This document shows positions 1-64,000 of a stretch of 64,000 nucleotides of DNA, piece by piece. The notes beneath the pieces were generated by a model. The model ran no database searches. It was given only the letters and a program-made list of their open reading frames with translations, and was not told where the DNA came from. Each line of letters opens with the position of its first letter. Positions within the stretch are counted from its first letter, which is position 1. Both the position numbers and the translations under genes were made by a program. The stretch is from Leucoraja erinacea (Eukaryota), in the NCBI RefSeq assembly GCF_028641065.1, contig NC_073394.1:16616001-16680000 (forward strand). The letters are read 5' to 3'.

Positions 1-76
1 GTATCTGTAGTCAGGATGGAACCCGGGTCTCCAGCATTGCATTCGCTGTAAGGCAGCAACTCTACCGCTGTGCCAT
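1..76 (-). mobile_element. tRNA-derived SINE head (HE1/V-SINE-like), cut by window edge
   Basis: Reverse complement gives ggcacagcggtagagttgctgccttacagc...gacccgggttccatcctgact with A and B boxes. Confidence 0.7.
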
Positions 77-941
77 CGTATGGAACGACATGGGACAGGA
101 TTGCAAAACATTTCTGCCTGGTCAAAACTATCTAACTACAGCAATTTCAAGGGACACACATTAATAAACTTAATAAAGAATAACAGTATATACTGTAGGT
201 CACAATTGCAGCATTGTTCTGCAAATATACTATGCATTAGAATTGAAGAAATGAAAGAGTTTAATTAGAATATCAGCTTATGATCCAAATGAAAACATCC
301 TGACAGAAATGAGAATTACAAATTCCTCCTAATATAAATAATTTTGGACATAAGAACCCAATGAATAATATGGGATGGTTGATGCATTCCATATGTTCCA
401 ACTTGCCAAAATTAGAATTAGGAGTTGAAGACTCAATCCTATGAACGAAAATGTCAAGTGTATCAATTAAAAGAATGCACCTGGCACAAGATTTTAGGTA
501 TACTCAAAAAAGCCTTACAGCCATACAAAGTAATTCTAGCAGTAGGTTTCCCAATTGATCTTTGGAAAGCTAGCCTTCATCCAGATAACCTATTCTTTGT
601 ACTACATTAAAAATATGCCATTATTTGGAGCAAAGCCAAATTTTTGCATTCAAACTTGCAATTGTAAAATTGAGATTTAGAAGCTAAACATCTTGTGCTA
701 AGATTAAACTTAATATGGTTTAACACTGAAGTTTCACTAATTATAAACAATTAGAACGTGATATAGCAAATCTATAAAGTTGAATTGCTGATGTAACTTT
801 GGGTAGATACCAAACTTAAAAAATTATGTTGACCCCACTGTTGTAAATCCCATGATTTTAGCATCAAACTGCCTCAGAACACAGATATAAATAAAGCTGT
901 TGCACATTTACGGTTATAAGATTCAGCATCAGTCAACATAC

Positions 942-1133
942 GTGAATTAAGTATGCTGCCACCATCGTGGCACTACGGGAGCGTCCAGCCTTGCAGTGCA
1001 CATAGACACAACTTCCATTTTGGTGATATTTAGAAATGAAATCAACGCCCTTTTTGAGGTCTTCCATTTTCGGGACACCAAATATATCAATTGTGCTGAG
1101 TCTTAACTGTTCAACTCCAACTGACTTCCATTC
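942..1133 (-). CDS. PTPMT1: PTPMT1 coding exon 3 (catalytic P-loop); final exon not found in window
   Basis: EWKSVGVEQLRLSTIDIFGVP...VYVHCKAGRSRSATMVAAYLIH with the HCxxGxxR dual-specificity phosphatase motif; acceptor 1135-1134, gtatgt donor from 941; 192 nt. Confidence 0.95.
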
Positions 1134-1250
1134 CTGAAACAGAAACTCCACTAGGAAATGTGCAGCGTTGAAATGAAAGCATACAGACAAGCATGTGTTA
1201 TTTTTTTCAATAAATGCTCCACCTTCTGTTAAATCTTAATCTCAGGGTAG

Positions 1251-1565
1251 AATTTCTCATTGGCTACATCTCCCAAAAGTACTGTATAAATTCTCTACAT
1301 AAAATGATGACACAGTTTCAATTCACCATAACTGGCTCCAAGTTGAAACATTATTTGTCTGACATACAGTACTGGATTTGAAAAAAGAAATTCTTCCAAC
1401 TAAATATTGGAATAGCTAAAAGCTTTACCTTCAGTCTACCTCACATATCCCAAACTTTCTACCCAGTGCGTCTTTCTGCCAACTATCTGAAACGTATCCA
1501 GTGTGTTTGCAACCTCATATCTGACCTAGGTTGGAGCATACATCCATAAAATCACCAAGGCTGGT
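1251..1565 (+). repeat. Local direct duplication, copy 1 (about 315 bp)
   Basis: Nearly identical to 2584-2907. Confidence 0.9.
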
Positions 1566-1839
1566 AGAATCTGTGTTCTTAGATAAAGTTGCTTCCAGTC
1601 ACATGACAAAGTTGCACAATATTAACATGAGTAATAAAGTTCGAACAAATTTACATTAATTGCATTAATTTACCTTGCTCTCTGTAATTGCTTACTGCAA
1701 TATAGAAGTAAATTGAACAAATTTACGAAAAGCAACAACAATAAAAAAAAAATAACTGCTGCTATATAATGGCATTCCAAATGATTACTATATAGTTGCT
1801 GAATATTCTTTCATGTCAGTGAGAACATCTATGTCAGCA

Positions 1840-1976
1840 GAGTCAGGGGATATGGGGAGATTTCAGTAACGGGGTACTGATTGGGGATGATCAGCCATGA
1901 TCACATTGAATGGCGGTGCTGGCTCGAAGCGCCAAATGGCCTATTCCTGCACCTATTGTCTATTGTCTATTGTCTA
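1840..1976 (+). mobile_element. CR1 LINE 3' end
   Basis: gatcagccatgatcacattgaatggcggtgctggctcgaag 3' UTR and (TATTGTC)n tail. Confidence 0.8.
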
Positions 1977-2583
1977 AAACAGATAAAAACAAGCACTCAT
2001 GTAAACATAAGTTTACAAATACACAGGACAAGATGTTAAAAGTCCAAAGTGCCGAATATCAACTTACTCCCGATGGTGATGGGAGCCTTCTGCACTCACC
2101 TATGCTCCTCTGACGTTGAGAAAGGCTAGGTAGACATGTAATTGGGCTTATCAAGTGGGCACCTACTTTAATCGACGTTTCGCTGATTGAACCCACGGCG
2201 TCTCCAGTAGGCTCATAGGTTGCTATTTGTGTTACCATTCACTAAAATCAAGCTTGTATTGTGCATTTTTATCCTACAAGGTAATACAAAGATCATACCT
2301 TCTCTAAAACCTGGTCCTATTCAATCACAAAGACAGTAACACAAATCCCATTTGACCATATTGCTTTCAATATTTTATCTTCATTTAGCCTCTATGTCAT
2401 GACATCTGACAGAAACTAGATGCTAGATAGCCGAATGGACGATATTAAAGTATGACAACTGTAAAAGTATTTAGCTCTCAGACCAAAAGAAAAATTATCA
2501 GTCAACACTGTCCTTTTAATTATTTCCCCTCAGTGTCTGCATTGACGTTTACTCTGCCAGGTTTATCCTGAGAACTCGCCTCC

Positions 2584-2907
2584 AATTTCTCATTGGCTAC
2601 ATCACCCAAAAGTACTGTATAAATTCTCTACATAAAATGATGACACACAGTTTCACTTCACCATAACTGGCTCCAAGTTGAAAAATTATTTGTCTGACAT
2701 ACAGTACTGGATTTGAAAAAATAAATTCTTCCAACTAAATATTGGAATAGCTAAAAGCTTTACCTTCAGTCTACATCACATATCCCAAACTTTCTACCCA
2801 GTGCGTCTTTCTGCCAACTATCTGAAATGTATCCAGTGTGTTTGCAACCTTATATCTGACCCCGGGCCTAGGTTGGACCATACATCCGTAAAATCACCAA
2901 GGCTGGT
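2584..2907 (+). repeat. Local direct duplication, copy 2
   Basis: Nearly identical to 1251-1565 with a few substitutions and small indels. Confidence 0.9.
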
Positions 2908-3156
2908 TACATAACATAGAAACATAGAAAATAGGTGCAGGAGTAGGCCATTCGACCCTTCGAGCCTGCACTGCCATTCAATATGATCATGGCTGATCAT
3001 CCAACTCAGTATCCTGTACCTGCCTTCTCTCCATACCCCCTGATCCCTTTAGCCACAAGGGCCACATCTAACTCCCTCTTAAATATAGTCAATGAACTGG
3101 CCTCAACTACCTTCTGCGGGAGAGAATTCCAGAGATTCACCACTCTCTGTGTGAAA
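2908..3156 (-). mobile_element. CR1 LINE 3' fragment
   Basis: (CATAGAAA)n tail; same 3' UTR as other CR1 copies in the window. Confidence 0.85.
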
Positions 3157-4246
3157 CATTACTGACTCCATCTGTCTCAGTTTGCCCATCACATAAACCT
3201 TCAACGAATACCACAAAATTATTTATCGCAGCCAAATTCCCTCAACCTCCACTCAGCATAACAAGACTGTTGCCATATCTTGTCATGCCAGGTACCATTT
3301 GCCCATCCTACCTGCGCTTGAAAACCTGTACTGATACTTATATTTTAATTTTCTCACCTCAGTTTTCAAATCTCTCCATGGCCTTGCAGTTCTCTTGTAA
3401 TTTTCTCCAGCCGTACAATTCCGCATGGTATACAATTCCTGAATGTACTTGCTCCAGTACTAACTGCTGTGCTGTCAGCAGTGAAAGCCCTAACATCTAG
3501 AACTCAGTCCTTAAATTCTATGGTTGAATCTTAAACCTTTACTTTCCACCTTGAAATGACCGTTAAAATATCCTTGACTAAATCTGTCCCAATATCTTAT
3601 CTAGATCAACAATTTATTTTTGTGCAGGAAGAATCAGCAGATGATGATTTACACCGAAGATAGACACAAAATGCTGGAGTACCTCAGTGGGTCAGACAGC
3701 ATCTTTTCTTTACTCAAAATGAAGGAACATTTTTTGGTACATTAATAAGTTATTACATTAATGAAAATAATTGTAGAATAAATCATGGTTTGTGTGTTTC
3801 CTCCACTATGGACAGTATTGGGTTTGGGTGTGTTACAGATAATGATAAATTAGCCTTCCACATACAGTACAGTAAGGTGAAAAATAAATTATGGAAGACA
3901 GTCAATATTAATGGAACTGTAGCCCAATAAGAGTTAGGATTTTCAGACAGGGAACGGAAATCAGAAATGATATCCAGAACCATTTATATTAAAGAGTAAA
4001 ACTTCCACATTTGATTAAGCTCCTGTCAGTCTTTAGCCTGCAACTTACTTATGTAATTTTACATTGTGCTACCTGGAAATAACATTAAGTAGAAGCAAAA
4101 TATGAAAATGACTAATGATATACAAGATTATTACTACGCTTTTGATGACAAAGGTTGAGATGATTATTTTAAGTTTGCTGTCTATTCTTGAAAATTAGAA
4201 AAATAATTTGAAAACCTATGTTACTTAGGATTTTTTTACAACTTAC

Positions 4247-4327
4247 CTCTGTTGTGTTTACGAAGAATTTGGTTTCATAATCTTCATTCATGGTTATCAC
4301 CCCACGCACATTCTCTTTTCTTACTAA
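4247..4327 (-). CDS. PTPMT1: PTPMT1 coding exon 2
   Basis: Hand translation LVRKENVRGVITMNEDYETKFFVNTTE; AG acceptor 4329-4328, gtaagt donor from 4246; 81 nt, in frame with exons 1 and 3. Confidence 0.95.
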
Positions 4328-5053
4328 CTGCAAGTCCAAACACATTAAGAATTATTGAAAGACAGAGACCAGAAAAAAAATGTTTGTTTGCTTTAAAAAT
4401 TGAATTATTTATTTGAATGAGTGATGTTCCAAGAATGTATAAAAATGTATAAAATCATGAGGGGAATAGATAGGGTGAATGCAAGGGTGAATGCATGGAG
4501 TCTTCTACCCAGAGTTGGGGAATTAATTACCAGAGGATATATTTTCAAAGTGAGAGACGTAAAATTTAATAGGAACCCAAGGAAAGTTTGCAAAGTTTTG
4601 CGTTTGGATTGAATAGTTTATTGCCTTGCCTTAAAGTAACCATTTCTAGTGTCCAGTATAGCATCTACTGAACTAATACTGTGGATGAAAGCTCCTAATT
4701 CATAGGTCAGCAGTATTCATTCTGCTTCTCTTAGTTCATTGAATGTTTTTGTTGCTTCTTGTGTACAAAGTGTACTAAGGTCAAGATAAGACTCAACATT
4801 TTTAAGGTACTTTAAAACTGGAAAAACACAAGCATGCTGGAAAAGTGGCAACTCTGTGCACTGCCTCAGTGCAATGTATTATTCTTGCACTACAATCATT
4901 GCACTCTTGGAGGTGGGTGTGATTGTGCTTATGTAGAGTAAGATTTTATTGAATTGTTTGCAAAACTAAGAATTTCACTGTATCTTGGTACATGTGACAA
5001 TAAAGTACCATTGAACAACCAAGGGATATGTGAAAATACACAACCATATTTAA

Positions 5054-5292
5054 GGGTGGCACAATGGTGCAGCAGGTAGAGTTCCTGCCTCAAAGTGCCA
5101 GCAATCAGGGTTCGATCCTGACCGCGGGTGCTGTCTGTGTGGAGTTTGCACGTTCTCCATGTGACTGTGTAGGTTGGCTGCAGGTGCTTTGGATTTTCCC
5201 CACATCCCAAAGATGTACGGGTTTGTAGGTTAATTGGCCCTCTGTAAATTGCCCCTAGTGTGTAGGGAGTGGATGAGAAAATGGAATAACAT
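5054..5292 (+). mobile_element. HE1/V-SINE-like SINE
   Basis: tRNA-like head (ggttcgatcc B box) plus V-domain ggagtttgcacgttctcc...ccacatcccaaagatgt. Confidence 0.85.
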
Positions 5293-5295
5293 CGA

Positions 5296-5996
5296 TCAGA
5301 TTAGGAAAAGGGGAGGAACAACGACTCCTAGGTGTCCTTGTAAATCAGTCACTGAAAGTAAGCATGCAGGTACAGCAGGCAGTAATGAAAGCTAATGGCA
5401 TGTTGGCCTTCATAGCAATTGGATTTGAGTCTAGGAGCAAGAAGGTCCTACTGCAGTTGTACAGGGCCCTGGTGAGCCAGCACCTGGAGAATTGTTTTGG
5501 TCTCCTAATTTGAGGAAGGACATTCTTGCTATTGAGGGAGTGCAGCGTAGGTTCACCAGGTTAATTCCCGGGATGGCAGGACTGACATATTATGACAGAA
5601 TGGATGGACTGGGCTTATATTCACTGGAATTTAGAAGTTTAAGAAGGGATCTTATAGAAACATATAAAATTATTAAGGGATTGGACAGGCTAGATGCAGG
5701 AAAAATGATCCTCATGTTGGGGGGGTCACAGTTTAAGACTAAAGGGTAGGCCATTTAGGACTGCAATGAGGAAGATCTTTCTCAGCCAGAAAGTCGTGAA
5801 TCTGTGGAATTCTCTGCCACAGAAAGCAGTGGAAGCCAATTCACTGTATGTATTCACAGGAGACTTAGATATAGCTCTTGGGACTAAGGGAATCAAGGGA
5901 TATAGTGAGAAAGCAGGAACGGGGTACTGATTCTGGATGATCAGGCTCGAAGGGCTGAATGGTCCTACTCCTGCACCCATTTTCTATGTTTCTATG
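5296..5996 (+). mobile_element. CR1 LINE ORF2 3' fragment
   Basis: FWSPNLRKDILAIEGVQRRFTRLIPG peptide and tctatgtttctatg tail. Confidence 0.9.
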
Positions 5997-6429
5997 CCCC
6001 CACTGCCTGACAATGTCACACCTTTTATGCCCTCGTCCTCCCTGATGGATTTGGCAAATGATTCTGTACAACAGACAAACAAGACAGGGGAGAGTTGGCA
6101 AACCTGCCTGACTCCAGACCTGATGGGGAAGTTATCTGATTCCCATCCGTTAATTTAGACTGCACTACGGTGTTGCTGAGTAGCCAACACGAGTACACAT
6201 TTGTATGCTTTTGCCAAATGAAAGATCATTCGATTATAGCATGAGATCAGTATGATCTAACGCCGTCAAGAGTGTCAGATTATTTCTTGACAAGTATGAA
6301 CAGAAGCTGTGTTATCCTTTCATTACCTTTCCCATCCACACTGCAATATTGCTTTCCCTTCCTTCTAGCCCGCTAGCACTTCCCACCCTCACTTCCCACC
6401 CTGCAGTCTCTCTTACTGCTTCCTCCACA

Positions 6430-6990
6430 TGATCCCATTCCCACTTCGCCGATGTCATGTGTTGCCGATCGTGCCCTGGAAATTGTCACCACCAGCAACC
6501 CCTAGACCTCACCCCCCTTCTCCCCTCCGCCATCCACTCCCCCTACCCATGATGTACCCTCCTCGCCCTTCCATCCCCTCCCCTTTCCCCCCGCCTCTTC
6601 CTCCCCCTGCCGTCCACTTCCCCCGCAGTTACCGGGCCTCACTCCTACCTCGTCGGTGAGTGAACGGAAAGGAAGCGCCCCGATGATGACGGTCTGGTCA
6701 ATCCGATCATACCAGGGGCGACCGAACATCTTGGACATGAAGACGTTGTAGCCCAAACTCGGGTAAAACACGATCCGTGCAAACAGCGCCGCCATTCTTA
6801 ACTGCCGTGTCCGCTCAGCCCCGGCCCGTCACATTAGATGTCCCCCCTGCCCTGCTGGCAACATTGCCGCCCGTTCTTGCTCGAGCATCTTTGGTGCCGC
6901 CCGCCGCCGGGAAGACAGAGACCCCCCATCAGTCAGCTTCAGAGCACCTGGCGTCTGTAATAAAATAGAATATTGGAAACCCGCTGGCCC
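6430..6990. promoter_or_regulatory. CpG island / promoter of PTPMT1
   Basis: Locally GC- and CpG-rich against an AT-rich background; spans exon 1 and its upstream region. Confidence 0.7.
6649..6795 (-). CDS. PTPMT1: PTPMT1 (mitochondrial phosphatidylglycerophosphatase) coding exon 1
   Basis: ATG at 6795; [19 protein letters not shown]...[22 protein letters not shown] matches the PTPMT1 N-terminus; GT donor (gtagga) at 6648-6647; 147 nt, phase 0; lies in a CpG-rich block. Confidence 0.95.
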
Positions 6991-7883
6991 TTCAAACAGC
7001 ATCTCTTGGGAGAAAAATACACTTCAAGAGGGTCTCGACCCGAAACCTCACCCATTCCTTCTCTCCGGAGATACTGCCTGATCCACTGAGTTACTCCAGC
7101 ATGTCGTGTCTATGTAAACTAGCATCTGAAGTTCATTCATACACACTTCTTCTTCATCAATGCTGCTTACTTTAGAAAACTGGGAAACGTCCAGACTATT
7201 TAAAAACACACTGAAAAATACAAACCCTGGAGATACTGGATAATTTAACATGGTTGGATAATAATATAATCAGAAAAATAATATTAAGTTGGACGCACAA
7301 CTTTCCCCCGCTGTATTACCTATGAAAAATGAATAGGGTAACTACTCAACGCAGGTGGAATCACAATCTGAAAGAACAACTATTATTGAGGGCTTCCTGG
7401 TGCGAATTAAGTGATTCAAAGTGCAGGCATGGCATTCGTTCCTGGCCCCTGAATGTGGCAGCGCAGGTAGGTGGGAAGTATGTTAGCAGTCGTTAGCCGA
7501 AGTAGAGAATATAAGAGCACAGAAGTTATGTACAGTACAGCTCTCTAAAGCATTGGTGAGTCCATTCCTGGAATATTATGGAGTAACTCAATGGATTAGG
7601 CAGCATTTCTGGAGAAAAGGAATAGGTGATGCTTTGGGTCGAGACCCTTCTTCAGACCCGAAGTGTCACCTTTTCCTTTTCTCCAGAGAAGCTGCCTGAC
7701 CTGCTTCCCCAGGAGATGGTATGGAGGTGATTCACCAGGATATTACCTGGAATGAGGATCTCAATTATAAAGAGAGATTAGATAAGGTTGGGGTTGTTTT
7801 CCTTGGCGCAGAGAATTCTCACGTGTACACAGTTATGAGGGGCATAGATAGGATAGACAGTAATATACTTTCCCCATGACATT

Positions 7884-7978
7884 CTGAAGAACGGTCTCGA
7901 CCCGAGAAGTCACCCATTCCTTCTCTCCAGAGATGCTGCCTGCCCGCTGAGTTACTCCAACATTTTGTGTCTATATTT
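7884..7978 (+). mobile_element. Penelope-derived hammerhead-type mini-element with TSD, inside an old CR1
   Basis: Starts at ctgaaga; flanked by cccatgacatt at 7873-7883 and 7979-7989. Confidence 0.75.
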
Positions 7979-10288
7979 CCCATGACATTGTTGTGTATAA
8001 GAGGGACAGGGTAACTCAAAAGGTTTGTGTGACAAATCACAACTTTCATTTAACATATCTGGCAATGAACACTACAGCAACCCTGAACTAGATTCTCCGT
8101 GTAGATTCTGCATTTTGTCCATGAAATGCTTCTTGCTCAGATTCCACAATACAATATTTCCTACGAACATGGTATTTAGTGTAAAATAGTCTTAAATCAA
8201 AATTTGTACAAACTAGATAAAAGTATTATTTTAATAGTGTTACTGGAATTTAGAAACAAATGACACTTTTATCAAAGACTTCATTGTGCAAGCAAATATT
8301 GTCACACATTTTAAAGATAGATCAGTAATAAAATACAACAATGTAAACACAGACTAATGTAATTTGTGTAACGTAAATAATGATGTTCCCTTTGGATTTA
8401 CAGATTTAAGAGATAATTTAATAAAATGATAGCCCTTAGAAAGTATTTTGTTAAGTTTTATTTATTCTTATAACATGCCTCAAATACAAAAAAAGTAAAC
8501 ATTTAATTATTTCTCCATTACCAGACCATTCAAAAGAGTCAAATTCCTTTTAAAAATAAATAAATAATTCCCTCTCAGCCATTTATCTGTTTCTAAATCT
8601 TTGGTTTAAAAGGATCAAACATTACTATAATACTTACTGTTCCACTATGTTGAATTCCTGGACTCGCCATTGACTTTGTTTCACAGTTCAAGGAAGTTTA
8701 AGTGAATTGTGTTGTTTAAGAAAAGAAAATAACACTGAAGGATCCTTCAATGTTTTCAAAAATCTCCTCAGTGATTATCTCCTCAGTCATGATTGCTTTC
8801 ACATGTTTTTTCTTAATAATTATTTGTGCAGTTTTTTTGTTATTGATATGGCAAATAGCATTGACTTAAAACATGTATAATGTCCCCCAGATTCCTTAAG
8901 GAGAAACTCTACCCAATCCTCTTGCCTTCCTTTCCCTTCAGTATGTTTCCTACCATATAACATTTTTTCCAAATGGAACCTGGCACCTGTCTCCATCATT
9001 GCTGCTCTTCCAACAATAGTAAACAAAATAGATATACAAAATGAGCTGAGATGACCAGCAAAATCATCTTACCAAATGCATACTTTCAATTTGCACGTTG
9101 AACTTGGAACTCATCTGTGCTCAACGGAATATAGGAATAGTATCTCCTCAGGCAAAGTTAACATAATTTTAAAGTTGTATGTTGGAGTAAAATTTTTCTG
9201 CGGAGTTTAACTTAGAACTTCTGTTTGTTTTTTGTGAATACTGTTTAACGCTTTCACGAACATGGCCATATCTTTTTTAATGACTAGCAAAAGTTATTAT
9301 TATATTCTTACACTTACAATGATATTATTGAGATGGGAGATTGCAACCTTCACGTGGTCTACCGTTTCGACTAATGCAATCAACCCGACGTGCACAAACA
9401 AAAGATCAAACAGAACAAGTTGACCTACAACTTTAGGCTGTGCATGCCATACGCAAGAAGAAAATTTATATTTTTAAACATTAATATTATATAATATTAC
9501 ATTTTGTAAATTAAAGAATAAATATTAAAAAGTTAAAGGTTGGCTATAAAAAGCTAATAAAATAAAGGCTGAATGTATTACCTTTTCAAAATTCCACTAT
9601 TTCATTGTTTGGCCAGTAAAATATTGTGACCTAACTATGCAAATTAAATTTGCAGGTTTCAGCACTCCTATTGTCTTTAAATGTCATACAGCTTATTCTG
9701 GTCCTTAGAACATATTAAATCATTTAACTCTTACTTACTTTTCCTAGTGTATCCTATAAATATATATATAATTAAAATGCTGGAACGCTGGTCCCCACCA
9801 AGTTTACTTCTTCACTTACCTTTTCTGTCATCTCTTGGATTATCGTTGCATTGCAAAAACATTAAATTATTCAGTTCTGAGTCCCAGTCTTTGGTAAAAG
9901 GCTTCCATTCTTATATTTCTCATGAAGTACTTTGAAATATATTATCTAATTCCGACTATTGATCATAAACAAATACTTCTTTGTCATTCATTGTGAACAT
10001 GTCTGACATCTTTGGTTGACTGAAAGCATTAGCACATTTGAAGTCCAAAAAGAATGAAAAAATATATGGAATGCATTCTCTAACTCATGCTCCTCCAATA
10101 AACACTTTTAAATATGAATACAATCTTCTTAATTGTTTTCTAAGACAAAGTCTACATTACGACATTAACGTTTGGGGATTATATTTAGTTTTATCCCCTG
10201 TGAATTCATAGCATGTAAGTTTTGGAGGAGACTGCAGAAGCCACTTTCTCGAGCATAGTAAACTTGGTAATTACATTTTCTGCCAGAC

Positions 10289-10483
10289 TCAGAATTCTTT
10301 AAGTTGTCTTCTGATGATTTCTGGCAATGGCAGTGTGTCTATGTGGACTTTGTCTACCAGATGTTGCAGGACTGTGTATAAACACTGTTCTTGCAATGAC
10401 AGAAACCGACAGCTTCTCATCTCCAGATGAAGTTCTGTTTCTGCTGCTGTAGAACTGACAATAGGATACAGGGGTACTCCAAC
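10289..10483 (-). CDS. SPSB3-like last coding exon (SPRY end + SOCS box)
   Basis: Hand translation VGVPLYPIVSSTAAETELHLEMRSCRFLSLQEQCLYTVLQHLVDKVHIDTLPLPEIIRRQLKEF*; BC box SLQEQC and Cul5-type LPLP; AG 10485-10484; TGA 10291-10289. Four exons total 696 nt = 231 aa + stop. Confidence 0.92.
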   Translation of the reverse strand, partial: VGVPLYPIVSSTAAETELHLEMRSCRFLSLQEQCLYTVLQHLVDKVHIDTLPLPEIIRRQLKEF

Positions 10484-10744
10484 CTGAGAGGATTCAAAAG
10501 AAACCAGTGTATAGAAATGAAGTATTGTATTAATTATTATTAAGTATTATTATATGCCACATTAATCTCCGTTCTTAAAATATTTTACACTATTTCAGTG
10601 CGGTACATTTAAAAAAAAATGTTTGTTCATGTCAGATGCAAGAGTGATCTTCTTAACAGTCTAAGGTTTGGATGGTCTTTTTTAAATAGATTATAATCTT
10701 CAAAAGGATACACATGGTGTCTTCATATTAGTTTTCAATTAATG

Positions 10745-11293
10745 ACAGTATCGTGTTCAGTTCTGGGCACCATGTTATAGGAAAGATATTGTCAATCTTG
10801 AAAGGGTTCAGAAAAGATTTACGAGGATGTTACCAGGACTAGAGGGTGTGAGCTATAGGGAGAGGTTGAGTAGGCTGGGTCGCTATTCCTTGAAGCGCAG
10901 GAGGATGAGGGGTGATCTTATAGAGGTACACAAAATCATGAGAGGACTAGATCGGGTAGATGCTTTGAGTCTCTTGCCCAGAGTAGGGGAATCGAGGACC
11001 AGACGGCATGGGTTCAAGGAGAAGGGGAAAATAATTAATAGGAATCCGAGGGGGCAACGTTTTCACACAAATGGTGGTGGGTGAATGGAACAAGCTGCCA
11101 GAGGAGGTAGTTGAGGCTGGGACTATCTCATCGTTTAAGAAACAGTTAGACAGGTACATGGATAGGACAGGTTTAGAGGGATATGGACCAAGCACAGGCA
11201 GGTGGGACTGGTGTAGCTGGGACATGTTGGGTGGTGTGGGCAATTTGGGCCAATGGGCCTGTTTCCACACTGTATCACTCTATGAATCTATGA
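10745..11293 (+). mobile_element. CR1 LINE 3' fragment (second subfamily) in an SPSB3-like intron
   Basis: LPGLEGVSYRERLSRLG...GDLIEVHKIMRG peptide; ctatga-repeat tail. Confidence 0.9.
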
Positions 11294-11764
11294 ACCCTGA
11301 GAAATAAGACAATACGACACATGACATGCAGCCACTACAAATAATTCCCAAATCATGGTAAAATGCAGTTTTTAAATTGTCCCCCAGATATTGCTGTGCT
11401 CCCTGAGAAAACTACACTGTGTGATTTCAATTTTCTACTCTTACTGATGCTCTCAGGCCAGTGAGATCCAGTCAACATTACGTCCAAACAGGTCAAAGTA
11501 CCGATAACAAACTGACTAAACACCACGCTCTTCACACCAGACTCAAAGAGCAGGAAAAGAAAATATTATACTATTGGTTTTAACAGGATTCACAGGACCA
11601 AGAGACAATTTTAGTATCCACTGTGCCATCCAAGCACATAAAGTAATAGAAACCACTGTATATGATAAAGCTACTTTTCACCAGAGCAAGGTAATTAAAA
11701 TGTCATTCTGTCACTCATAATACAAAAAACAATACTAAAATCTATGGAGGTCTGTACTAATTAC

Positions 11765-11955
11765 CTTATTGAGGCCTGTAAATGCAACCCCCAAATTGAG
11801 TCCATTTTTATAAAAGACCATAGTACCATCATACAGATTTAAATCGACTCCTATGATCGTAGATGTCTCGTAGAATGGTTCAGTGTACTGCCTGCTTTGT
11901 CCACCATGCCAGACTGTACCTTTGTAAGATAAGCCCCAGCTTTCCAAATCCATTC
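11765..11955 (-). CDS. SPSB3-like coding exon 3 (SPRY)
   Basis: GMDLESWGLSYKG...IIGVDLNLYDGTMVFYKNGLNLGVAFTGLNK; AG 11957-11956, gtaatt donor from 11764; 191 nt. Confidence 0.92.
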
Positions 11956-12269
11956 CTGTGAGAAGAGTGACTTTAGGTTAAATAACAGATTAATCCAAAG
12001 ACAACTTTGATCTGAATATTTCTACCAGCGTGAAGGAACAGCACTCAATATGAGCCCCATTGAAAACCAGCCCAAAAACTTATGAAATGGTTTCATCTGG
12101 ACTTGCTCCGAGGCTTCTTTACTTCTTTGCAATGTAGATTATTATGGAAATAAAAAGTAAACCACAGATCTAAGAATGATAAAAAAATTAGAGCAGTGTC
12201 TAAGTGACATGAAATATAGAAGAAAAAAAAATTTCAGCAATGAAACTGGTAAATAGATCAGGAATTTTT

Positions 12270-12360
12270 CTGAAGAAGGGTCTTGACCCGAAACGCCACC
12301 CATTCCATCTCTCCAGAGATGCTGCCTGTCCCACTGAGTTACTCCATCATTTTGTCTACC
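12270..12360 (+). mobile_element. Penelope-derived hammerhead-type mini-element with TSD
   Basis: ctgaagaagggtcttgacccgaaacgcc; caggaattt at 12259-12267 and 12361-12369. Confidence 0.75.
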
Positions 12361-13273
12361 CAGGAATTTATACCCATTTACTTAAATTTAATTCCCATTC
12401 CAAACTTTATTGGACGTGGATAATTTTGCTATTTGATTTATAGGTCAATCATCAAGATGGGAGTAAATGAATGCCTCAACAAGCTTATAATATCCCAAAG
12501 AAGAAATAAAAACATCTGTTTTTGTGTTGATATAACTATAAGAACATACCATGTTTTATATAGTGAGTATTTTTGAGCTACAGTGAGACATTGATAGTTT
12601 TGCAGTGAGATCACAGCGTAGGTGACTGGATAAGAAAGTTGTACCTGTTAAAGCATAACTTTGATATACAACAGTTCCAGATTATTTACAGATATTGTAA
12701 GTTGTTAACAGATGTAGAATTCTCAAACAGCCAGTCACATATGTTTATCATTTTATTTGCAATCATGAGTAGCCTCAAATGTGAAAGGTGGAATTTCAGC
12801 TGCAATGCTCAATGTGTAAGTGAAAGAAAGTGAAAGAGAAGCGCTGTGGAAGCAAGATTTGGTCAACACATTTTCTAAAACAAGAGACAAAGAAGAAATC
12901 AGTGATGGTAACCAATATAAAAGCAACAAATAGAAACTCTGTAGTGTGGACCAGAACTTCCTGGAAGAGATCATAAACTTGAAACATAAACTCTGGCTCT
13001 CCCTCTATACATATTGTCAAATAAATATTGTCTCTTTTATCGTTAAGGTTTCCAGCATCTGCCTTTACTTTCCGGATGACTTTATCACTTTATGAGCACT
13101 TGATAGATTGTTCCATGGATAAGCCTCTGAATCTCTCCTGGATGGGGCCACTAGGGTGCAGCAGAAGTCAAAAGATTATTTGGCAATGACAAATAATGCT
13201 AATAAAGCAAGGCCAACTTTAAAATATTATGATATATTGAACAGATAATTACATATTTACAGAAGATACTCAC

Positions 13274-13405
13274 CTAACATGTTTCTAAATTGATAATTCC
13301 CAAGATGTAGCAGAGCTTGTTTTGTCCCAGCACCCACCATCACAGAAGTACCATAGGGGGGTTCAAGAAACTTCACTTCCCAATAATGCTCTCCATGGAT
13401 GAAAC
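13274..13405 (-). CDS. SPSB3-like coding exon 2 (SPRY)
   Basis: GFIHGEHYWEVKFLEPPYGTSVMVGAGT...NMLG; AG 13407-13406, gtgagt donor from 13273; 132 nt, phase 1-1. Confidence 0.92.
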
Positions 13406-13484
13406 CTATAGAAACAACATCATGATGAAGTAAAAGGAGCATTTAATCATTTTAGTCACTATTGACCATTGTATTAAACATACA

Positions 13485-13830
13485 TAGGGTGGATGTGGAG
13501 AGGATGTTTCCAGTAGTGGGAGAGTCTAGGACCAGAGGGCACAGCCTTAGAATAAAAATGTTCCTTTAGAATGGAGATAATGAATTTCTTTAGCCAGGGA
13601 GTGGTGAATTTGTGGAATTCATTGCCACAGATGGATATGTCGGCTCAATCATTGTGTATTTTTAAAACTGAGATTGATAGGTGCTTGATCAGTAAGGGCT
13701 TCAAAGGTTATGCGGAGAAGGCAGAAGAATGGGGTGAAGAGGGGAAAATAGATCAGCCATGATTGAATGGCGGAGCAAACTCAATGGGCCAAATAGCCTG
13801 ATTCTGGTCCTATGTCTTATGATCTAATGG
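13485..13830 (+). mobile_element. CR1 LINE 3' fragment
   Basis: FFSQGVVNLWNSLPQ peptide and CR1 3' UTR. Confidence 0.85.
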
Positions 13831-14167
13831 TACACTTCCACACAATGTGCAAAATTCTATGTCAATTAAAAAAAAGCTGTCGATGCTGAAAATCTGAAAT
13901 AGAAACATAAAATTTGAGAAACCTGCAGCTGATTAGGCAGCAACTGCGGGAACAAAATTCGGGAAATGTGTATATCCCTCAATGTGTGGTTTCAATTGAC
14001 CATTAATAATCTGCTTTAAAACATGTCAACATCGCTCTTGCAACAGGAAAGCAAGACTTTAAAGAAAGGAATGCTATTCGTTCGTGGTTTTCTATATTTG
14101 GTTTTGGAGGATACAATTACTGCAAAATTGGAAGGCCGGCTGGACAGAGAAAACAGAATATAAAATG

Positions 14168-14391
14168 TGCAGGAAGGAACTGCAGATGCTGGTTTACATC
14201 GAAGATGGACCCAAATTGCTGGAGTTGCGCAGTGGATCAGACAGCATCTCTGGAGAAATGGAATGGGTGTGTTTCGGGTCGAGACACTTCTTTAGTCTCA
14301 AGGAAGGGTTCGACCCGAATCATCACCTATTCCTTTCCTCCAGATATCCTGCCTGACCTGGTGAGGTACTCCAGCTTTTAGTGCCTATCTT
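14168..14391. mobile_element. Inverted pair of Penelope-derived units inserted as one event
   Basis: Minus unit then plus unit meeting at the hammerhead core; 14-bp TSD cagaatataaaatg at 14154-14167 and 14392-14405. Confidence 0.75.
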
Positions 14392-15155
14392 CAGAATATA
14401 AAATGGACCAGGCCTGCTGGAAAAAATGATGGTTACAATGACTGGAGAGAATTAATAATAATTAATGAACAAATAATCTGACAAACATTATTTGTGAGAA
14501 CATTGACATAAGGTCAGCACATGGAATATGATGAATAAGGATGTTTAACAATGTTAACTGAGTCAGAAAAGAAATGTTATCCAAGGTCAACACTTACGTA
14601 ATATTTCTAAATTACCCTGGGAAGGTGAGACAGCCAATTATTTGCATTGAATTCACCTGGTGGCGTGTTTTTTTATGTTTTAATTTTTAAGTTACGTTTT
14701 AAGACAAATGTGACTGAATTCCTAATCAATGGTGATTGCTCGCTGGTTGAACAACCAAATTTCAGAATAACTAGAGGGGCTTTTTTTTCCCCTGGATGAG
14801 AAAGTGATTTCTATACAACCTCCTGATGCCTTTTTGAATTTTTACATATACAGTACCAACTATTGATTTTTTTTCCATTTTAATTAAAGGAAAATGATGG
14901 TATTTAACTCTAACCCTTACGATCATGTCCATAAAAAAACCAAATCTGTTTCACATACTGGAAAGGTTTGCTGTAGCAAGTGGAATTTGAAAGGCACTGG
15001 ATGGCTCCAGATTTAGGAAGAGGGCCCTAGAGTTAGGGAGTTGATCACCATTGATGTTCTAGATGTGTTAAATGAAACACCTTATAGTGTACATGAAATA
15101 AAGCTTCATTTAGTCTTGTGTTAATTTGGACCAAAGAACAAAAATATGAAGTCAC

Positions 15156-15333
15156 CTTTGGTTCCTCTCACTCCAGCTGTACCTTCACTTTGCACGATGG
15201 GATCAATATGGAAGTAAACAGCTCTCCGACAAGGAGAAAGTTGCACTGCTGGTGACTTGGCATGAACGTCCCATACCCAATGTTCCTCAACAAAACCACT
15301 TGTGATGGACTGAGGTAAACAGGGAAACTGCAT
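15156..15333 (-). CDS. SPSB3-like SPRY-SOCS box gene, first coding exon
   Basis: MQFPCLPQ...EEHWVWDVHAKSPAVQLSPCRRAVYFHIDP...GTAGVRGTK resembles SPSB3 (WVWD...GTAAIRGTK); acceptor ccattag at 15342-15341; gtgact donor from 15155, phase 1. Confidence 0.85.
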
Positions 15334-15689
15334 TGTCAATCTAATGGCATAACCAGAAACAGATTATAATAAGGATCTATTTTTACCATCAATTAAGAAA
15401 TATCTTCATTCAAAGGTAATCTTTGGTTTAAAATATCTCCATAAATTTGCCCCATTCTATAAATACGTCAGGTTCCATAACTCTTGTAAAATTGATGCAC
15501 TTCAAATTCTGGCCTCTTTAGTTTCTTTGAATATTAATGATTGATTGCTGTACCATGAGTTGTCAAAGTCCTAAACTCAGTTTACAGTTCTGTTGTCTCT
15601 CTATCTCTCTTCTTTAAGACGCACCTTAAAACTTACCTTTGGCCAAATTTTTGATCACTTCCCTCTTATATCTCACCTCTTACTGTCAA

Positions 15690-16168
15690 CTGGGGATTAT
15701 CATCTACTGGAAGCTGAGCTAGATTAGCCATATTCACATTGTGACCACAAAAACAACGATGAATCCAGCCATGAGTAACTAACCTCCAAGCTCACGTAGC
15801 CTGTCCACCATCTGCAAGGCTCATGTCAAGAGAGTGATAGAATAACCCCCCACTTGCCAGGATGAGTGCAGCTTCAAGAGAAGTCAAGAAACTCGACTCC
15901 ATACAGGGCACAGCAACTCATTTGATAAATATTCCATTTACAACCATTCACTCACCCCACCACCAATGCACAGTGGCAGCAGTTTGTACCAACTACAGGA
16001 TGTATTGCAGCAACACACCCAGTCTCCTTAGACAGCATCTTCCAAACCCATTACCTTTACAGGAAAGAAGGACAGAGCAGCAAATGCAGCGGAACACCAA
16101 CACCTAGAAGTTTCCCTCCAAGCAATGTATATTCTAATAGGGAAATATATCACAATTCCTTTACTGTC
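15690..16168 (+). mobile_element. Old CR1/L2-group LINE RT C-terminal fragment
   Basis: MSAASREVKKLDSIQGTATHLI...HSPHHQCTVAAVCTNYRMYC resembles LINE ORF2 C-termini; decayed. Confidence 0.6.
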
Positions 16169-16990
16169 ATAGAACATGGAACAGTACAGCACAGGACTAA
16201 AACTTCGACCCTCAATGTTCGTGCCGAACATGATGCCAAGTTAAACTGATCTCATCTACCCGCACATGACCCATATCCCTCAATTCCCTGCATTTCTATG
16301 TGCCTATGTAAAGCCTCTTAAACGCCACGATCATATCTGTCTCCCCCACCACCCTCGGCAATGCATTCCGGGGCCCCACTACTCTCTGTGTAAAAACTTT
16401 GGCCAGCACATCGCCATTAAACTTTCCCCCTTCGCTAATAGTTATGCCCTCTATTTAGTTTAGTTCAGAGATACAGTGTGGAAACAGGACCTTCAGCCCA
16501 CTAAGACCAGCAATCCCCATACACTAGCACTATCCTACACACGAGGGATAATTTACAGTCTTTACCAAAGCCAATTAACCTACAAGCTTGTACATCTTTG
16601 GGAGGAAACCAGAGCACCCGGAGTAAACCTACGTAGTCCCAGGAAGAAAGTACAAACTCTGTACAGACAACAATCATAGTCAGGATCAAACCCAGGTTTG
16701 CGGGACTGTAAGGCAGCAGCTCTACCGCTGCACCACCATGCCACCCACTAGTGTTCGAAATCTCCATCCTGAGAACAAGGTTTTGACTGTCTACCCTATC
16801 TATGCCTCTCATAAATTTATATCCTTCTATCGTCTATTCAACTTCTATTATGGGGAGAAGGCAGGCACGGGTTATTGATTGGGGACGATCAGCCATGATC
16901 GCAATGAATGGGGGTGCTGGCTCGAACGGCCGAATGGCCTCCTCATGCACCTATTTTCTATGTTTAAGTCTCTCCTCAACCTCCAACAAA
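16168..16990 (-). mobile_element. CR1 fragment interrupted by an HE1-like SINE (about 16455-16745) and a further CR1 tail
   Basis: MRGIDRVDSQNL peptide; SINE head ggtggcatggtggtgcagcggtagagctgctgccttacag on minus. Confidence 0.75.
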
Positions 16991-17865
16991 ATCCTGGGAC
17001 AAAATCTTGGAACGGCCTCTCTAACAGCTTTATGAGTGTGTGCACACCTCAAAGACTGCAATGGTTCATGAAGGCAACTCATTCTCAAGGGCAACCAAAG
17101 CTGCAAAATTAAATGTTGGCTCAGTGTGTGAAGCCCAGATCCTTTAAATGAATAAAGCGGGATGTTCAGCTTAACTTTATTTGTTCACTATCCTGTGAAA
17201 TGCCATGGGATGTTTTCATTATACTGAAGGTGCTTTATTATTGATGTTGCCATTCCAAGTTACCCAGAAGTAGCCACACAGTGCAGAACAGATGTTAGAA
17301 TGTTGTATTGAGATGGCCTGGCCAGTCCCTCCCTTAACAAATTTGAGTGAAAGATTGTTGCTTAACCAACATTCCAGGCATCTCTACTGATATTTTATCT
17401 GTTGCTAGTCAACATATGATTAGACATAATTAATTTCACAATTTACCATGATGAAATTGGAAATTATGGTGTCTGAACTACAAAGGCTAGGGATAATATA
17501 ATTTGATACTATAGTTTGTTGGAAAACTTTAACTTTTCTAGAGCTTGGTATGAAGAAATTAGAAAATCTCTCAATCTTCACAAATAATAAATACAAATCT
17601 ACAAGAAGTTTACACGCTCAAATTGCTCTTGGATGACCAATAAATAACAGAAAATATCTGTGATCAGTTTACAAAATGTGGGATACTGATTCCCTATTTA
17701 GCATTCACAGACCATTTTTCTTAAAAATACAAGGATTTGGGGTTGTGAACCAGTATACAAAGAAATAGTGTTCTTTCATTTTTTCTTGAATTACTGACAA
17801 AGCCCTCCCACATTTCACCCAAGGTTTGTTCAGTTGGTAGGTTTTGAAGAATGGCACATTCTCAC

Positions 17866-17961
17866 CTGCAACTCTTCTATATAATGAATACCAGATGATA
17901 TACTGAAGGAAAATACACATGATTCTTTCTCCATCCTCTCCCAAAGATAATAACAGGAATT
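17866..17961 (-). other. Candidate upstream exon of the SPSB3-like gene
   Basis: Strong splice signals (ttgttattttag acceptor, cag|gtgaga donor) around 96 nt, same strand, about 2.5 kb upstream of the first coding exon; no transcript evidence. Confidence 0.35.
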
Positions 17962-19371
17962 CTAAAATAACAATCAGAACTCTGTCTGAGATCAGATCAC
18001 TGAACAGTAATAGGATTGATCCATAATCCTCCTTGAACTAAATAATTAAATTCTGCACTTCTCGATGAACTGATGATTATTTGCTTCAGTTTTAAGATTG
18101 TTGGAAGTGACGTGCCATACAGCAGTGAGGAAGATTGAGAGGAATGTGGGACCAAGCAAGTATTTGCTTGTTCCCAGCTTGTGGCGGGATTGGGTCTGTA
18201 CTGGATCTGTTGATTAGGATTAAAGTTTGCATGTCAAATGAGGAAATGGAACCCATTTCTGAGAATTGGCAAAGGTGATTCCTCTCAGGTGACAAAGCCA
18301 AAAGGTTTTATGAGTTCATAAAAAGGCTGTATACAGTGGGTGATGCTTCTCTTATCATTTTGATCTGGATTTGTTGCATAGTGAACATTATTCCCATTGT
18401 GCTTTTTGATGGGGGGGGAATCCACAGACAGCAACAAAGCAATGGTGCTCTCTGCGGACCTTAAAGAAAGCTGCCTTTCCAGCATTCCCTCTGGCTGCAG
18501 TCTTTACACCTTCAGCTGCTCCTATAGATCTCCCAAGTCTTGCAGCCTTTAAGTCATCAGGCTTGATGACAACAATCTTATTCACACAAGCACCAAACCA
18601 GGAAGGGTAAACTATAAACTTTAACTCATACGTTAAACATTTTTGATCACTAACTAATATGTGAGGCAGACTTTTAAGACTGAAATTAAAGTATCATGAA
18701 AAATTTTGTTAAAGATAAAAATATATACTTTTTGTATTCCCAAATATTTTGAAATATTTGTGGATGAATATTGGATGCAATTTTAAGTAGGCCTTATTGA
18801 GAGCATTGAGTGCAATTCTAGGCACCAAATTACCAAAAGGATGAGAGGGTTCAGAGGAGATTTTCAAAGATGTTGCCAAGCATGTAAACGTTTAATTAAG
18901 AGTGGAGACTGGTTAGGTTTGTGTTATGTTATTTAGAGTCAATCAAAATGCTTTTCTATGAGGTCTGGAAGACCAGAATCGAAAAGACCATTTTCCTTAG
19001 CATAGGCTAATATGCAAGATATATTTAAGGTAATAGGCATGAGAATTAGACGACAGTTAAGGTAGTTAGAGGAGAGTAAATAAACACCCATTCCTTCTAT
19101 ACAGAGATGCTGCCTGTCCCACTGAGTTACTCCAGCATTTTGTGTCTATCTTTGGTGTAAACCAGCATCTGCAGTTCCTTCCTACCCTAAACCCAATGCC
19201 CATTGGTGAAACCTCCTTTATATAAGCAACCACCTGGATTAATATTTGATGCGCTATAACCTACAAAGCTAAATACCCAAAAAACAGACACCTTCCTGCC
19301 CATTGAAATTCAGTATTTTATTCTCTACATTTTGTATCAATTCAATACAAAATGTAGACAAATGTAGTAGG

Positions 19372-19685
19372 AGCATCATAGTGGCACAGCTGGTAGAGCT
19401 ACTGCCCCTACGTGCCAGAGACCAGGGTTCAATCCAGACCTCGGATGCTGTCTGTGTGCAGTTTGCACAATCTCCCTGTGACCATGTGAGTTTCTACCAG
19501 GTGCTTCCACACCCTAAAGACGCGCAGGTTGGTAGGTTAATTGGCTTCTGTAAATGGCCCCTGGTGTGTAGGGAGTGGATGCAAAAGTGGGATTAAACAG
19601 AATGAGTGTGAATGGGTGATCGATGGCCGGTGTGGACTCAGTGGCTGAAGGGTCAGTTTCCATACTGCATCTCTAAACTAAAACT
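19372..19685 (+). mobile_element. HE1/V-SINE-like SINE, near full length
   Basis: tRNA head, V-domain and ctaaactaaaa tail. Confidence 0.85.
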
Positions 19686-19757
19686 AAGAAATTGAGGGAT
19701 CCTCAAGTGTTCATATCTACAGATAGGTGAAGACAGCAGGGCATGTGGGTCAGGGGT

Positions 19758-20405
19758 TACATAGAAACATAGAAAATAGGTGCAGGAGTAGGCCATTCGG
19801 CCCTTCGAGCCTGCACCGCCATTCGATATGATCATGGCTGATCATCCAACTCAGTGTCCCATCCCTGCCCTCGCTCCATAGCCCCTGATCCCTTTAGCCA
19901 CAAGGGCCACATCTAACTTACTCTTAAATATAGCGAATGAACTGGCCTCAACTACCTTCTGTGGCAGAGAATTCCACAGATTCACCACTCTCTGTGTAAA
20001 AATGATTTTCTCATCTCGGTCCTAAAAGACTTCCCTCTTATCCTTAAACTGTGACCCCTAGTTCTGGACTTCCCCAACATCGGGAATAATCTTCCTGCAT
20101 CTAGCCTGTCCAACCCCTTAAGAATTTTGTAAGTTTCTATAAGATCCCCCCTCAATCTTCTAAATTCTAGCGAGTACAAGCTAAGTCTATCCAGTCTTTC
20201 TTCATATGAAAGTCCTGCCATCCCAGGAATCAGTCTGGTGAACCTTCTCTGTACTCCCTCTATGGCAAGAATGCCTTTCCTCAGATTAGGAGACCAAAAC
20301 TGTACGCAATACTCCAGGTGTGGTCTCACCAAGACCCTGTACATCTGCAGTACAACCTCCCTGCTCTTATACTCAAATCCTTTTGCTATGAATGCTAACA
20401 TACCA
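19758..20405 (-). mobile_element. Young CR1 LINE 3' fragment
   Basis: ORF 19982-20500 YRVLVRPHLEYCVQFWSP...; catagaaa tail. Confidence 0.92.
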
Positions 20406-20917
20406 TCACACAAAGGGACACAACCATAAAGGGTTAGGATTGTACATGAAAAAGCTGCCTTAATTAGTTGCAGCAAAGAATACCACAGCATAGAGTTCAT
20501 GTCAGATCTACATTAAGCATCAATGGGACACTGCTAGAGTATTGTGTACAGTTCTGGTCATCACACAAAGGGATACCACCCTAAAGGGTATGGAGGAGAT
20601 GATGTTTTCAGCCCTGGAGCAATAATGATTGTAGGTTGAGGCTGTTTTCTATGGAACAGCACAGGCTAAGAAGAGATTTAACTGCAAATAAAGTTATGAA
20701 ATGTGTACACAATTATGTACACAAGAAGAATGACCAGTTTGGCTTAGGAAGAGCGTGATAACAAGGAGCCAAATAATTAAATTAGATGAATTACAAAGAG
20801 CTGGGGGAAATAATTTCATTAATGGAGGACATTCTCTAACTGCTGTCTGTAACTCGAGGCAAAACCCGTCACCCAAAAAGCACTTTATCCCATGAGACTG
20901 TGAAACCATGAGCCATT

Positions 20918-21034
20918 CCGGTGGGCGGCGCGACTCTGGTCAGTAGCGGCCTCTGCAGTCTGTCCGCGTTTTATTATTTTCTGTCTGTGTTTTTATGTAG
21001 TTTTTTGTTATTTTTTGTTGGGGTGTGTGTGTGT

Positions 21035-21065
<31 letters not shown>

Positions 21066-21790
21066 GGGGGGGGGGGGGGGAAACTTTTTAAATCTCTCCC
21101 TGCACGGGAGACCCGACCTTTTCTCGTCGGGTTTCCGTTGTCGTTGGGGCCGCAACGAGGAGCGGCCTCCAACAGGAAGAGACCGGGGACTCTGGTGCTA
21201 CGACTCACCGTCGCCGTCGCGGGGCTGGCCGAGTCCGGAGCGGGTGGAGCGGTGGAGGAGCTGCTGCTGCTGCTGCTGCTGCGGCCCGACCGGAGAGTCG
21301 GAGGCTCCAACGGCAGGTCTGTGGACGGCGGCACCGGGAGCCCGCGGCTCCCTGGAGGGAGACCGCTTTTCAGGGCTCTCGCAACGGCGACTTCCCCCGC
21401 CCGAGTTGCGGGGTCGAAGAGCTCCTGGAGCGGGGCCTACATCACTGCCCCGCGTGGCTTGGAATGGCCGCGGGACTCTGCGAGCGCACACCGGGGGCTC
21501 TAACACCAAGACCCGGTGTGCGACCTCGCACCACCCGGCGTGGCTTTAATGGCCGCGGGACAATCGCCATCGCCAGCCGGGGGCTTTGACTTTGACATGG
21601 GGGGGGGGGAGTGCAGTGGAGAGATAAGTTTATTTGGCCTTCCATCACAGCGATGTGATGGATGTTTATGTAAATTATGTTGTGTCTTGGGTCTATGTGT
21701 TTGTAATGTATGGCTGCAGAAACGGCATTTCGTTTGGACCTCGAGGGGTCCAAATGACAATTAAATGCATCTTGTATCTTGTATCTTGTA
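20918..21790 (+). mobile_element. GC/CpG-rich non-autonomous retroposon with Rex1/Babar-like 3' tail
   Basis: Sharp composition boundaries; poly-G 21035-21080; (CTG)n; 3' hairpin tttggacc/ggtccaaa, then tgacaattaaa and (TCTTGTA)n; appears to interrupt an old CR1. Confidence 0.65.
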
Positions 21791-22299
21791 TTAATGCAAA
21801 ACCTGCACAGAAAAGGTTAAAAAAACGCTTTCTGCACCATTAATTTAAATGATTTTGCAATTCAAACCCACGACCTTCAGAGTTACGACTGTGACCTGTA
21901 CTTGCCGTAGGAAAGTTCCTGAAATCATTTGGGCAATAATTCCTGACTGGCACAAGTCCAGGAACCACAGTAAACGACACGAGGACGTAGAGCAGGGAGA
22001 ATGCCGAGGATATCTGCACGTAACCGAAGATGGTGGTTATCTGCCAGAGGTGACACAGAGTTGGGTGGGAAATATGCAGTTGTATATCTACATGAAAGGG
22101 TGGCTGGGAGGATTAGAGTCTTGTGGTGTCTTGTAGATACATGGAACTGCACATGGTGGTTTCCCGTGCTCCCGAGATGTGGTCAGCGTTTGCATCACGG
22201 GTCTGTGGAAATTATTAGAGCGTGGCTGGAAACAACAACTAGACTATTAACTGCGAGATCTGATTCACTTGCAATTACCCATTCCTCTCTAACCTACTG

Positions 22300-22570
22300 C
22301 ACTTACCCACACCTCTCCTTTCATTTCCCACACTTACCCACACCTCTCGCTTTAACCCCTCTCCAGTCTGATCGTTCTTTACTAGAAGTGGAAGGAGTTG
22401 TAAACACGCGGCTCTGGCTAACTGGCTCAGCTCCCTCGGTCATTGGCTGGGGTCAGTAACTAAACCCGCCTTTAAATTTAACATCTCCTTATCGTAGGGT
22501 GTTGTTTGTTAGCGGACGGCGAGGGTAGTGCAATACGCTTGGCTGCGGGTCTCACTCCGGGCTGAGCACA
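22300..22570 (-). promoter_or_regulatory. Candidate promoter and non-coding exon 1 of the SPSB3-like gene
   Basis: CpG-enriched non-repeat block; CCAAT box on minus (attgg near 22442); consensus donors tgg|gtaagtg with GT at 22337 and 22306. Confidence 0.45.
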
Positions 22571-23374
22571 TCGCGTCTGAAGAAGGGTCTCAACCCGAAA
22601 TGTTACCTATCCCTTTTTCTCCAAAAGATACTGCCTGGTCAACCATGATCATATTGAATGGCGGTGCTGGCTCGAAGTGCCGAATGGCTGACTCCTGCAC
22701 CTATGTGTCTATGCTGCCTACAGTAACACGTCAGAACAGTGACAAAGTGCGTAACTCAACCTGCCAGGCAGCTCCTGGGGAACATAGAGGTGACCTTTAG
22801 ACGGCTCAAGTCAGGAATGTATGATGTCAATTTTCGCTGAGTAACACGTCAGAAGCTCAGGGGGAAATGACAAAGTGCTGGAGTCAAACCTGCCAGGCTC
22901 CCAACTTTTTGTTTCTACATCAATCGCTGAGCCTGTCAGTGTGTTTAATCTCTGTCCCACGCAGGCTGGTGGTGTTGCATTCCTCAATGCTTACCATTCC
23001 TTAGAATTAAATATTGTAGCTTAGAGTTGTGCATTGCAAGATTAAAGACTCTTAAAAGTTCTTGTTTCAATGTGGCGGTTCACGATTCAATACAATTTGA
23101 AACTGAACTGGAGTAGCCATCTACATTATGTGGCTACAGTAGCACGTCAGAAGCTCAGGGGGGAAATGACAAAGTGCTGGAGTAACTCAACCTGCCAGGC
23201 AGTATCCCTGGAGAACATAGATAGGTGACCTTTAGAAGGCTCAAGTCATGAATGTGTTGAAATATTCTCCACGTGCCTGCATGTGTGCAATTTCAACTTA
23301 AGAAGCTCCACATAGCAACCTACAGTATTATAGAGGCAACCCATCCGCAACCATTCACTTAACCCACTACTACC

Positions 23375-24000
23375 ATACCCCTCCAAACCTATCCTATCCA
23401 TGTACCAGTCCAAATGTATTTTAAATGTTGTTATAGTACCTATATCAACTACCTCCTCTGGCATCTCGTTTCATACAGTATACCCACCACCCTGTGTGTG
23501 AAAAAGCTGCCCCTCAGGGTCCTATTAAATCTTTCCCCTCTCATCTTAAACCTGTGTCCTCTGGTTCTTGATTACCGTACTCTGAGTAAAAGACTGTGCA
23601 TTCACCCTATCTATCCCCCTCATTACGTTATATACCTCTATAAGATTACCTCTCAGCCTCCTGCGCTCCAAGGAATTAAGTCCAAGCCTGCGTAATCTCG
23701 CCCTATGGCTAAGGCCCTTAAGTTCTGGCAGCATCCTTATGAATCTTCTCTATGCTCTTTCTTGCTTAACATGACCCTTCCTATAGCAGGGTGACCAAAA
23801 ATGAACACAATACTCCAAATGTGGCCTCAACAATGTTTTGTACTAAGTAACATAACATCCCAACTTCTATACTCAATACCTTGACTGGTGAAAGCTCATG
23901 TAGCAAAAGTCTTCTTGACCACCCTATCTATCTATGAAGCCACTCTCAAGAAATTATGTACCTTCAATCCTAAATCCCCCTGCTTCACAACACCCCACAG
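23375..24000 (-). mobile_element. CR1 LINE fragment
   Basis: LPELKGLSHRARLRRLGLNSLERRRLRGNLIEVYNVMRGIDRV peptide. Confidence 0.85.
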
Positions 24001-25813
24001 CCATAATTATATTCCTTCATGCCAATTCTGATTAAAGGTCCCTAATCTGAACTGGTAAATGTTTTCCTTGTTCACAAATGCTACCTGACATTGAATATTT
24101 TCACTATATTCTGTTTTATTCCATAATTTGTCCCGATTTCCATTGACTTCAGGTTTACTGTTGGTTTTCCTCACAAAATTACCAACTAAAGAGCAACCAT
24201 TTGTGACCATTTATCAGCTTTAAGTAGCAGTTTTGTTTACTTTCTGGGGGAATTGGCTCCTTGGTAATTTTGCTAAGTAAACATGCGATTAAATGAAAAT
24301 ATGATTGATTCATTTGCGTTATATTGGATCAACAAACAAGTTGTTGAAGGAATTCAGCAGCATCTGTGGGGTGATATTTATATCTACACTCCTCCCCCCC
24401 CCCCCCCCCAACAATTGCTGCTCAAACATTGTTCCTCCAGCAGATTACTTCATGCCCACATTTGTAGTATTTTATTGTCTCAATTTTAATTCTGTTGTGA
24501 ATAGGGTGATATGTTTTTTCAACTATTTCAATGTCTTGTTCCCCCATTTATAATCCCGATTGATACAATATTAATTACATTCTGCTTTCCTTTTTATAAT
24601 GATGAGTGGCAATTTTCAACCATAGTTTTAATGAATCACAAATGCTAAAAACATAAATTATATACAACCCAACACAAATTTATTCTATTTGACTGTGATT
24701 GTGTTTTCATAAATCAAAATCTGCATGCAACTCCTTAAATAAACAACATTACTTAAATTGATGCAAATAAAATAAACAATTAACAGAAGTTAAGGTTACA
24801 GGTAAAATGATAGAAGTATATGAGTAAAGTTGCAAAATAAAAGAAAAACATATTAAAGCCCATTTGTTCCCTGAATAGGGGATAGAACATGTTTGTAGTG
24901 TTAGTTGTAAATAAGTCCACATATAGCAGGAACATTGAAAATAAGCATAAATACATTTTCAAAATTATTAAGTATTGCATGAATATGCCATGCTGTGTTA
25001 TTTTTCAAGATAGCATTATGGCAAGAAAAACTGCATGTGCTTAAACAGCTGTTCCAATGCAGTGTGCCACAAGGTTTTGAAATGTGGGTCCAAACGCACA
25101 GCTTCCTTAATTGCTGAATTAAGGAAGGTCAGAAAGGGCAATCAGTCCACACACTTGAAAGAAGGAAATGTGAAATTCACGTCATATTGTGAATGTTGAT
25201 TCCTAAAAATGGTTTCTCTACTTTTGAGGCACCAAATGAGTATTAAATATATCCTGGAAGTTAACAGGTAGAATCAAGGAACTGCAGATGCTGGTTTATA
25301 TAAAGGACACAAAGTGGTGGAGTAACTCAGCGGTCAGGCAGCATCTCAGGAGAGCATGGATAGGTACATTTGGGGTCAGAACCCTTCATGCCTTTTTAAT
25401 CTTATTTCAATTCTACCTTTGGAAGTTAATAATTAAAAATACTACTTTAAATCCGTCTGAAGAAGGGTCCTGAACTAAAACTCCACCCATCTATGTTCTC
25501 CAGATATGTTGCCTGACCCGGTGAGTTACTCCAGCACTTTGTCTTCTGGAAGTTAATAACACCAGCTAGTATTTGTAATCACCAAAATGCATAAACCTCA
25601 ATGCAACTATTGATACTGAAGATATATCATTGATACTAAAGAATATAATTGATGAGTTAGTTTCTTCATTTAAAAAAAATCTTCTTACAATGATATGGCT
25701 TCTAAACTTGGATGTCAACAATGAAAAGTACTATTCTAAATCACGATTACAAATACCATTTGTCAGAAAAGACAATTATTAATATTTAGATTGTGTCCAT
25801 TTGAAATTCCAGC

Positions 25814-25819
25814 TTTATT
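25814..25819 (-). terminator. Candidate polyadenylation signal of the SLC26-like gene
   Basis: AATAAA on the minus strand about 100 nt after the stop codon. Confidence 0.5.
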
Positions 25820-25917
25820 ATGAATAAATTAAAGCCAACAAAATGCCAGAGCAGAAGTATGGTATTATGTGTCAATCATAATTTCTCTGATTGGGTGGAG
25901 AATAATCAGAATATTTT

Positions 25918-28254
25918 TTACAAAGCTGATTCATATTCAATAACCCTTGGCATTGCCGATTTAATATCGGTCCTTTGATCGGAAATATTCTCGTCTCTCT
26001 CCTCAGGGCCAAAGGCTTCATTTGTACTGTTACTTGCATCCGTCTTAATTTCGATATCCTCACATTGGGTTAGCATTTCACCATCCGTCTCAAGAATACA
26101 TTTGGATCCTTGTGCACTCTGGTTTCTCTCAGCTGCTTGTTGTAGGGAAAATAGTACAGCATCATGGATACTGCTGAAAGTGCAGCTTTGGCTTGTTGCT
26201 TTGAAATAACCCATTTGTTGTATAGTTTTTAAAACTCCACTTGAACAACCAGCAAGAATAAAGCTGATGCCAACACCTTGATATTTCTTAAATAGATTAA
26301 TTAAAGCATTAGCCCCTTCATCGTCCACAAAGCTGACAGACCCACAATCCAAAATAACAGTGTGAATGACTGCAGTTTGTTTGGATATTTTACGCCTATA
26401 CAGTACAGTATTATTCATTCGCCTCAGAGCATTTTCACCCAATGCAAGAAACTGTGAAGATTCCATTAACATATGATATTTATCCTCCTCACTGTATAAT
26501 TTATTATCACTTCCTGAATTTTTACGAGGGTAACAATTTATTTTAACTTTCATCCTGGACAATAAATAATCAACATTCCCATAATATATAGAATGAAATA
26601 TTTTTATAATTTTAATCCCAACTATTTCTTTGGCAGTTTTCTCCAAAGACATGTCTATATAGTTTTCAGTATTGGGAATATGACCTAAAATGGCCATAGA
26701 AGGCCTTTGAAGTCTGTGTAGAGTGAGCAAAATAGAGAAAATTATGCCCACACCTAAACCAATATCTATGTCTAAGAGACATACAGCCAAAAACGTTATG
26801 ATTGCAACCAAAAACTCATATTTTCTCTTCTTACATACAAAACAGTATTTCCAGAAGAACTTGAAGTACCATCCCAGATTCACAATTGCAATAGCACCGA
26901 GAACTGCTTTTGGCACCAATGGAAGTAAAGATTTTGCACAAAGCAGAGCTATTAGACTAAGGCCAGCTGCAATCAACCCTGCAGCTTGCGTTTGACCCCA
27001 GGTTTTTTCCTGTACCATAGATTGTTCCCAAACCCCAGACGCAGCAAAGGTACCCAGAAATGACAGCAACAGATCACAGACTCCCAAAATAATAGTCTCC
27101 TGATGTGAACGATAACTTTGGTTTTGTTTTTTGGAGTTTTCACTCCCCATCGAAATGTTAACTGCAAATGTCACAAGTGCCATAGCAACAGCATCTGCAG
27201 CAACGCTAGCTATTAACGAGAAAGAAGGAAGAATGGGTTTTGGCAAAGTGAATGGATAATTATTTATGAGGCTGATATTGTATCTCTCCTCAAGTTCCAA
27301 CCAGAATGACAAACACATGGAAACAGCTATTGCAATAAACTCTACAGGTATAAGATGCCTACTATATGTACAATTTATTACTTTAAAAGGTGCCAGAAAT
27401 GCCAATGTTGTTAAACCCATAATTACTGAAAAAATGTTTATCTTATTAGTATTTACAATTATGTCTTTGGAAGAATAAAAGAGAGATAAAGGACCATGAT
27501 GAACTGTCCCATCAATACCAAGCAATATCCTCAGGAAAATGATTAATAAGTGCAAGGCTAATCCAGCTCTGAAGCCAAGCATAACAGGCTTGGAGATGCA
27601 AGTTCTTAGGAAGCTGACACAAAAAACTCCCATAAAAATTAAAATAATTCCAGAAACACAAGTGAGAGTAGCCACATGCAGTTCTCTTGAACATTTTGGA
27701 GAACAGTCACTGTCAGAGGCAAGTTCTTGAGCTTCAATATGGCTTGTGCTCTTGGCAATGAGAAGAGCAGTGACTGCAGACATCCCATAAGACAGATGTT
27801 GAGTTGTGCCAAGGAAGCAATATAAGATAGTGGTAACTAAACTTGTATAGACACCATTAACAGCTGGCTCTCCAGCACAAACAGCGAAAGCAAGGGACAG
27901 GGGAATCGTGAGTAGACCCACACTAATTCCAGACAGCAGGTCTCCGATAATCCATGTCTTTACTTTATACCTGGGAAACCATTTAAGGAAAGGAAAAGTT
28001 CGCCGGAATAATTTCTTCAAATTATATGTAACTGGTAAAGTTAGTTCAGATGCTTTTTTTTCATATTCATACAATTTTTCTGCATTGTGATTATCTATGC
28101 GGTGAAAATAAGGAATGTCACCAGTAAATGAAACTCTATATGGTGTCTTTGCAACAAAAGTATAGTTTCTGTCAGTTCTGACCAGAGGGATGTTTGAACC
28201 AGATGGGTCTGCATTTGTGTCACTGGACCAAAAGGACTCTGAACTTCCCAGCAT
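25918..28254 (-). CDS. Intronless divergent SLC26/SulP-family anion-transporter-like protein (about 778 aa) with STAS domain
   Basis: One uninterrupted ORF with GDLLSGISVG, YCFLGT, HQE (NQE), VQExTxGxTQxAG, VNL and STAS ILDCGSVSFVD motifs; C-terminal ESAL. First in-frame ATG after an upstream in-frame TGA is at 28254. Confidence 0.92.
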   Translation of the reverse strand: MLGSSESFWSSDTNADPSGSNIPLVRTDRNYTFVAKTPYRVSFTGDIPYFHRIDNHNAEKLYEYEKKASELTLPVTYNLKKLFRRTFPFLKWFPRYKVKTWIIGDLLSGISVGLLTIPLSLAFAVCAGEPAVNGVYTSLVTTILYCFLGTTQHLSYGMSAVTALLIAKSTSHIEAQELASDSDCSPKCSRELHVATLTCVSGIILIFMGVFCVSFLRTCISKPVMLGFRAGLALHLLIIFLRILLGIDGTVHHGPLSLFYSSKDIIVNTNKINIFSVIMGLTTLAFLAPFKVINCTYSRHLIPVEFIAIAVSMCLSFWLELEERYNISLINNYPFTLPKPILPSFSLIASVAADAVAMALVTFAVNISMGSENSKKQNQSYRSHQETIILGVCDLLLSFLGTFAASGVWEQSMVQEKTWGQTQAAGLIAAGLSLIALLCAKSLLPLVPKAVLGAIAIVNLGWYFKFFWKYCFVCKKRKYEFLVAIITFLAVCLLDIDIGLGVGIIFSILLTLHRLQRPSMAILGHIPNTENYIDMSLEKTAKEIVGIKIIKIFHSIYYGNVDYLLSRMKVKINCYPRKNSGSDNKLYSEEDKYHMLMESSQFLALGENALRRMNNTVLYRRKISKQTAVIHTVILDCGSVSFVDDEGANALINLFKKYQGVGISFILAGCSSGVLKTIQQMGYFKATSQSCTFSSIHDAVLFSLQQAAERNQSAQGSKCILETDGEMLTQCEDIEIKTDASNSTNEAFGPEERDENISDQRTDIKSAMPRVIEYESAL

Positions 28255-30513
28255 CTTCTTTAGCTTTATGGTGATCACTGCCCTTCGTCACATTATGTTC
28301 ATCTTTGTGTTCATTGAATATTTCTCACATACGTTTTCATTTTTTCAATTATCTAAAAATAAAATAAAATTACAATTAAATAAATCATACATCTACTTCA
28401 TTTTAGACCAATTTTGAGTTTGAGTTTAGTTTATTGTCACGTGTTCCGAGGTAAAGTGAAAAGCCTTTATTGCATGCTAAACAGTCAGTGGAAAGACAAT
28501 ACATGATTACAATCAAGCCATCCACAGTATACAGCTTATAGAAGGGAATAACGTGAATAATAATTAGTGCGAGATCAAGTGCAGTAAAGTACGATCAAAG
28601 ATAGTCTAAATGTTTCAGCAAATGAATGCTAGTGTTCCTTAACTTCCCAAGATATTAGCCAAGAATTGACATCAACATTGAAATTGGGCAAAGGTATTGA
28701 ACATTCCCCGCACTGATCCAGTCATACCTCTGGCATTGCTTTTATGTAAATGCTCGTCACCATCAGGTGTCACTTCAACAGGTTATCCCTCACCAGGAGG
28801 TTATCCTTCACCAGGATCCCTCACCAGGAGGATATTATTGCTCATCGGGTGCTGTGTGCTGTACAAAAGGTCTGACAATTTGGAACAAGTAGTTAGGTCA
28901 GCATGTGGATAAAAAACAGAAATACATCAAAGATAAATTCCTAGTCAATGCCAGAGGGTATAGAAGTGGTCAGGAAAATACACTATTATAGATAATATCC
29001 TCTTTGTGACTGAGATAAATAAGAGAAACTATGTGCATTATTTTCCACATAGTTAGACTGATACAATAATGAGTTTACAATTAAAAAAGCCAGGGACCTC
29101 AACAAAGGTCATTTATATCTAACACCAGAATAAGTAAAACTAAAGAAATATAACAGATTTTGATTGCTCGTTTACCTTTTTACAACTCCAAACATTTACA
29201 CAAAACATTTACAACTTCAAACATTTTTTAAATTACAAAAAAAAATTCTAGCCAATAGTCCATTTCAGCAACAATTATGCCATTTCTCAAACCACTGGAA
29301 GTGGCGAGCATCATATGAAAATGTTGGTATTTGACTAATGGTGCATAATTCTTGATACAATATTTCTTCCAATTATTTTTAGGCTTGGTCTTTTTCCTTT
29401 TATTTGTGTTTTTAGCATTACAGAGAGGAGAGATAACAATCATTCGCACAGTGTGAAGCTAAGTCAGGCTGTGGTCTGTTGGAATTGGGCTGGTGACTGG
29501 TTGTCTGGTCTGCCTACAGTTTGGGGTGTTTGATGATCGAGAAAAAGGTGCGGAAGATATTTATTAGAATGGCACCAATGTCAGGTGCGAAGAAATTCCG
29601 GGGATTTTCTCCTTGAAATAAAAGTTGAGAGTAGCTTTAGTCAAGCTATAAACTATCATGACTGTCATAAAGTAAATGGAATAAAGCCGATCTCCTTGGC
29701 GGATGGTTTGAGAACCCGAGGCACAGATTCAGTGTTAGGAGAAAAAGGCACAAAGGGATGTGAAGACACTAATTTTATGCAGAGACGGATAATGATCCAA
29801 AACTCACTGTATGAAAGAGTGGAAACAGAGCCAATAAAGGAAATTAGATGAGCCCTTACCGAAAATATTTTGCAGAGATTTGGGCAAAGAGACTGAATAG
29901 ATTATTGTACAGTAAAAACAAATGATGGGCTGAATGGCATTCACTGTGCTGCAGCAATTCAAAGGTTCTAATTACAGCAGGAGCAGGATATTTTAAGGCT
30001 GTAAGGGGGGGAAATTCCACCATAAGTTGGATCAGTTGATCAGAGGAGGCACTGAGGCAATTATGGGGCAGGGCAATTAGAAGTGAGGAAACATTAACAA
30101 TTTATTTCCGTGCTCATTAGGCAACATTGAAAAAAGTCATAAAAATAAACCTCCCTCGATCTCTTCTGGCTGAAATCGTGCTCGCTGCAAGCATTTTATC
30201 AGCAGATTTGGCAGTGGATGGGTGGCTTCAGCTAAAACAGTGAGTGCATCCAAATGATGTCACCATCAGGCAATTTTAACAATGTAATCAGGTTTCTGTT
30301 TGTTTAAGGATGACATGTATCTAAAAGTAAAATAATTGTTTGAACGGCATCCAAAATAAATGGTTCAAAAGTTCCCCAAAGTTGAGGTTAAATCTCTTGC
30401 ATGCACCATTCCCTAGCCAGCTGCCTTGGGTAAAATCGGTTAAAGAGATCAGCAAAACTACAAATTTCACTTTTAGTCCTGTGAATAAAAATATTGAATA
30501 ATTTTGCACTTAC

Positions 30514-30630
30514 CGATTTCCTTGGGCTGTTGTTTTGGTTAATCAGCAGAACAGTAGTGGTTGTTGAGAGATTTGAAGCGACCCTTTGAAGCACTGCTGT
30601 GAAGTCCAAATGTAGTCTCCCAAATAAGGA
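30514..30630 (-). other. Candidate non-coding 5' exon of the SLC26-like gene
   Basis: Consensus donor tcg|gtaagtg (GT at 30513-30512); matching T-rich acceptor tttttag at 28354-28353 just upstream of the CDS; 5' boundary unknown. Confidence 0.3.
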
Positions 30631-32040
30631 CTAGCATGGTGACCACTCGCTAAAAATAGACATGCTATATGGTAACTCAATCTATTTGCATGATATTGGT
30701 CTTTACAGTTGGGAACCCATTAAAAGTACACTACCATATTCTAGTAAGATTTTACCCATTGCTCATGGAGATAAAATTAATATAATTTAGAATGTACAAA
30801 ATTACACAATTTATCTGTTTATCATGTTTGTTTTTTAACAGTTTAATGTGTGATTATTTACTGCATTAAGCATTCTGCTTTATGAATCATTTAATTTCAA
30901 ATGAACAACAACATTCTTTAACAAAACACCACATTGAAATTAAAGACTTATTTTTATCAGTCTGAAGAAGGGTCTCAATCCGAATCGTCACCTAACAATG
31001 TTATCCACGGATGCTGCCCGACCTACTCAGTTACTCCAACATGTTGCATCTGTTTTTGCAAACCAGCATCGGCAGTTCCTTGTTTCTACTGTGTTTTTGT
31101 TCCTCACTGACATTTTTAACAGCTAATTTCAGATGAGTACTAGGTTAATTTCCCTATTTCTTGCACACTGGCAGCAACCCTGTGAGTATCCCCTAAATTG
31201 CCAATAACTCAGTACTACCAGTCATCAGACATAAGTACTGGACAACCCTCTCTGTTTCTAACTCCAGCTACAGCACATGTGAGGTGCTAATTGGAAGCTG
31301 CGGATTCTCCCAGCAGAAATATAGAAACAAGAGTCACCCTGGCTGTACCGTCTCAGTGACTCCTCTTTGAAGTTAGTAACTAGATCTGTTTGTGCCTATG
31401 GCTCTTTACAGCTGGGAATCCCATCAATTATCCATTGCAAAGTTCCACCACAGCAAATTACATTGCTCACAGAGATAAACTGAATAATGTACTGGATCTA
31501 ATAATTTACTTTAAAGTACATAATGGAACCTGGTTTTACTTGTTATTTTCCTCTTCTGTTCCATTGCACTTGACAAATGTAAATATTCTTTCTGTCCTGT
31601 CTGAGCTTTGCTGGTTTTCCCCCTATTTCACACATTCCCTCTTATCCAAGTTCTTGTTATCCTGTTCTTTCAACTCTATTCCCAATAAATTGCTGATCAT
31701 CCAATCTTTCTTTCTGGCTGAGGGCAGTGATATTATTCATGGACATCAATCCTCAAGTCCTGCTTATTCAAATAAGACAAGGAGTCTTATTCAAATTTGA
31801 CAACAATTCATTTGCTCAAAAGAAACAACATTGACTCTTATCTGTAATAACACCACCTCTATCATTGTTCTGACGAACGGTCTTTGACTTGGAACTCTGT
31901 ATCGCTATCCATATATTCTGCTTGACCCACTGTGGGATTTCAGCATTTTCTGTGTGTATTCTTCTTCAGACTGAACTGAACTCTCGTCGGTGAGAGTACT
32001 TGTGATTGTCTGAAAAAGGGTCTCGACCAGAAACGCAACC

Positions 32041-32346
32041 CTCTCCCCAGAGCCCCCCTCCTCTCCCTCTCTACCCCCCCCCCCTCCTCTAGCCGCACCT
32101 GCGCAGTTGGGGGTTATGCATCAGTGGATAGCGCGGGGGATGGGGTAAAAGGAGTGAATGAATAATATTAATATATCAAGGGGGGGGTTAGTGTGTATGT
32201 GTGGGGTGGTTGGCGTGTGTGTGTGGTGGTTGGTGTGTGTGTATGTGTGTGTGTGTGTGCGACGCCGAAGGCCACCCCACCCCCCTCCCTCTCTCCCGCA
32301 ACCGCGCGTTGAGGGGACGGGACCCAACAGATCCCCCTTTGTCTAG
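32041..32346 (+). mobile_element. Non-autonomous Helitron-like element, 3' part
   Basis: Imperfect hairpin gggacccaacagatccc (32319-32335) ending 11 nt before the terminus CTAG|T; internal (TG)n. Confidence 0.55.
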
Positions 32347-32387
32347 TCAGGTAATGATTAGTCAGAGTATAGGGGGGAGTTTGATTG

Positions 32388-33195
32388 TCTGATTGAATGG
32401 TGCCAGAAAGCTAACCTTAGTCTCAACATCAGTAAGACCAAGGAGCTGATTATTGACTTCAGAAGGAGAAGAATCAAGGATCCTCAAAACCTGTCTTCAT
32501 CGGCAGGTCAGTGGTAGAGAAAATCAACAACTTCAAGTTCCTGGGTGTGAATATCTCTGAGAATCTTTCCTGGACTCAGCACATTGATGCAAAACTATAC
32601 AACCAAAGACCATCAATGCCTCTACTTCCTTAGAAGATTGAAGAGACTTGGAATGTAGACTTTTGAATCTCTCTTGAATATCTAAAGATGTATAGTAGTG
32701 AACATATTAACTGGTTGTATCACGGCCTGGTTCGGCAACTCGATCGCCCAGGTACAAAGGAGATTATAAAAAGTAGTGAACACTGTCCAGTCCATCACAG
32801 GTACTGACCTCCCCACCATCAAAGGGATCGATAGGAGGCACTGCCTCAAATAGGCAGCCACCATCATCAAGAACTTTCTCCACCCTGGCCACACACTCAT
32901 TTCACTCTTGCATCAGCAAGCATTTATAGGAGTCTGAAAACTGTGACCTCCAGGTTCAGGAGCAGCTTCTTCCCAACAAACACTTCAAACACCAACTAAA
33001 CAACAGTATGATCGATGATTTGGCTTGTTCGCACGAGGGACTTTGGCCTTTTGTTTTTTCCTAATATTGTATTTTTAAATTTATTGTTTATTGTGTTATC
33101 TATGAGTGCAGTGTTTACTGACCTGTTGAGCAGCTGCAAGTAAAAATTTCTATGTTCTGTTTTCAGTACTTATGACAATTAAAACTCTTGACTCA
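32388..33195 (+). mobile_element. Rex1/Babar-type LINE 3' fragment
   Basis: Decayed KTKELIIDFRR, FKFLGVNISENLSW and GCITAWFGN motifs; tgacaattaaa...cttgac tail. Confidence 0.8.
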
Positions 33196-33787
33196 CACTT
33201 TTCAGCGATATAGTTAAGACTCTGTTTTTCTTCTTTCTTTGGTTGTTGTTCAGGCACTCGCTGAACAACAAACCGGTGATGCAAATTGTCGATTTTCTGG
33301 TAAGATTAACTTTCCATACAATAGATTAAATGGGTGACAAAATTAATTGACCTCTGCTGATGCCACTGTTCAAACATTCACTGACGTACATCGAGCTGAC
33401 TCACCATCTTTTTATTTCCATGCAAAATGAAGTGAAAGTGCTTCACCTGTCATGGACCCATATTCGCTTCTAACATATTCAGTGTTTTCCAGGTTGGAAG
33501 TAAGCATGGTTTTGGTATGCTAATCCACAGAGTCAAAGACTATTTTTATCTGCACTTCTTTGCTTGAATTTATAATTTATGAGCAGTTATCAGACTTAAT
33601 ATTATTCATTCAATACAAAATTAGGATTTCAGGCAATATGATGAAATTATTTTTGTCCTAGGCTGGCAGGAAAAGCTGCAGTAATGCAGCAAATATGATT
33701 CATCAAAGTTCTGCACCATCCTTTACTGCTATGAATAATATTAATGATATGCTGAAGGTCTCTACTTCTTTACACGTCTATTTATAA

Positions 33788-33913
33788 TTCAAGTCAAGTC
33801 AAGGGAGTTTATTGTCATGTGTCCCAGATAGGAAAATGAAATTCTTGCTTGCTGTAGCACAACAGAATATTGTAGGCATAAATACAGACCAGATCAGTGT
33901 GTCCATATACCAT

Positions 33914-33960
<47 letters not shown>

Positions 33961-34437
33961 TAAATAAACAGATATAGTGCAATAGGCTGTTATAGTTCAG
34001 AGTTTGTTTGAAGTTGTGTTTAATAGTCTGATGGTTGTGGGTAAGAAGCTGTTCCTGAACCTGGATGTTGAAGATTTCAGGCACCTGTACCTTCTACCTG
34101 ATGGCAGCGGAGAGATGAGTGTGTGGCCAGGATGGTGTGGGTCCTTGATGATGCTGGCAGCCTTTTTCAGGCAGCGACTGCGATAGATCCCCTCGATGGT
34201 AGGGAGGGCTGAACCGATGATGGACTGGGCAGTGTTTACAACTTTTTGCAGCCTTTTCCGCTCCTGGATGCTCAGGTTGCTGTACCAAGCCACGATGCAA
34301 CTGGTCAGCATGCTCTCTACTGTCACCTGTAGAAGTTCGAGAGAGTCCTCCTTGACATACCAATTCTCCGTAATCTTCTCAGGAAGTAGAGGCATTGATG
34401 TGCTTTCTTTATGATTACATTAGTGTTCTGGGACCAG
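33788..34437 (-). mobile_element. Rex1/Babar-type LINE 3' fragment
   Basis: ORF 33997-34395 ESMLTSCIVAWYSN...IKDPHHPGH...LPSGRRYR; (CTTGA)n tail. Confidence 0.85.
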
Positions 34438-37400
34438 GAGAATAGTAAACAGGTTGTACAGTCAAAAGAACTTCAAAACATTTTCTTTGAGAGACGATTA
34501 ACTATTTTTTAATCCACCTGCCACCAACTATTCCCAACCTGATCCAGTTAATAATTTACCCAAGCTACGCCTGCACGAATGCTTATGTATGTTTCTCAAG
34601 ATGTAGAGGTGAAATGTTGGGCAGTCAAAGAGAACAGTCATGGCAATGAGTTATTATTTTCCATTGGGAGGGTAAGGGGACCGCTGTAGGCCAAATCACC
34701 TCAAAAGAATCATGCTTGTTATCCACAGTCATTGACACTCTGACTTATGACTGTGATTTGGAACCAGTCAAACCTTTGTCCATATGGTTGGTAAACATGT
34801 AAAAAAAACAAATGAGAGAAATACAGTAACTTGTATTGATTGAATTTTAAATTATTTTAATGTTAGTTCATTAATTTTCATCTGAATATAATATTATAGG
34901 ATAAACCATTTCTAGTTTATGGCAATCTCTATTAGAGAATCAACAGCCATGAATTTGTATAAAGTTACACTGACTATTAAAAGTGCAAGCTGGCAAGTGC
35001 AGACCCTACAATTCATTCCTGAATGTTTTCCACCCATTACATAATCTGGCTAGTAGAGAGGATGTATACAGCACTGGGAATTCAAAATATTGTCAGCAAT
35101 GAAGCAAACAGAAGGGAGAAATTGAAAAAGGAAACACCTCATAATTCATGCAGAGTGAGAAAAGCAAAAAAGCCTGAGGAAAGAAGCAGAGATCATTGCT
35201 CTTGATCTTGAATGTGACAAGCTGTATGGTGCTTAATCAAAAGATGAAATCAGTTTACCCCGATCTCACTGGACTGGTATAGGTCAAGGACAGTGAGGTG
35301 CAAGTAAGAGCAGGGTAGGCAATTAAACTGTAAAGCAATTCCTGGTAATGGCTGTGTCCTGAACAACATCAGTTAACAAAACGATCGCAAATATTCCTTT
35401 GGCCTCCAACATGCAGTGGAATTTAGAATTATGAACACTGAATCCGGTACACTCACTTGAAAGAAGTACAAGTGGCCAGCAGATGATTCCAACAGCAATG
35501 CTTGTAGATTCATTTCAACAGTATTTCGTGTAGATTCATTTTCATCTCCAAGGTCCCACTGCAAACACCCGTAACTGGAGTTTGAGGTCTTGGGCAGTGA
35601 TATGGGAGGAGGCGAATAATTGGGCTCACTATTCCTGAACTTTATGGGGAAAATGCCTTGGGTGAGTGGTGCTTTTGAAATGCAGTCAATGTTGTGATGT
35701 AAGAAAGGTTATGGTCAAGCTGCATGCAGCAAGCTTCCACAGATGGGAATATAATGTTGGTTGGAAGATCTCATTTAATAATGTAGATTTGCATTTAAAA
35801 AGTAAACGCGAGGCAGAACACTTCAAAATAAATCAAAAGTGATTTTGCATATTCACCAAAGAGAGAAGGAAATTGCCTCATCCAAAATAATGCATCACTG
35901 ATAGCTTGGAACCTCTGCAGTCCCACATTAGAATGTCAGCTTACTTTGTGTTGCTGGGTTGCACTTAAGTCTCCTCTCACGGTAGCAAAATTGCTAGGTC
36001 ATAATTGATCGTGCCAGCCCTGGCAAAGGCTTTCCACCATGATCTCCCGAGGTGAATGTGGTATCAATTAATTAATGTTGACTCACTTTACTCTGGTTGC
36101 CTTTCTCAGATGTTCACAGATTTCCAACTGCAGAGGCTAGCTGCATGCAGCTTGACCATTACATTTCCTACATCACAACAGTCCACCTTTATGGGTTACT
36201 CTTTATATAGAAGTTAAATTTTTCATTGCTGCAATATTTGCAATTATACAACTGGAATGATCATTTTATTCTGCAGTCTAATTTTAATCTTGAATCTAAA
36301 ATTAATGCATCTAGTTTGAATGTAAAATCAGTGGACACAGCAAAATATAATCTTGATATCTGGTTTTAGCTATTTTAGTTGTACCAACACTGTCAATTGT
36401 ACCAACTATGTCCACAGGATGGCAGTTTAACACAGCATGTTCTACTATTTAAAACAAGCGATCTCTAACTCTTTATAAGTGTGTATAGATAAGTGTGACT
36501 AAAAGTGAAAAGTTCTAAATATTTGGTATATTTTATCAATGCAGTTCTATTTCCTTGTCCTATGTTGTAAATAAAGAAACAAATATTAATGGGCATTGAA
36601 AGATTTGTACACTGTTGTAATTCATTACTGCATTAGCAAAATAATCAAGCCAACTCAATTTCCATTAAAAGTTGGGTAGAACCTTGCAACTTGATCCCTG
36701 CAGAAAATATTAAGAAAAGCTAAATTCCATGTAAAAATAAATTTAAATTGCTCAATCATTTGAAGTATTAGCACTGAAAATAACATGTTTCTTGGCTCAT
36801 GTTTCTGCTGGTTTAAAATCAAACCAGTACTTCTTCATTTTACAGTGGCACAACTGAAGCTGTGTTGTTACTGCTGGCAACATTAACTCTTGTGTTACAA
36901 CCCTGGGGTATTTTATTTATTTCATATTCTGGAATGGCATATGAATATGTTAAGTGTTCATCCACTCATTTTGAACACATAACATAACGATGGTTTTTCA
37001 TTTCTAAAGAACACCATATAAACTGAAAACAGTCACATTGACATAGTGCCATTTTCACCCTATACTTTTAGTCAGAATCCAAGAGAAAATATTAATTGCC
37101 AGATATAATTAGAGTTTGCCACAAGGCCCAGAGCAACATCCCAAGATACTGGTGTTGCCTCTAACTCATTTAAAATATAGACTGCAGTCTAAGGCCCTGA
37201 GGAATGGTCTTCAGAGACCCACGCATGCCAGCTCTCAGAAAGTGACTGTCTGCCACTGACAGACGTGCAGTTACTCCACAGGCCCACTGCAGAAGATAAT
37301 AGGAGGATGAACTTGGTGATATTACTCCCACTAACGCTCGCCTTCCTATTGTTCCTTCAGGGTTGCATGAAACATAAACTCTTGTTTTATGGTCTTAGTG

Positions 37401-38559
37401 CAGATGTGAAGGCAATAAATGTGCTAGTGACCAAATGTCTCTCTCCCAAAATGAAATAGCACTTTAAAAATAATCTGCTGAAAACCAAACAACACCTCTT
37501 TAACTGCTTTGAAATATCCTTTATCAGTTCTTACATTGCATATGAAAATTATATTTTCCAGGGGAGGGAGAGGGGGGAGGAGGGCAAAAACACTGGGAAG
37601 GCACAGGAAACCCCAAGGATTCATTTTTGGTGTGCTGAAGCAGATTACAGAGATTAGTATTATCTCATTCAAAAACTTTGCCTCCACCCCTCACCAGCCA
37701 CTGCCTACGGTTGAACCACACTGTAACCTGACTGTTCCATTTGGCTTCAGACGGAGCTCTGACCACTCCATAACCAAGGCCACTCCATAACCAAGGTCAC
37801 TGATGTCAATCTCTGTAAAACTGACCGTAACCTTTTACAGCCCACAAAAGGAAAGCTTCAGCCATAAGGCGATATTTAAACTTGTAAAATCCTCAATTTT
37901 GTGCTCTCTATGGCCCCACCCCATCCACCCAATTTCTGTCATCTTCTTCACCCTCTAATATCTGTTTTGGGGTCACCTGTCTACCAAAAAAAGACAAGAA
38001 AACACAGGGACATATCTTATATTTGTCTTTGTAAAAACAGATCCATTTATTTTTGCTTCATCTCATTATTTTGGCTATACACCATGATCTATACTACTTC
38101 AAATACAGGATATGCAACAATGGGAATATTACATAAAAAACAGGAAAATAACCTGGAAGTTTGGAGACCTACAGTTTCACTACTGAGTGCTATATTTACG
38201 GAAACACCCATATATCTAAATTCCTTTAAAATGTACTAAAATTACCTAAGTTATTAATAATGGAAAAGGGGAATTTGACCAATGAATTGCTAATCATATT
38301 TTTTCTGCTGCTTGATTAACCTAATCCTGAATAAATGTTACAGTGTTGAGGGATGTTATGACGGGGTTTGCACCAATAGTTTTTTTTAACAAATTTGAGT
38401 TTTGACTTCAGCCAGAATACATTTCATTTACGTCCCTTCACAGATGATCTAAATGGACAAAATTAATGCTAATACACATTTCAAGGATCAGATCATTTAT
38501 TCCGAAGGAGCAAATGGAAATACAGGATGGAGGAATTTAGGATAGGAACTTCAAAGAGT

Positions 38560-38748
38560 GGGGTTCAGAGAACCCAAATCCTGGCGTGCGAGAATTTTGA
38601 GCATCCCAAAATCCTGGGAGACCGCGCATCACTGCATATGCCACCACGCCTCACCACGCGCCATGCACACGTCACGATGCGCCAACCAATTTTTAGGATG
38701 TCGCGTAAATGATGTGCAAATGATGCCCAAGTGGGAAATGTCCTTAAG
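38560..38748. mobile_element. Probable PIF/Harbinger-type MITE remnant (one end)
   Basis: CpG-rich block ending in cccaagtgggaaatgtccttaa, resembling a GGGCCTGTCCCACTT-type terminal inverted repeat; partner end not seen. Confidence 0.4.
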
Positions 38749-39004
38749 CCTCACTGGCTGAGGTAAAGTAAGGATGTTTACACAAAGGACAGTGTTAGAG
38801 GAACAGTTTGGAGATGGAGAATTAAAAGGTGAAGAACAGCAACAATAATGGAAATGTATAACTCTTTTCACCAAAAGGTCATGAATTATTTAGGGAGATT
38901 TGCTGGCCTGATGTCACCTTGCATCCATCTCAACATATTGCAGGTAGTCAGGCTTCTCCACATCTACAGGTTCTGCAATAAGTGGTGAATGGAATAACAT
39001 TTTT

Positions 39005-40176
39005 GAAACAATAGACAATAGGTGCAGGAGCAGGCCATTCGGCCCTTCGAGCCAGCACCGCCATTCAATGTGATCATGGCTGATCATCCTCATCAGTACC
39101 CCATTCCTGCCTTCTCCCCATATCCCCCGACTCCTAGCTCTCTCTTGAAAGCATCCAGAGAACCTGCCTCCACCGCCCTCTGAGGCAGAGAATTCCATAG
39201 CCTTACCACTCTCTGTGAGAAAAAGTGTTTTCTCGTCTCCGTTCTAAATGGCTTACTCCTTAGTTTTAAACTGTGGCCCCTGGTTCTGGACTCCCCCAAC
39301 ATCGGGAACATGTTTCCTGCCTCTAGCGTGTCCAAGCCCTTAACAATCGCATACGTTTCAATGAGATCCCCTCTCATCCCTCTAAACTCCAGTGTACACG
39401 CCCAGCTGCTCCATTCTCTCAGCATATGACAGTCCCGCCATCCCGGGAATTAACCTTGTAAACCTACGCTGCACTCCCTCAATAGCAAGAATGTGATTCC
39501 TCAAATTAGGGGACCAAAACTGCACACAATACTCCAGGTGTGGTCTCACTAGGGCTCTGTACAACTGCAGAAGGATCTCTTTGCTCCTATATTCAATTCC
39601 TCTTGTTATAAAGGCCAACGTTCCATTCACTCTCATCACTGCCTGCTGCACCTGTATGCTTACTTTCATAGACTGATGTACAAGGACCCCCAGATCCCGT
39701 TGTACTTCCCCTTTTCCCAACTTGTCGCCATTTAGATAGTAATCCGTCTTCCTGTTTTTGCTACCAAAGTAGATAACCTCACATTTATCCGCATTAAACT
39801 TCATCTGCCGTGCATCTGCCCACTCCCCAAACCTGTCCAAGTCACCCTGCATTCTCATTGCATCCTCCTCACAGTTCACACTGCCACCCAGCTTTGTGTC
39901 CTCTGCAAATTTGCTAATGTTACTTTGAATCCCTTCATCCAAATCATTGATGTATATTGTAAATAGCTGCGGTGCCAGCACCGAGCCTTGCGGTACCCCA
40001 CTAGTCGCTGCCTGCCATTCAGAAAGGGACCTGTTAATCCCTACTCTTTGTTTCCTGTCTGCCAACCACTTCTCTATCCATTTCAGCACTCTACCCCCAA
40101 TACCATGTGCCCTAATTTTGCCCACTAATCTCCTATGTAGGACCTTATCCAATGCTTTCTGAAAGTCCAGGTACAC
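39005..40176 (-). mobile_element. CR1 LINE RT fragment
   Basis: YLDFQKALDKV, SGVPQGSVL, FTIYINDL, FAEDTKL RT motifs; frameshifted; (TATTGTC)-type tail. Confidence 0.95.
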
Positions 40177-40604
40177 TAAAAATTCCAGAAGATTGAAACA
40201 GCTATTGACAGGTTTTTATTGCTTTGGAGCACTAGTGGATATTAAAGGGAGGTACATTGTGTCAAAGTACAGATTAGACATGATCCAACTGAATCACAGA
40301 AAAGACTGTGAAGCCCTCTCCCTTTAGAGTGGATCAAGATCATGTAGAGATTTAGATGAGAGTTTCAAATTTGGCCCTCTGGGAGACTTGGAGACCAAGT
40401 AAATGAGCAAAGATTGAATAAGATATATTACAGACACATCTGGCACAGCTGAAATGTTTTGAAGTCTGGCGATAGCCAGTAGAGCATTAGAGTAGCAGAA
40501 TCTGAAGCTTTCAGTTGGAGATGAGTTTTTAGCACTACAGAACAAAATTATATAAACAATTCAAATGTTTTAATGTGAAAGGGTAGTTTTAACATTCCTT
40601 TCAA

Positions 40605-40837
40605 CTGGGGAACGCAGACTGTTTCGCAGAACACCTTCCCCTGTCGGCCTTGGCCTACGTGAACTCCCGGTTGCCAAACATTATAACTCTCCTTCCCATT
40701 CCCATATTGACCTTTCTGTCCTGGCCTCCTCTATTGTCAGCCAAATACAACTTGGAGGAACAGCACCTCATGGTTCGCTTGGGCAACTTACAGCCCAGCC
40801 GTAGGAAAAATATGTTTTCTAATTTCAAGTAACCTTT

Positions 40838-40907
<70 letters not shown>

Positions 40908-41005
40908 CCCCCCCCCCCCCTCGACTAATTTCACTGTCCTCCCGATTAATTTTGCTGATTGTATACCTTGTTGTCACCTTCCCCCTCAGCCAACAATGAA
41001 TAATT
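40605..41005 (+). mobile_element. Older Penelope-like element 3' part (resumes after 41693)
   Basis: Decayed GIY-YIG C-terminus LEEQHLMVRLGNLQP; (CT)n tract 40842-40903. Confidence 0.7.
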
Positions 41006-41685
41006 TAAGGTCCACAAAATTGCTGGAGAAACTCAGCGGGTGCAGCAGCATCTATAAAGCAAAGGAAATAGGCGACGTTTCGGGCCGAAACCCTTCTTCA
41101 GACTGATGGGGGGTGGGGGGGAGAAGGAAGGAAAAAGGGAGGAGGAGCCCGAGGGCGGGGGGGATGGGAGGAGACAGCTCGAGGGTTAAGGAAGGGGAGG
41201 AGACAGCAAGGGCTAGCAAAATTGGGAGAATTCAACGATCATGCCATCAGGACGCAAGCTGCCCAGGCGGAATATGAGGTGCTGTTTCTCCAATTTCCGG
41301 CGTTGCTCACTCTGGCAATGGAGGAGACCCAGGACAGAGAGGTCGGATTGAGAATGGGAGGGGGAGTTGAAGTGCTGAGCCACCGAGAGTTCAGGTAGGT
41401 TATTGCGGACTGAGCGGAGGTGTTCGGCGAAACGATCGCCCAACCTCCGCTTAGTCTCCCCGATGTAAATCAGCTGACATCTAGAGCAGCGGATGCAGTA
41501 GATGAGGTTGGAGGAGATACAGGTGAACCTTTGTCGCACCTGGAACGACTGCTTGGGACCTTGAATGGAGTCGAGGGGGGAGGTGAAGGGACAGGTGTTG
41601 CATTTCTTGCGGTTGCAACGGAAAGTGCCCAGGGAGGGAAGGGAAGAATTGACAAGGGAGTTGCGGAGGGAGCGGTCTTTGCGGA
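41006..41685 (-). mobile_element. Penelope-like retroelement 3' fragment (GIY-YIG endonuclease) with hammerhead-bearing tail
   Basis: NLIYCIRCSRCQLIYIGETKRRLGDRFAEHLRSV GIY-YIG motif; tail CTGAAGAagggtttcggcccGAAAcGTC on minus; 8-bp TSD gaataatt at 40998-41005 and 41686-41693. Confidence 0.92.
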
Positions 41686-41769
41686 GAATAATTCTACATT
41701 TCCTTGATCATCGCCTGCTTTGATCTGTTGTTTTCACACCTTACCATTCATTACCTCTAGTCGCCCCAT

Positions 41770-42430
41770 CTGGTGTAAACCAGCGTCTGTAGTTCCTCCT
41801 CCACCAATCACCTGACTAAAACCAAAGATATCTTTGCTACAGTCTGAAGGAACCCGACCTAAAATGTTGTCTGTCCATTCCCTCCACAGATGCTGCCCTG
41901 ACTCACTGAGTTACTCCAGCACTTGCTAAAAATAGAAATAGTTAGAAGTATTCGACAGGTAAAGCAACATGTGTGGATAGCAGACAAAAGTGCTGGAGAA
42001 ACTCAGCGGGTGCAGCAGCATCTATGGAGCGAAGGAAATAGGCAACGTTTCGGGCCGAAACCCTTCTTCAGACTGGGCGGGAGAAGAAAGGTGGATAGCA
42101 AGAGAGTTAAACCTTCTAGGTCGACGACCTTTCCTCTCGAAGCTGAAGAAGGGTCTCGGCCCGCAATGTCACCTCTTTATCTTCTCCAGAAATACTGCCT
42201 GATCCCTCCAGCGTTTGGTGTCTATCTTCGGTGTAAACCAGGAACCTGCAGTTCCTTCCTACACGTCAGAGATGTTAGCCTGACTCGTTCACTCACTTCA
42301 TCCCAGCACATGGACAAAAATGCTGGAGAAACTCAGCGGGTTCTTCTCCTTCTTAAACTCTTAATCATCCCAGCACGTTGTGTCTGTCTTTCAGTGTAAA
42401 TAAACCAGGAACCTGCAGCTCCTTCCTACA
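41770..42430. mobile_element. Cluster of Penelope-derived terminal units in both orientations
   Basis: Repeated ctgaagaagg...cgaaacg, gctgagttactccagc and gtaaaccag...ctgcagttcc motifs. Confidence 0.75.
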
Positions 42431-43850
42431 TCAGCGGTGTGGAGCAGCGTTTGGTTATCTGATCCCTTTGCTCCGGCGCCCCCTGGCCCCCAGCGCGAGC
42501 GCACAAATACATACGAGCGCGCACACAAACGAACGAGCATAAGCGAGCACGCGCGTTAAATTTGCATCTTGCATTCGGTTGGTTGTGGACGCGAGATTGA
42601 GGAGGCGGCGCGCGGATCTGGCGCAACAGGGCTCGAGCAGCGGACAGCCGGCGGAGCGAGCGCCGCACACGCCGTTTGATGCCCAGTTATGAACTAAACG
42701 GTGTATATATACACACACAGCACGCCCTTTGCAAGGATACCGGCGCCGATTCTTGGGGAAAATACAATAACTTCTCACACAAAAAAAAACACCTATAGTT
42801 TTTGGAACTAGAGAGAAGAGAACCCCCCCCCCACAGATTTCCGCACTTGCAGTTGCGAGCAGCAGAAGTTCGGCGAAGAGAGTTAAAGGGGCCGCAAGTT
42901 GCACAGAAGGCGGAGTCACGGTTTTCAGTCTTTTCGGTTTATATTTAAAAATCATAGGGCACCGCAGATGACAAGTGAAAGTTTTTTTCTCGCCCTCCCA
43001 CTGATATTTTTCACGGACTCGCAGAAGTGAGCGGATGGTGAAGTTTGGAGGAGTTCGCTGTTTCGGATAATTAAAGAACCGTTATCAGGAGAGGAGTTGC
43101 AGACTGAAGAAAGGTTGCACGGCTCATCTCCGCCCGGATCACAGTGTCAGGACGCTCGCTGTGCTTTATGTCTTGAAGAGTTGGACAGCACCCCATCTGC
43201 ACTGACTTGGCTTGGACGTGTGCAGGCTGTTCCAAGCTGCGCGCCTCACACAATGGCGGGATTGTACAACTCCACCTTGAAGACGCTGGAAGATCTGACA
43301 TTGGACTCGGGTTATGGGGCAGGGGATTCTTGCAGATCTCTCAGCCTCTCCTCCAGGTCGAACTCTCAAGCCTTCCAAGCAGCCCACAACAGAGGGAACT
43401 GGTGGTATCTTTCTGGCTCCATGAATAGCCGTAATAACAGTTGGGATACCGTCAACACAGTGCTGCCGGAGGACCCGGAGATCAACGACATCTTCTTTAA
43501 ATGCCCCCGGCTCCCGGAGCTGGAGGAATTCCCATGGAGCGACGACGACATTGGACAGATTCTGAAGAAAGGGAGACCAGGAGAGTGTGGAAAACTCTTC
43601 TCTCAGGATGCTATCAGGAAATTGTCCTTCTTGTTGAGGAGAGCTTTGATCAGGATCTCACGGGAGGCGCAGCGACTGAGTGTCGTGCACTGCAAGTGCA
43701 CCAAATTCGAGGTCCAGAGCGCCATCAGACTAGTCCTGTCCTGGTCCCTGTCCGAAAGCTGCATCTCTGCCTCAGTTAAAGCCCTCTCCCTGTACAACAT
43801 GAGCGCCGGCGATAGGCTGAGGAAAAGCAAGAGCTCCAGGTACCTAGTGT
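42430..43850 (+). promoter_or_regulatory. CpG island / promoter and 5' UTR of ABTB2
   Basis: High CpG density, octamer ATTTGCAT near 42560, TATA-like tatatata near 42703, directly upstream of and overlapping coding exon 1. Confidence 0.75.
43253..43839 (+). CDS. ABTB2: ABTB2 coding exon 1 (N-terminus and H2B-like histone fold)
   Basis: [34 protein letters not shown]...[15 protein letters not shown]...LRKSKSS closely matches the vertebrate ABTB2 N-terminus; Kozak acaATGg; GT donor at 43840, phase 2. Confidence 0.93.
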
Positions 43851-44289
43851 ATTATTTTGTATATGTCGAATAAACAAGCTGAACGTAAGTTTAAATATTG
43901 TTACGAGTGGGTACGGTTAAGTCAGCCAGACGTGCTTGCAGTGCATATATTAGGTCTATGCACAATCACTGCATGCTGCAAAGATCCTGGTGAACTGAGG
44001 AGGGCACATTGATCCCAGTTTCTCACACAGCACATATTTAAAACTAAATGAGTCCCCTCATTGAGGCACAAAGAAAGTTGGTGTGCAATTTGGATGTTTT
44101 ACATTGGTGTACAAGGTGTGTTTATTCCAAGGTGAAACTGCAGATTGGACAGATAAGAGGAATCTTTACAGCTCAAACTAGCCTTGCTACCCTTGACAGT
44201 TTTAAAAGCTGGCAATGACAATGGAAACTGTTCAGTTGCCCACATGAAACCCTATACTTTGAAGATTATGTTTTAAAGGTGTTAAAACT

Positions 44290-44810
44290 AGAACATAGAA
44301 AAGTACAGCTCAGGAACAGGGCCTTCAGCCCACAATGTCCAAGCAGAACATGATGCCATGTTAAACTAATCTTCTCTGCCCGCTAATGATCCATATCCCT
44401 CCATTTGCCCTTCCAAAAGCCTCTTAAATGCCAATTTCATATATGCCTCCACTGTGCCACCCATAGCAGCCTGTTCCAGACACACACTGCTCTGTGTAAA
44501 GAAATTGCCCCTCACTTCTCCTTTAAAGCTTACTTCTCTCACCCTAAAATGATGCCCATTCATCTTTGACATTGTTAACCTGTGAAAAAGGTTCTGACTA
44601 TCTACGTTATGTATGCCCTCATAATTGTACACACCTAACAAGTCTCCCCTCAGCCTCCAATGCTCCAGAGAAAATAAACCCAAGGTCGTCCAAATCTCCT
44701 TTGTAGTTGATACCCTCTAATCCAGGCAACATTCTGGTAAACCCCTTCTGCATCCTTCTAAAGCCTCCATGTCATTCTTGTAATGGGGCGACCTGAACTG
44801 TACACAGAAC
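44290..44810 (-). mobile_element. CR1 LINE 3' fragment in ABTB2 intron 1
   Basis: GLFSLEHWRLRGDLLGVY peptide; catagaa tail. Confidence 0.85.
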
Positions 44811-45555
44811 TGATTCAGAATTGAGCAACTGAAATCCAACTCACTAACTGCACGTGATCATTTGTCCGGTAGATTTTGGTTTCTGAAGTTATTTGCGAGT
44901 AAGGTTTTGATTGAAGTTAAAAATTCGTAATTATCCTATATTGTACTAATTAGACTTTACCACCTTCTCAAACACCATCACTGTCCCGCCATCGATCAGC
45001 CTGTCTCACAACAAATGACTTTGGTCATTAATGCCTTAAGTGCATTTTGAAAATAGTGTGGCATAATGAATGATAATAGAAACTCAGCATAATTCATGCT
45101 TGTGGCTGGTACTGATTTTTTTTTTGAGGGGGGAATTTTCGAAAATATCAGTTTTTAATTTTTTCTTTCTAATCAAAACATTTAATTCATATTATATGTT
45201 AAGCATGGATGGTTCTTGAATCATGATTTTGTTTAATCACTCATATTATAAAAGCTTTCAGGGTAAATGTATTCTCTGCATTTACCAATATTAGCTAGAT
45301 TGCATTGATGCTAATTCACTTATAGTTAACTCATTGACAATGTAGAGAGATTCACTGACTGCCGGATGTTATATTATGAAATTGTTTTGATCCCATTAGT
45401 TCTATGCCACAACACAATGTAGATGATGGTGGCATAATATTGAGAGAGTAGTACGTGAAATGTATTTAACAGACCAAATATATTATTTATTTGCAATTTA
45501 CCTAGAAAAACATCCCATTATGATGTTGTTCATAATGAACCGTTACAATTTTAAG

Positions 45556-45681
45556 TCTGAAGAAGGGTTTTGACCTGAAAGGTTGCCAATTTCCTTCGCT
45601 CCATAGATGCTGCCTCACCCGCTGAGTTACTCCAGCATTTTTGTCTACCTTCGATTTTCCAGCATCTGCAGTTCCTTCTTA
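45556..45681 (+). mobile_element. Penelope-derived hammerhead-type mini-element with TSD
   Basis: Starts at tctgaagaaggg; tacaattttaag at 45544-45555 and 45682-45693. Confidence 0.8.
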
Positions 45682-45968
45682 TACAATTTTAAGACAGCAT
45701 TTTGGAAAAATAATGTGTTTTACAATAGTACAAAAAAAAAATAGTTTAGTGGAACACATTTTTAGGATTCTACTTCAGTAGCTCAGCATGAGTTATCCAT
45801 ATTGCCACAGTTATCTTTTAGTAAAACATTGTTGTAATCATGTGTGCAGACTGGTGTAACTATCAACAAGATAAATGTTTTTTTTATGTTTTTCATGTAG
45901 CAGCAAAATATTTTGCTTTCCATTTGTCAAAGATGTTTTTCAAAATCAATTTCAATTTATAAAACATA

Positions 45969-47157
45969 CTAGTCTAAGTGGGACCTGTTGGGTCCCAGCA
46001 TCACACGGGAGGGCTGGTCCCCCAACGCAATATTCCACCTCTCCATCAATTCGAATATTGGTGGCCAGTGGGGGGGGGGCTAGTATGCACATTGCGGGCC
46101 AAATGGATTCTTGGGCTGGCGGCTCAGTCACTCAAGCCTGTTGTGCTGGCAGCTCACTCACTCACGGCTGGTGGGCTCGCAGTTGACTCACGGCTATTCC
46201 TTGAAATTCCATTTCAAGCAGGGTGCAAGGCCGCCAAATTCAAATGCAGTTTCATACCATTTCAAGCAGGGTGCAAGGCCGCTAAAGACAGCGAGTCGTG
46301 ACCTCTCCCTCCCCCATCTTGCAGAGACTGAGCCACGCCCACACTTCCGAGTTTTATAGTCCCTACCCCTCTCACCAGAAGGGGCATGGTCTTCATGGCA
46401 TGATTGACAGGAGAGAGAATCTCAACATTTTTTAAACACTGATAACTCTTTTATTTTTCATCGATGGGAAAAATCCTCAGCACCTGATGATTGGAGGGGG
46501 ACTCTGAGTAAGATGGCCAAAAATCACAGCCGTACCTGGTAGCGTTTTTACTAAAATCAATATAAAGCGCAAACAGGAAGTGGTCAAGATTAGACTTTTA
46601 ATTATATAAAAGGCAAGGCAGCTCGCTTTAGCACTTTAAAAACCAAAGGCAAGGCAGCTCGCTTTAGTTCTTTCAAAACCAATGGCAAGGCAGCTCGCTT
46701 TAGCACTTTCAAAACCAAAGGCAAGGCAGCTCGCTTTAGCACTTTCAAAACCAAAGGCACGGCAGCTCGCTTTAGCACTTTCAAAACCAAAGGCAAGGCA
46801 GCTTGTTTTAGCACTTTCAAAACCAAAGGAAAGGCAGCTTGCTTTAGCACTTTCAAACCAAAACACACTTTTGCATTTTCAAACTACATTTTCAAACCAC
46901 ATTAAGGGCACTGACAGGTCAGTAAAACCACTCACAGTTTAGTGGACATGTGTTCAGTGTTATTCACAGCTCAGACTGAGAATTGCGACCTCTCACTCCC
47001 CCATCTTGCAGAGAACTGAGGCACCTCCACCCTTCCGGGTTTTATAGTCCCCTCCGGAAGGGGTGTGGCCTTCAGAAGAGAGAATCTCAACATTTTTTAA
47101 ACACGAATAACACTTTTATCTTTAATCAATGGGAAAAATCCTCTTGTCCTGCGCAGC
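45969..47157 (-). mobile_element. Non-autonomous Helitron-like element with internal tandem array and direct repeats
   Basis: Minus-strand end gggacc-caaca-ggtccc hairpin then acttagaCTAG|T; same terminus design as 32319-32346. Confidence 0.6.
46607..46860. repeat. 36-bp minisatellite, about 7 copies
   Basis: Unit aaaaccaaaggcaaggcagctcgctttagcactttc repeated head-to-tail with no spacers. Confidence 0.95.
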
Positions 47158-48639
47158 TTACAGTTTACACCTATTAATAATTGAAATTCCAGGAAGTGCA
47201 ATCCTAGTTTGTTTAGTATATCCAAAGTAATTTAAGGGTGTCCAGGTATGATTCTTGTTCTGGGCATCAACACTTCTATTACATTTCCTAATTAAAAATC
47301 AATAAAACTGCATATTGATAGAATTGATTGATAGAATTTATTGCCACACAACCAGGGTCGGTGGAATTTTGGGTTGTCTGAAAATCTGAAAAAAAAAATT
47401 GAGAATGCTAGAAATGCTTAACAAGTCATGCAATAATTATGTTTCACCTTCCACAGATGCTGCATGACTTACTCAATATTTCCAGAATTTTCAGATTAAA
47501 TATCCACATGTGGTGCTTTCAGCTTGCAATGGTTTCCCAGTAGTCATCTAACTGGAACTTGTAAAGCTGCAGCATTAATTTATTTACTTCTAAAGAAGTT
47601 CTGTTGATATAAAGGTCAGCATTTTGTTAGCCCCTTTGATTATTTTCTATAATTGTGCCTGACCTATATACATGAACCCCAAATAAATTTCAGCCTGCAT
47701 TGTTTCTAGATCTTTAATATTTGCAAAATACTTTTAGATGTAAAGTGGATGATCCTATATTTGCAAACATTAAAAATGCCCGTGCCAAAATCTTGCCTTT
47801 TCACTTCAAGTAATATCTTGTAATTTTATGCTTCCATTAACACTGCTTAATAACAAAGTAATGGGCACAGATTTACAATCTAAAGGCAAAGCTCCCAGAT
47901 CAAAAGAATGTTATGGATGCTCCAACTTCAGCCTTCAATGTTAGTAACTACTTCCTTTAAAGCCATAGAGTGAGAATTATTGAGTCATGTAGATGTCTTA
48001 TTTTTTTTAGTGCTAATTTCTTAATTATAGTGAATTTGATTACTCAGTATTTCCATCAGTACCCAGTGTTGATATTTAATTCCAACACTATTATTCAGGT
48101 TCAGCCATGAACAGAGGGTCAGTGATGCCAGTGTGTTTAACATAGCCACTTGGAATTTTATAGGGTCTTTGATAATATTCCATGTGGCTACCTGATCAAA
48201 ATGTAAAAGACCAGGGGATCTTATATAAGAGTGGTGGATTGAATCCAACAATGGATCTATGATAGGAAGCAACAGGTAATTGTTGATTTAGTAATTGGAA
48301 TTCTGTTACCAGTGATTTTCAACGTGGTACCCAGTCATTTGGTGTTTGGAATATACTTTAATGATTCAGACCTAAGTATAGGACCATGATAAAGAAGTCT
48401 GCAAATGATACCAAAATTCTCCTTGACATTAGGAAGGGAGCTTTAGATTGTAGAAAGATCTTATAGGGTAGAAAAATGGCAAATGGAATTTAATCCAAAG
48501 AAAAGTGAGAATGTGATTTGCTGAGACACGGGAAGATAAATTGGAGGATATTAATTGGTCTGGAGCAACAGGGGGATCTTGGAGTATTTGTGTCCATGGA
48601 TCCTAAAACCCAGTGGATGAGATGGTTTAAAAAAAAAAA

Positions 48640-48681
<42 letters not shown>

Positions 48682-49361
48682 TGGATTTGCTGAGGCAAAG
48701 AATATAAGGATAGGAGTTATGCTGGATCTGTAAAACATGTGTTAAGCCACAATTTGAGTACAGTGTGCAGTTCTGTGCAGCAAATATGCACTACAGAGGG
48801 TGAAGAGAAGATTATGAAAATACTGCCAGGACTGAAAGATTGTAGTTATGAGGATAGGAAGCTAAGTCAGAATGATCAATTTACCTTGGGAGAAGGGTCA
48901 TAACCTAGATTAGGGAGGAGACAAAGAGCTATGTCTTCACCCAGTAGTTGATGTGGTTCTCCAGTTGACTCACTGAAAATAATTGTATACCTAGTGCTTG
49001 AAATGGGATTAGATTGGTAACTGAAGATAGACGCAAAAATGCGGGACTGGCAGCAACTCTGGAGAGAAGGAATGGGTGACATTTCGGGTTCGAGATCCTT
49101 CTTCAGATTGGTAGCTTCTTTTCTGATTTGCACAGCAGATTACCTCTTATGTTGTAAATTTTCTGTTGTTTGGTGGTTTTATGAGATAGTGTAAATGCTG
49201 TATTGAAAAGCAGAATATATATTGAAGGAAAATGGGCAAGTTTCCAGAACTGAAATCATTTCTGGTAGTTGAATGACATGCCCTTTTGGAGTTCTGCCAT
49301 CTTTATTCCTTGCTGATCTGATTTGGACATGTGTTAATGTCGCTTTTATCAATGCTTTCAG

Positions 49362-49657
49362 GTGTGGCCTTACTTTCTCAGTGGGACGCTTCTTTAGATG
49401 GATGGTGGACACAAGAGTTTCAGTCCGCATCCATGAGTATGCTGCTATCTCTTTGGCTGCCTGCATGGAGAGTCTGCTGGAAGAGATTGGGATCAGAGTA
49501 GCAGCCGGGCATGGTTCCGAAGGAGGAAGCGGAGGCATGCATGACAGCAGGCATGAGTTGTTGACTGAAATGCTGGAGATGTGCATCAACAATGACGCTG
49601 AACTTTGGGGAGTCCTGCAGCCATATGAACATCTTATCTGTGGCAAGAATGCAAATG
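49362..49657 (+). CDS. ABTB2: ABTB2 coding exon 2 (H2A-like histone fold); rest of gene beyond window
   Basis: (R)[31 protein letters not shown]...[24 protein letters not shown](G); tttcag acceptor 49360-49361, gtaagg donor from 49658; frame joins exon 1. Confidence 0.93.
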
Positions 49658-52419
49658 GTAAGGAGAGAGGGATAAAACCCTTTTGAAGTGTTGCTAATTC
49701 AGTCTATTCACTTGCACTTTCATGTTAAATGGTGAAAATGATAAAACTGTAGAGGAAGACGTTAAAACATAGAGGACCATCTCTGGGAAAGATCAAAGAA
49801 TGTTATTCAGTAGAAGAGAGTAAAACTTCAGTTGTAAAGTATGTTTAATTGATTTTTTTTGGCAGTGAAAATATGTGGGTTTTAAGAAGAAATCTCATAC
49901 CTGAGTAAATCGCGTGTTTTTCTCTTGCTAGTTTTATTTCAACACCTTTGCAAAAGGCTAAGGTCTAACGTGCAAAGCAAACAGATAGATGAAAATGGTA
50001 ATATTAGATTATACACAGATAAGCAGTGTGACACCGTTTGTATTTGGTAAAATAATAAACGTATGGAGAATTGAGTTGGAGGTCCTAACTCTTGCAAAGG
50101 AGCGTGTCCACAGAGAAAAGAGATGCAATTCCATTCTGTGCACAGTTGGCAAGCAGAGAACATTCTTGTATCATTTCCAATTTGAAATAAACCTCCAAAA
50201 TAATCCACAATAAATTAAAATTGTGGCTCCCCAGGGGCATGCACCCTTGCAAGACCCAGAGATGGCATCAGCTGTTACTGGAATCTTTCTCTGTTGGGAG
50301 TTGTGGACCTGAGGATTAGTATTTAATTATTGTTCGCAACCTGTATTTGTTTTGTTTTTTTTAATTGTTGTGGGAGATTTGTGGTGAGTTCTCTATATTG
50401 GCAGTGCTCTACCTCTCCTTACAGTGAGGTTTTCCTTGAAATAAGAAGCGTGCAAATCAGGTACCTCTGCTTAAGTTTCAGGGCCATTTTAATTGTTGTT
50501 ACAGGTGACATTGAATGTGTGAGAGGTGATAAAAAGAATTGTAGGTTTATTAAATAATATAACATATCAATTCTAATATGATGGTATAATATGAAACATT
50601 ACAATGTAAACATTTAGTTTAAACTTTTGATTACTGCTGGTCGCATTTGCTCCTTATGTCCTGAAAGACTATTTATCAAGGCAATATAACAAATATCATA
50701 TTTCACAACGTGACAAAAAAAACAATGTATGGGCTTTTTATATTATAAAATATTTGTTGGTATTGTGCTCTGAAACAGAATACTGATTACTAAAGGGAAC
50801 ATAATTAAATGGTGCTATTAAATAGAATTAATCATAGCTGTATGCTAAAAATAAAATTAAATTGTACTTTCATTATATTTTCAGTCCATTATTAAGTAGA
50901 AGACAAGCTTGTGTGCTTCTAGTGGGATCGGTATTTTTTTTCTCTTCAGGAAATTTGAAACTGATTAAAGTCACACAGTTCAGTAGTCAATGATTTATGT
51001 TAGTCTTAAAAATGTACATTCAAAGGGGCAGTGATTTTTTTTTGAGTTGTATCTAGTTTAAAAATCGGAATAAAAGCAGATGGATTGCTATAATAACGTT
51101 GTTAAAACTTTCCAAAAGTAAAATGATGATGGATGAGAGAATTTCAGAGATGTGACTATTAATTCCAAAATGTCATCATTTCAACAACAGCAACTACAGA
51201 GTTTTAGACTACAGCTGAACAAATGGATTAATTAATTCACAGGACTTTTCTCCAATTTCTTCCATTAAAAAAAAAAGCTGGGAAATTTCATCCCTTGTTA
51301 CCACAGAATTGAAGGGTTGATTAAATATTTCTGCTTATCAGTATTCAATCTCGTTGAGGTTTAAACTGATTGGCTTACAGTATCAAGCTTGGATTAAGAG
51401 AAAAACGTGGTAATTATGTCTGTGAAACTGCCATTTGCTATCATAGGCTGAGCAGTAGTGTTACTCTATTTAAATTATAGGACTTTGAGGGGTCTCTTGC
51501 TATGTATTTAAAAATCAACTGAGCTGAAGTTTTTGAAATATCTATTTCCTAAACAAGAGTCAATTTATTTCGTACTCACATAAACTATTTGCAAAAATCA
51601 GCTTCCTGATATTTGCCCAATATTCACTCTTCCTCTCAAAAAGTGTAAACTGGTGTTACTTCAGAATTAAAACATGTGTATGGCCATAATAATTTTATTA
51701 TATGTTGGCAAAAACCATTGGCAATAAATGTGTCTAATTTTGGCAATTCTTCAAGTCAATATGAAGAATCAAGCAAATAAACTGGAGCTTGATGTTGTTA
51801 CATTAATTAAAAACTTAAAGAACAAGTAACAACAGAATAATTCCAGATAATAGTCAAGAGAAATTACTTCTGAAAAATTCCAATTCCTAGAGTTGTAGAG
51901 AGAGCCAAACGTAGAGATCCCTTTAGTTTATTGTCCATGTTGAGCGTCAACAATACTTTCTGTACACTTAAATCTACCATAGCACATTTTATTCATAAAC
52001 ATTAACTTTGACCCTTCCCCTTAGACCTGTGTGATCAAGGAGAAATGTAATATAGTCATACCAACCCAGTGCGAGGTGAATACTTGCTCACTGGTTAGAA
52101 TTGCCTGTAATTTTACTGGAATTAACATTAAAGTGAGATCAGCTACAATAAATATGATCAGGCTGATGAAGAGGGCTTTGTGATTTAGACAATTAGTGTA
52201 TAAAATAACTACATCTGAGATATGAGCGGTTTGTCTTTGACAAAACATTTTTTGAGTTCATTTGTTTCAGGGACTGGGACAATGTTGCATGCGATACAAA
52301 AGCACCATTGTTTGAAAAGACAGGCAGTTTGTATTTTGTCAGATGTAGGGACAGACCCATATTTTTTCTATTGTGACTTCAAGCACCAAAATAGAACATG
52401 TAAAAAGTGAATAACTGAA

Positions 52420-53720
52420 AGGGACCAGATGGACTATAGTCCAGGGTTTTGAAAGAGGTAGCTTTGTGGATTGTGGAGGCACTAATTGTGATCTTTCAAG
52501 AATGACTAGAATCAGGAGTGGTTCCAGAGGATTGGAAAATTGCAGATGTTACTCCGCTGTTCAAGAAGGGAACGAGGCAAAAGAGGGGAAACTATAGGAT
52601 GGTTAACCTGACTTCAGCGGTAGGTAAGGATTTAGAGTTCAAGTTTAAGGATGAGGTTTCAGAGTACTTTGAAGCACATGATAAAATAGGCCAAAGTCAG
52701 CGTGGTTTTGTGATGGGGTGATCTTGCCTGACCAATCAGTTGGAATTCTTTGAGGAAGTTAATAGCAAGAAGTTTGTGGATGTTGCTTACTTGGATTTTC
52801 AGAGGGCCTTTGATAAAGTGCCGCACATGAGACTGCTAAACAAGATGAGAGCCCATGGTATTAGATGGAAGATGATAGCATGCATTGTAAATTGGGTGAA
52901 TGGGTGAATAGCAGAAGGCAAAGAGTGGGAATTAATGGAGCTTTTTCTGGTTGGCTCTCAGTGACTAGTGGTGATCTGCAGGGGTCTGCTACTTTTCATG
53001 TTGTAAATTAATGATTTAAATGATGGAATTGGAATGGAATACTTTATGGAATACTTTATTGTCGCATGTGACAAGGCACAGTGAAATCCTTTGCTTGCAT
53101 ACCCAAGATATGCAAATAGTCGCCACATAAACAGCGCTGACAAAAGTTATTTTGAGATGACTAAAATATAAAAGCAAGGATGTAATGCTGAGGCTTTATG
53201 AGGCAATGGGCGGACCATATTTGGAGCATTGTGAGCAGTTTTAGGCTCCATATCTGTGGAGGGGTATGCTGACACTGGAGAGGGTCCAGAGGAGATTGAC
53301 AAAAATGATCCCAGTGATGTATGGGTTAATGTTTGGCTTGGTCTTTACTTGCTGGAATTTAGAAGAATGAGGGGGGACCTCTGAAACTTACAGAATGCTG
53401 GAAGGCCTATACAGAGTGGAAGTGGGGAGGATATTTCCACAAGTGGGAGGGCTAAGACCAGAGGACACGACCTCAGAACAGAGGACGTACCTTAAGAATG
53501 GAGATGAGGAGGAAGTTCTTTAGCCAGAGGGTGGTGAATCTGGGGAAGTGGAAGCCAAGTCATTAGGTATTTTTAAAGCAGAGATTGACAGGTTCTTGAT
53601 AAGTAAGGGTGACAAAGGTTACGGAAAGAAGACAGGAGAATGGGGATGAGAGGGAAAGCTCGATCAGCCATGATTGAATGACAGAGAAAACCCGATCCGC
53701 TCCTATGACTTAGGAACTTC
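52420..53720 (+). mobile_element. Decayed CR1 LINE ORF2
   Basis: VPEDWKIADVTPLFKKG...GNYR peptide through to CR1 3' UTR; small insert near 53030-53140. Confidence 0.88.
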
Positions 53721-53817
53721 TGAATATTTTTATAGTAGAATAGAAAGACCAAAATTACTTTTAACATGCACCATCTTAAACAACACCGACAAGTCCTACT
53801 CGATCTCCTGGCTGCTA

Positions 53818-54572
53818 ATATAGAAACATAGAAATTAGGTGCAGGAGTAGGCCATTCGGCCCTTCGAGCCTACACCGCCATTCAATATGATCATGGCTGA
53901 TCATCCAACTCAGTATCCCGTACCTGCCTTCTCTCCATACCCTCTGATCCCCTTAGCCACAAGGGCCACATCTAACTCCCTCTTAAATATAGCCAATGAA
54001 CTGGCCTCAACTACCCTCTGTGGCAGAGAGTTCCAGATATTCACCACTGTGTGAAAAAAGTTTTTCTCATCTCGGTTTTAAAGGATTTCCCCCTTATCCT
54101 TAAGCTGCGACCCCCTTGTCCTGTTCTTCCCCAACATCGGGAACAATCTTCCTGCATCTAGCCTGTCCAACCCCTCAAGAATTTTGTAAGTTTCTATAAG
54201 ATCCCCTCTCAATCTCCTAAATTCTAGAGAGTATAAACCAAGTCTATCCAGTCTTTCTTCATAAAACAGTCCTGACATCCCAGGAATCAGTCTGGTGAAC
54301 CTTCTCTGCACTCCCTCTATGGCAATAATGTCCTTCCTCAGATTTGGAGACCAAAACTGTACGCAATACTCCAGGTGTGGTCTCACCAAGACCCTGTACA
54401 ACTGCAGTAGAACCTCCCTGCTCCTATACTCAAATCCTTTTGCTATGAAAGTTAACATACCATTCGCTTTCTTCACTGCCTGCTGCACCTGCATGCCCAC
54501 TTTCAATGACTGGTGTACCATGACACCCAGGTCTTGCTGCATCTCCCCTTTTCCTAATCGGCCACCATTTAG
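53818..54572 (-). mobile_element. Young CR1 LINE 3' fragment
   Basis: ORF 54078-54542 and catagaaa tail; near-identical to 19758-20405. Confidence 0.92.
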
Positions 54573-54699
54573 ATTTTAAGTCCACTTCTCATTCCCATAC
54601 TGATCTTTCTGTCCTGGGCAGCCTCCATTGCTAGAGTGAGGCCACACGCAAATTGGAGGAACAGCACTTCATATTCCACTCGGGTAACCCCCCCCCCAC

Positions 54700-55030
54700 C
54701 GACGTGTTTATTCTAGGATAACACATTGCTGCATTGTGGAAACACTACACTGTGATGCTGTGATAAACTGGCCTAATTTCTATTCTTTGATAGAAAAGAG
54801 CCCGTGACAATTTTCTGGAAGGAACGCGCAGGTTGTCCACATTTATCACATAATCAGCATTACTGTAGGGAAAAATAAAACTGGATTATCTGGTTATTAT
54901 CCCATTGCTGTTTATTGGACCTTGTAATTCCAAAATTGACCACCAAATTTGCTAACTTACATTAAATTCTTCACAACCAATCTAGTAATTTAAGAACTTT
55001 TCAGAAATGAGGTCTATAATGCAAGTTCTA
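54700..55030 (+). mobile_element. Ancient Deu-domain SINE remnant (SacSINE/AmnSINE-like)
   Basis: gattatctggttattatcccattgctgttt...aaattgac...ctataatgcaagt resembles the Deu core and tail as remembered; heavily decayed. Confidence 0.4.
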
Positions 55031-58000
55031 TTCTGTATGCTTATCTTACAGAAATCGTGCTAATTTGCTGTAATAGTGATAAAAGCTGCATAACATTAGT
55101 TTAATAAACGTAAGCCCATGCCCAACACCATAGTGGAAGGGAACAAAATAGAGCAAATACTGGACATTTTAGCAAGCCAAAAATAAACTTTGCTCCGACG
55201 CAGATCGCACAATCAAAAGGTATGCTGTGGGGTATCTGGAACCTCTCTATGATGGATCAGAATAGTATAATGATCATCAGTCATTCTATTATCACTTTTA
55301 GTCCTTTCTGATAGGACAGTGGTTGCATCACAAAGGTAAAATGCTTTCCATAAATGATAAAAGTTTACAGCTTGAATTTGTTCTCAATAGTTTGTACTGG
55401 TACAAAATGTGGCTTACACTAGCATATTTATCAACTGGAACTGGAACTTTACTTTATGTTTAAAGTTAATGAAATACTAAGTCACAGGGCACTTAGTGCG
55501 TGTTTCTAACATTAAATTTTGCAATGGGAGTAATACATCTTGTTCATGGTCTCAATCCATGACAAAACTAAGCTGACAAATTGAATAATTCAAGCTAAAA
55601 CTGATGACCAAGTTTGTTTTTAGAAGTGGTATGGTTCCTAGAATACAAAACAAAATTACTCGTATGGTATCTTGCCTTACAAAATAGAATATTTTCAAAG
55701 TAAAATAAATAGCAAAAGTATAATGTGATCTTGAATATTCTACTGCCTCATCCTATTTATTGGAACTCTGATGTAAACAGTTAAGTTTACATCAGGTAAC
55801 CTGGAAGGTAAATTATTTTAATTTCTATTACTTTAATTGCATAATTGTTGTCTGATCAATTAAAATCAGTTTATCCCAAAGACCCACAGACATCGAGTTG
55901 GATCATTTTGAAATGTTGTAAATAGTTTCCTCCTTAGTTGAAGCAATGACAATGATAACTTACATTTTTACGTTACAATACTTGTATATTGTGTATTGTA
56001 AACATTTGTCAGGGTAATTCAAGTAATTTGTTTCAGAGCCAATGACACAGATATCGGGAGGGGAGACAAAGGCTTGGGTCAAAGCATGGAACCTCTTAAT
56101 TTCACTCACCCCCCCCCTTTTTCCTTCTCCCCGACCCACCATCTGATATATTGCAAAATATTTGACTTTGTTACTACTGAATCAAATTTTCAAATTCCAG
56201 TCTCAAATTTTTGAAACTTTTTTTTAACCTTGTTGAAGTCACAGGGGAATTATTAACAGATTATATAAGATTCCCATGTAGGTCTAGGATTAATCATTTG
56301 ACAGCTCTTTAAGCATCTTAAACCAGCAGGATTGACTATGATAATTGTCAAAGTCCTGGGATCTGGTTTTTATACTTGCATTCTATGGTAGAAAATGGTA
56401 TAAAAGGACGTGGAACCATTTTTCTTTATTAAAAGGCATAGCATTTTTAACTAGAGTAGTTGAAAAAAGAGAATAATGTGGGATGGAAGCTAATTTAAAG
56501 TCAACCTCATTCGACGTGCAAATATGCTGTTAGTTTTCACTGCCAGACAGTATATATACAGTCAGAGCAATAAAGATGTAATTCATTAGGCTGTTATTGC
56601 ATATCATACATGGGCCCTGATTTAGTAGCTCCTCTTTTCAACATGAATGTGCCTTCAGTAATTAAAAACGTAAGTTAAATATCTTTATGCATGAACAATA
56701 TGCATTCAAGGTTGGGAATGGCAAAACTGATGTATATCCACGTTGCAAGTGTTTCTGTCCTCATTGTTCCACAATTGTTTCTTTTTCGTGTACAGCAGAG
56801 AAATTGAATTACTCACAGCTGGTGTACACATGGCAACACCATGCCTATATATAATTTAAATAGAAGGAGCAATAAAAAAATAATGCGGAAGAAGTCATTT
56901 GACCTATAATTTATGATCAGGTCTTTGCCTGATGGTCTACATTGCTACTTGCTCAAACAGCATTCATAAAATGTTCTTTTTTAATTTATTTCTTCATATT
57001 TAAACCTGTATTTCTTACAAAAGTTAAGTTCACCCCCCTCTGTCCCTCAACATGACTAATTCATTGTTCAATAAGTTTATTTTCATCTCTTTCTCCCCTG
57101 CCACCCATCCTTGAGCCAGTGAAGGATGTTAAAATATTAAATAAATGCAAGTTGGGTTTTGTTGATATTGACCATGATGCACAGCAGCAAATGTGATCTG
57201 AAAGGTAAACTATTGCTAAGAAGTCTTTTGGTTGATTGGCGATGAACTTTACTGAAACATTTCACTTGTTAACCCATGCAGATGTTTGGTAGGAGTTGAA
57301 AGCTCAACATTGAAGATTGCGGTTCAGTTGAGATTACAGTTTTTTCCAGTGAGCAGGATAGTTCCAGGTTAGGTAACATCCTGTGCTGAGCTGGCTGCTT
57401 GCAGACAGCCCCACACATTATATTTTGCACCAGTGGCTCGTAGTATGTTTCGTCAAGATTTTGCACTTTCCTGAAGGAGTACAAGGGGACAGAATTTAAC
57501 TATTCTAATGACCTCCCTCCACAGCTGAAAGACTGTCCAGATTACAGAACCAACTATAGTTCTTAACCATTACCACCCCTCCCCTCCCCAATATATTAGC
57601 CTACAGTTTTGCTTTAGCTTTATAAGTGGAACAGCAAAATTATTGTAACTAACTAAATTGGAGGCGTTACTTTAATCAGGTTTATGTAGCCCATCCCGGA
57701 ATCAAATAAACACAGCACGAGAGCTCATGTACAGTATGTTTTTTATTTTTACTCTGTGCTCATTGATAGAACCCTAAAATGTTTTGACTTTCTTCTTGCA
57801 AAGTAAAATGTTGTTGATATTAAAGAAAGCACATTCCAGATGTTTGAAAGCAGCATAGTAAAAACTGGCAAAGACTGGTTTGTGTCACTGTTGTTTGGGG
57901 TGAGAGCATCTGGGTTTGATGCATGATCTTATTCATACAACATGCTGAGTTTCTCCACAATGATAAGAAATTTGTACATGCGAGTAAATTCCAAATACAG

Positions 58001-58889
58001 GGTGCAGTGCTCATGGTCTATCCTTTATTTTCTGTTGGAATAATTTATTACAGAAATTATTTGACGTGTGTCAATTTTCTTCCAGGTAAAGGTGATGGCA
58101 GTACTGTGTCACCCAGTTCTTTTCCCTCCTCCATCAGCTCATTTAACCCCAACCACCCAGCTTCATGTTCCCTGTTTTTCTTCTCCCATGTTGTCCTGTC
58201 GCTTTGCATCCACAATCTCTCCCCCTGGTTCTACAGTTTACCCCCACCTTCATTCCTTATAGAATGTCACCATTCTCATCCCTTTGTCTTCTCCACTTAT
58301 CATCTTCAGACTTAGTTACTATATCCCCACCTGACTCTGCCAATCCACCTGTACTACCTGCATCCATCAATCACATGCTAATTCTTGCTCCACCCTTTCT
58401 CCTCGCCCTTCTCTACCAGCTTTCTCTGATCAAAACGCCCTCTGTACATTTCTCTCTACAGATGCTGCCTGACCCGCTGAGTTCCTCAAGCAGTTTGATT
58501 TTTAGACCATGCTAAGTCAGTAGAGCAATCAAATGTATATGTAAATGTTCTATTTAAATAAAATACTTAATTCTGTGTTTTTAGTAATTGGAGCAAAATG
58601 TTTAGGTACCTGGAAATATGAAACAAAATACAAAATGCTGGAAGCAGTCTGTAGATCAGGGAGTGTTTGTGGCGACAGAAACAGTATCAACGGTTCTAAT
58701 TGTGGAGCCTTCATCAAACTGGACATATGCGGAAAGAAGAATGTTTTAAGTTACAGAGAGTGGGAAGAATAGAAAGAACCGCAGAAATGCCAGTGATGGG
58801 GCAAAAGACCAAAGTTAACATCGAAAACTAGTAATCGGAGACAAAAATGAAATAAAAGGAAAAAATTGCAACTGAAGCATGCAACAAGA

Positions 58890-59285
58890 GTAGAGCAGCT
58901 GATAGAGCTGCTTTCTCACAGTGCCGGAAACCCAGGTTTGATCGTGACCTCCGGTGATACTTGTGTTCGGTATACAAGTTCTGTGACCGCGTGAATTTCT
59001 TCCAGGTGCTCCGGTTTCCTCCCACATCCCAAAGAAGTGCGGGTTTGCAAGTTAATTGGCTCTGTAAATTGTCCCTAGTATCTATGGAATGTATGTGAAA
59101 TTGAGATAAGATAACAGAACTAGTGTGAACAGTCTGAAGAAGGGTTTCGGCCCGAAACGTTGCCTATTTCCTTCGCTCCATAGATGCTGCTGCACCCGCT
59201 GAGTTTCTCCAGCTTTTTTGTGTAACCTAGTGTGAACAGATGATCGATCATTGGCGAGAACTTGGTGGGGCGAAGTATCTCTCAA
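58890..59285 (+). mobile_element. HE1-like SINE interrupted by a hammerhead-type mini-element
   Basis: V-domain ggtgctccggtttcctcccacatcccaaaga; insert at 59133-59226. Confidence 0.75.
59133..59226 (+). mobile_element. Penelope-derived hammerhead-type mini-element with 13-bp TSD
   Basis: tCTGAAGAagggtttcggcccGAAAcGTT; ctagtgtgaacag at 59120-59132 and 59227-59239. Confidence 0.85.
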
Positions 59286-59989
59286 TCAAAACATTTATGG
59301 TGAGTGGAAAAGAGAAAAATACACTTGCCTGAAATTGTTGAATTTGGTACTGATTCCTTGTTGCAACAGGCCCAGAGAATGAATGGATCTTGGTGCATCA
59401 GTACAAACCATTTACAGGTAGATCAAAGAGGAGTGGGAGGGAGATGTTAAAGATAAAGCAGTAGGAATTTGCATTGGTCAAAGCCATGTCTGTCTCTTCA
59501 TGTGACATGTCTTCATGTGACAATATTCGGGCCTGCCCTCTCAGCTGATTCCCTGACTGAATGTGGTAATGCTGCTTCCTGCACTTGGAACACAATTAAA
59601 ATTTATTTACAAAAAAAGACAAAAATTGCTGGAGTAACTCAGCGGGTCAGGCAGCACATCTGGAAAAACATCGCGACATTTTGGGTCGGGACTGATCCAT
59701 GTTTTCCTTTTTTTGTAAACCGAATTCTGCAGTTTCTTGTGTCTTACAATTATCATTACCTTTGTTGCCAATTGTGATATTGGCCTCTCCTTTCTCTGTC
59801 TCTGCATATATATTCTGCTGGATATTTCAGTTTCAGTTTGTTCTTTTGATTTCATTTCCCTCTCAAGCTGCTGATACTTGACGTACCTGAACTGCATCCC
59901 TTCACAGATGCCTCCTCTGTTCTCTTCACCCCTTCCTCCCAACCTTACTGCAATTAAAAACACACTCCTTTTCTCATTTTAATTTGTTT

Positions 59990-60960
59990 CTAGTCTTGTG
60001 AATTTTGCTTCATGCTAACAAATATTCCTGAAGAAATGGCGGACATACCCCACTACTGTCAATAAACCTGTTGAATAAGACAAACTTATGTGCTTGGGTA
60101 AATGTGCAGTTTGCTGCTATGTCTTCCGATGTAAGTAAGAATTTGTTTAATGACTTGGAGATTCTCCCTGATAATGTTCTTCCTGTTAAAGTTAGAGAAG
60201 TATAAAGTGTCCATGTTTGCCGATGACTTGAAAAGTAGGTGGGAGGGCAAATAGTAATATGGACATTTGAACTCAGCAATATGATATAAATGAAATGAAA
60301 TTAAACATAAAGTGAAAAAAAAAAGGAAATTGAGTTTAATGTGGGAAATTGTATGGTCATGAACATCAATAGGAAGCAAATTATTATTTAAATAGAGATA
60401 CATTGCAAAGGATACTGAGTTGGATGATCAGCCATGATCATATTGAATGGCGGTGCATGCTCAAAGGGCCGAATGGCCTACTCGCCTATTTTCTATGTTT
60501 CTATGAGCAGTTGACAAAGGATTTTGGTTCTCCTGTGCATGACATGGTTATTTTGCAGATGTAGGAAATAATTAAAAAGGCAAATGGAACATTAAACGTT
60601 ATTGCTAGGAGGATGGAGCTTAAATATTTTTGCTTTAATTGTAGTGAGGCCATACTTGTAGTACATGCACAGTTTTTGTTTCCTTTTGAAGAAAGGGTAT
60701 ACTGAAGAAGCCAGAAGATATTACTAGGCTAATTCATGGGCTGGGAGGGTTGGCCTATAATGGATGGCTAAAAATAGTTAGATCTGTATTCTTTAGAATT
60801 TGGAAGAATAATAAGGCATTTTTATTTAAAATATATAAGATTCAAAGGTGGCATCACATGGTAGGTGTTGAGATGTTCTCGCTGAAGAGTAGTTGAGGCC
60901 TGGGGCAGATCCTCACGAACACATTGTATAACGGTGCAGGCTTGAAGGACCTACTCAATT
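59990..60960 (+). mobile_element. Old CR1 fragment with a younger CR1 3' tail nested at about 60410-60505
   Basis: Decayed SMFADD, gcaaatggaacatt and ctgtattctttagaattt CR1 segments; intact 3' UTR and tctatgtttctatg inside. Confidence 0.65.
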
Positions 60961-62535
60961 CCCATCTTTCTTGTGTATGGTTATTTTGGTGTTGTCAGTT
61001 TGGTACTTAAGGTCACAAACATGAGCACAATTCAAGTTTCCATCTACTTCTCCTAATATCATAAACATTGTGCTTGGAACATCATAAATGTCCATGCAAA
61101 TGTGGCCAATTTTAATCACCACTTGAATTTTTCACTAATTACACCTGTTTACATTAGATCCTCGGGGACCAACATTTTTTTACAAAATTTAAGCTAGAAT
61201 CTTTTGACACAAGTGCTTCAAACTGAGCATTGTACCCAAACTAGTAAATAGTTTCAAAACTTGGACTGAATTCAAATCTAGTTACAAATTGTCAGTGGAT
61301 TGACATTGTGATTTAAGGTGCTTATATTATGTAATTGAACTCATTTTCACATTTATTATCAAACTTTACCAAGTTCAAACTCTTAAATATAAAAAGGGGT
61401 ATTTTTTAAAGCTTTTTAAAATTATAACAAATGCACGTGGTAGTAGGCCTTGCATTTCCCTGATTACAATTGGTCTGATCTTGGGCCTCAACTCTTACTC
61501 ACTCTCCAAAAACCTTTAATCTTCCCTCATCCTTTTTCTATCTTGGACGAATCATGTATGCCCATAACTTGGAGTCAATCATTCTAAACATTCACAATCC
61601 TTTATCAGTGAAATATCTTCATTTCCCCTTTAACATTTTGAGGTTCAATGGGATTGACATCTATTCGTCTGCGTGTTATACTGCACGGCCAGCTCACTCA
61701 TCCCAGAAATGAATACGTTAAAATGTTGGGTTGGTTTTGATCCGTTTCTGAGCTGTTTTATTTTAATTCTGATGTTAATTCATGAACTGGTAAATTCCTA
61801 GCATTTATAAGAGCATAAAATATAGGAATTTAAATAAATCAAGAAAGGTAAGCAGGCTGTTTATCAAATACTAATGTGCTCAATATTCGTATCTTTTTAT
61901 GCTATGGTTAGAATTGGCTGATGCCAGGTCTCCATGGCTATCAATATCTCCTAGACCATTGCTTAGAGGTGCAGAAGCCAAATACATTATTCTTTTTTGT
62001 TTTTCAGCTGTGATTAGCTGGCATTTAAGCATAGAACTCTGATCTGTGTGGCAAAATTTAATATTAACTCTGCACTTACACTTGTACTACATGGATATCC
62101 TCAGATATTTTCTCCACGGATATTGCCTGACCCACTGAGTAACTCCAGTACTTTGTGTTTTTGTATAATTCTGTCAGAGTGCAATTGTACAATTTCATAC
62201 ATTCTGTCATCTTCTCATTGCCAACAATCTCTTCTCCCCCCCCCCCCCAACTCCCGTCCTCCATCCAAATTTAGGGCTGGATTGTGTAGAAGTCAGATGG
62301 CGCAGTGCACTTTGTATTAGTGTTACAATTGAAAACCTAGTTATCAACGAATGAAAGTGATAATGAGCCATTTCCCGACACTGGAATTTTCCCCTTCCCC
62401 AGCTGGAATCAGTTTACTGAATCTTTGCTGCAGCCCTTCAATTCATACCAGTCAGGAGTGAGAACTTTAGCTGAGTTATTTTGTTATCCCACTCCCCTCT
62501 CCAGGGCTGTAGAACCTATTTGTAGCAGGTCTGCT

Positions 62536-63367
62536 ACAAAAAAATGTTGTAGCCTTCCAGACTTTTGCATTTGTTGCCTATGAATAACATACACATTCTT
62601 CTTGTATATTATCAGATCCAGTTCTACCTGCCATCCTTTTTTTCCTTTCCTCTCTGTGTGCATTCCCGCCTACTGGACTTGCACCAGTATAGTGGAACCA
62701 CGCTGTCAACAAATGACTAAACCATCCTAACTTATCCCTTCTGCCACATGTGTTCACTCTATCAGAGAAGTTTCCTAGCCAGAGACTATTGCCTTCCTCC
62801 CGTGTACTATTGAGATGGGAGGGTTGCGGTGAGTTGAGAGCGATGTGGTTAAAGTTTATTTTTCTTTCCCATTGTAATCTTTTCCTGTTGATTATATTTG
62901 ACCTCTTGAAAACTGCAGCCTGATTCCTGGAGTTGAATAACAAAACAAAAATAACTTTCATTTATTTTTGTTTGCCTTATCTCCAGAATATTTTTCTGCA
63001 TATCATGAAAGAATGGGCAATTCTCTGATATCCCTCAGCCTGTGATGGTTCATACAATGAAACAGAGTGGTGTTCGGGTGTTCAAATTCACAGAACAGTC
63101 TAATGCCATCTTGGAGCAATAATATATATATTTAGCAATGGCACAGAACAGAGTAATCACAGAACAGAAAACAGTAATCATCACACCAATCCAGGAGTGA
63201 TACATTCCAATTCCTACCAATTCTGAGATCAGCAGCTCAGCATAGATTGTGACTAGGTTTGTAACTTTGGAGGTTCTAGCACATCGGTCTGTGTACCACC
63301 TGATCCAATTATATTTGTTTCAACAAAAAAATGTTGCAGCCTTCCAGACTTTTGCATTTGTTGCCTA
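62536..63367 (+). repeat. 45-bp direct repeat pair (62536-62580 and 63323-63367) flanking 742 bp of unidentified sequence
   Basis: acaaaaaaatgttg(t/c)agccttccagacttttgcatttgttgccta, one mismatch. Confidence 0.9.
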
Positions 63368-63841
63368 CAAAAATGAGTTTGCTCTTCTCTGTAATCTTAA
63401 ACTATTTAATTTGGAGCTATGATATTTTTGTATTTTTGGCCTGGAAATAGCAAAAGTTGCCGCTTAATTTTTTCTATGCTTTGTAAGGTATGGGAGCAGA
63501 CACCTACTGAAGTGACATGCTGTGGAAGCCCCACACTAGTTCTGGTGGGATTGAGAAGGAATTTGTTGGCATGAATCATGTAAACCCTGTTGTGCATTGC
63601 CAAGGATGCACTTTGCAATCTTTTCTTTTGTAGAACATGTTAAATATGTATAATTACATAGTTGTGTACATCGCAGTAAATGGACTTTGGTTGAAGGCTG
63701 GAGTTAAAACAAGTGTAACACCACCACCAATGTGATACATCGATGAACAGTATTGGAGTGACCACTTTGGAAGAGTAGCGGGATAAAGAAGCAGGCAATC
63801 TGGTCTTCTAATGATTTCAAAACCATGGTGGTAGAGAGAGG

Positions 63842-64000
63842 ATAATAATAATAATAATACATTTTATTTAATGGGCGCCTTTCAGACATCTCAAGGACAC
63901 CTTACATAGATTAATAGGAATAAAAACATATAATCAGAATAAAATAAGTAATAAAGACATCACAGAGACACAAATTAAAAACAGAATTCAATCCAAAAAC
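63842..64000 (-). mobile_element. L2-type LINE 3' tail, cut by window edge
   Basis: Minus strand tgaaaggcgcccattaataaaatgta(TTA)n. Confidence 0.6.

What the first reader, a model, noticed from the sequence alone, without database searches (positions are those of the whole stretch)
27022..27900. SLC26 protein with the canonical anion-binding site replaced, including an acidic residue in the pocket
Seen: TM1 reads IPLSLAF, TM3 reads SYGMSA and TM10 reads TFAASGVWEQSMVQE. Established: prestin (SLC26A5) has PQGLAF, SIGPFA and TFSISCSLSRSLVQE, where Q97, F137, S396/S398 and R399 line the anion site. Manual alignment gives Q>L (codon 27900-27898), P-F>M-S and S-L-S-R>V-W-E-Q (27033-27022). The ORF is nonetheless intact over 778 codons with a STAS domain. 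Inference: the positive charge is lost and a glutamate could act as a built-in anion, recalling engineered Ser>Glu prestin mutants reported to work without bound anion. The protein may be a non-transporting sensor, motor or scaffold, or carry a different substrate.
Basis: partly seen in the sequence, partly recalled or inferred. Interest (0 to 1): 0.8.

Follow-up and report, generated by a model that had tools for sequence, protein, structure and literature searches.

The report
Shark-lineage transporter with rewired binding pocket
Sharks, rays and chimaeras carry an extra, active member of the SLC26 anion-transporter family whose anion-binding pocket has lost its positive charge and gained a glutamate, so it probably carries something other than the usual anions, or no cargo at all.

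Summary
Window 25918-28254 (-) is an intact 778-codon SLC26 gene. Its anion site reads L119, S159, V408, E410 and Q411 where prestin has Q97, F137, S396, S398 and R399. These five residues are invariant in all 13 chondrichthyan orthologues compared, chimaera included; Glu410 and Gln411 occur in 0 of 149 other SLC26 cluster representatives. The gene is spliced in two runs and its variants are mostly silent (8 of 10), so it is not decaying. It is not prestin: the genome holds a canonical SLC26A5 elsewhere. A shared Cys-x3-Cys loop points to descent from the SLC26A1/A2/A12 sulfate transporters, but trees do not settle the parent. New here: the family also fixed a Lys/Arg on TM5, so charge is rearranged, not simply lost. 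E410 sits where the uracil/H+ symporter UraA has its substrate-binding E290. Best reading (0.45): a working elevator with a tethered, protonatable glutamate and a changed substrate or coupling. Rivals: non-transporting scaffold (0.3), residual anion leak (0.15), motor (0.05). Pocket geometry, tissue and function are untested. My literature searches found no description of the gene.

The parts
25918..28254 (-). Coding sequence, 778 aa, in one exon; SLC26 transmembrane domain plus STAS domain
30514..30651 (-). Non-coding 5' exon (at least this long); donor GT at 30513-30512
   Evidence: X1 contig 7 and X2 contig 14; splice site printed
28353..30513 (-). 5'-UTR intron, GT..AG, 2161 bases; the coding exon starts at 28352
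28724..28871 (-). Alternative 5'-UTR exon or acceptor used in run X2 (joint 30514 to 28871); its 3' end is not defined
   Evidence: tables 5 and 8; one contig, depth 5.2
25550..25917 (-). 3' UTR, covered by X1 contigs to the edge of the stretch laid; AATAAA at 25819
27898..27900 (-). L119, TM1 (prestin Q97, SLC26A2 Q125); invariant in the family
27778..27783 (-). M158-S159, TM3 (prestin P136-F137); S159 invariant, 158 variable
27691..27705 (-). C184-x3-C188 extracellular loop before TM4, shared with SLC26A1/A2/A12
27568..27570 (-). R229 (Arg/Lys in 12 of 12), TM5: family-specific basic residue
27139..27141 (-). E372, cytosolic end of TM8: family-specific acid
27073..27075 (-). D394, TM9 (Asn in 40 of 40 other SLC26 rows)
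27022..27033 (-). V408-W409-E410-Q411, start of TM10 (prestin S396-L397-S398-R399; SLC26A2 A439-L440-A441-K442; UraA Y288-G289-E290-N291)
26872..26874 (-). G461, TM12 (prestin K449): vestibule basic residue lost, invariant Gly
25921..25935 (-). Conserved C-terminus YE[S/T]xL in a disordered tail; fits a class I PDZ-binding motif (consensus recalled)
   Evidence: 12 of 12 species; 6 of 9 terminal columns invariant against 5 of 54 in the tail before

Best explanation
An SLC26 paralogue, seen so far only in cartilaginous fishes. It most likely arose as a relocated copy of an SLC26A1/A2/A12-type sulfate transporter before the chimaera-elasmobranch split, evolved very fast, and has been conserved since. 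SHOWN: fold, expression, selection and the fixed pocket changes. INFERRED: the E410 carboxylate fills the TM3/TM10 helix-dipole site as a tethered anion, possibly paired with the new TM5 Arg/Lys229 across the core-gate cleft, so ordinary Cl-/SO4/HCO3- exchange at the canonical site is off. The elevator still works but is unlocked when E410 is protonated or binds a neutral or zwitterionic solute through E410, Q411 and S159 in a pocket enlarged by Phe>Ser. It would work like the UraA/SLC23 H+-coupled carriers or like a gating glutamate, inside an SLC26 body, and be anchored by its PDZ-type tail. The substrate is not known.
For: Pocket residues are invariant in 13 of 13 family proteins across a split of about 420 My (figure from the abstract listing of PMC6238376). 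Several further polar or charged residues along the path are fixed (R/K229, E372, D394, T116, T362, H384), which is unexpected for a drifting dead pocket. The core halves are the most conserved parts of the membrane domain (51% and 51% invariant columns, against 38% and 44% for the gate halves and 34-47% for STAS). Prestin S398 superposes on UraA E290 (PMC3988826 passages), and E290 is a binding-site residue of UraA (PMC11362169 passage). An ungapped reading from the TM9 Gly puts UraA E290-N291 on E410-Q411. The Phe lost at 159 sets pocket size in SLC26A9, and A9 R205 (family position 226) faces the inner vestibule (PMC6656431 passages). Position 229 is three residues further in, 60 degrees away on a helical wheel. 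Acid at the site interferes with anions (S398E simulation). Spliced transcript in 2 of 4 runs laid; 8 silent and 2 conservative changes, pN/pS 0.076, P = 2.5e-4.
Against: No functional data and no measured geometry: the E410-R229 pair rests on a helical wheel, and the hydrophobic moment of homologues put the polar face 87 degrees from position 229. The hhalign match to UraA is weak (probability 2.5%, E 0.019) and gapped at the motif. UraA's TM8 E241/H245 and TM3 F73 have no counterpart here. Buried residues stay conserved for folding alone. Two pocket positions vary (158, 409). L119 and V408 make the site more hydrophobic, as a disabled site would be. The conserved PDZ-type tail fits a scaffold equally well.
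Confidence: 0.45

Rival explanations
1. Non-transporting pseudo-transporter. E410 stabilises the folded, anion-free site (and with R/K229 locks core to gate); the protein acts as a membrane scaffold or regulator through STAS and the PDZ-type tail, for example on CFTR, in the way SLC26A8 does in sperm.
For: Anion binding is structural in prestin and S398E replaces it (PMC10699807 passages). Mutating the TM10 Arg abolishes transport in chicken prestin; Q125L is a disease variant of SLC26A2. C-terminal motif conserved in 12 of 12 species and N-terminal tail 61% invariant in 10 elasmobranchs. SLC26A8 stimulates CFTR through STAS (PMC6813192 passages) and has lost the Arg in 21 of 28 sequences. No separate SLC26A8 was found in this genome. 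Expression looks restricted: CDS depth about zero in 2 raw-read RNA runs.
Against: Fixation of several new polar residues along the path and higher conservation of the core than of STAS. Tissue unknown. Grouping with SLC26A8 has only 45% bootstrap. SLC26A8 keeps Q97 (27 of 28) and mostly S398 (25 of 28).
Confidence: 0.3
2. Still an anion carrier or leak, uncoupled like SLC26A9 or using a non-canonical TM5/TM12 site where R/K229 now supplies the positive charge.
For: SLC26A9 lacks the Arg and conducts chloride; R399V and R404V give small uncoupled currents. F104A raises SLC26A7 currents and A7 has a second site on TM5 (PMC12356840 passages). Oxalate binds SLC26A2 between TM5 and TM12. K291 (prestin K276) and N459 are kept and the TM5 acid is Lys in 11 of 12. 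Q125L alone leaves 40-70% transport.
Against: SLC26A9 keeps Gln, Phe and Ser at the site, all lost here. A carboxylate in the site repels anions. The deep vestibule Lys (A9 K443) is Gly.
Confidence: 0.15
3. Anion-independent voltage sensor or motor, a natural equivalent of prestin S398E, in hair cells or electroreceptors.
For: S398E prestin keeps capacitance without anion sensitivity. Best sequence and fold matches in the PDB are prestin.
Against: R399Q and R399V abolish capacitance, although R399E was reported to keep it in one study and lose it in another. Not the prestin orthologue. The mammalian P136 linked to fast motor action is absent.
Confidence: 0.05
4. A decaying duplicate with no function.
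For: Single coding exon; very long stem branch, 1.7-2.0 changes per site; little or no signal in two RNA runs.
Against: Intact in 13 species; skate-chimaera identity 67% against 71% for SLC26A6 in the same pair; 8 of 10 variants silent; spliced transcript.
Confidence: 0.01

Closest known systems
SLC26A2 / SLC26A1 / SLC26A12 (sulfate-transporter subfamily)
   Same: Cys-x3-Cys loop at identical spacing before TM4; PQS-type Ser at 120 and non-Gln at 116; most uniquely shared residues, 12 against 8 for A8 and 6 for A5 over 323 columns; a splice acceptor shortly before the start codon; the tree holding them together had the best likelihood found.
   Different: One coding exon against two (PMC12357937 passages). 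Q125>L, F165>S, A439>V, A441>E, K442>Q, R492>G. About 29-33% identity only. Different neighbours.
SLC26A5 prestin and its engineered S398E mutant
   Same: Top sequence hit (E 2e-112) and fold hit (Z 53.5, rmsd 3.5 A over 574 residues); Glu at exactly position 398.
   Different: Also lacks Q97, F137, S396, R399 and K449. The genome has its own canonical multi-exon SLC26A5 on C22. Has a PDZ-type tail.
SLC26A8 (testis anion transporter 1)
   Same: Fast-evolving, often Arg-less site; Lys at 417 in 28 of 28 A8 sequences and in the family; loss of the K449 equivalent; sister group in 453 of 1000 bootstrap trees.
   Different: A8 keeps Gln97 and mostly Ser398, never Glu (0 of 28). It lacks the Cys loop. 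The grouping joins two long branches.
SLC26A9
   Same: No basic residue at the start of TM10; ends in a similar terminal motif.
   Different: A9 keeps Gln, Phe and Ser of the site and the TM12 Lys; the skate has its own A9 on C24.
UraA / SLC23 nucleobase-ascorbate transporters
   Same: Same 7+7 fold (Z 29.6, rmsd 3.8 A, 373 aligned); acidic residue followed by an amide at the start of TM10 (E290-N291 against E410-Q411).
   Different: 12% identity; no TM8 Glu/His pair or TM3 Phe; has a STAS domain. Resemblance is by convergence at two residues, not membership.

Membership tests
SLC26/SulP | Sulfate_transp transmembrane domain followed by a STAS domain | tested here: met
   PF00916 217 bits and PF01740 52 bits, both over cut-off
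SLC26/SulP | 14-helix inverted-repeat fold with TM3/TM10 half-helices | tested here: met
SLC26/SulP | Canonical anion site (TM1 Gln, TM3 Phe, TM10 Ser/Ala plus Arg/Lys) | tested here: not met
   L119, S159, E410, Q411. Known members SLC26A9 and some A8 and A10 also lack the Arg, so this does not exclude family membership.
SLC26/SulP | Anion transport activity | not testable with these tools
   needs heterologous expression
SLC26A5 (prestin) orthologues | Groups with prestins and is the genome's prestin locus | tested here: not met
   A separate multi-exon gene on C22 has the canonical site and groups with A5 at 100/100. Descent from an A5 copy was not rejected (p-AU 0.116).
SLC26A1/A2/A12 subfamily | Cys-x3-Cys in the TM3-TM4 loop (a marker defined here, not from the literature) | tested here: met
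   12 of 12 family, 3 of 3 subfamily, 0 of 37 other rows; 1 of 149 other representatives at that spacing, and that one is the alligator sulfate-transporter-like protein; human SLC26A2 has it
SLC26A1/A2/A12 subfamily | Forms one clade in a protein tree | tested here: inconclusive
   Constrained tree 1.89 lnL better than the free one, p-AU 0.563; sister to this group plus amphioxus in only 62 of 1000 bootstrap trees
SLC26A1/A2/A12 subfamily | Two coding exons with the conserved intron after TM4's start | tested here: not met
   The window gene reads through that position; two exons in jawed-vertebrate A1/A2 per PMC12357937 passages
SLC26A8 orthologues | Clade with tetrapod SLC26A8 | tested here: inconclusive
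   45/92 support; not grouped in the 34-row tree
SLC26A8 orthologues | Position between SRPK1 and MAPK14 (order recalled from human) | tested here: not met
   The gene is on C18. No SLC26 match in C24:18.81-19.01 Mb or C24:16.15-16.35 Mb; the control locus gave 12 pieces
SLC23/NAT | TM10 acidic or amide residue followed by Asn | tested here: inconclusive
   E410 matches E290 by published superposition; Gln replaces Asn; direct alignment weak
SLC23/NAT | TM8 Glu/His substrate residues and no STAS domain | tested here: not met
   TM8 reads V361/T362 and V365; STAS present
Retrogene | Loss of all parental introns, new genomic site | tested here: inconclusive
   No coding intron and a new site, but a 5'-UTR intron exists and the skate A2-type gene also has an acceptor-like site just before its ATG. 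Orthologue gene structures not seen.

The most novel reading that the evidence does not exclude
An SLC26 anion exchanger was converted, at the origin of cartilaginous fishes, into a glutamate-gated, H+-coupled carrier of a neutral or zwitterionic solute. It did so by convergently acquiring the UraA-type TM10 glutamate and moving its basic residue from the core to the gate domain. A candidate cargo is an osmolyte of these urea/TMAO-retaining animals (that link is conjecture from recalled physiology, with no call behind it). It would be the first natural animal SLC26 that is not an anion carrier by design.
Probability: 0.2. Interest if true: 0.9.

Novelty: new variant of a known kind. Interest (0 to 1): 0.7.

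Why it matters
SLC26, SLC4 and SLC23 share one fold, and what makes a member an anion exchanger, a channel-like leak, a motor or a nucleobase symporter is argued from point mutants at these very residues. Here evolution fixed the S398E-type change together with loss of the Arg, Gln and Phe for about 420 million years. That gives a natural test of whether a tethered carboxylate switches substrate class, couples protons or freezes the elevator. It also adds an apparently undescribed vertebrate SLC26 paralogue that databases label 'prestin-like', which can mislead studies of shark hearing and ion balance. If it is a scaffold, it is a pseudo-transporter, a class little documented among solute carriers.

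Tried and rejected
1. Tissue of expression: one search listed no holder on record as RNA (no RNA holder listed), and runs are coded, so tissue stays unknown. The catshark tissue-atlas supplement could not be read and may bear on this. 2. Cross-species dN/dS: no orthologous DNA was available; only 10 variants from two runs were used. 3. A net-charge tally over 13 positions (family -1 to +1, others +2 to +5) looked like a charge flip. I set it aside: several positions were chosen after seeing the changes, and it left out R/K229, K222 and D394, found later. 4. Parent gene by tree: 34 rows (6 family rows and one prestin dropped for time) and 31 rows left the sister group open. AU tests rejected neither A5 nor A1/A2/A12; A6, A9 and A10 were not tested. 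No SLC26A7 or A11 rows were included. 5. A homologue search with fish prestin returned only teleost prestins among the 120 listed. 6. The ESM Atlas gave generic SLC26 clusters. 7. The loop-plus-TM4 piece hit SLC26A2 alone among SLC26 structures, but at E 7.4, below chance hits; not counted. 8. An identical five-residue run in UraA TM1 and this protein's TM1 seems out of register; treated as coincidence. 9. Literature: searches showed no paper on this gene in their listings; passages of PMC11145369 and PMC12357937 on cartilaginous-fish slc26 genes did not mention it. Only openly licensed papers are searched. PMC13277837 had none of my terms. 10. Earlier scan findings: none.
Full report
1. Observation. 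The minus strand holds one open frame at 25918-28254 giving 778 residues, with Pfam Sulfate_transp and STAS domains. Alignment to solved prestins is ungapped around TM1, TM3 and TM8-TM12 and gives Q97>L119, P136>M158, F137>S159, S396>V408, L397>W409, S398>E410 and R399>Q411. An AlphaFold model built on 145 sequences (mean pLDDT 82.6) starts TM10 at W409 and matches prestin best (Foldseek E 3e-42; Z 53.5, rmsd 3.5 A over 574 residues). Many SLC26 structures score within a few Z units of it.

2. A conserved family, not a decaying copy. A protein search found 11 close relatives (63-99% identity) in skates, rays, sharks and the chimaera Callorhinchus, nearly all labelled 'prestin-like', then a drop to 29%; Rhinoraja came. 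The window organism is a skate (99% to Amblyraja). A profile search of 1.84 billion representatives returned the family as one cluster (1391 bits); the next of the 150 listed scored 494 or less. The ten best were a nematode fusion, amphioxus, hemichordate and ordinary vertebrate paralogues, one unnamed. No orthologue outside cartilaginous fishes was seen; only 20 of the 149 were looked up by name. L119, S159, V408, E410 and Q411 are invariant in 13 of 13 family proteins, while 158 and 409 vary. In the other 149, Glu occurs 0 times at 410 and Gln 0 times at 411, where Arg occurs 141 times. Skate-chimaera identity is 67%, close to 71% for SLC26A6, after a stem of 1.7-2.0 changes per site: a burst of change, then ordinary constraint.

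3. Expression. Four runs were laid on 25550-30900. Contigs of X1 and X2 cover most of the coding region at word depth about 4-14 and are spliced. One X1 contig joins 30514 to about 28352, and one X2 contig joins 30514 to 28871; both fit GT..AG on the minus strand. The two raw-read RNA runs (about 6% of each read) gave no depth (X16) or almost none (X24) on the coding region. The gene is transcribed, apparently not everywhere; tissue is unknown. Of 10 coding differences between these contigs and the window, 8 are silent and 2 conservative (L237F, D12E): pN/pS 0.076, P = 2.5e-4. The sample is small.

4. Origin. The genome holds separate SLC26A5, A6, A3/A4 (two loci), A9, A10, A1 and A2-type genes, the A5 with a canonical site. 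This gene is therefore an extra paralogue and 'prestin-like' is a best-hit label. Trees do not fix its parent. It was unresolved in one set and sister to SLC26A8 at 45/92 in another (453 of 1000 bootstrap trees). A tree forcing it with A1/A2/A12 scored 1.89 lnL better still, and one forcing it with A5 was not rejected. A discrete character favours A1/A2/A12: a Cys-x3-Cys at the same distance before TM4 in 12 of 12 family and 3 of 3 subfamily rows and 0 of 37 others, also in human SLC26A2. Uniquely shared residues number 12 with that subfamily, 8 with A8 and 6 with A5. A1 and A2 have two coding exons (PMC12357937, passages); this gene lacks that intron. Nagashima-type surveys report slc26a12 absent from cartilaginous fishes (PMC11145369, passages; author name recalled), so a displaced, transformed A12 is possible but untested. 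No SLC26 match lies 5' of the SRPK1-like or MAPK14-like genes on C24, where tetrapod SLC26A8 sits (gene order and names recalled), and two A8 queries found no separate locus (the latter a stricter search). My rough odds for the parent: A1/A2/A12 0.6, A8 0.25, other 0.15.

5. The pocket read against the literature (passages only in each case). Prestin S398E keeps non-linear capacitance and loses salicylate block (10.1101/2021.08.03.454998) and binds less chloride in simulation (10.1101/2024.01.29.577264). R399Q largely or fully removes capacitance, and the matching Arg mutant stops transport in chicken prestin; the same paper superposes S398 on UraA E290 (PMC3988826). SLC26A9 has Val at the Arg position and conducts chloride (PMC11078650). 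In SLC26A2 the sulfate site is Q125, F165, A439, L440, A441, K442 and N490, and Q125L is pathogenic yet keeps 40-70% transport (PMC11059360); the family has changed all but N490. In SLC26A9 the TM3 Phe sets pocket size and K443 and K270 shape the vestibule (PMC6656431); the family lost the first two and kept the third. In pendrin both anion sites use residues changed here (PMC10771415). E. coli UraA reads G289-E290-N291; continuing the TM9 register of a weak alignment without gaps places these on W409-E410-Q411.

6. A scan for family-wide charge changes found Arg/Lys at 229 on TM5 (12 of 12; 0 of 40 other rows; none among the eight commonest letters in the 149 representatives), Asp394 on TM9 (Asn in 40 of 40) and Glu372 on TM8. 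Position 229 is three residues inward of the position that faces the vestibule in SLC26A9 and four from the SLC26A2 residue that lines its oxalate site. It plausibly faces the core-gate cleft, although a hydrophobic-moment estimate did not centre on it. The basic residue may thus have moved from core to gate, opposite a new glutamate. The protein also ends in a conserved YE[S/T]xL in a disordered tail, a PDZ-type motif by recalled consensus.

7. Mechanism. I favour a working elevator with a tethered, protonatable glutamate and a changed substrate or coupling (0.45), because many new polar residues along the path are fixed and the core is the best-conserved part of the membrane domain. A locked scaffold or CFTR regulator like SLC26A8 (PMC6813192, passages) is close behind (0.3). 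A residual anion leak through a non-canonical site (0.15) and a motor (0.05) are less likely. The analogy to the CLC gating glutamate is recalled, not tested. Every functional step is inference.

8. Novelty. It is an SLC26 by domain and fold, fails the canonical-site test, is not prestin and is not an SLC23. Searches showed no paper on it; the library lacks most subscription journals, and one relevant supplement was unreadable. I rate it a new variant of a known kind, interest 0.7.

Noticed in passing
window 28293-28288 (-): An in-frame ATG 13 codons upstream is followed at once by TGA in the skate. It lines up with a 13-residue N-terminal extension annotated in four sharks (longer in a fifth). 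The spliced 5' UTR holds six upstream ATGs.
   Followed up: partly
window 28137-28126 (-), residues 40-43: RVSF (RVSY in Mobula) in the low-confidence N-terminal tail, kept in 10 of 10 elasmobranchs with a full N-terminus; fits a PP1-docking RVxF motif by recalled consensus.
   Followed up: no
window about 900-6828 (-): Dual-specificity phosphatase gene (Pfam DSPc), resembling PTPMT1 (name recalled).
   Followed up: partly
window about 10289-11977 (-): SPRY-domain exon and a SOCS-box exon below cut-off: an SPSB-type gene downstream of the SLC26 gene, same strand.
   Followed up: partly
window 43253-43873 and 49273-49686 (+): Exons resembling ABTB2 (name recalled; no Pfam hit) behind a CpG-rich stretch at 42001-44000. 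Catalase is on the same contig about 15 Mb away.
   Followed up: partly
G000:C24 16.15-16.35 Mb and 18.81-19.01 Mb: The SRPK1-like and MAPK14-like genes are about 2.7 Mb apart, with an ELAPOR-like gene 5' of SRPK1 and no SLC26A8 on either side (names recalled).
   Followed up: partly
SLC26A8 proteins: The R399 position is Thr in 11, Gly in 7, Ala in 3 and Arg in 7 of 28 tetrapod SLC26A8 sequences: reptiles and birds have mostly lost the Arg. SLC26A10 of cod and skate has Thr there.
   Followed up: partly
window 28414-28592: A short repeat in the 5'-UTR intron draws very high read depth from other loci in all four runs; a SINE-like element, not part of the transcript.
   Followed up: no
window residues 239-240, TM5: The Ser-Gln pair conserved in most SLC26 proteins (Gln in 144 of 149) is hydrophobic in the family.
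   Followed up: no
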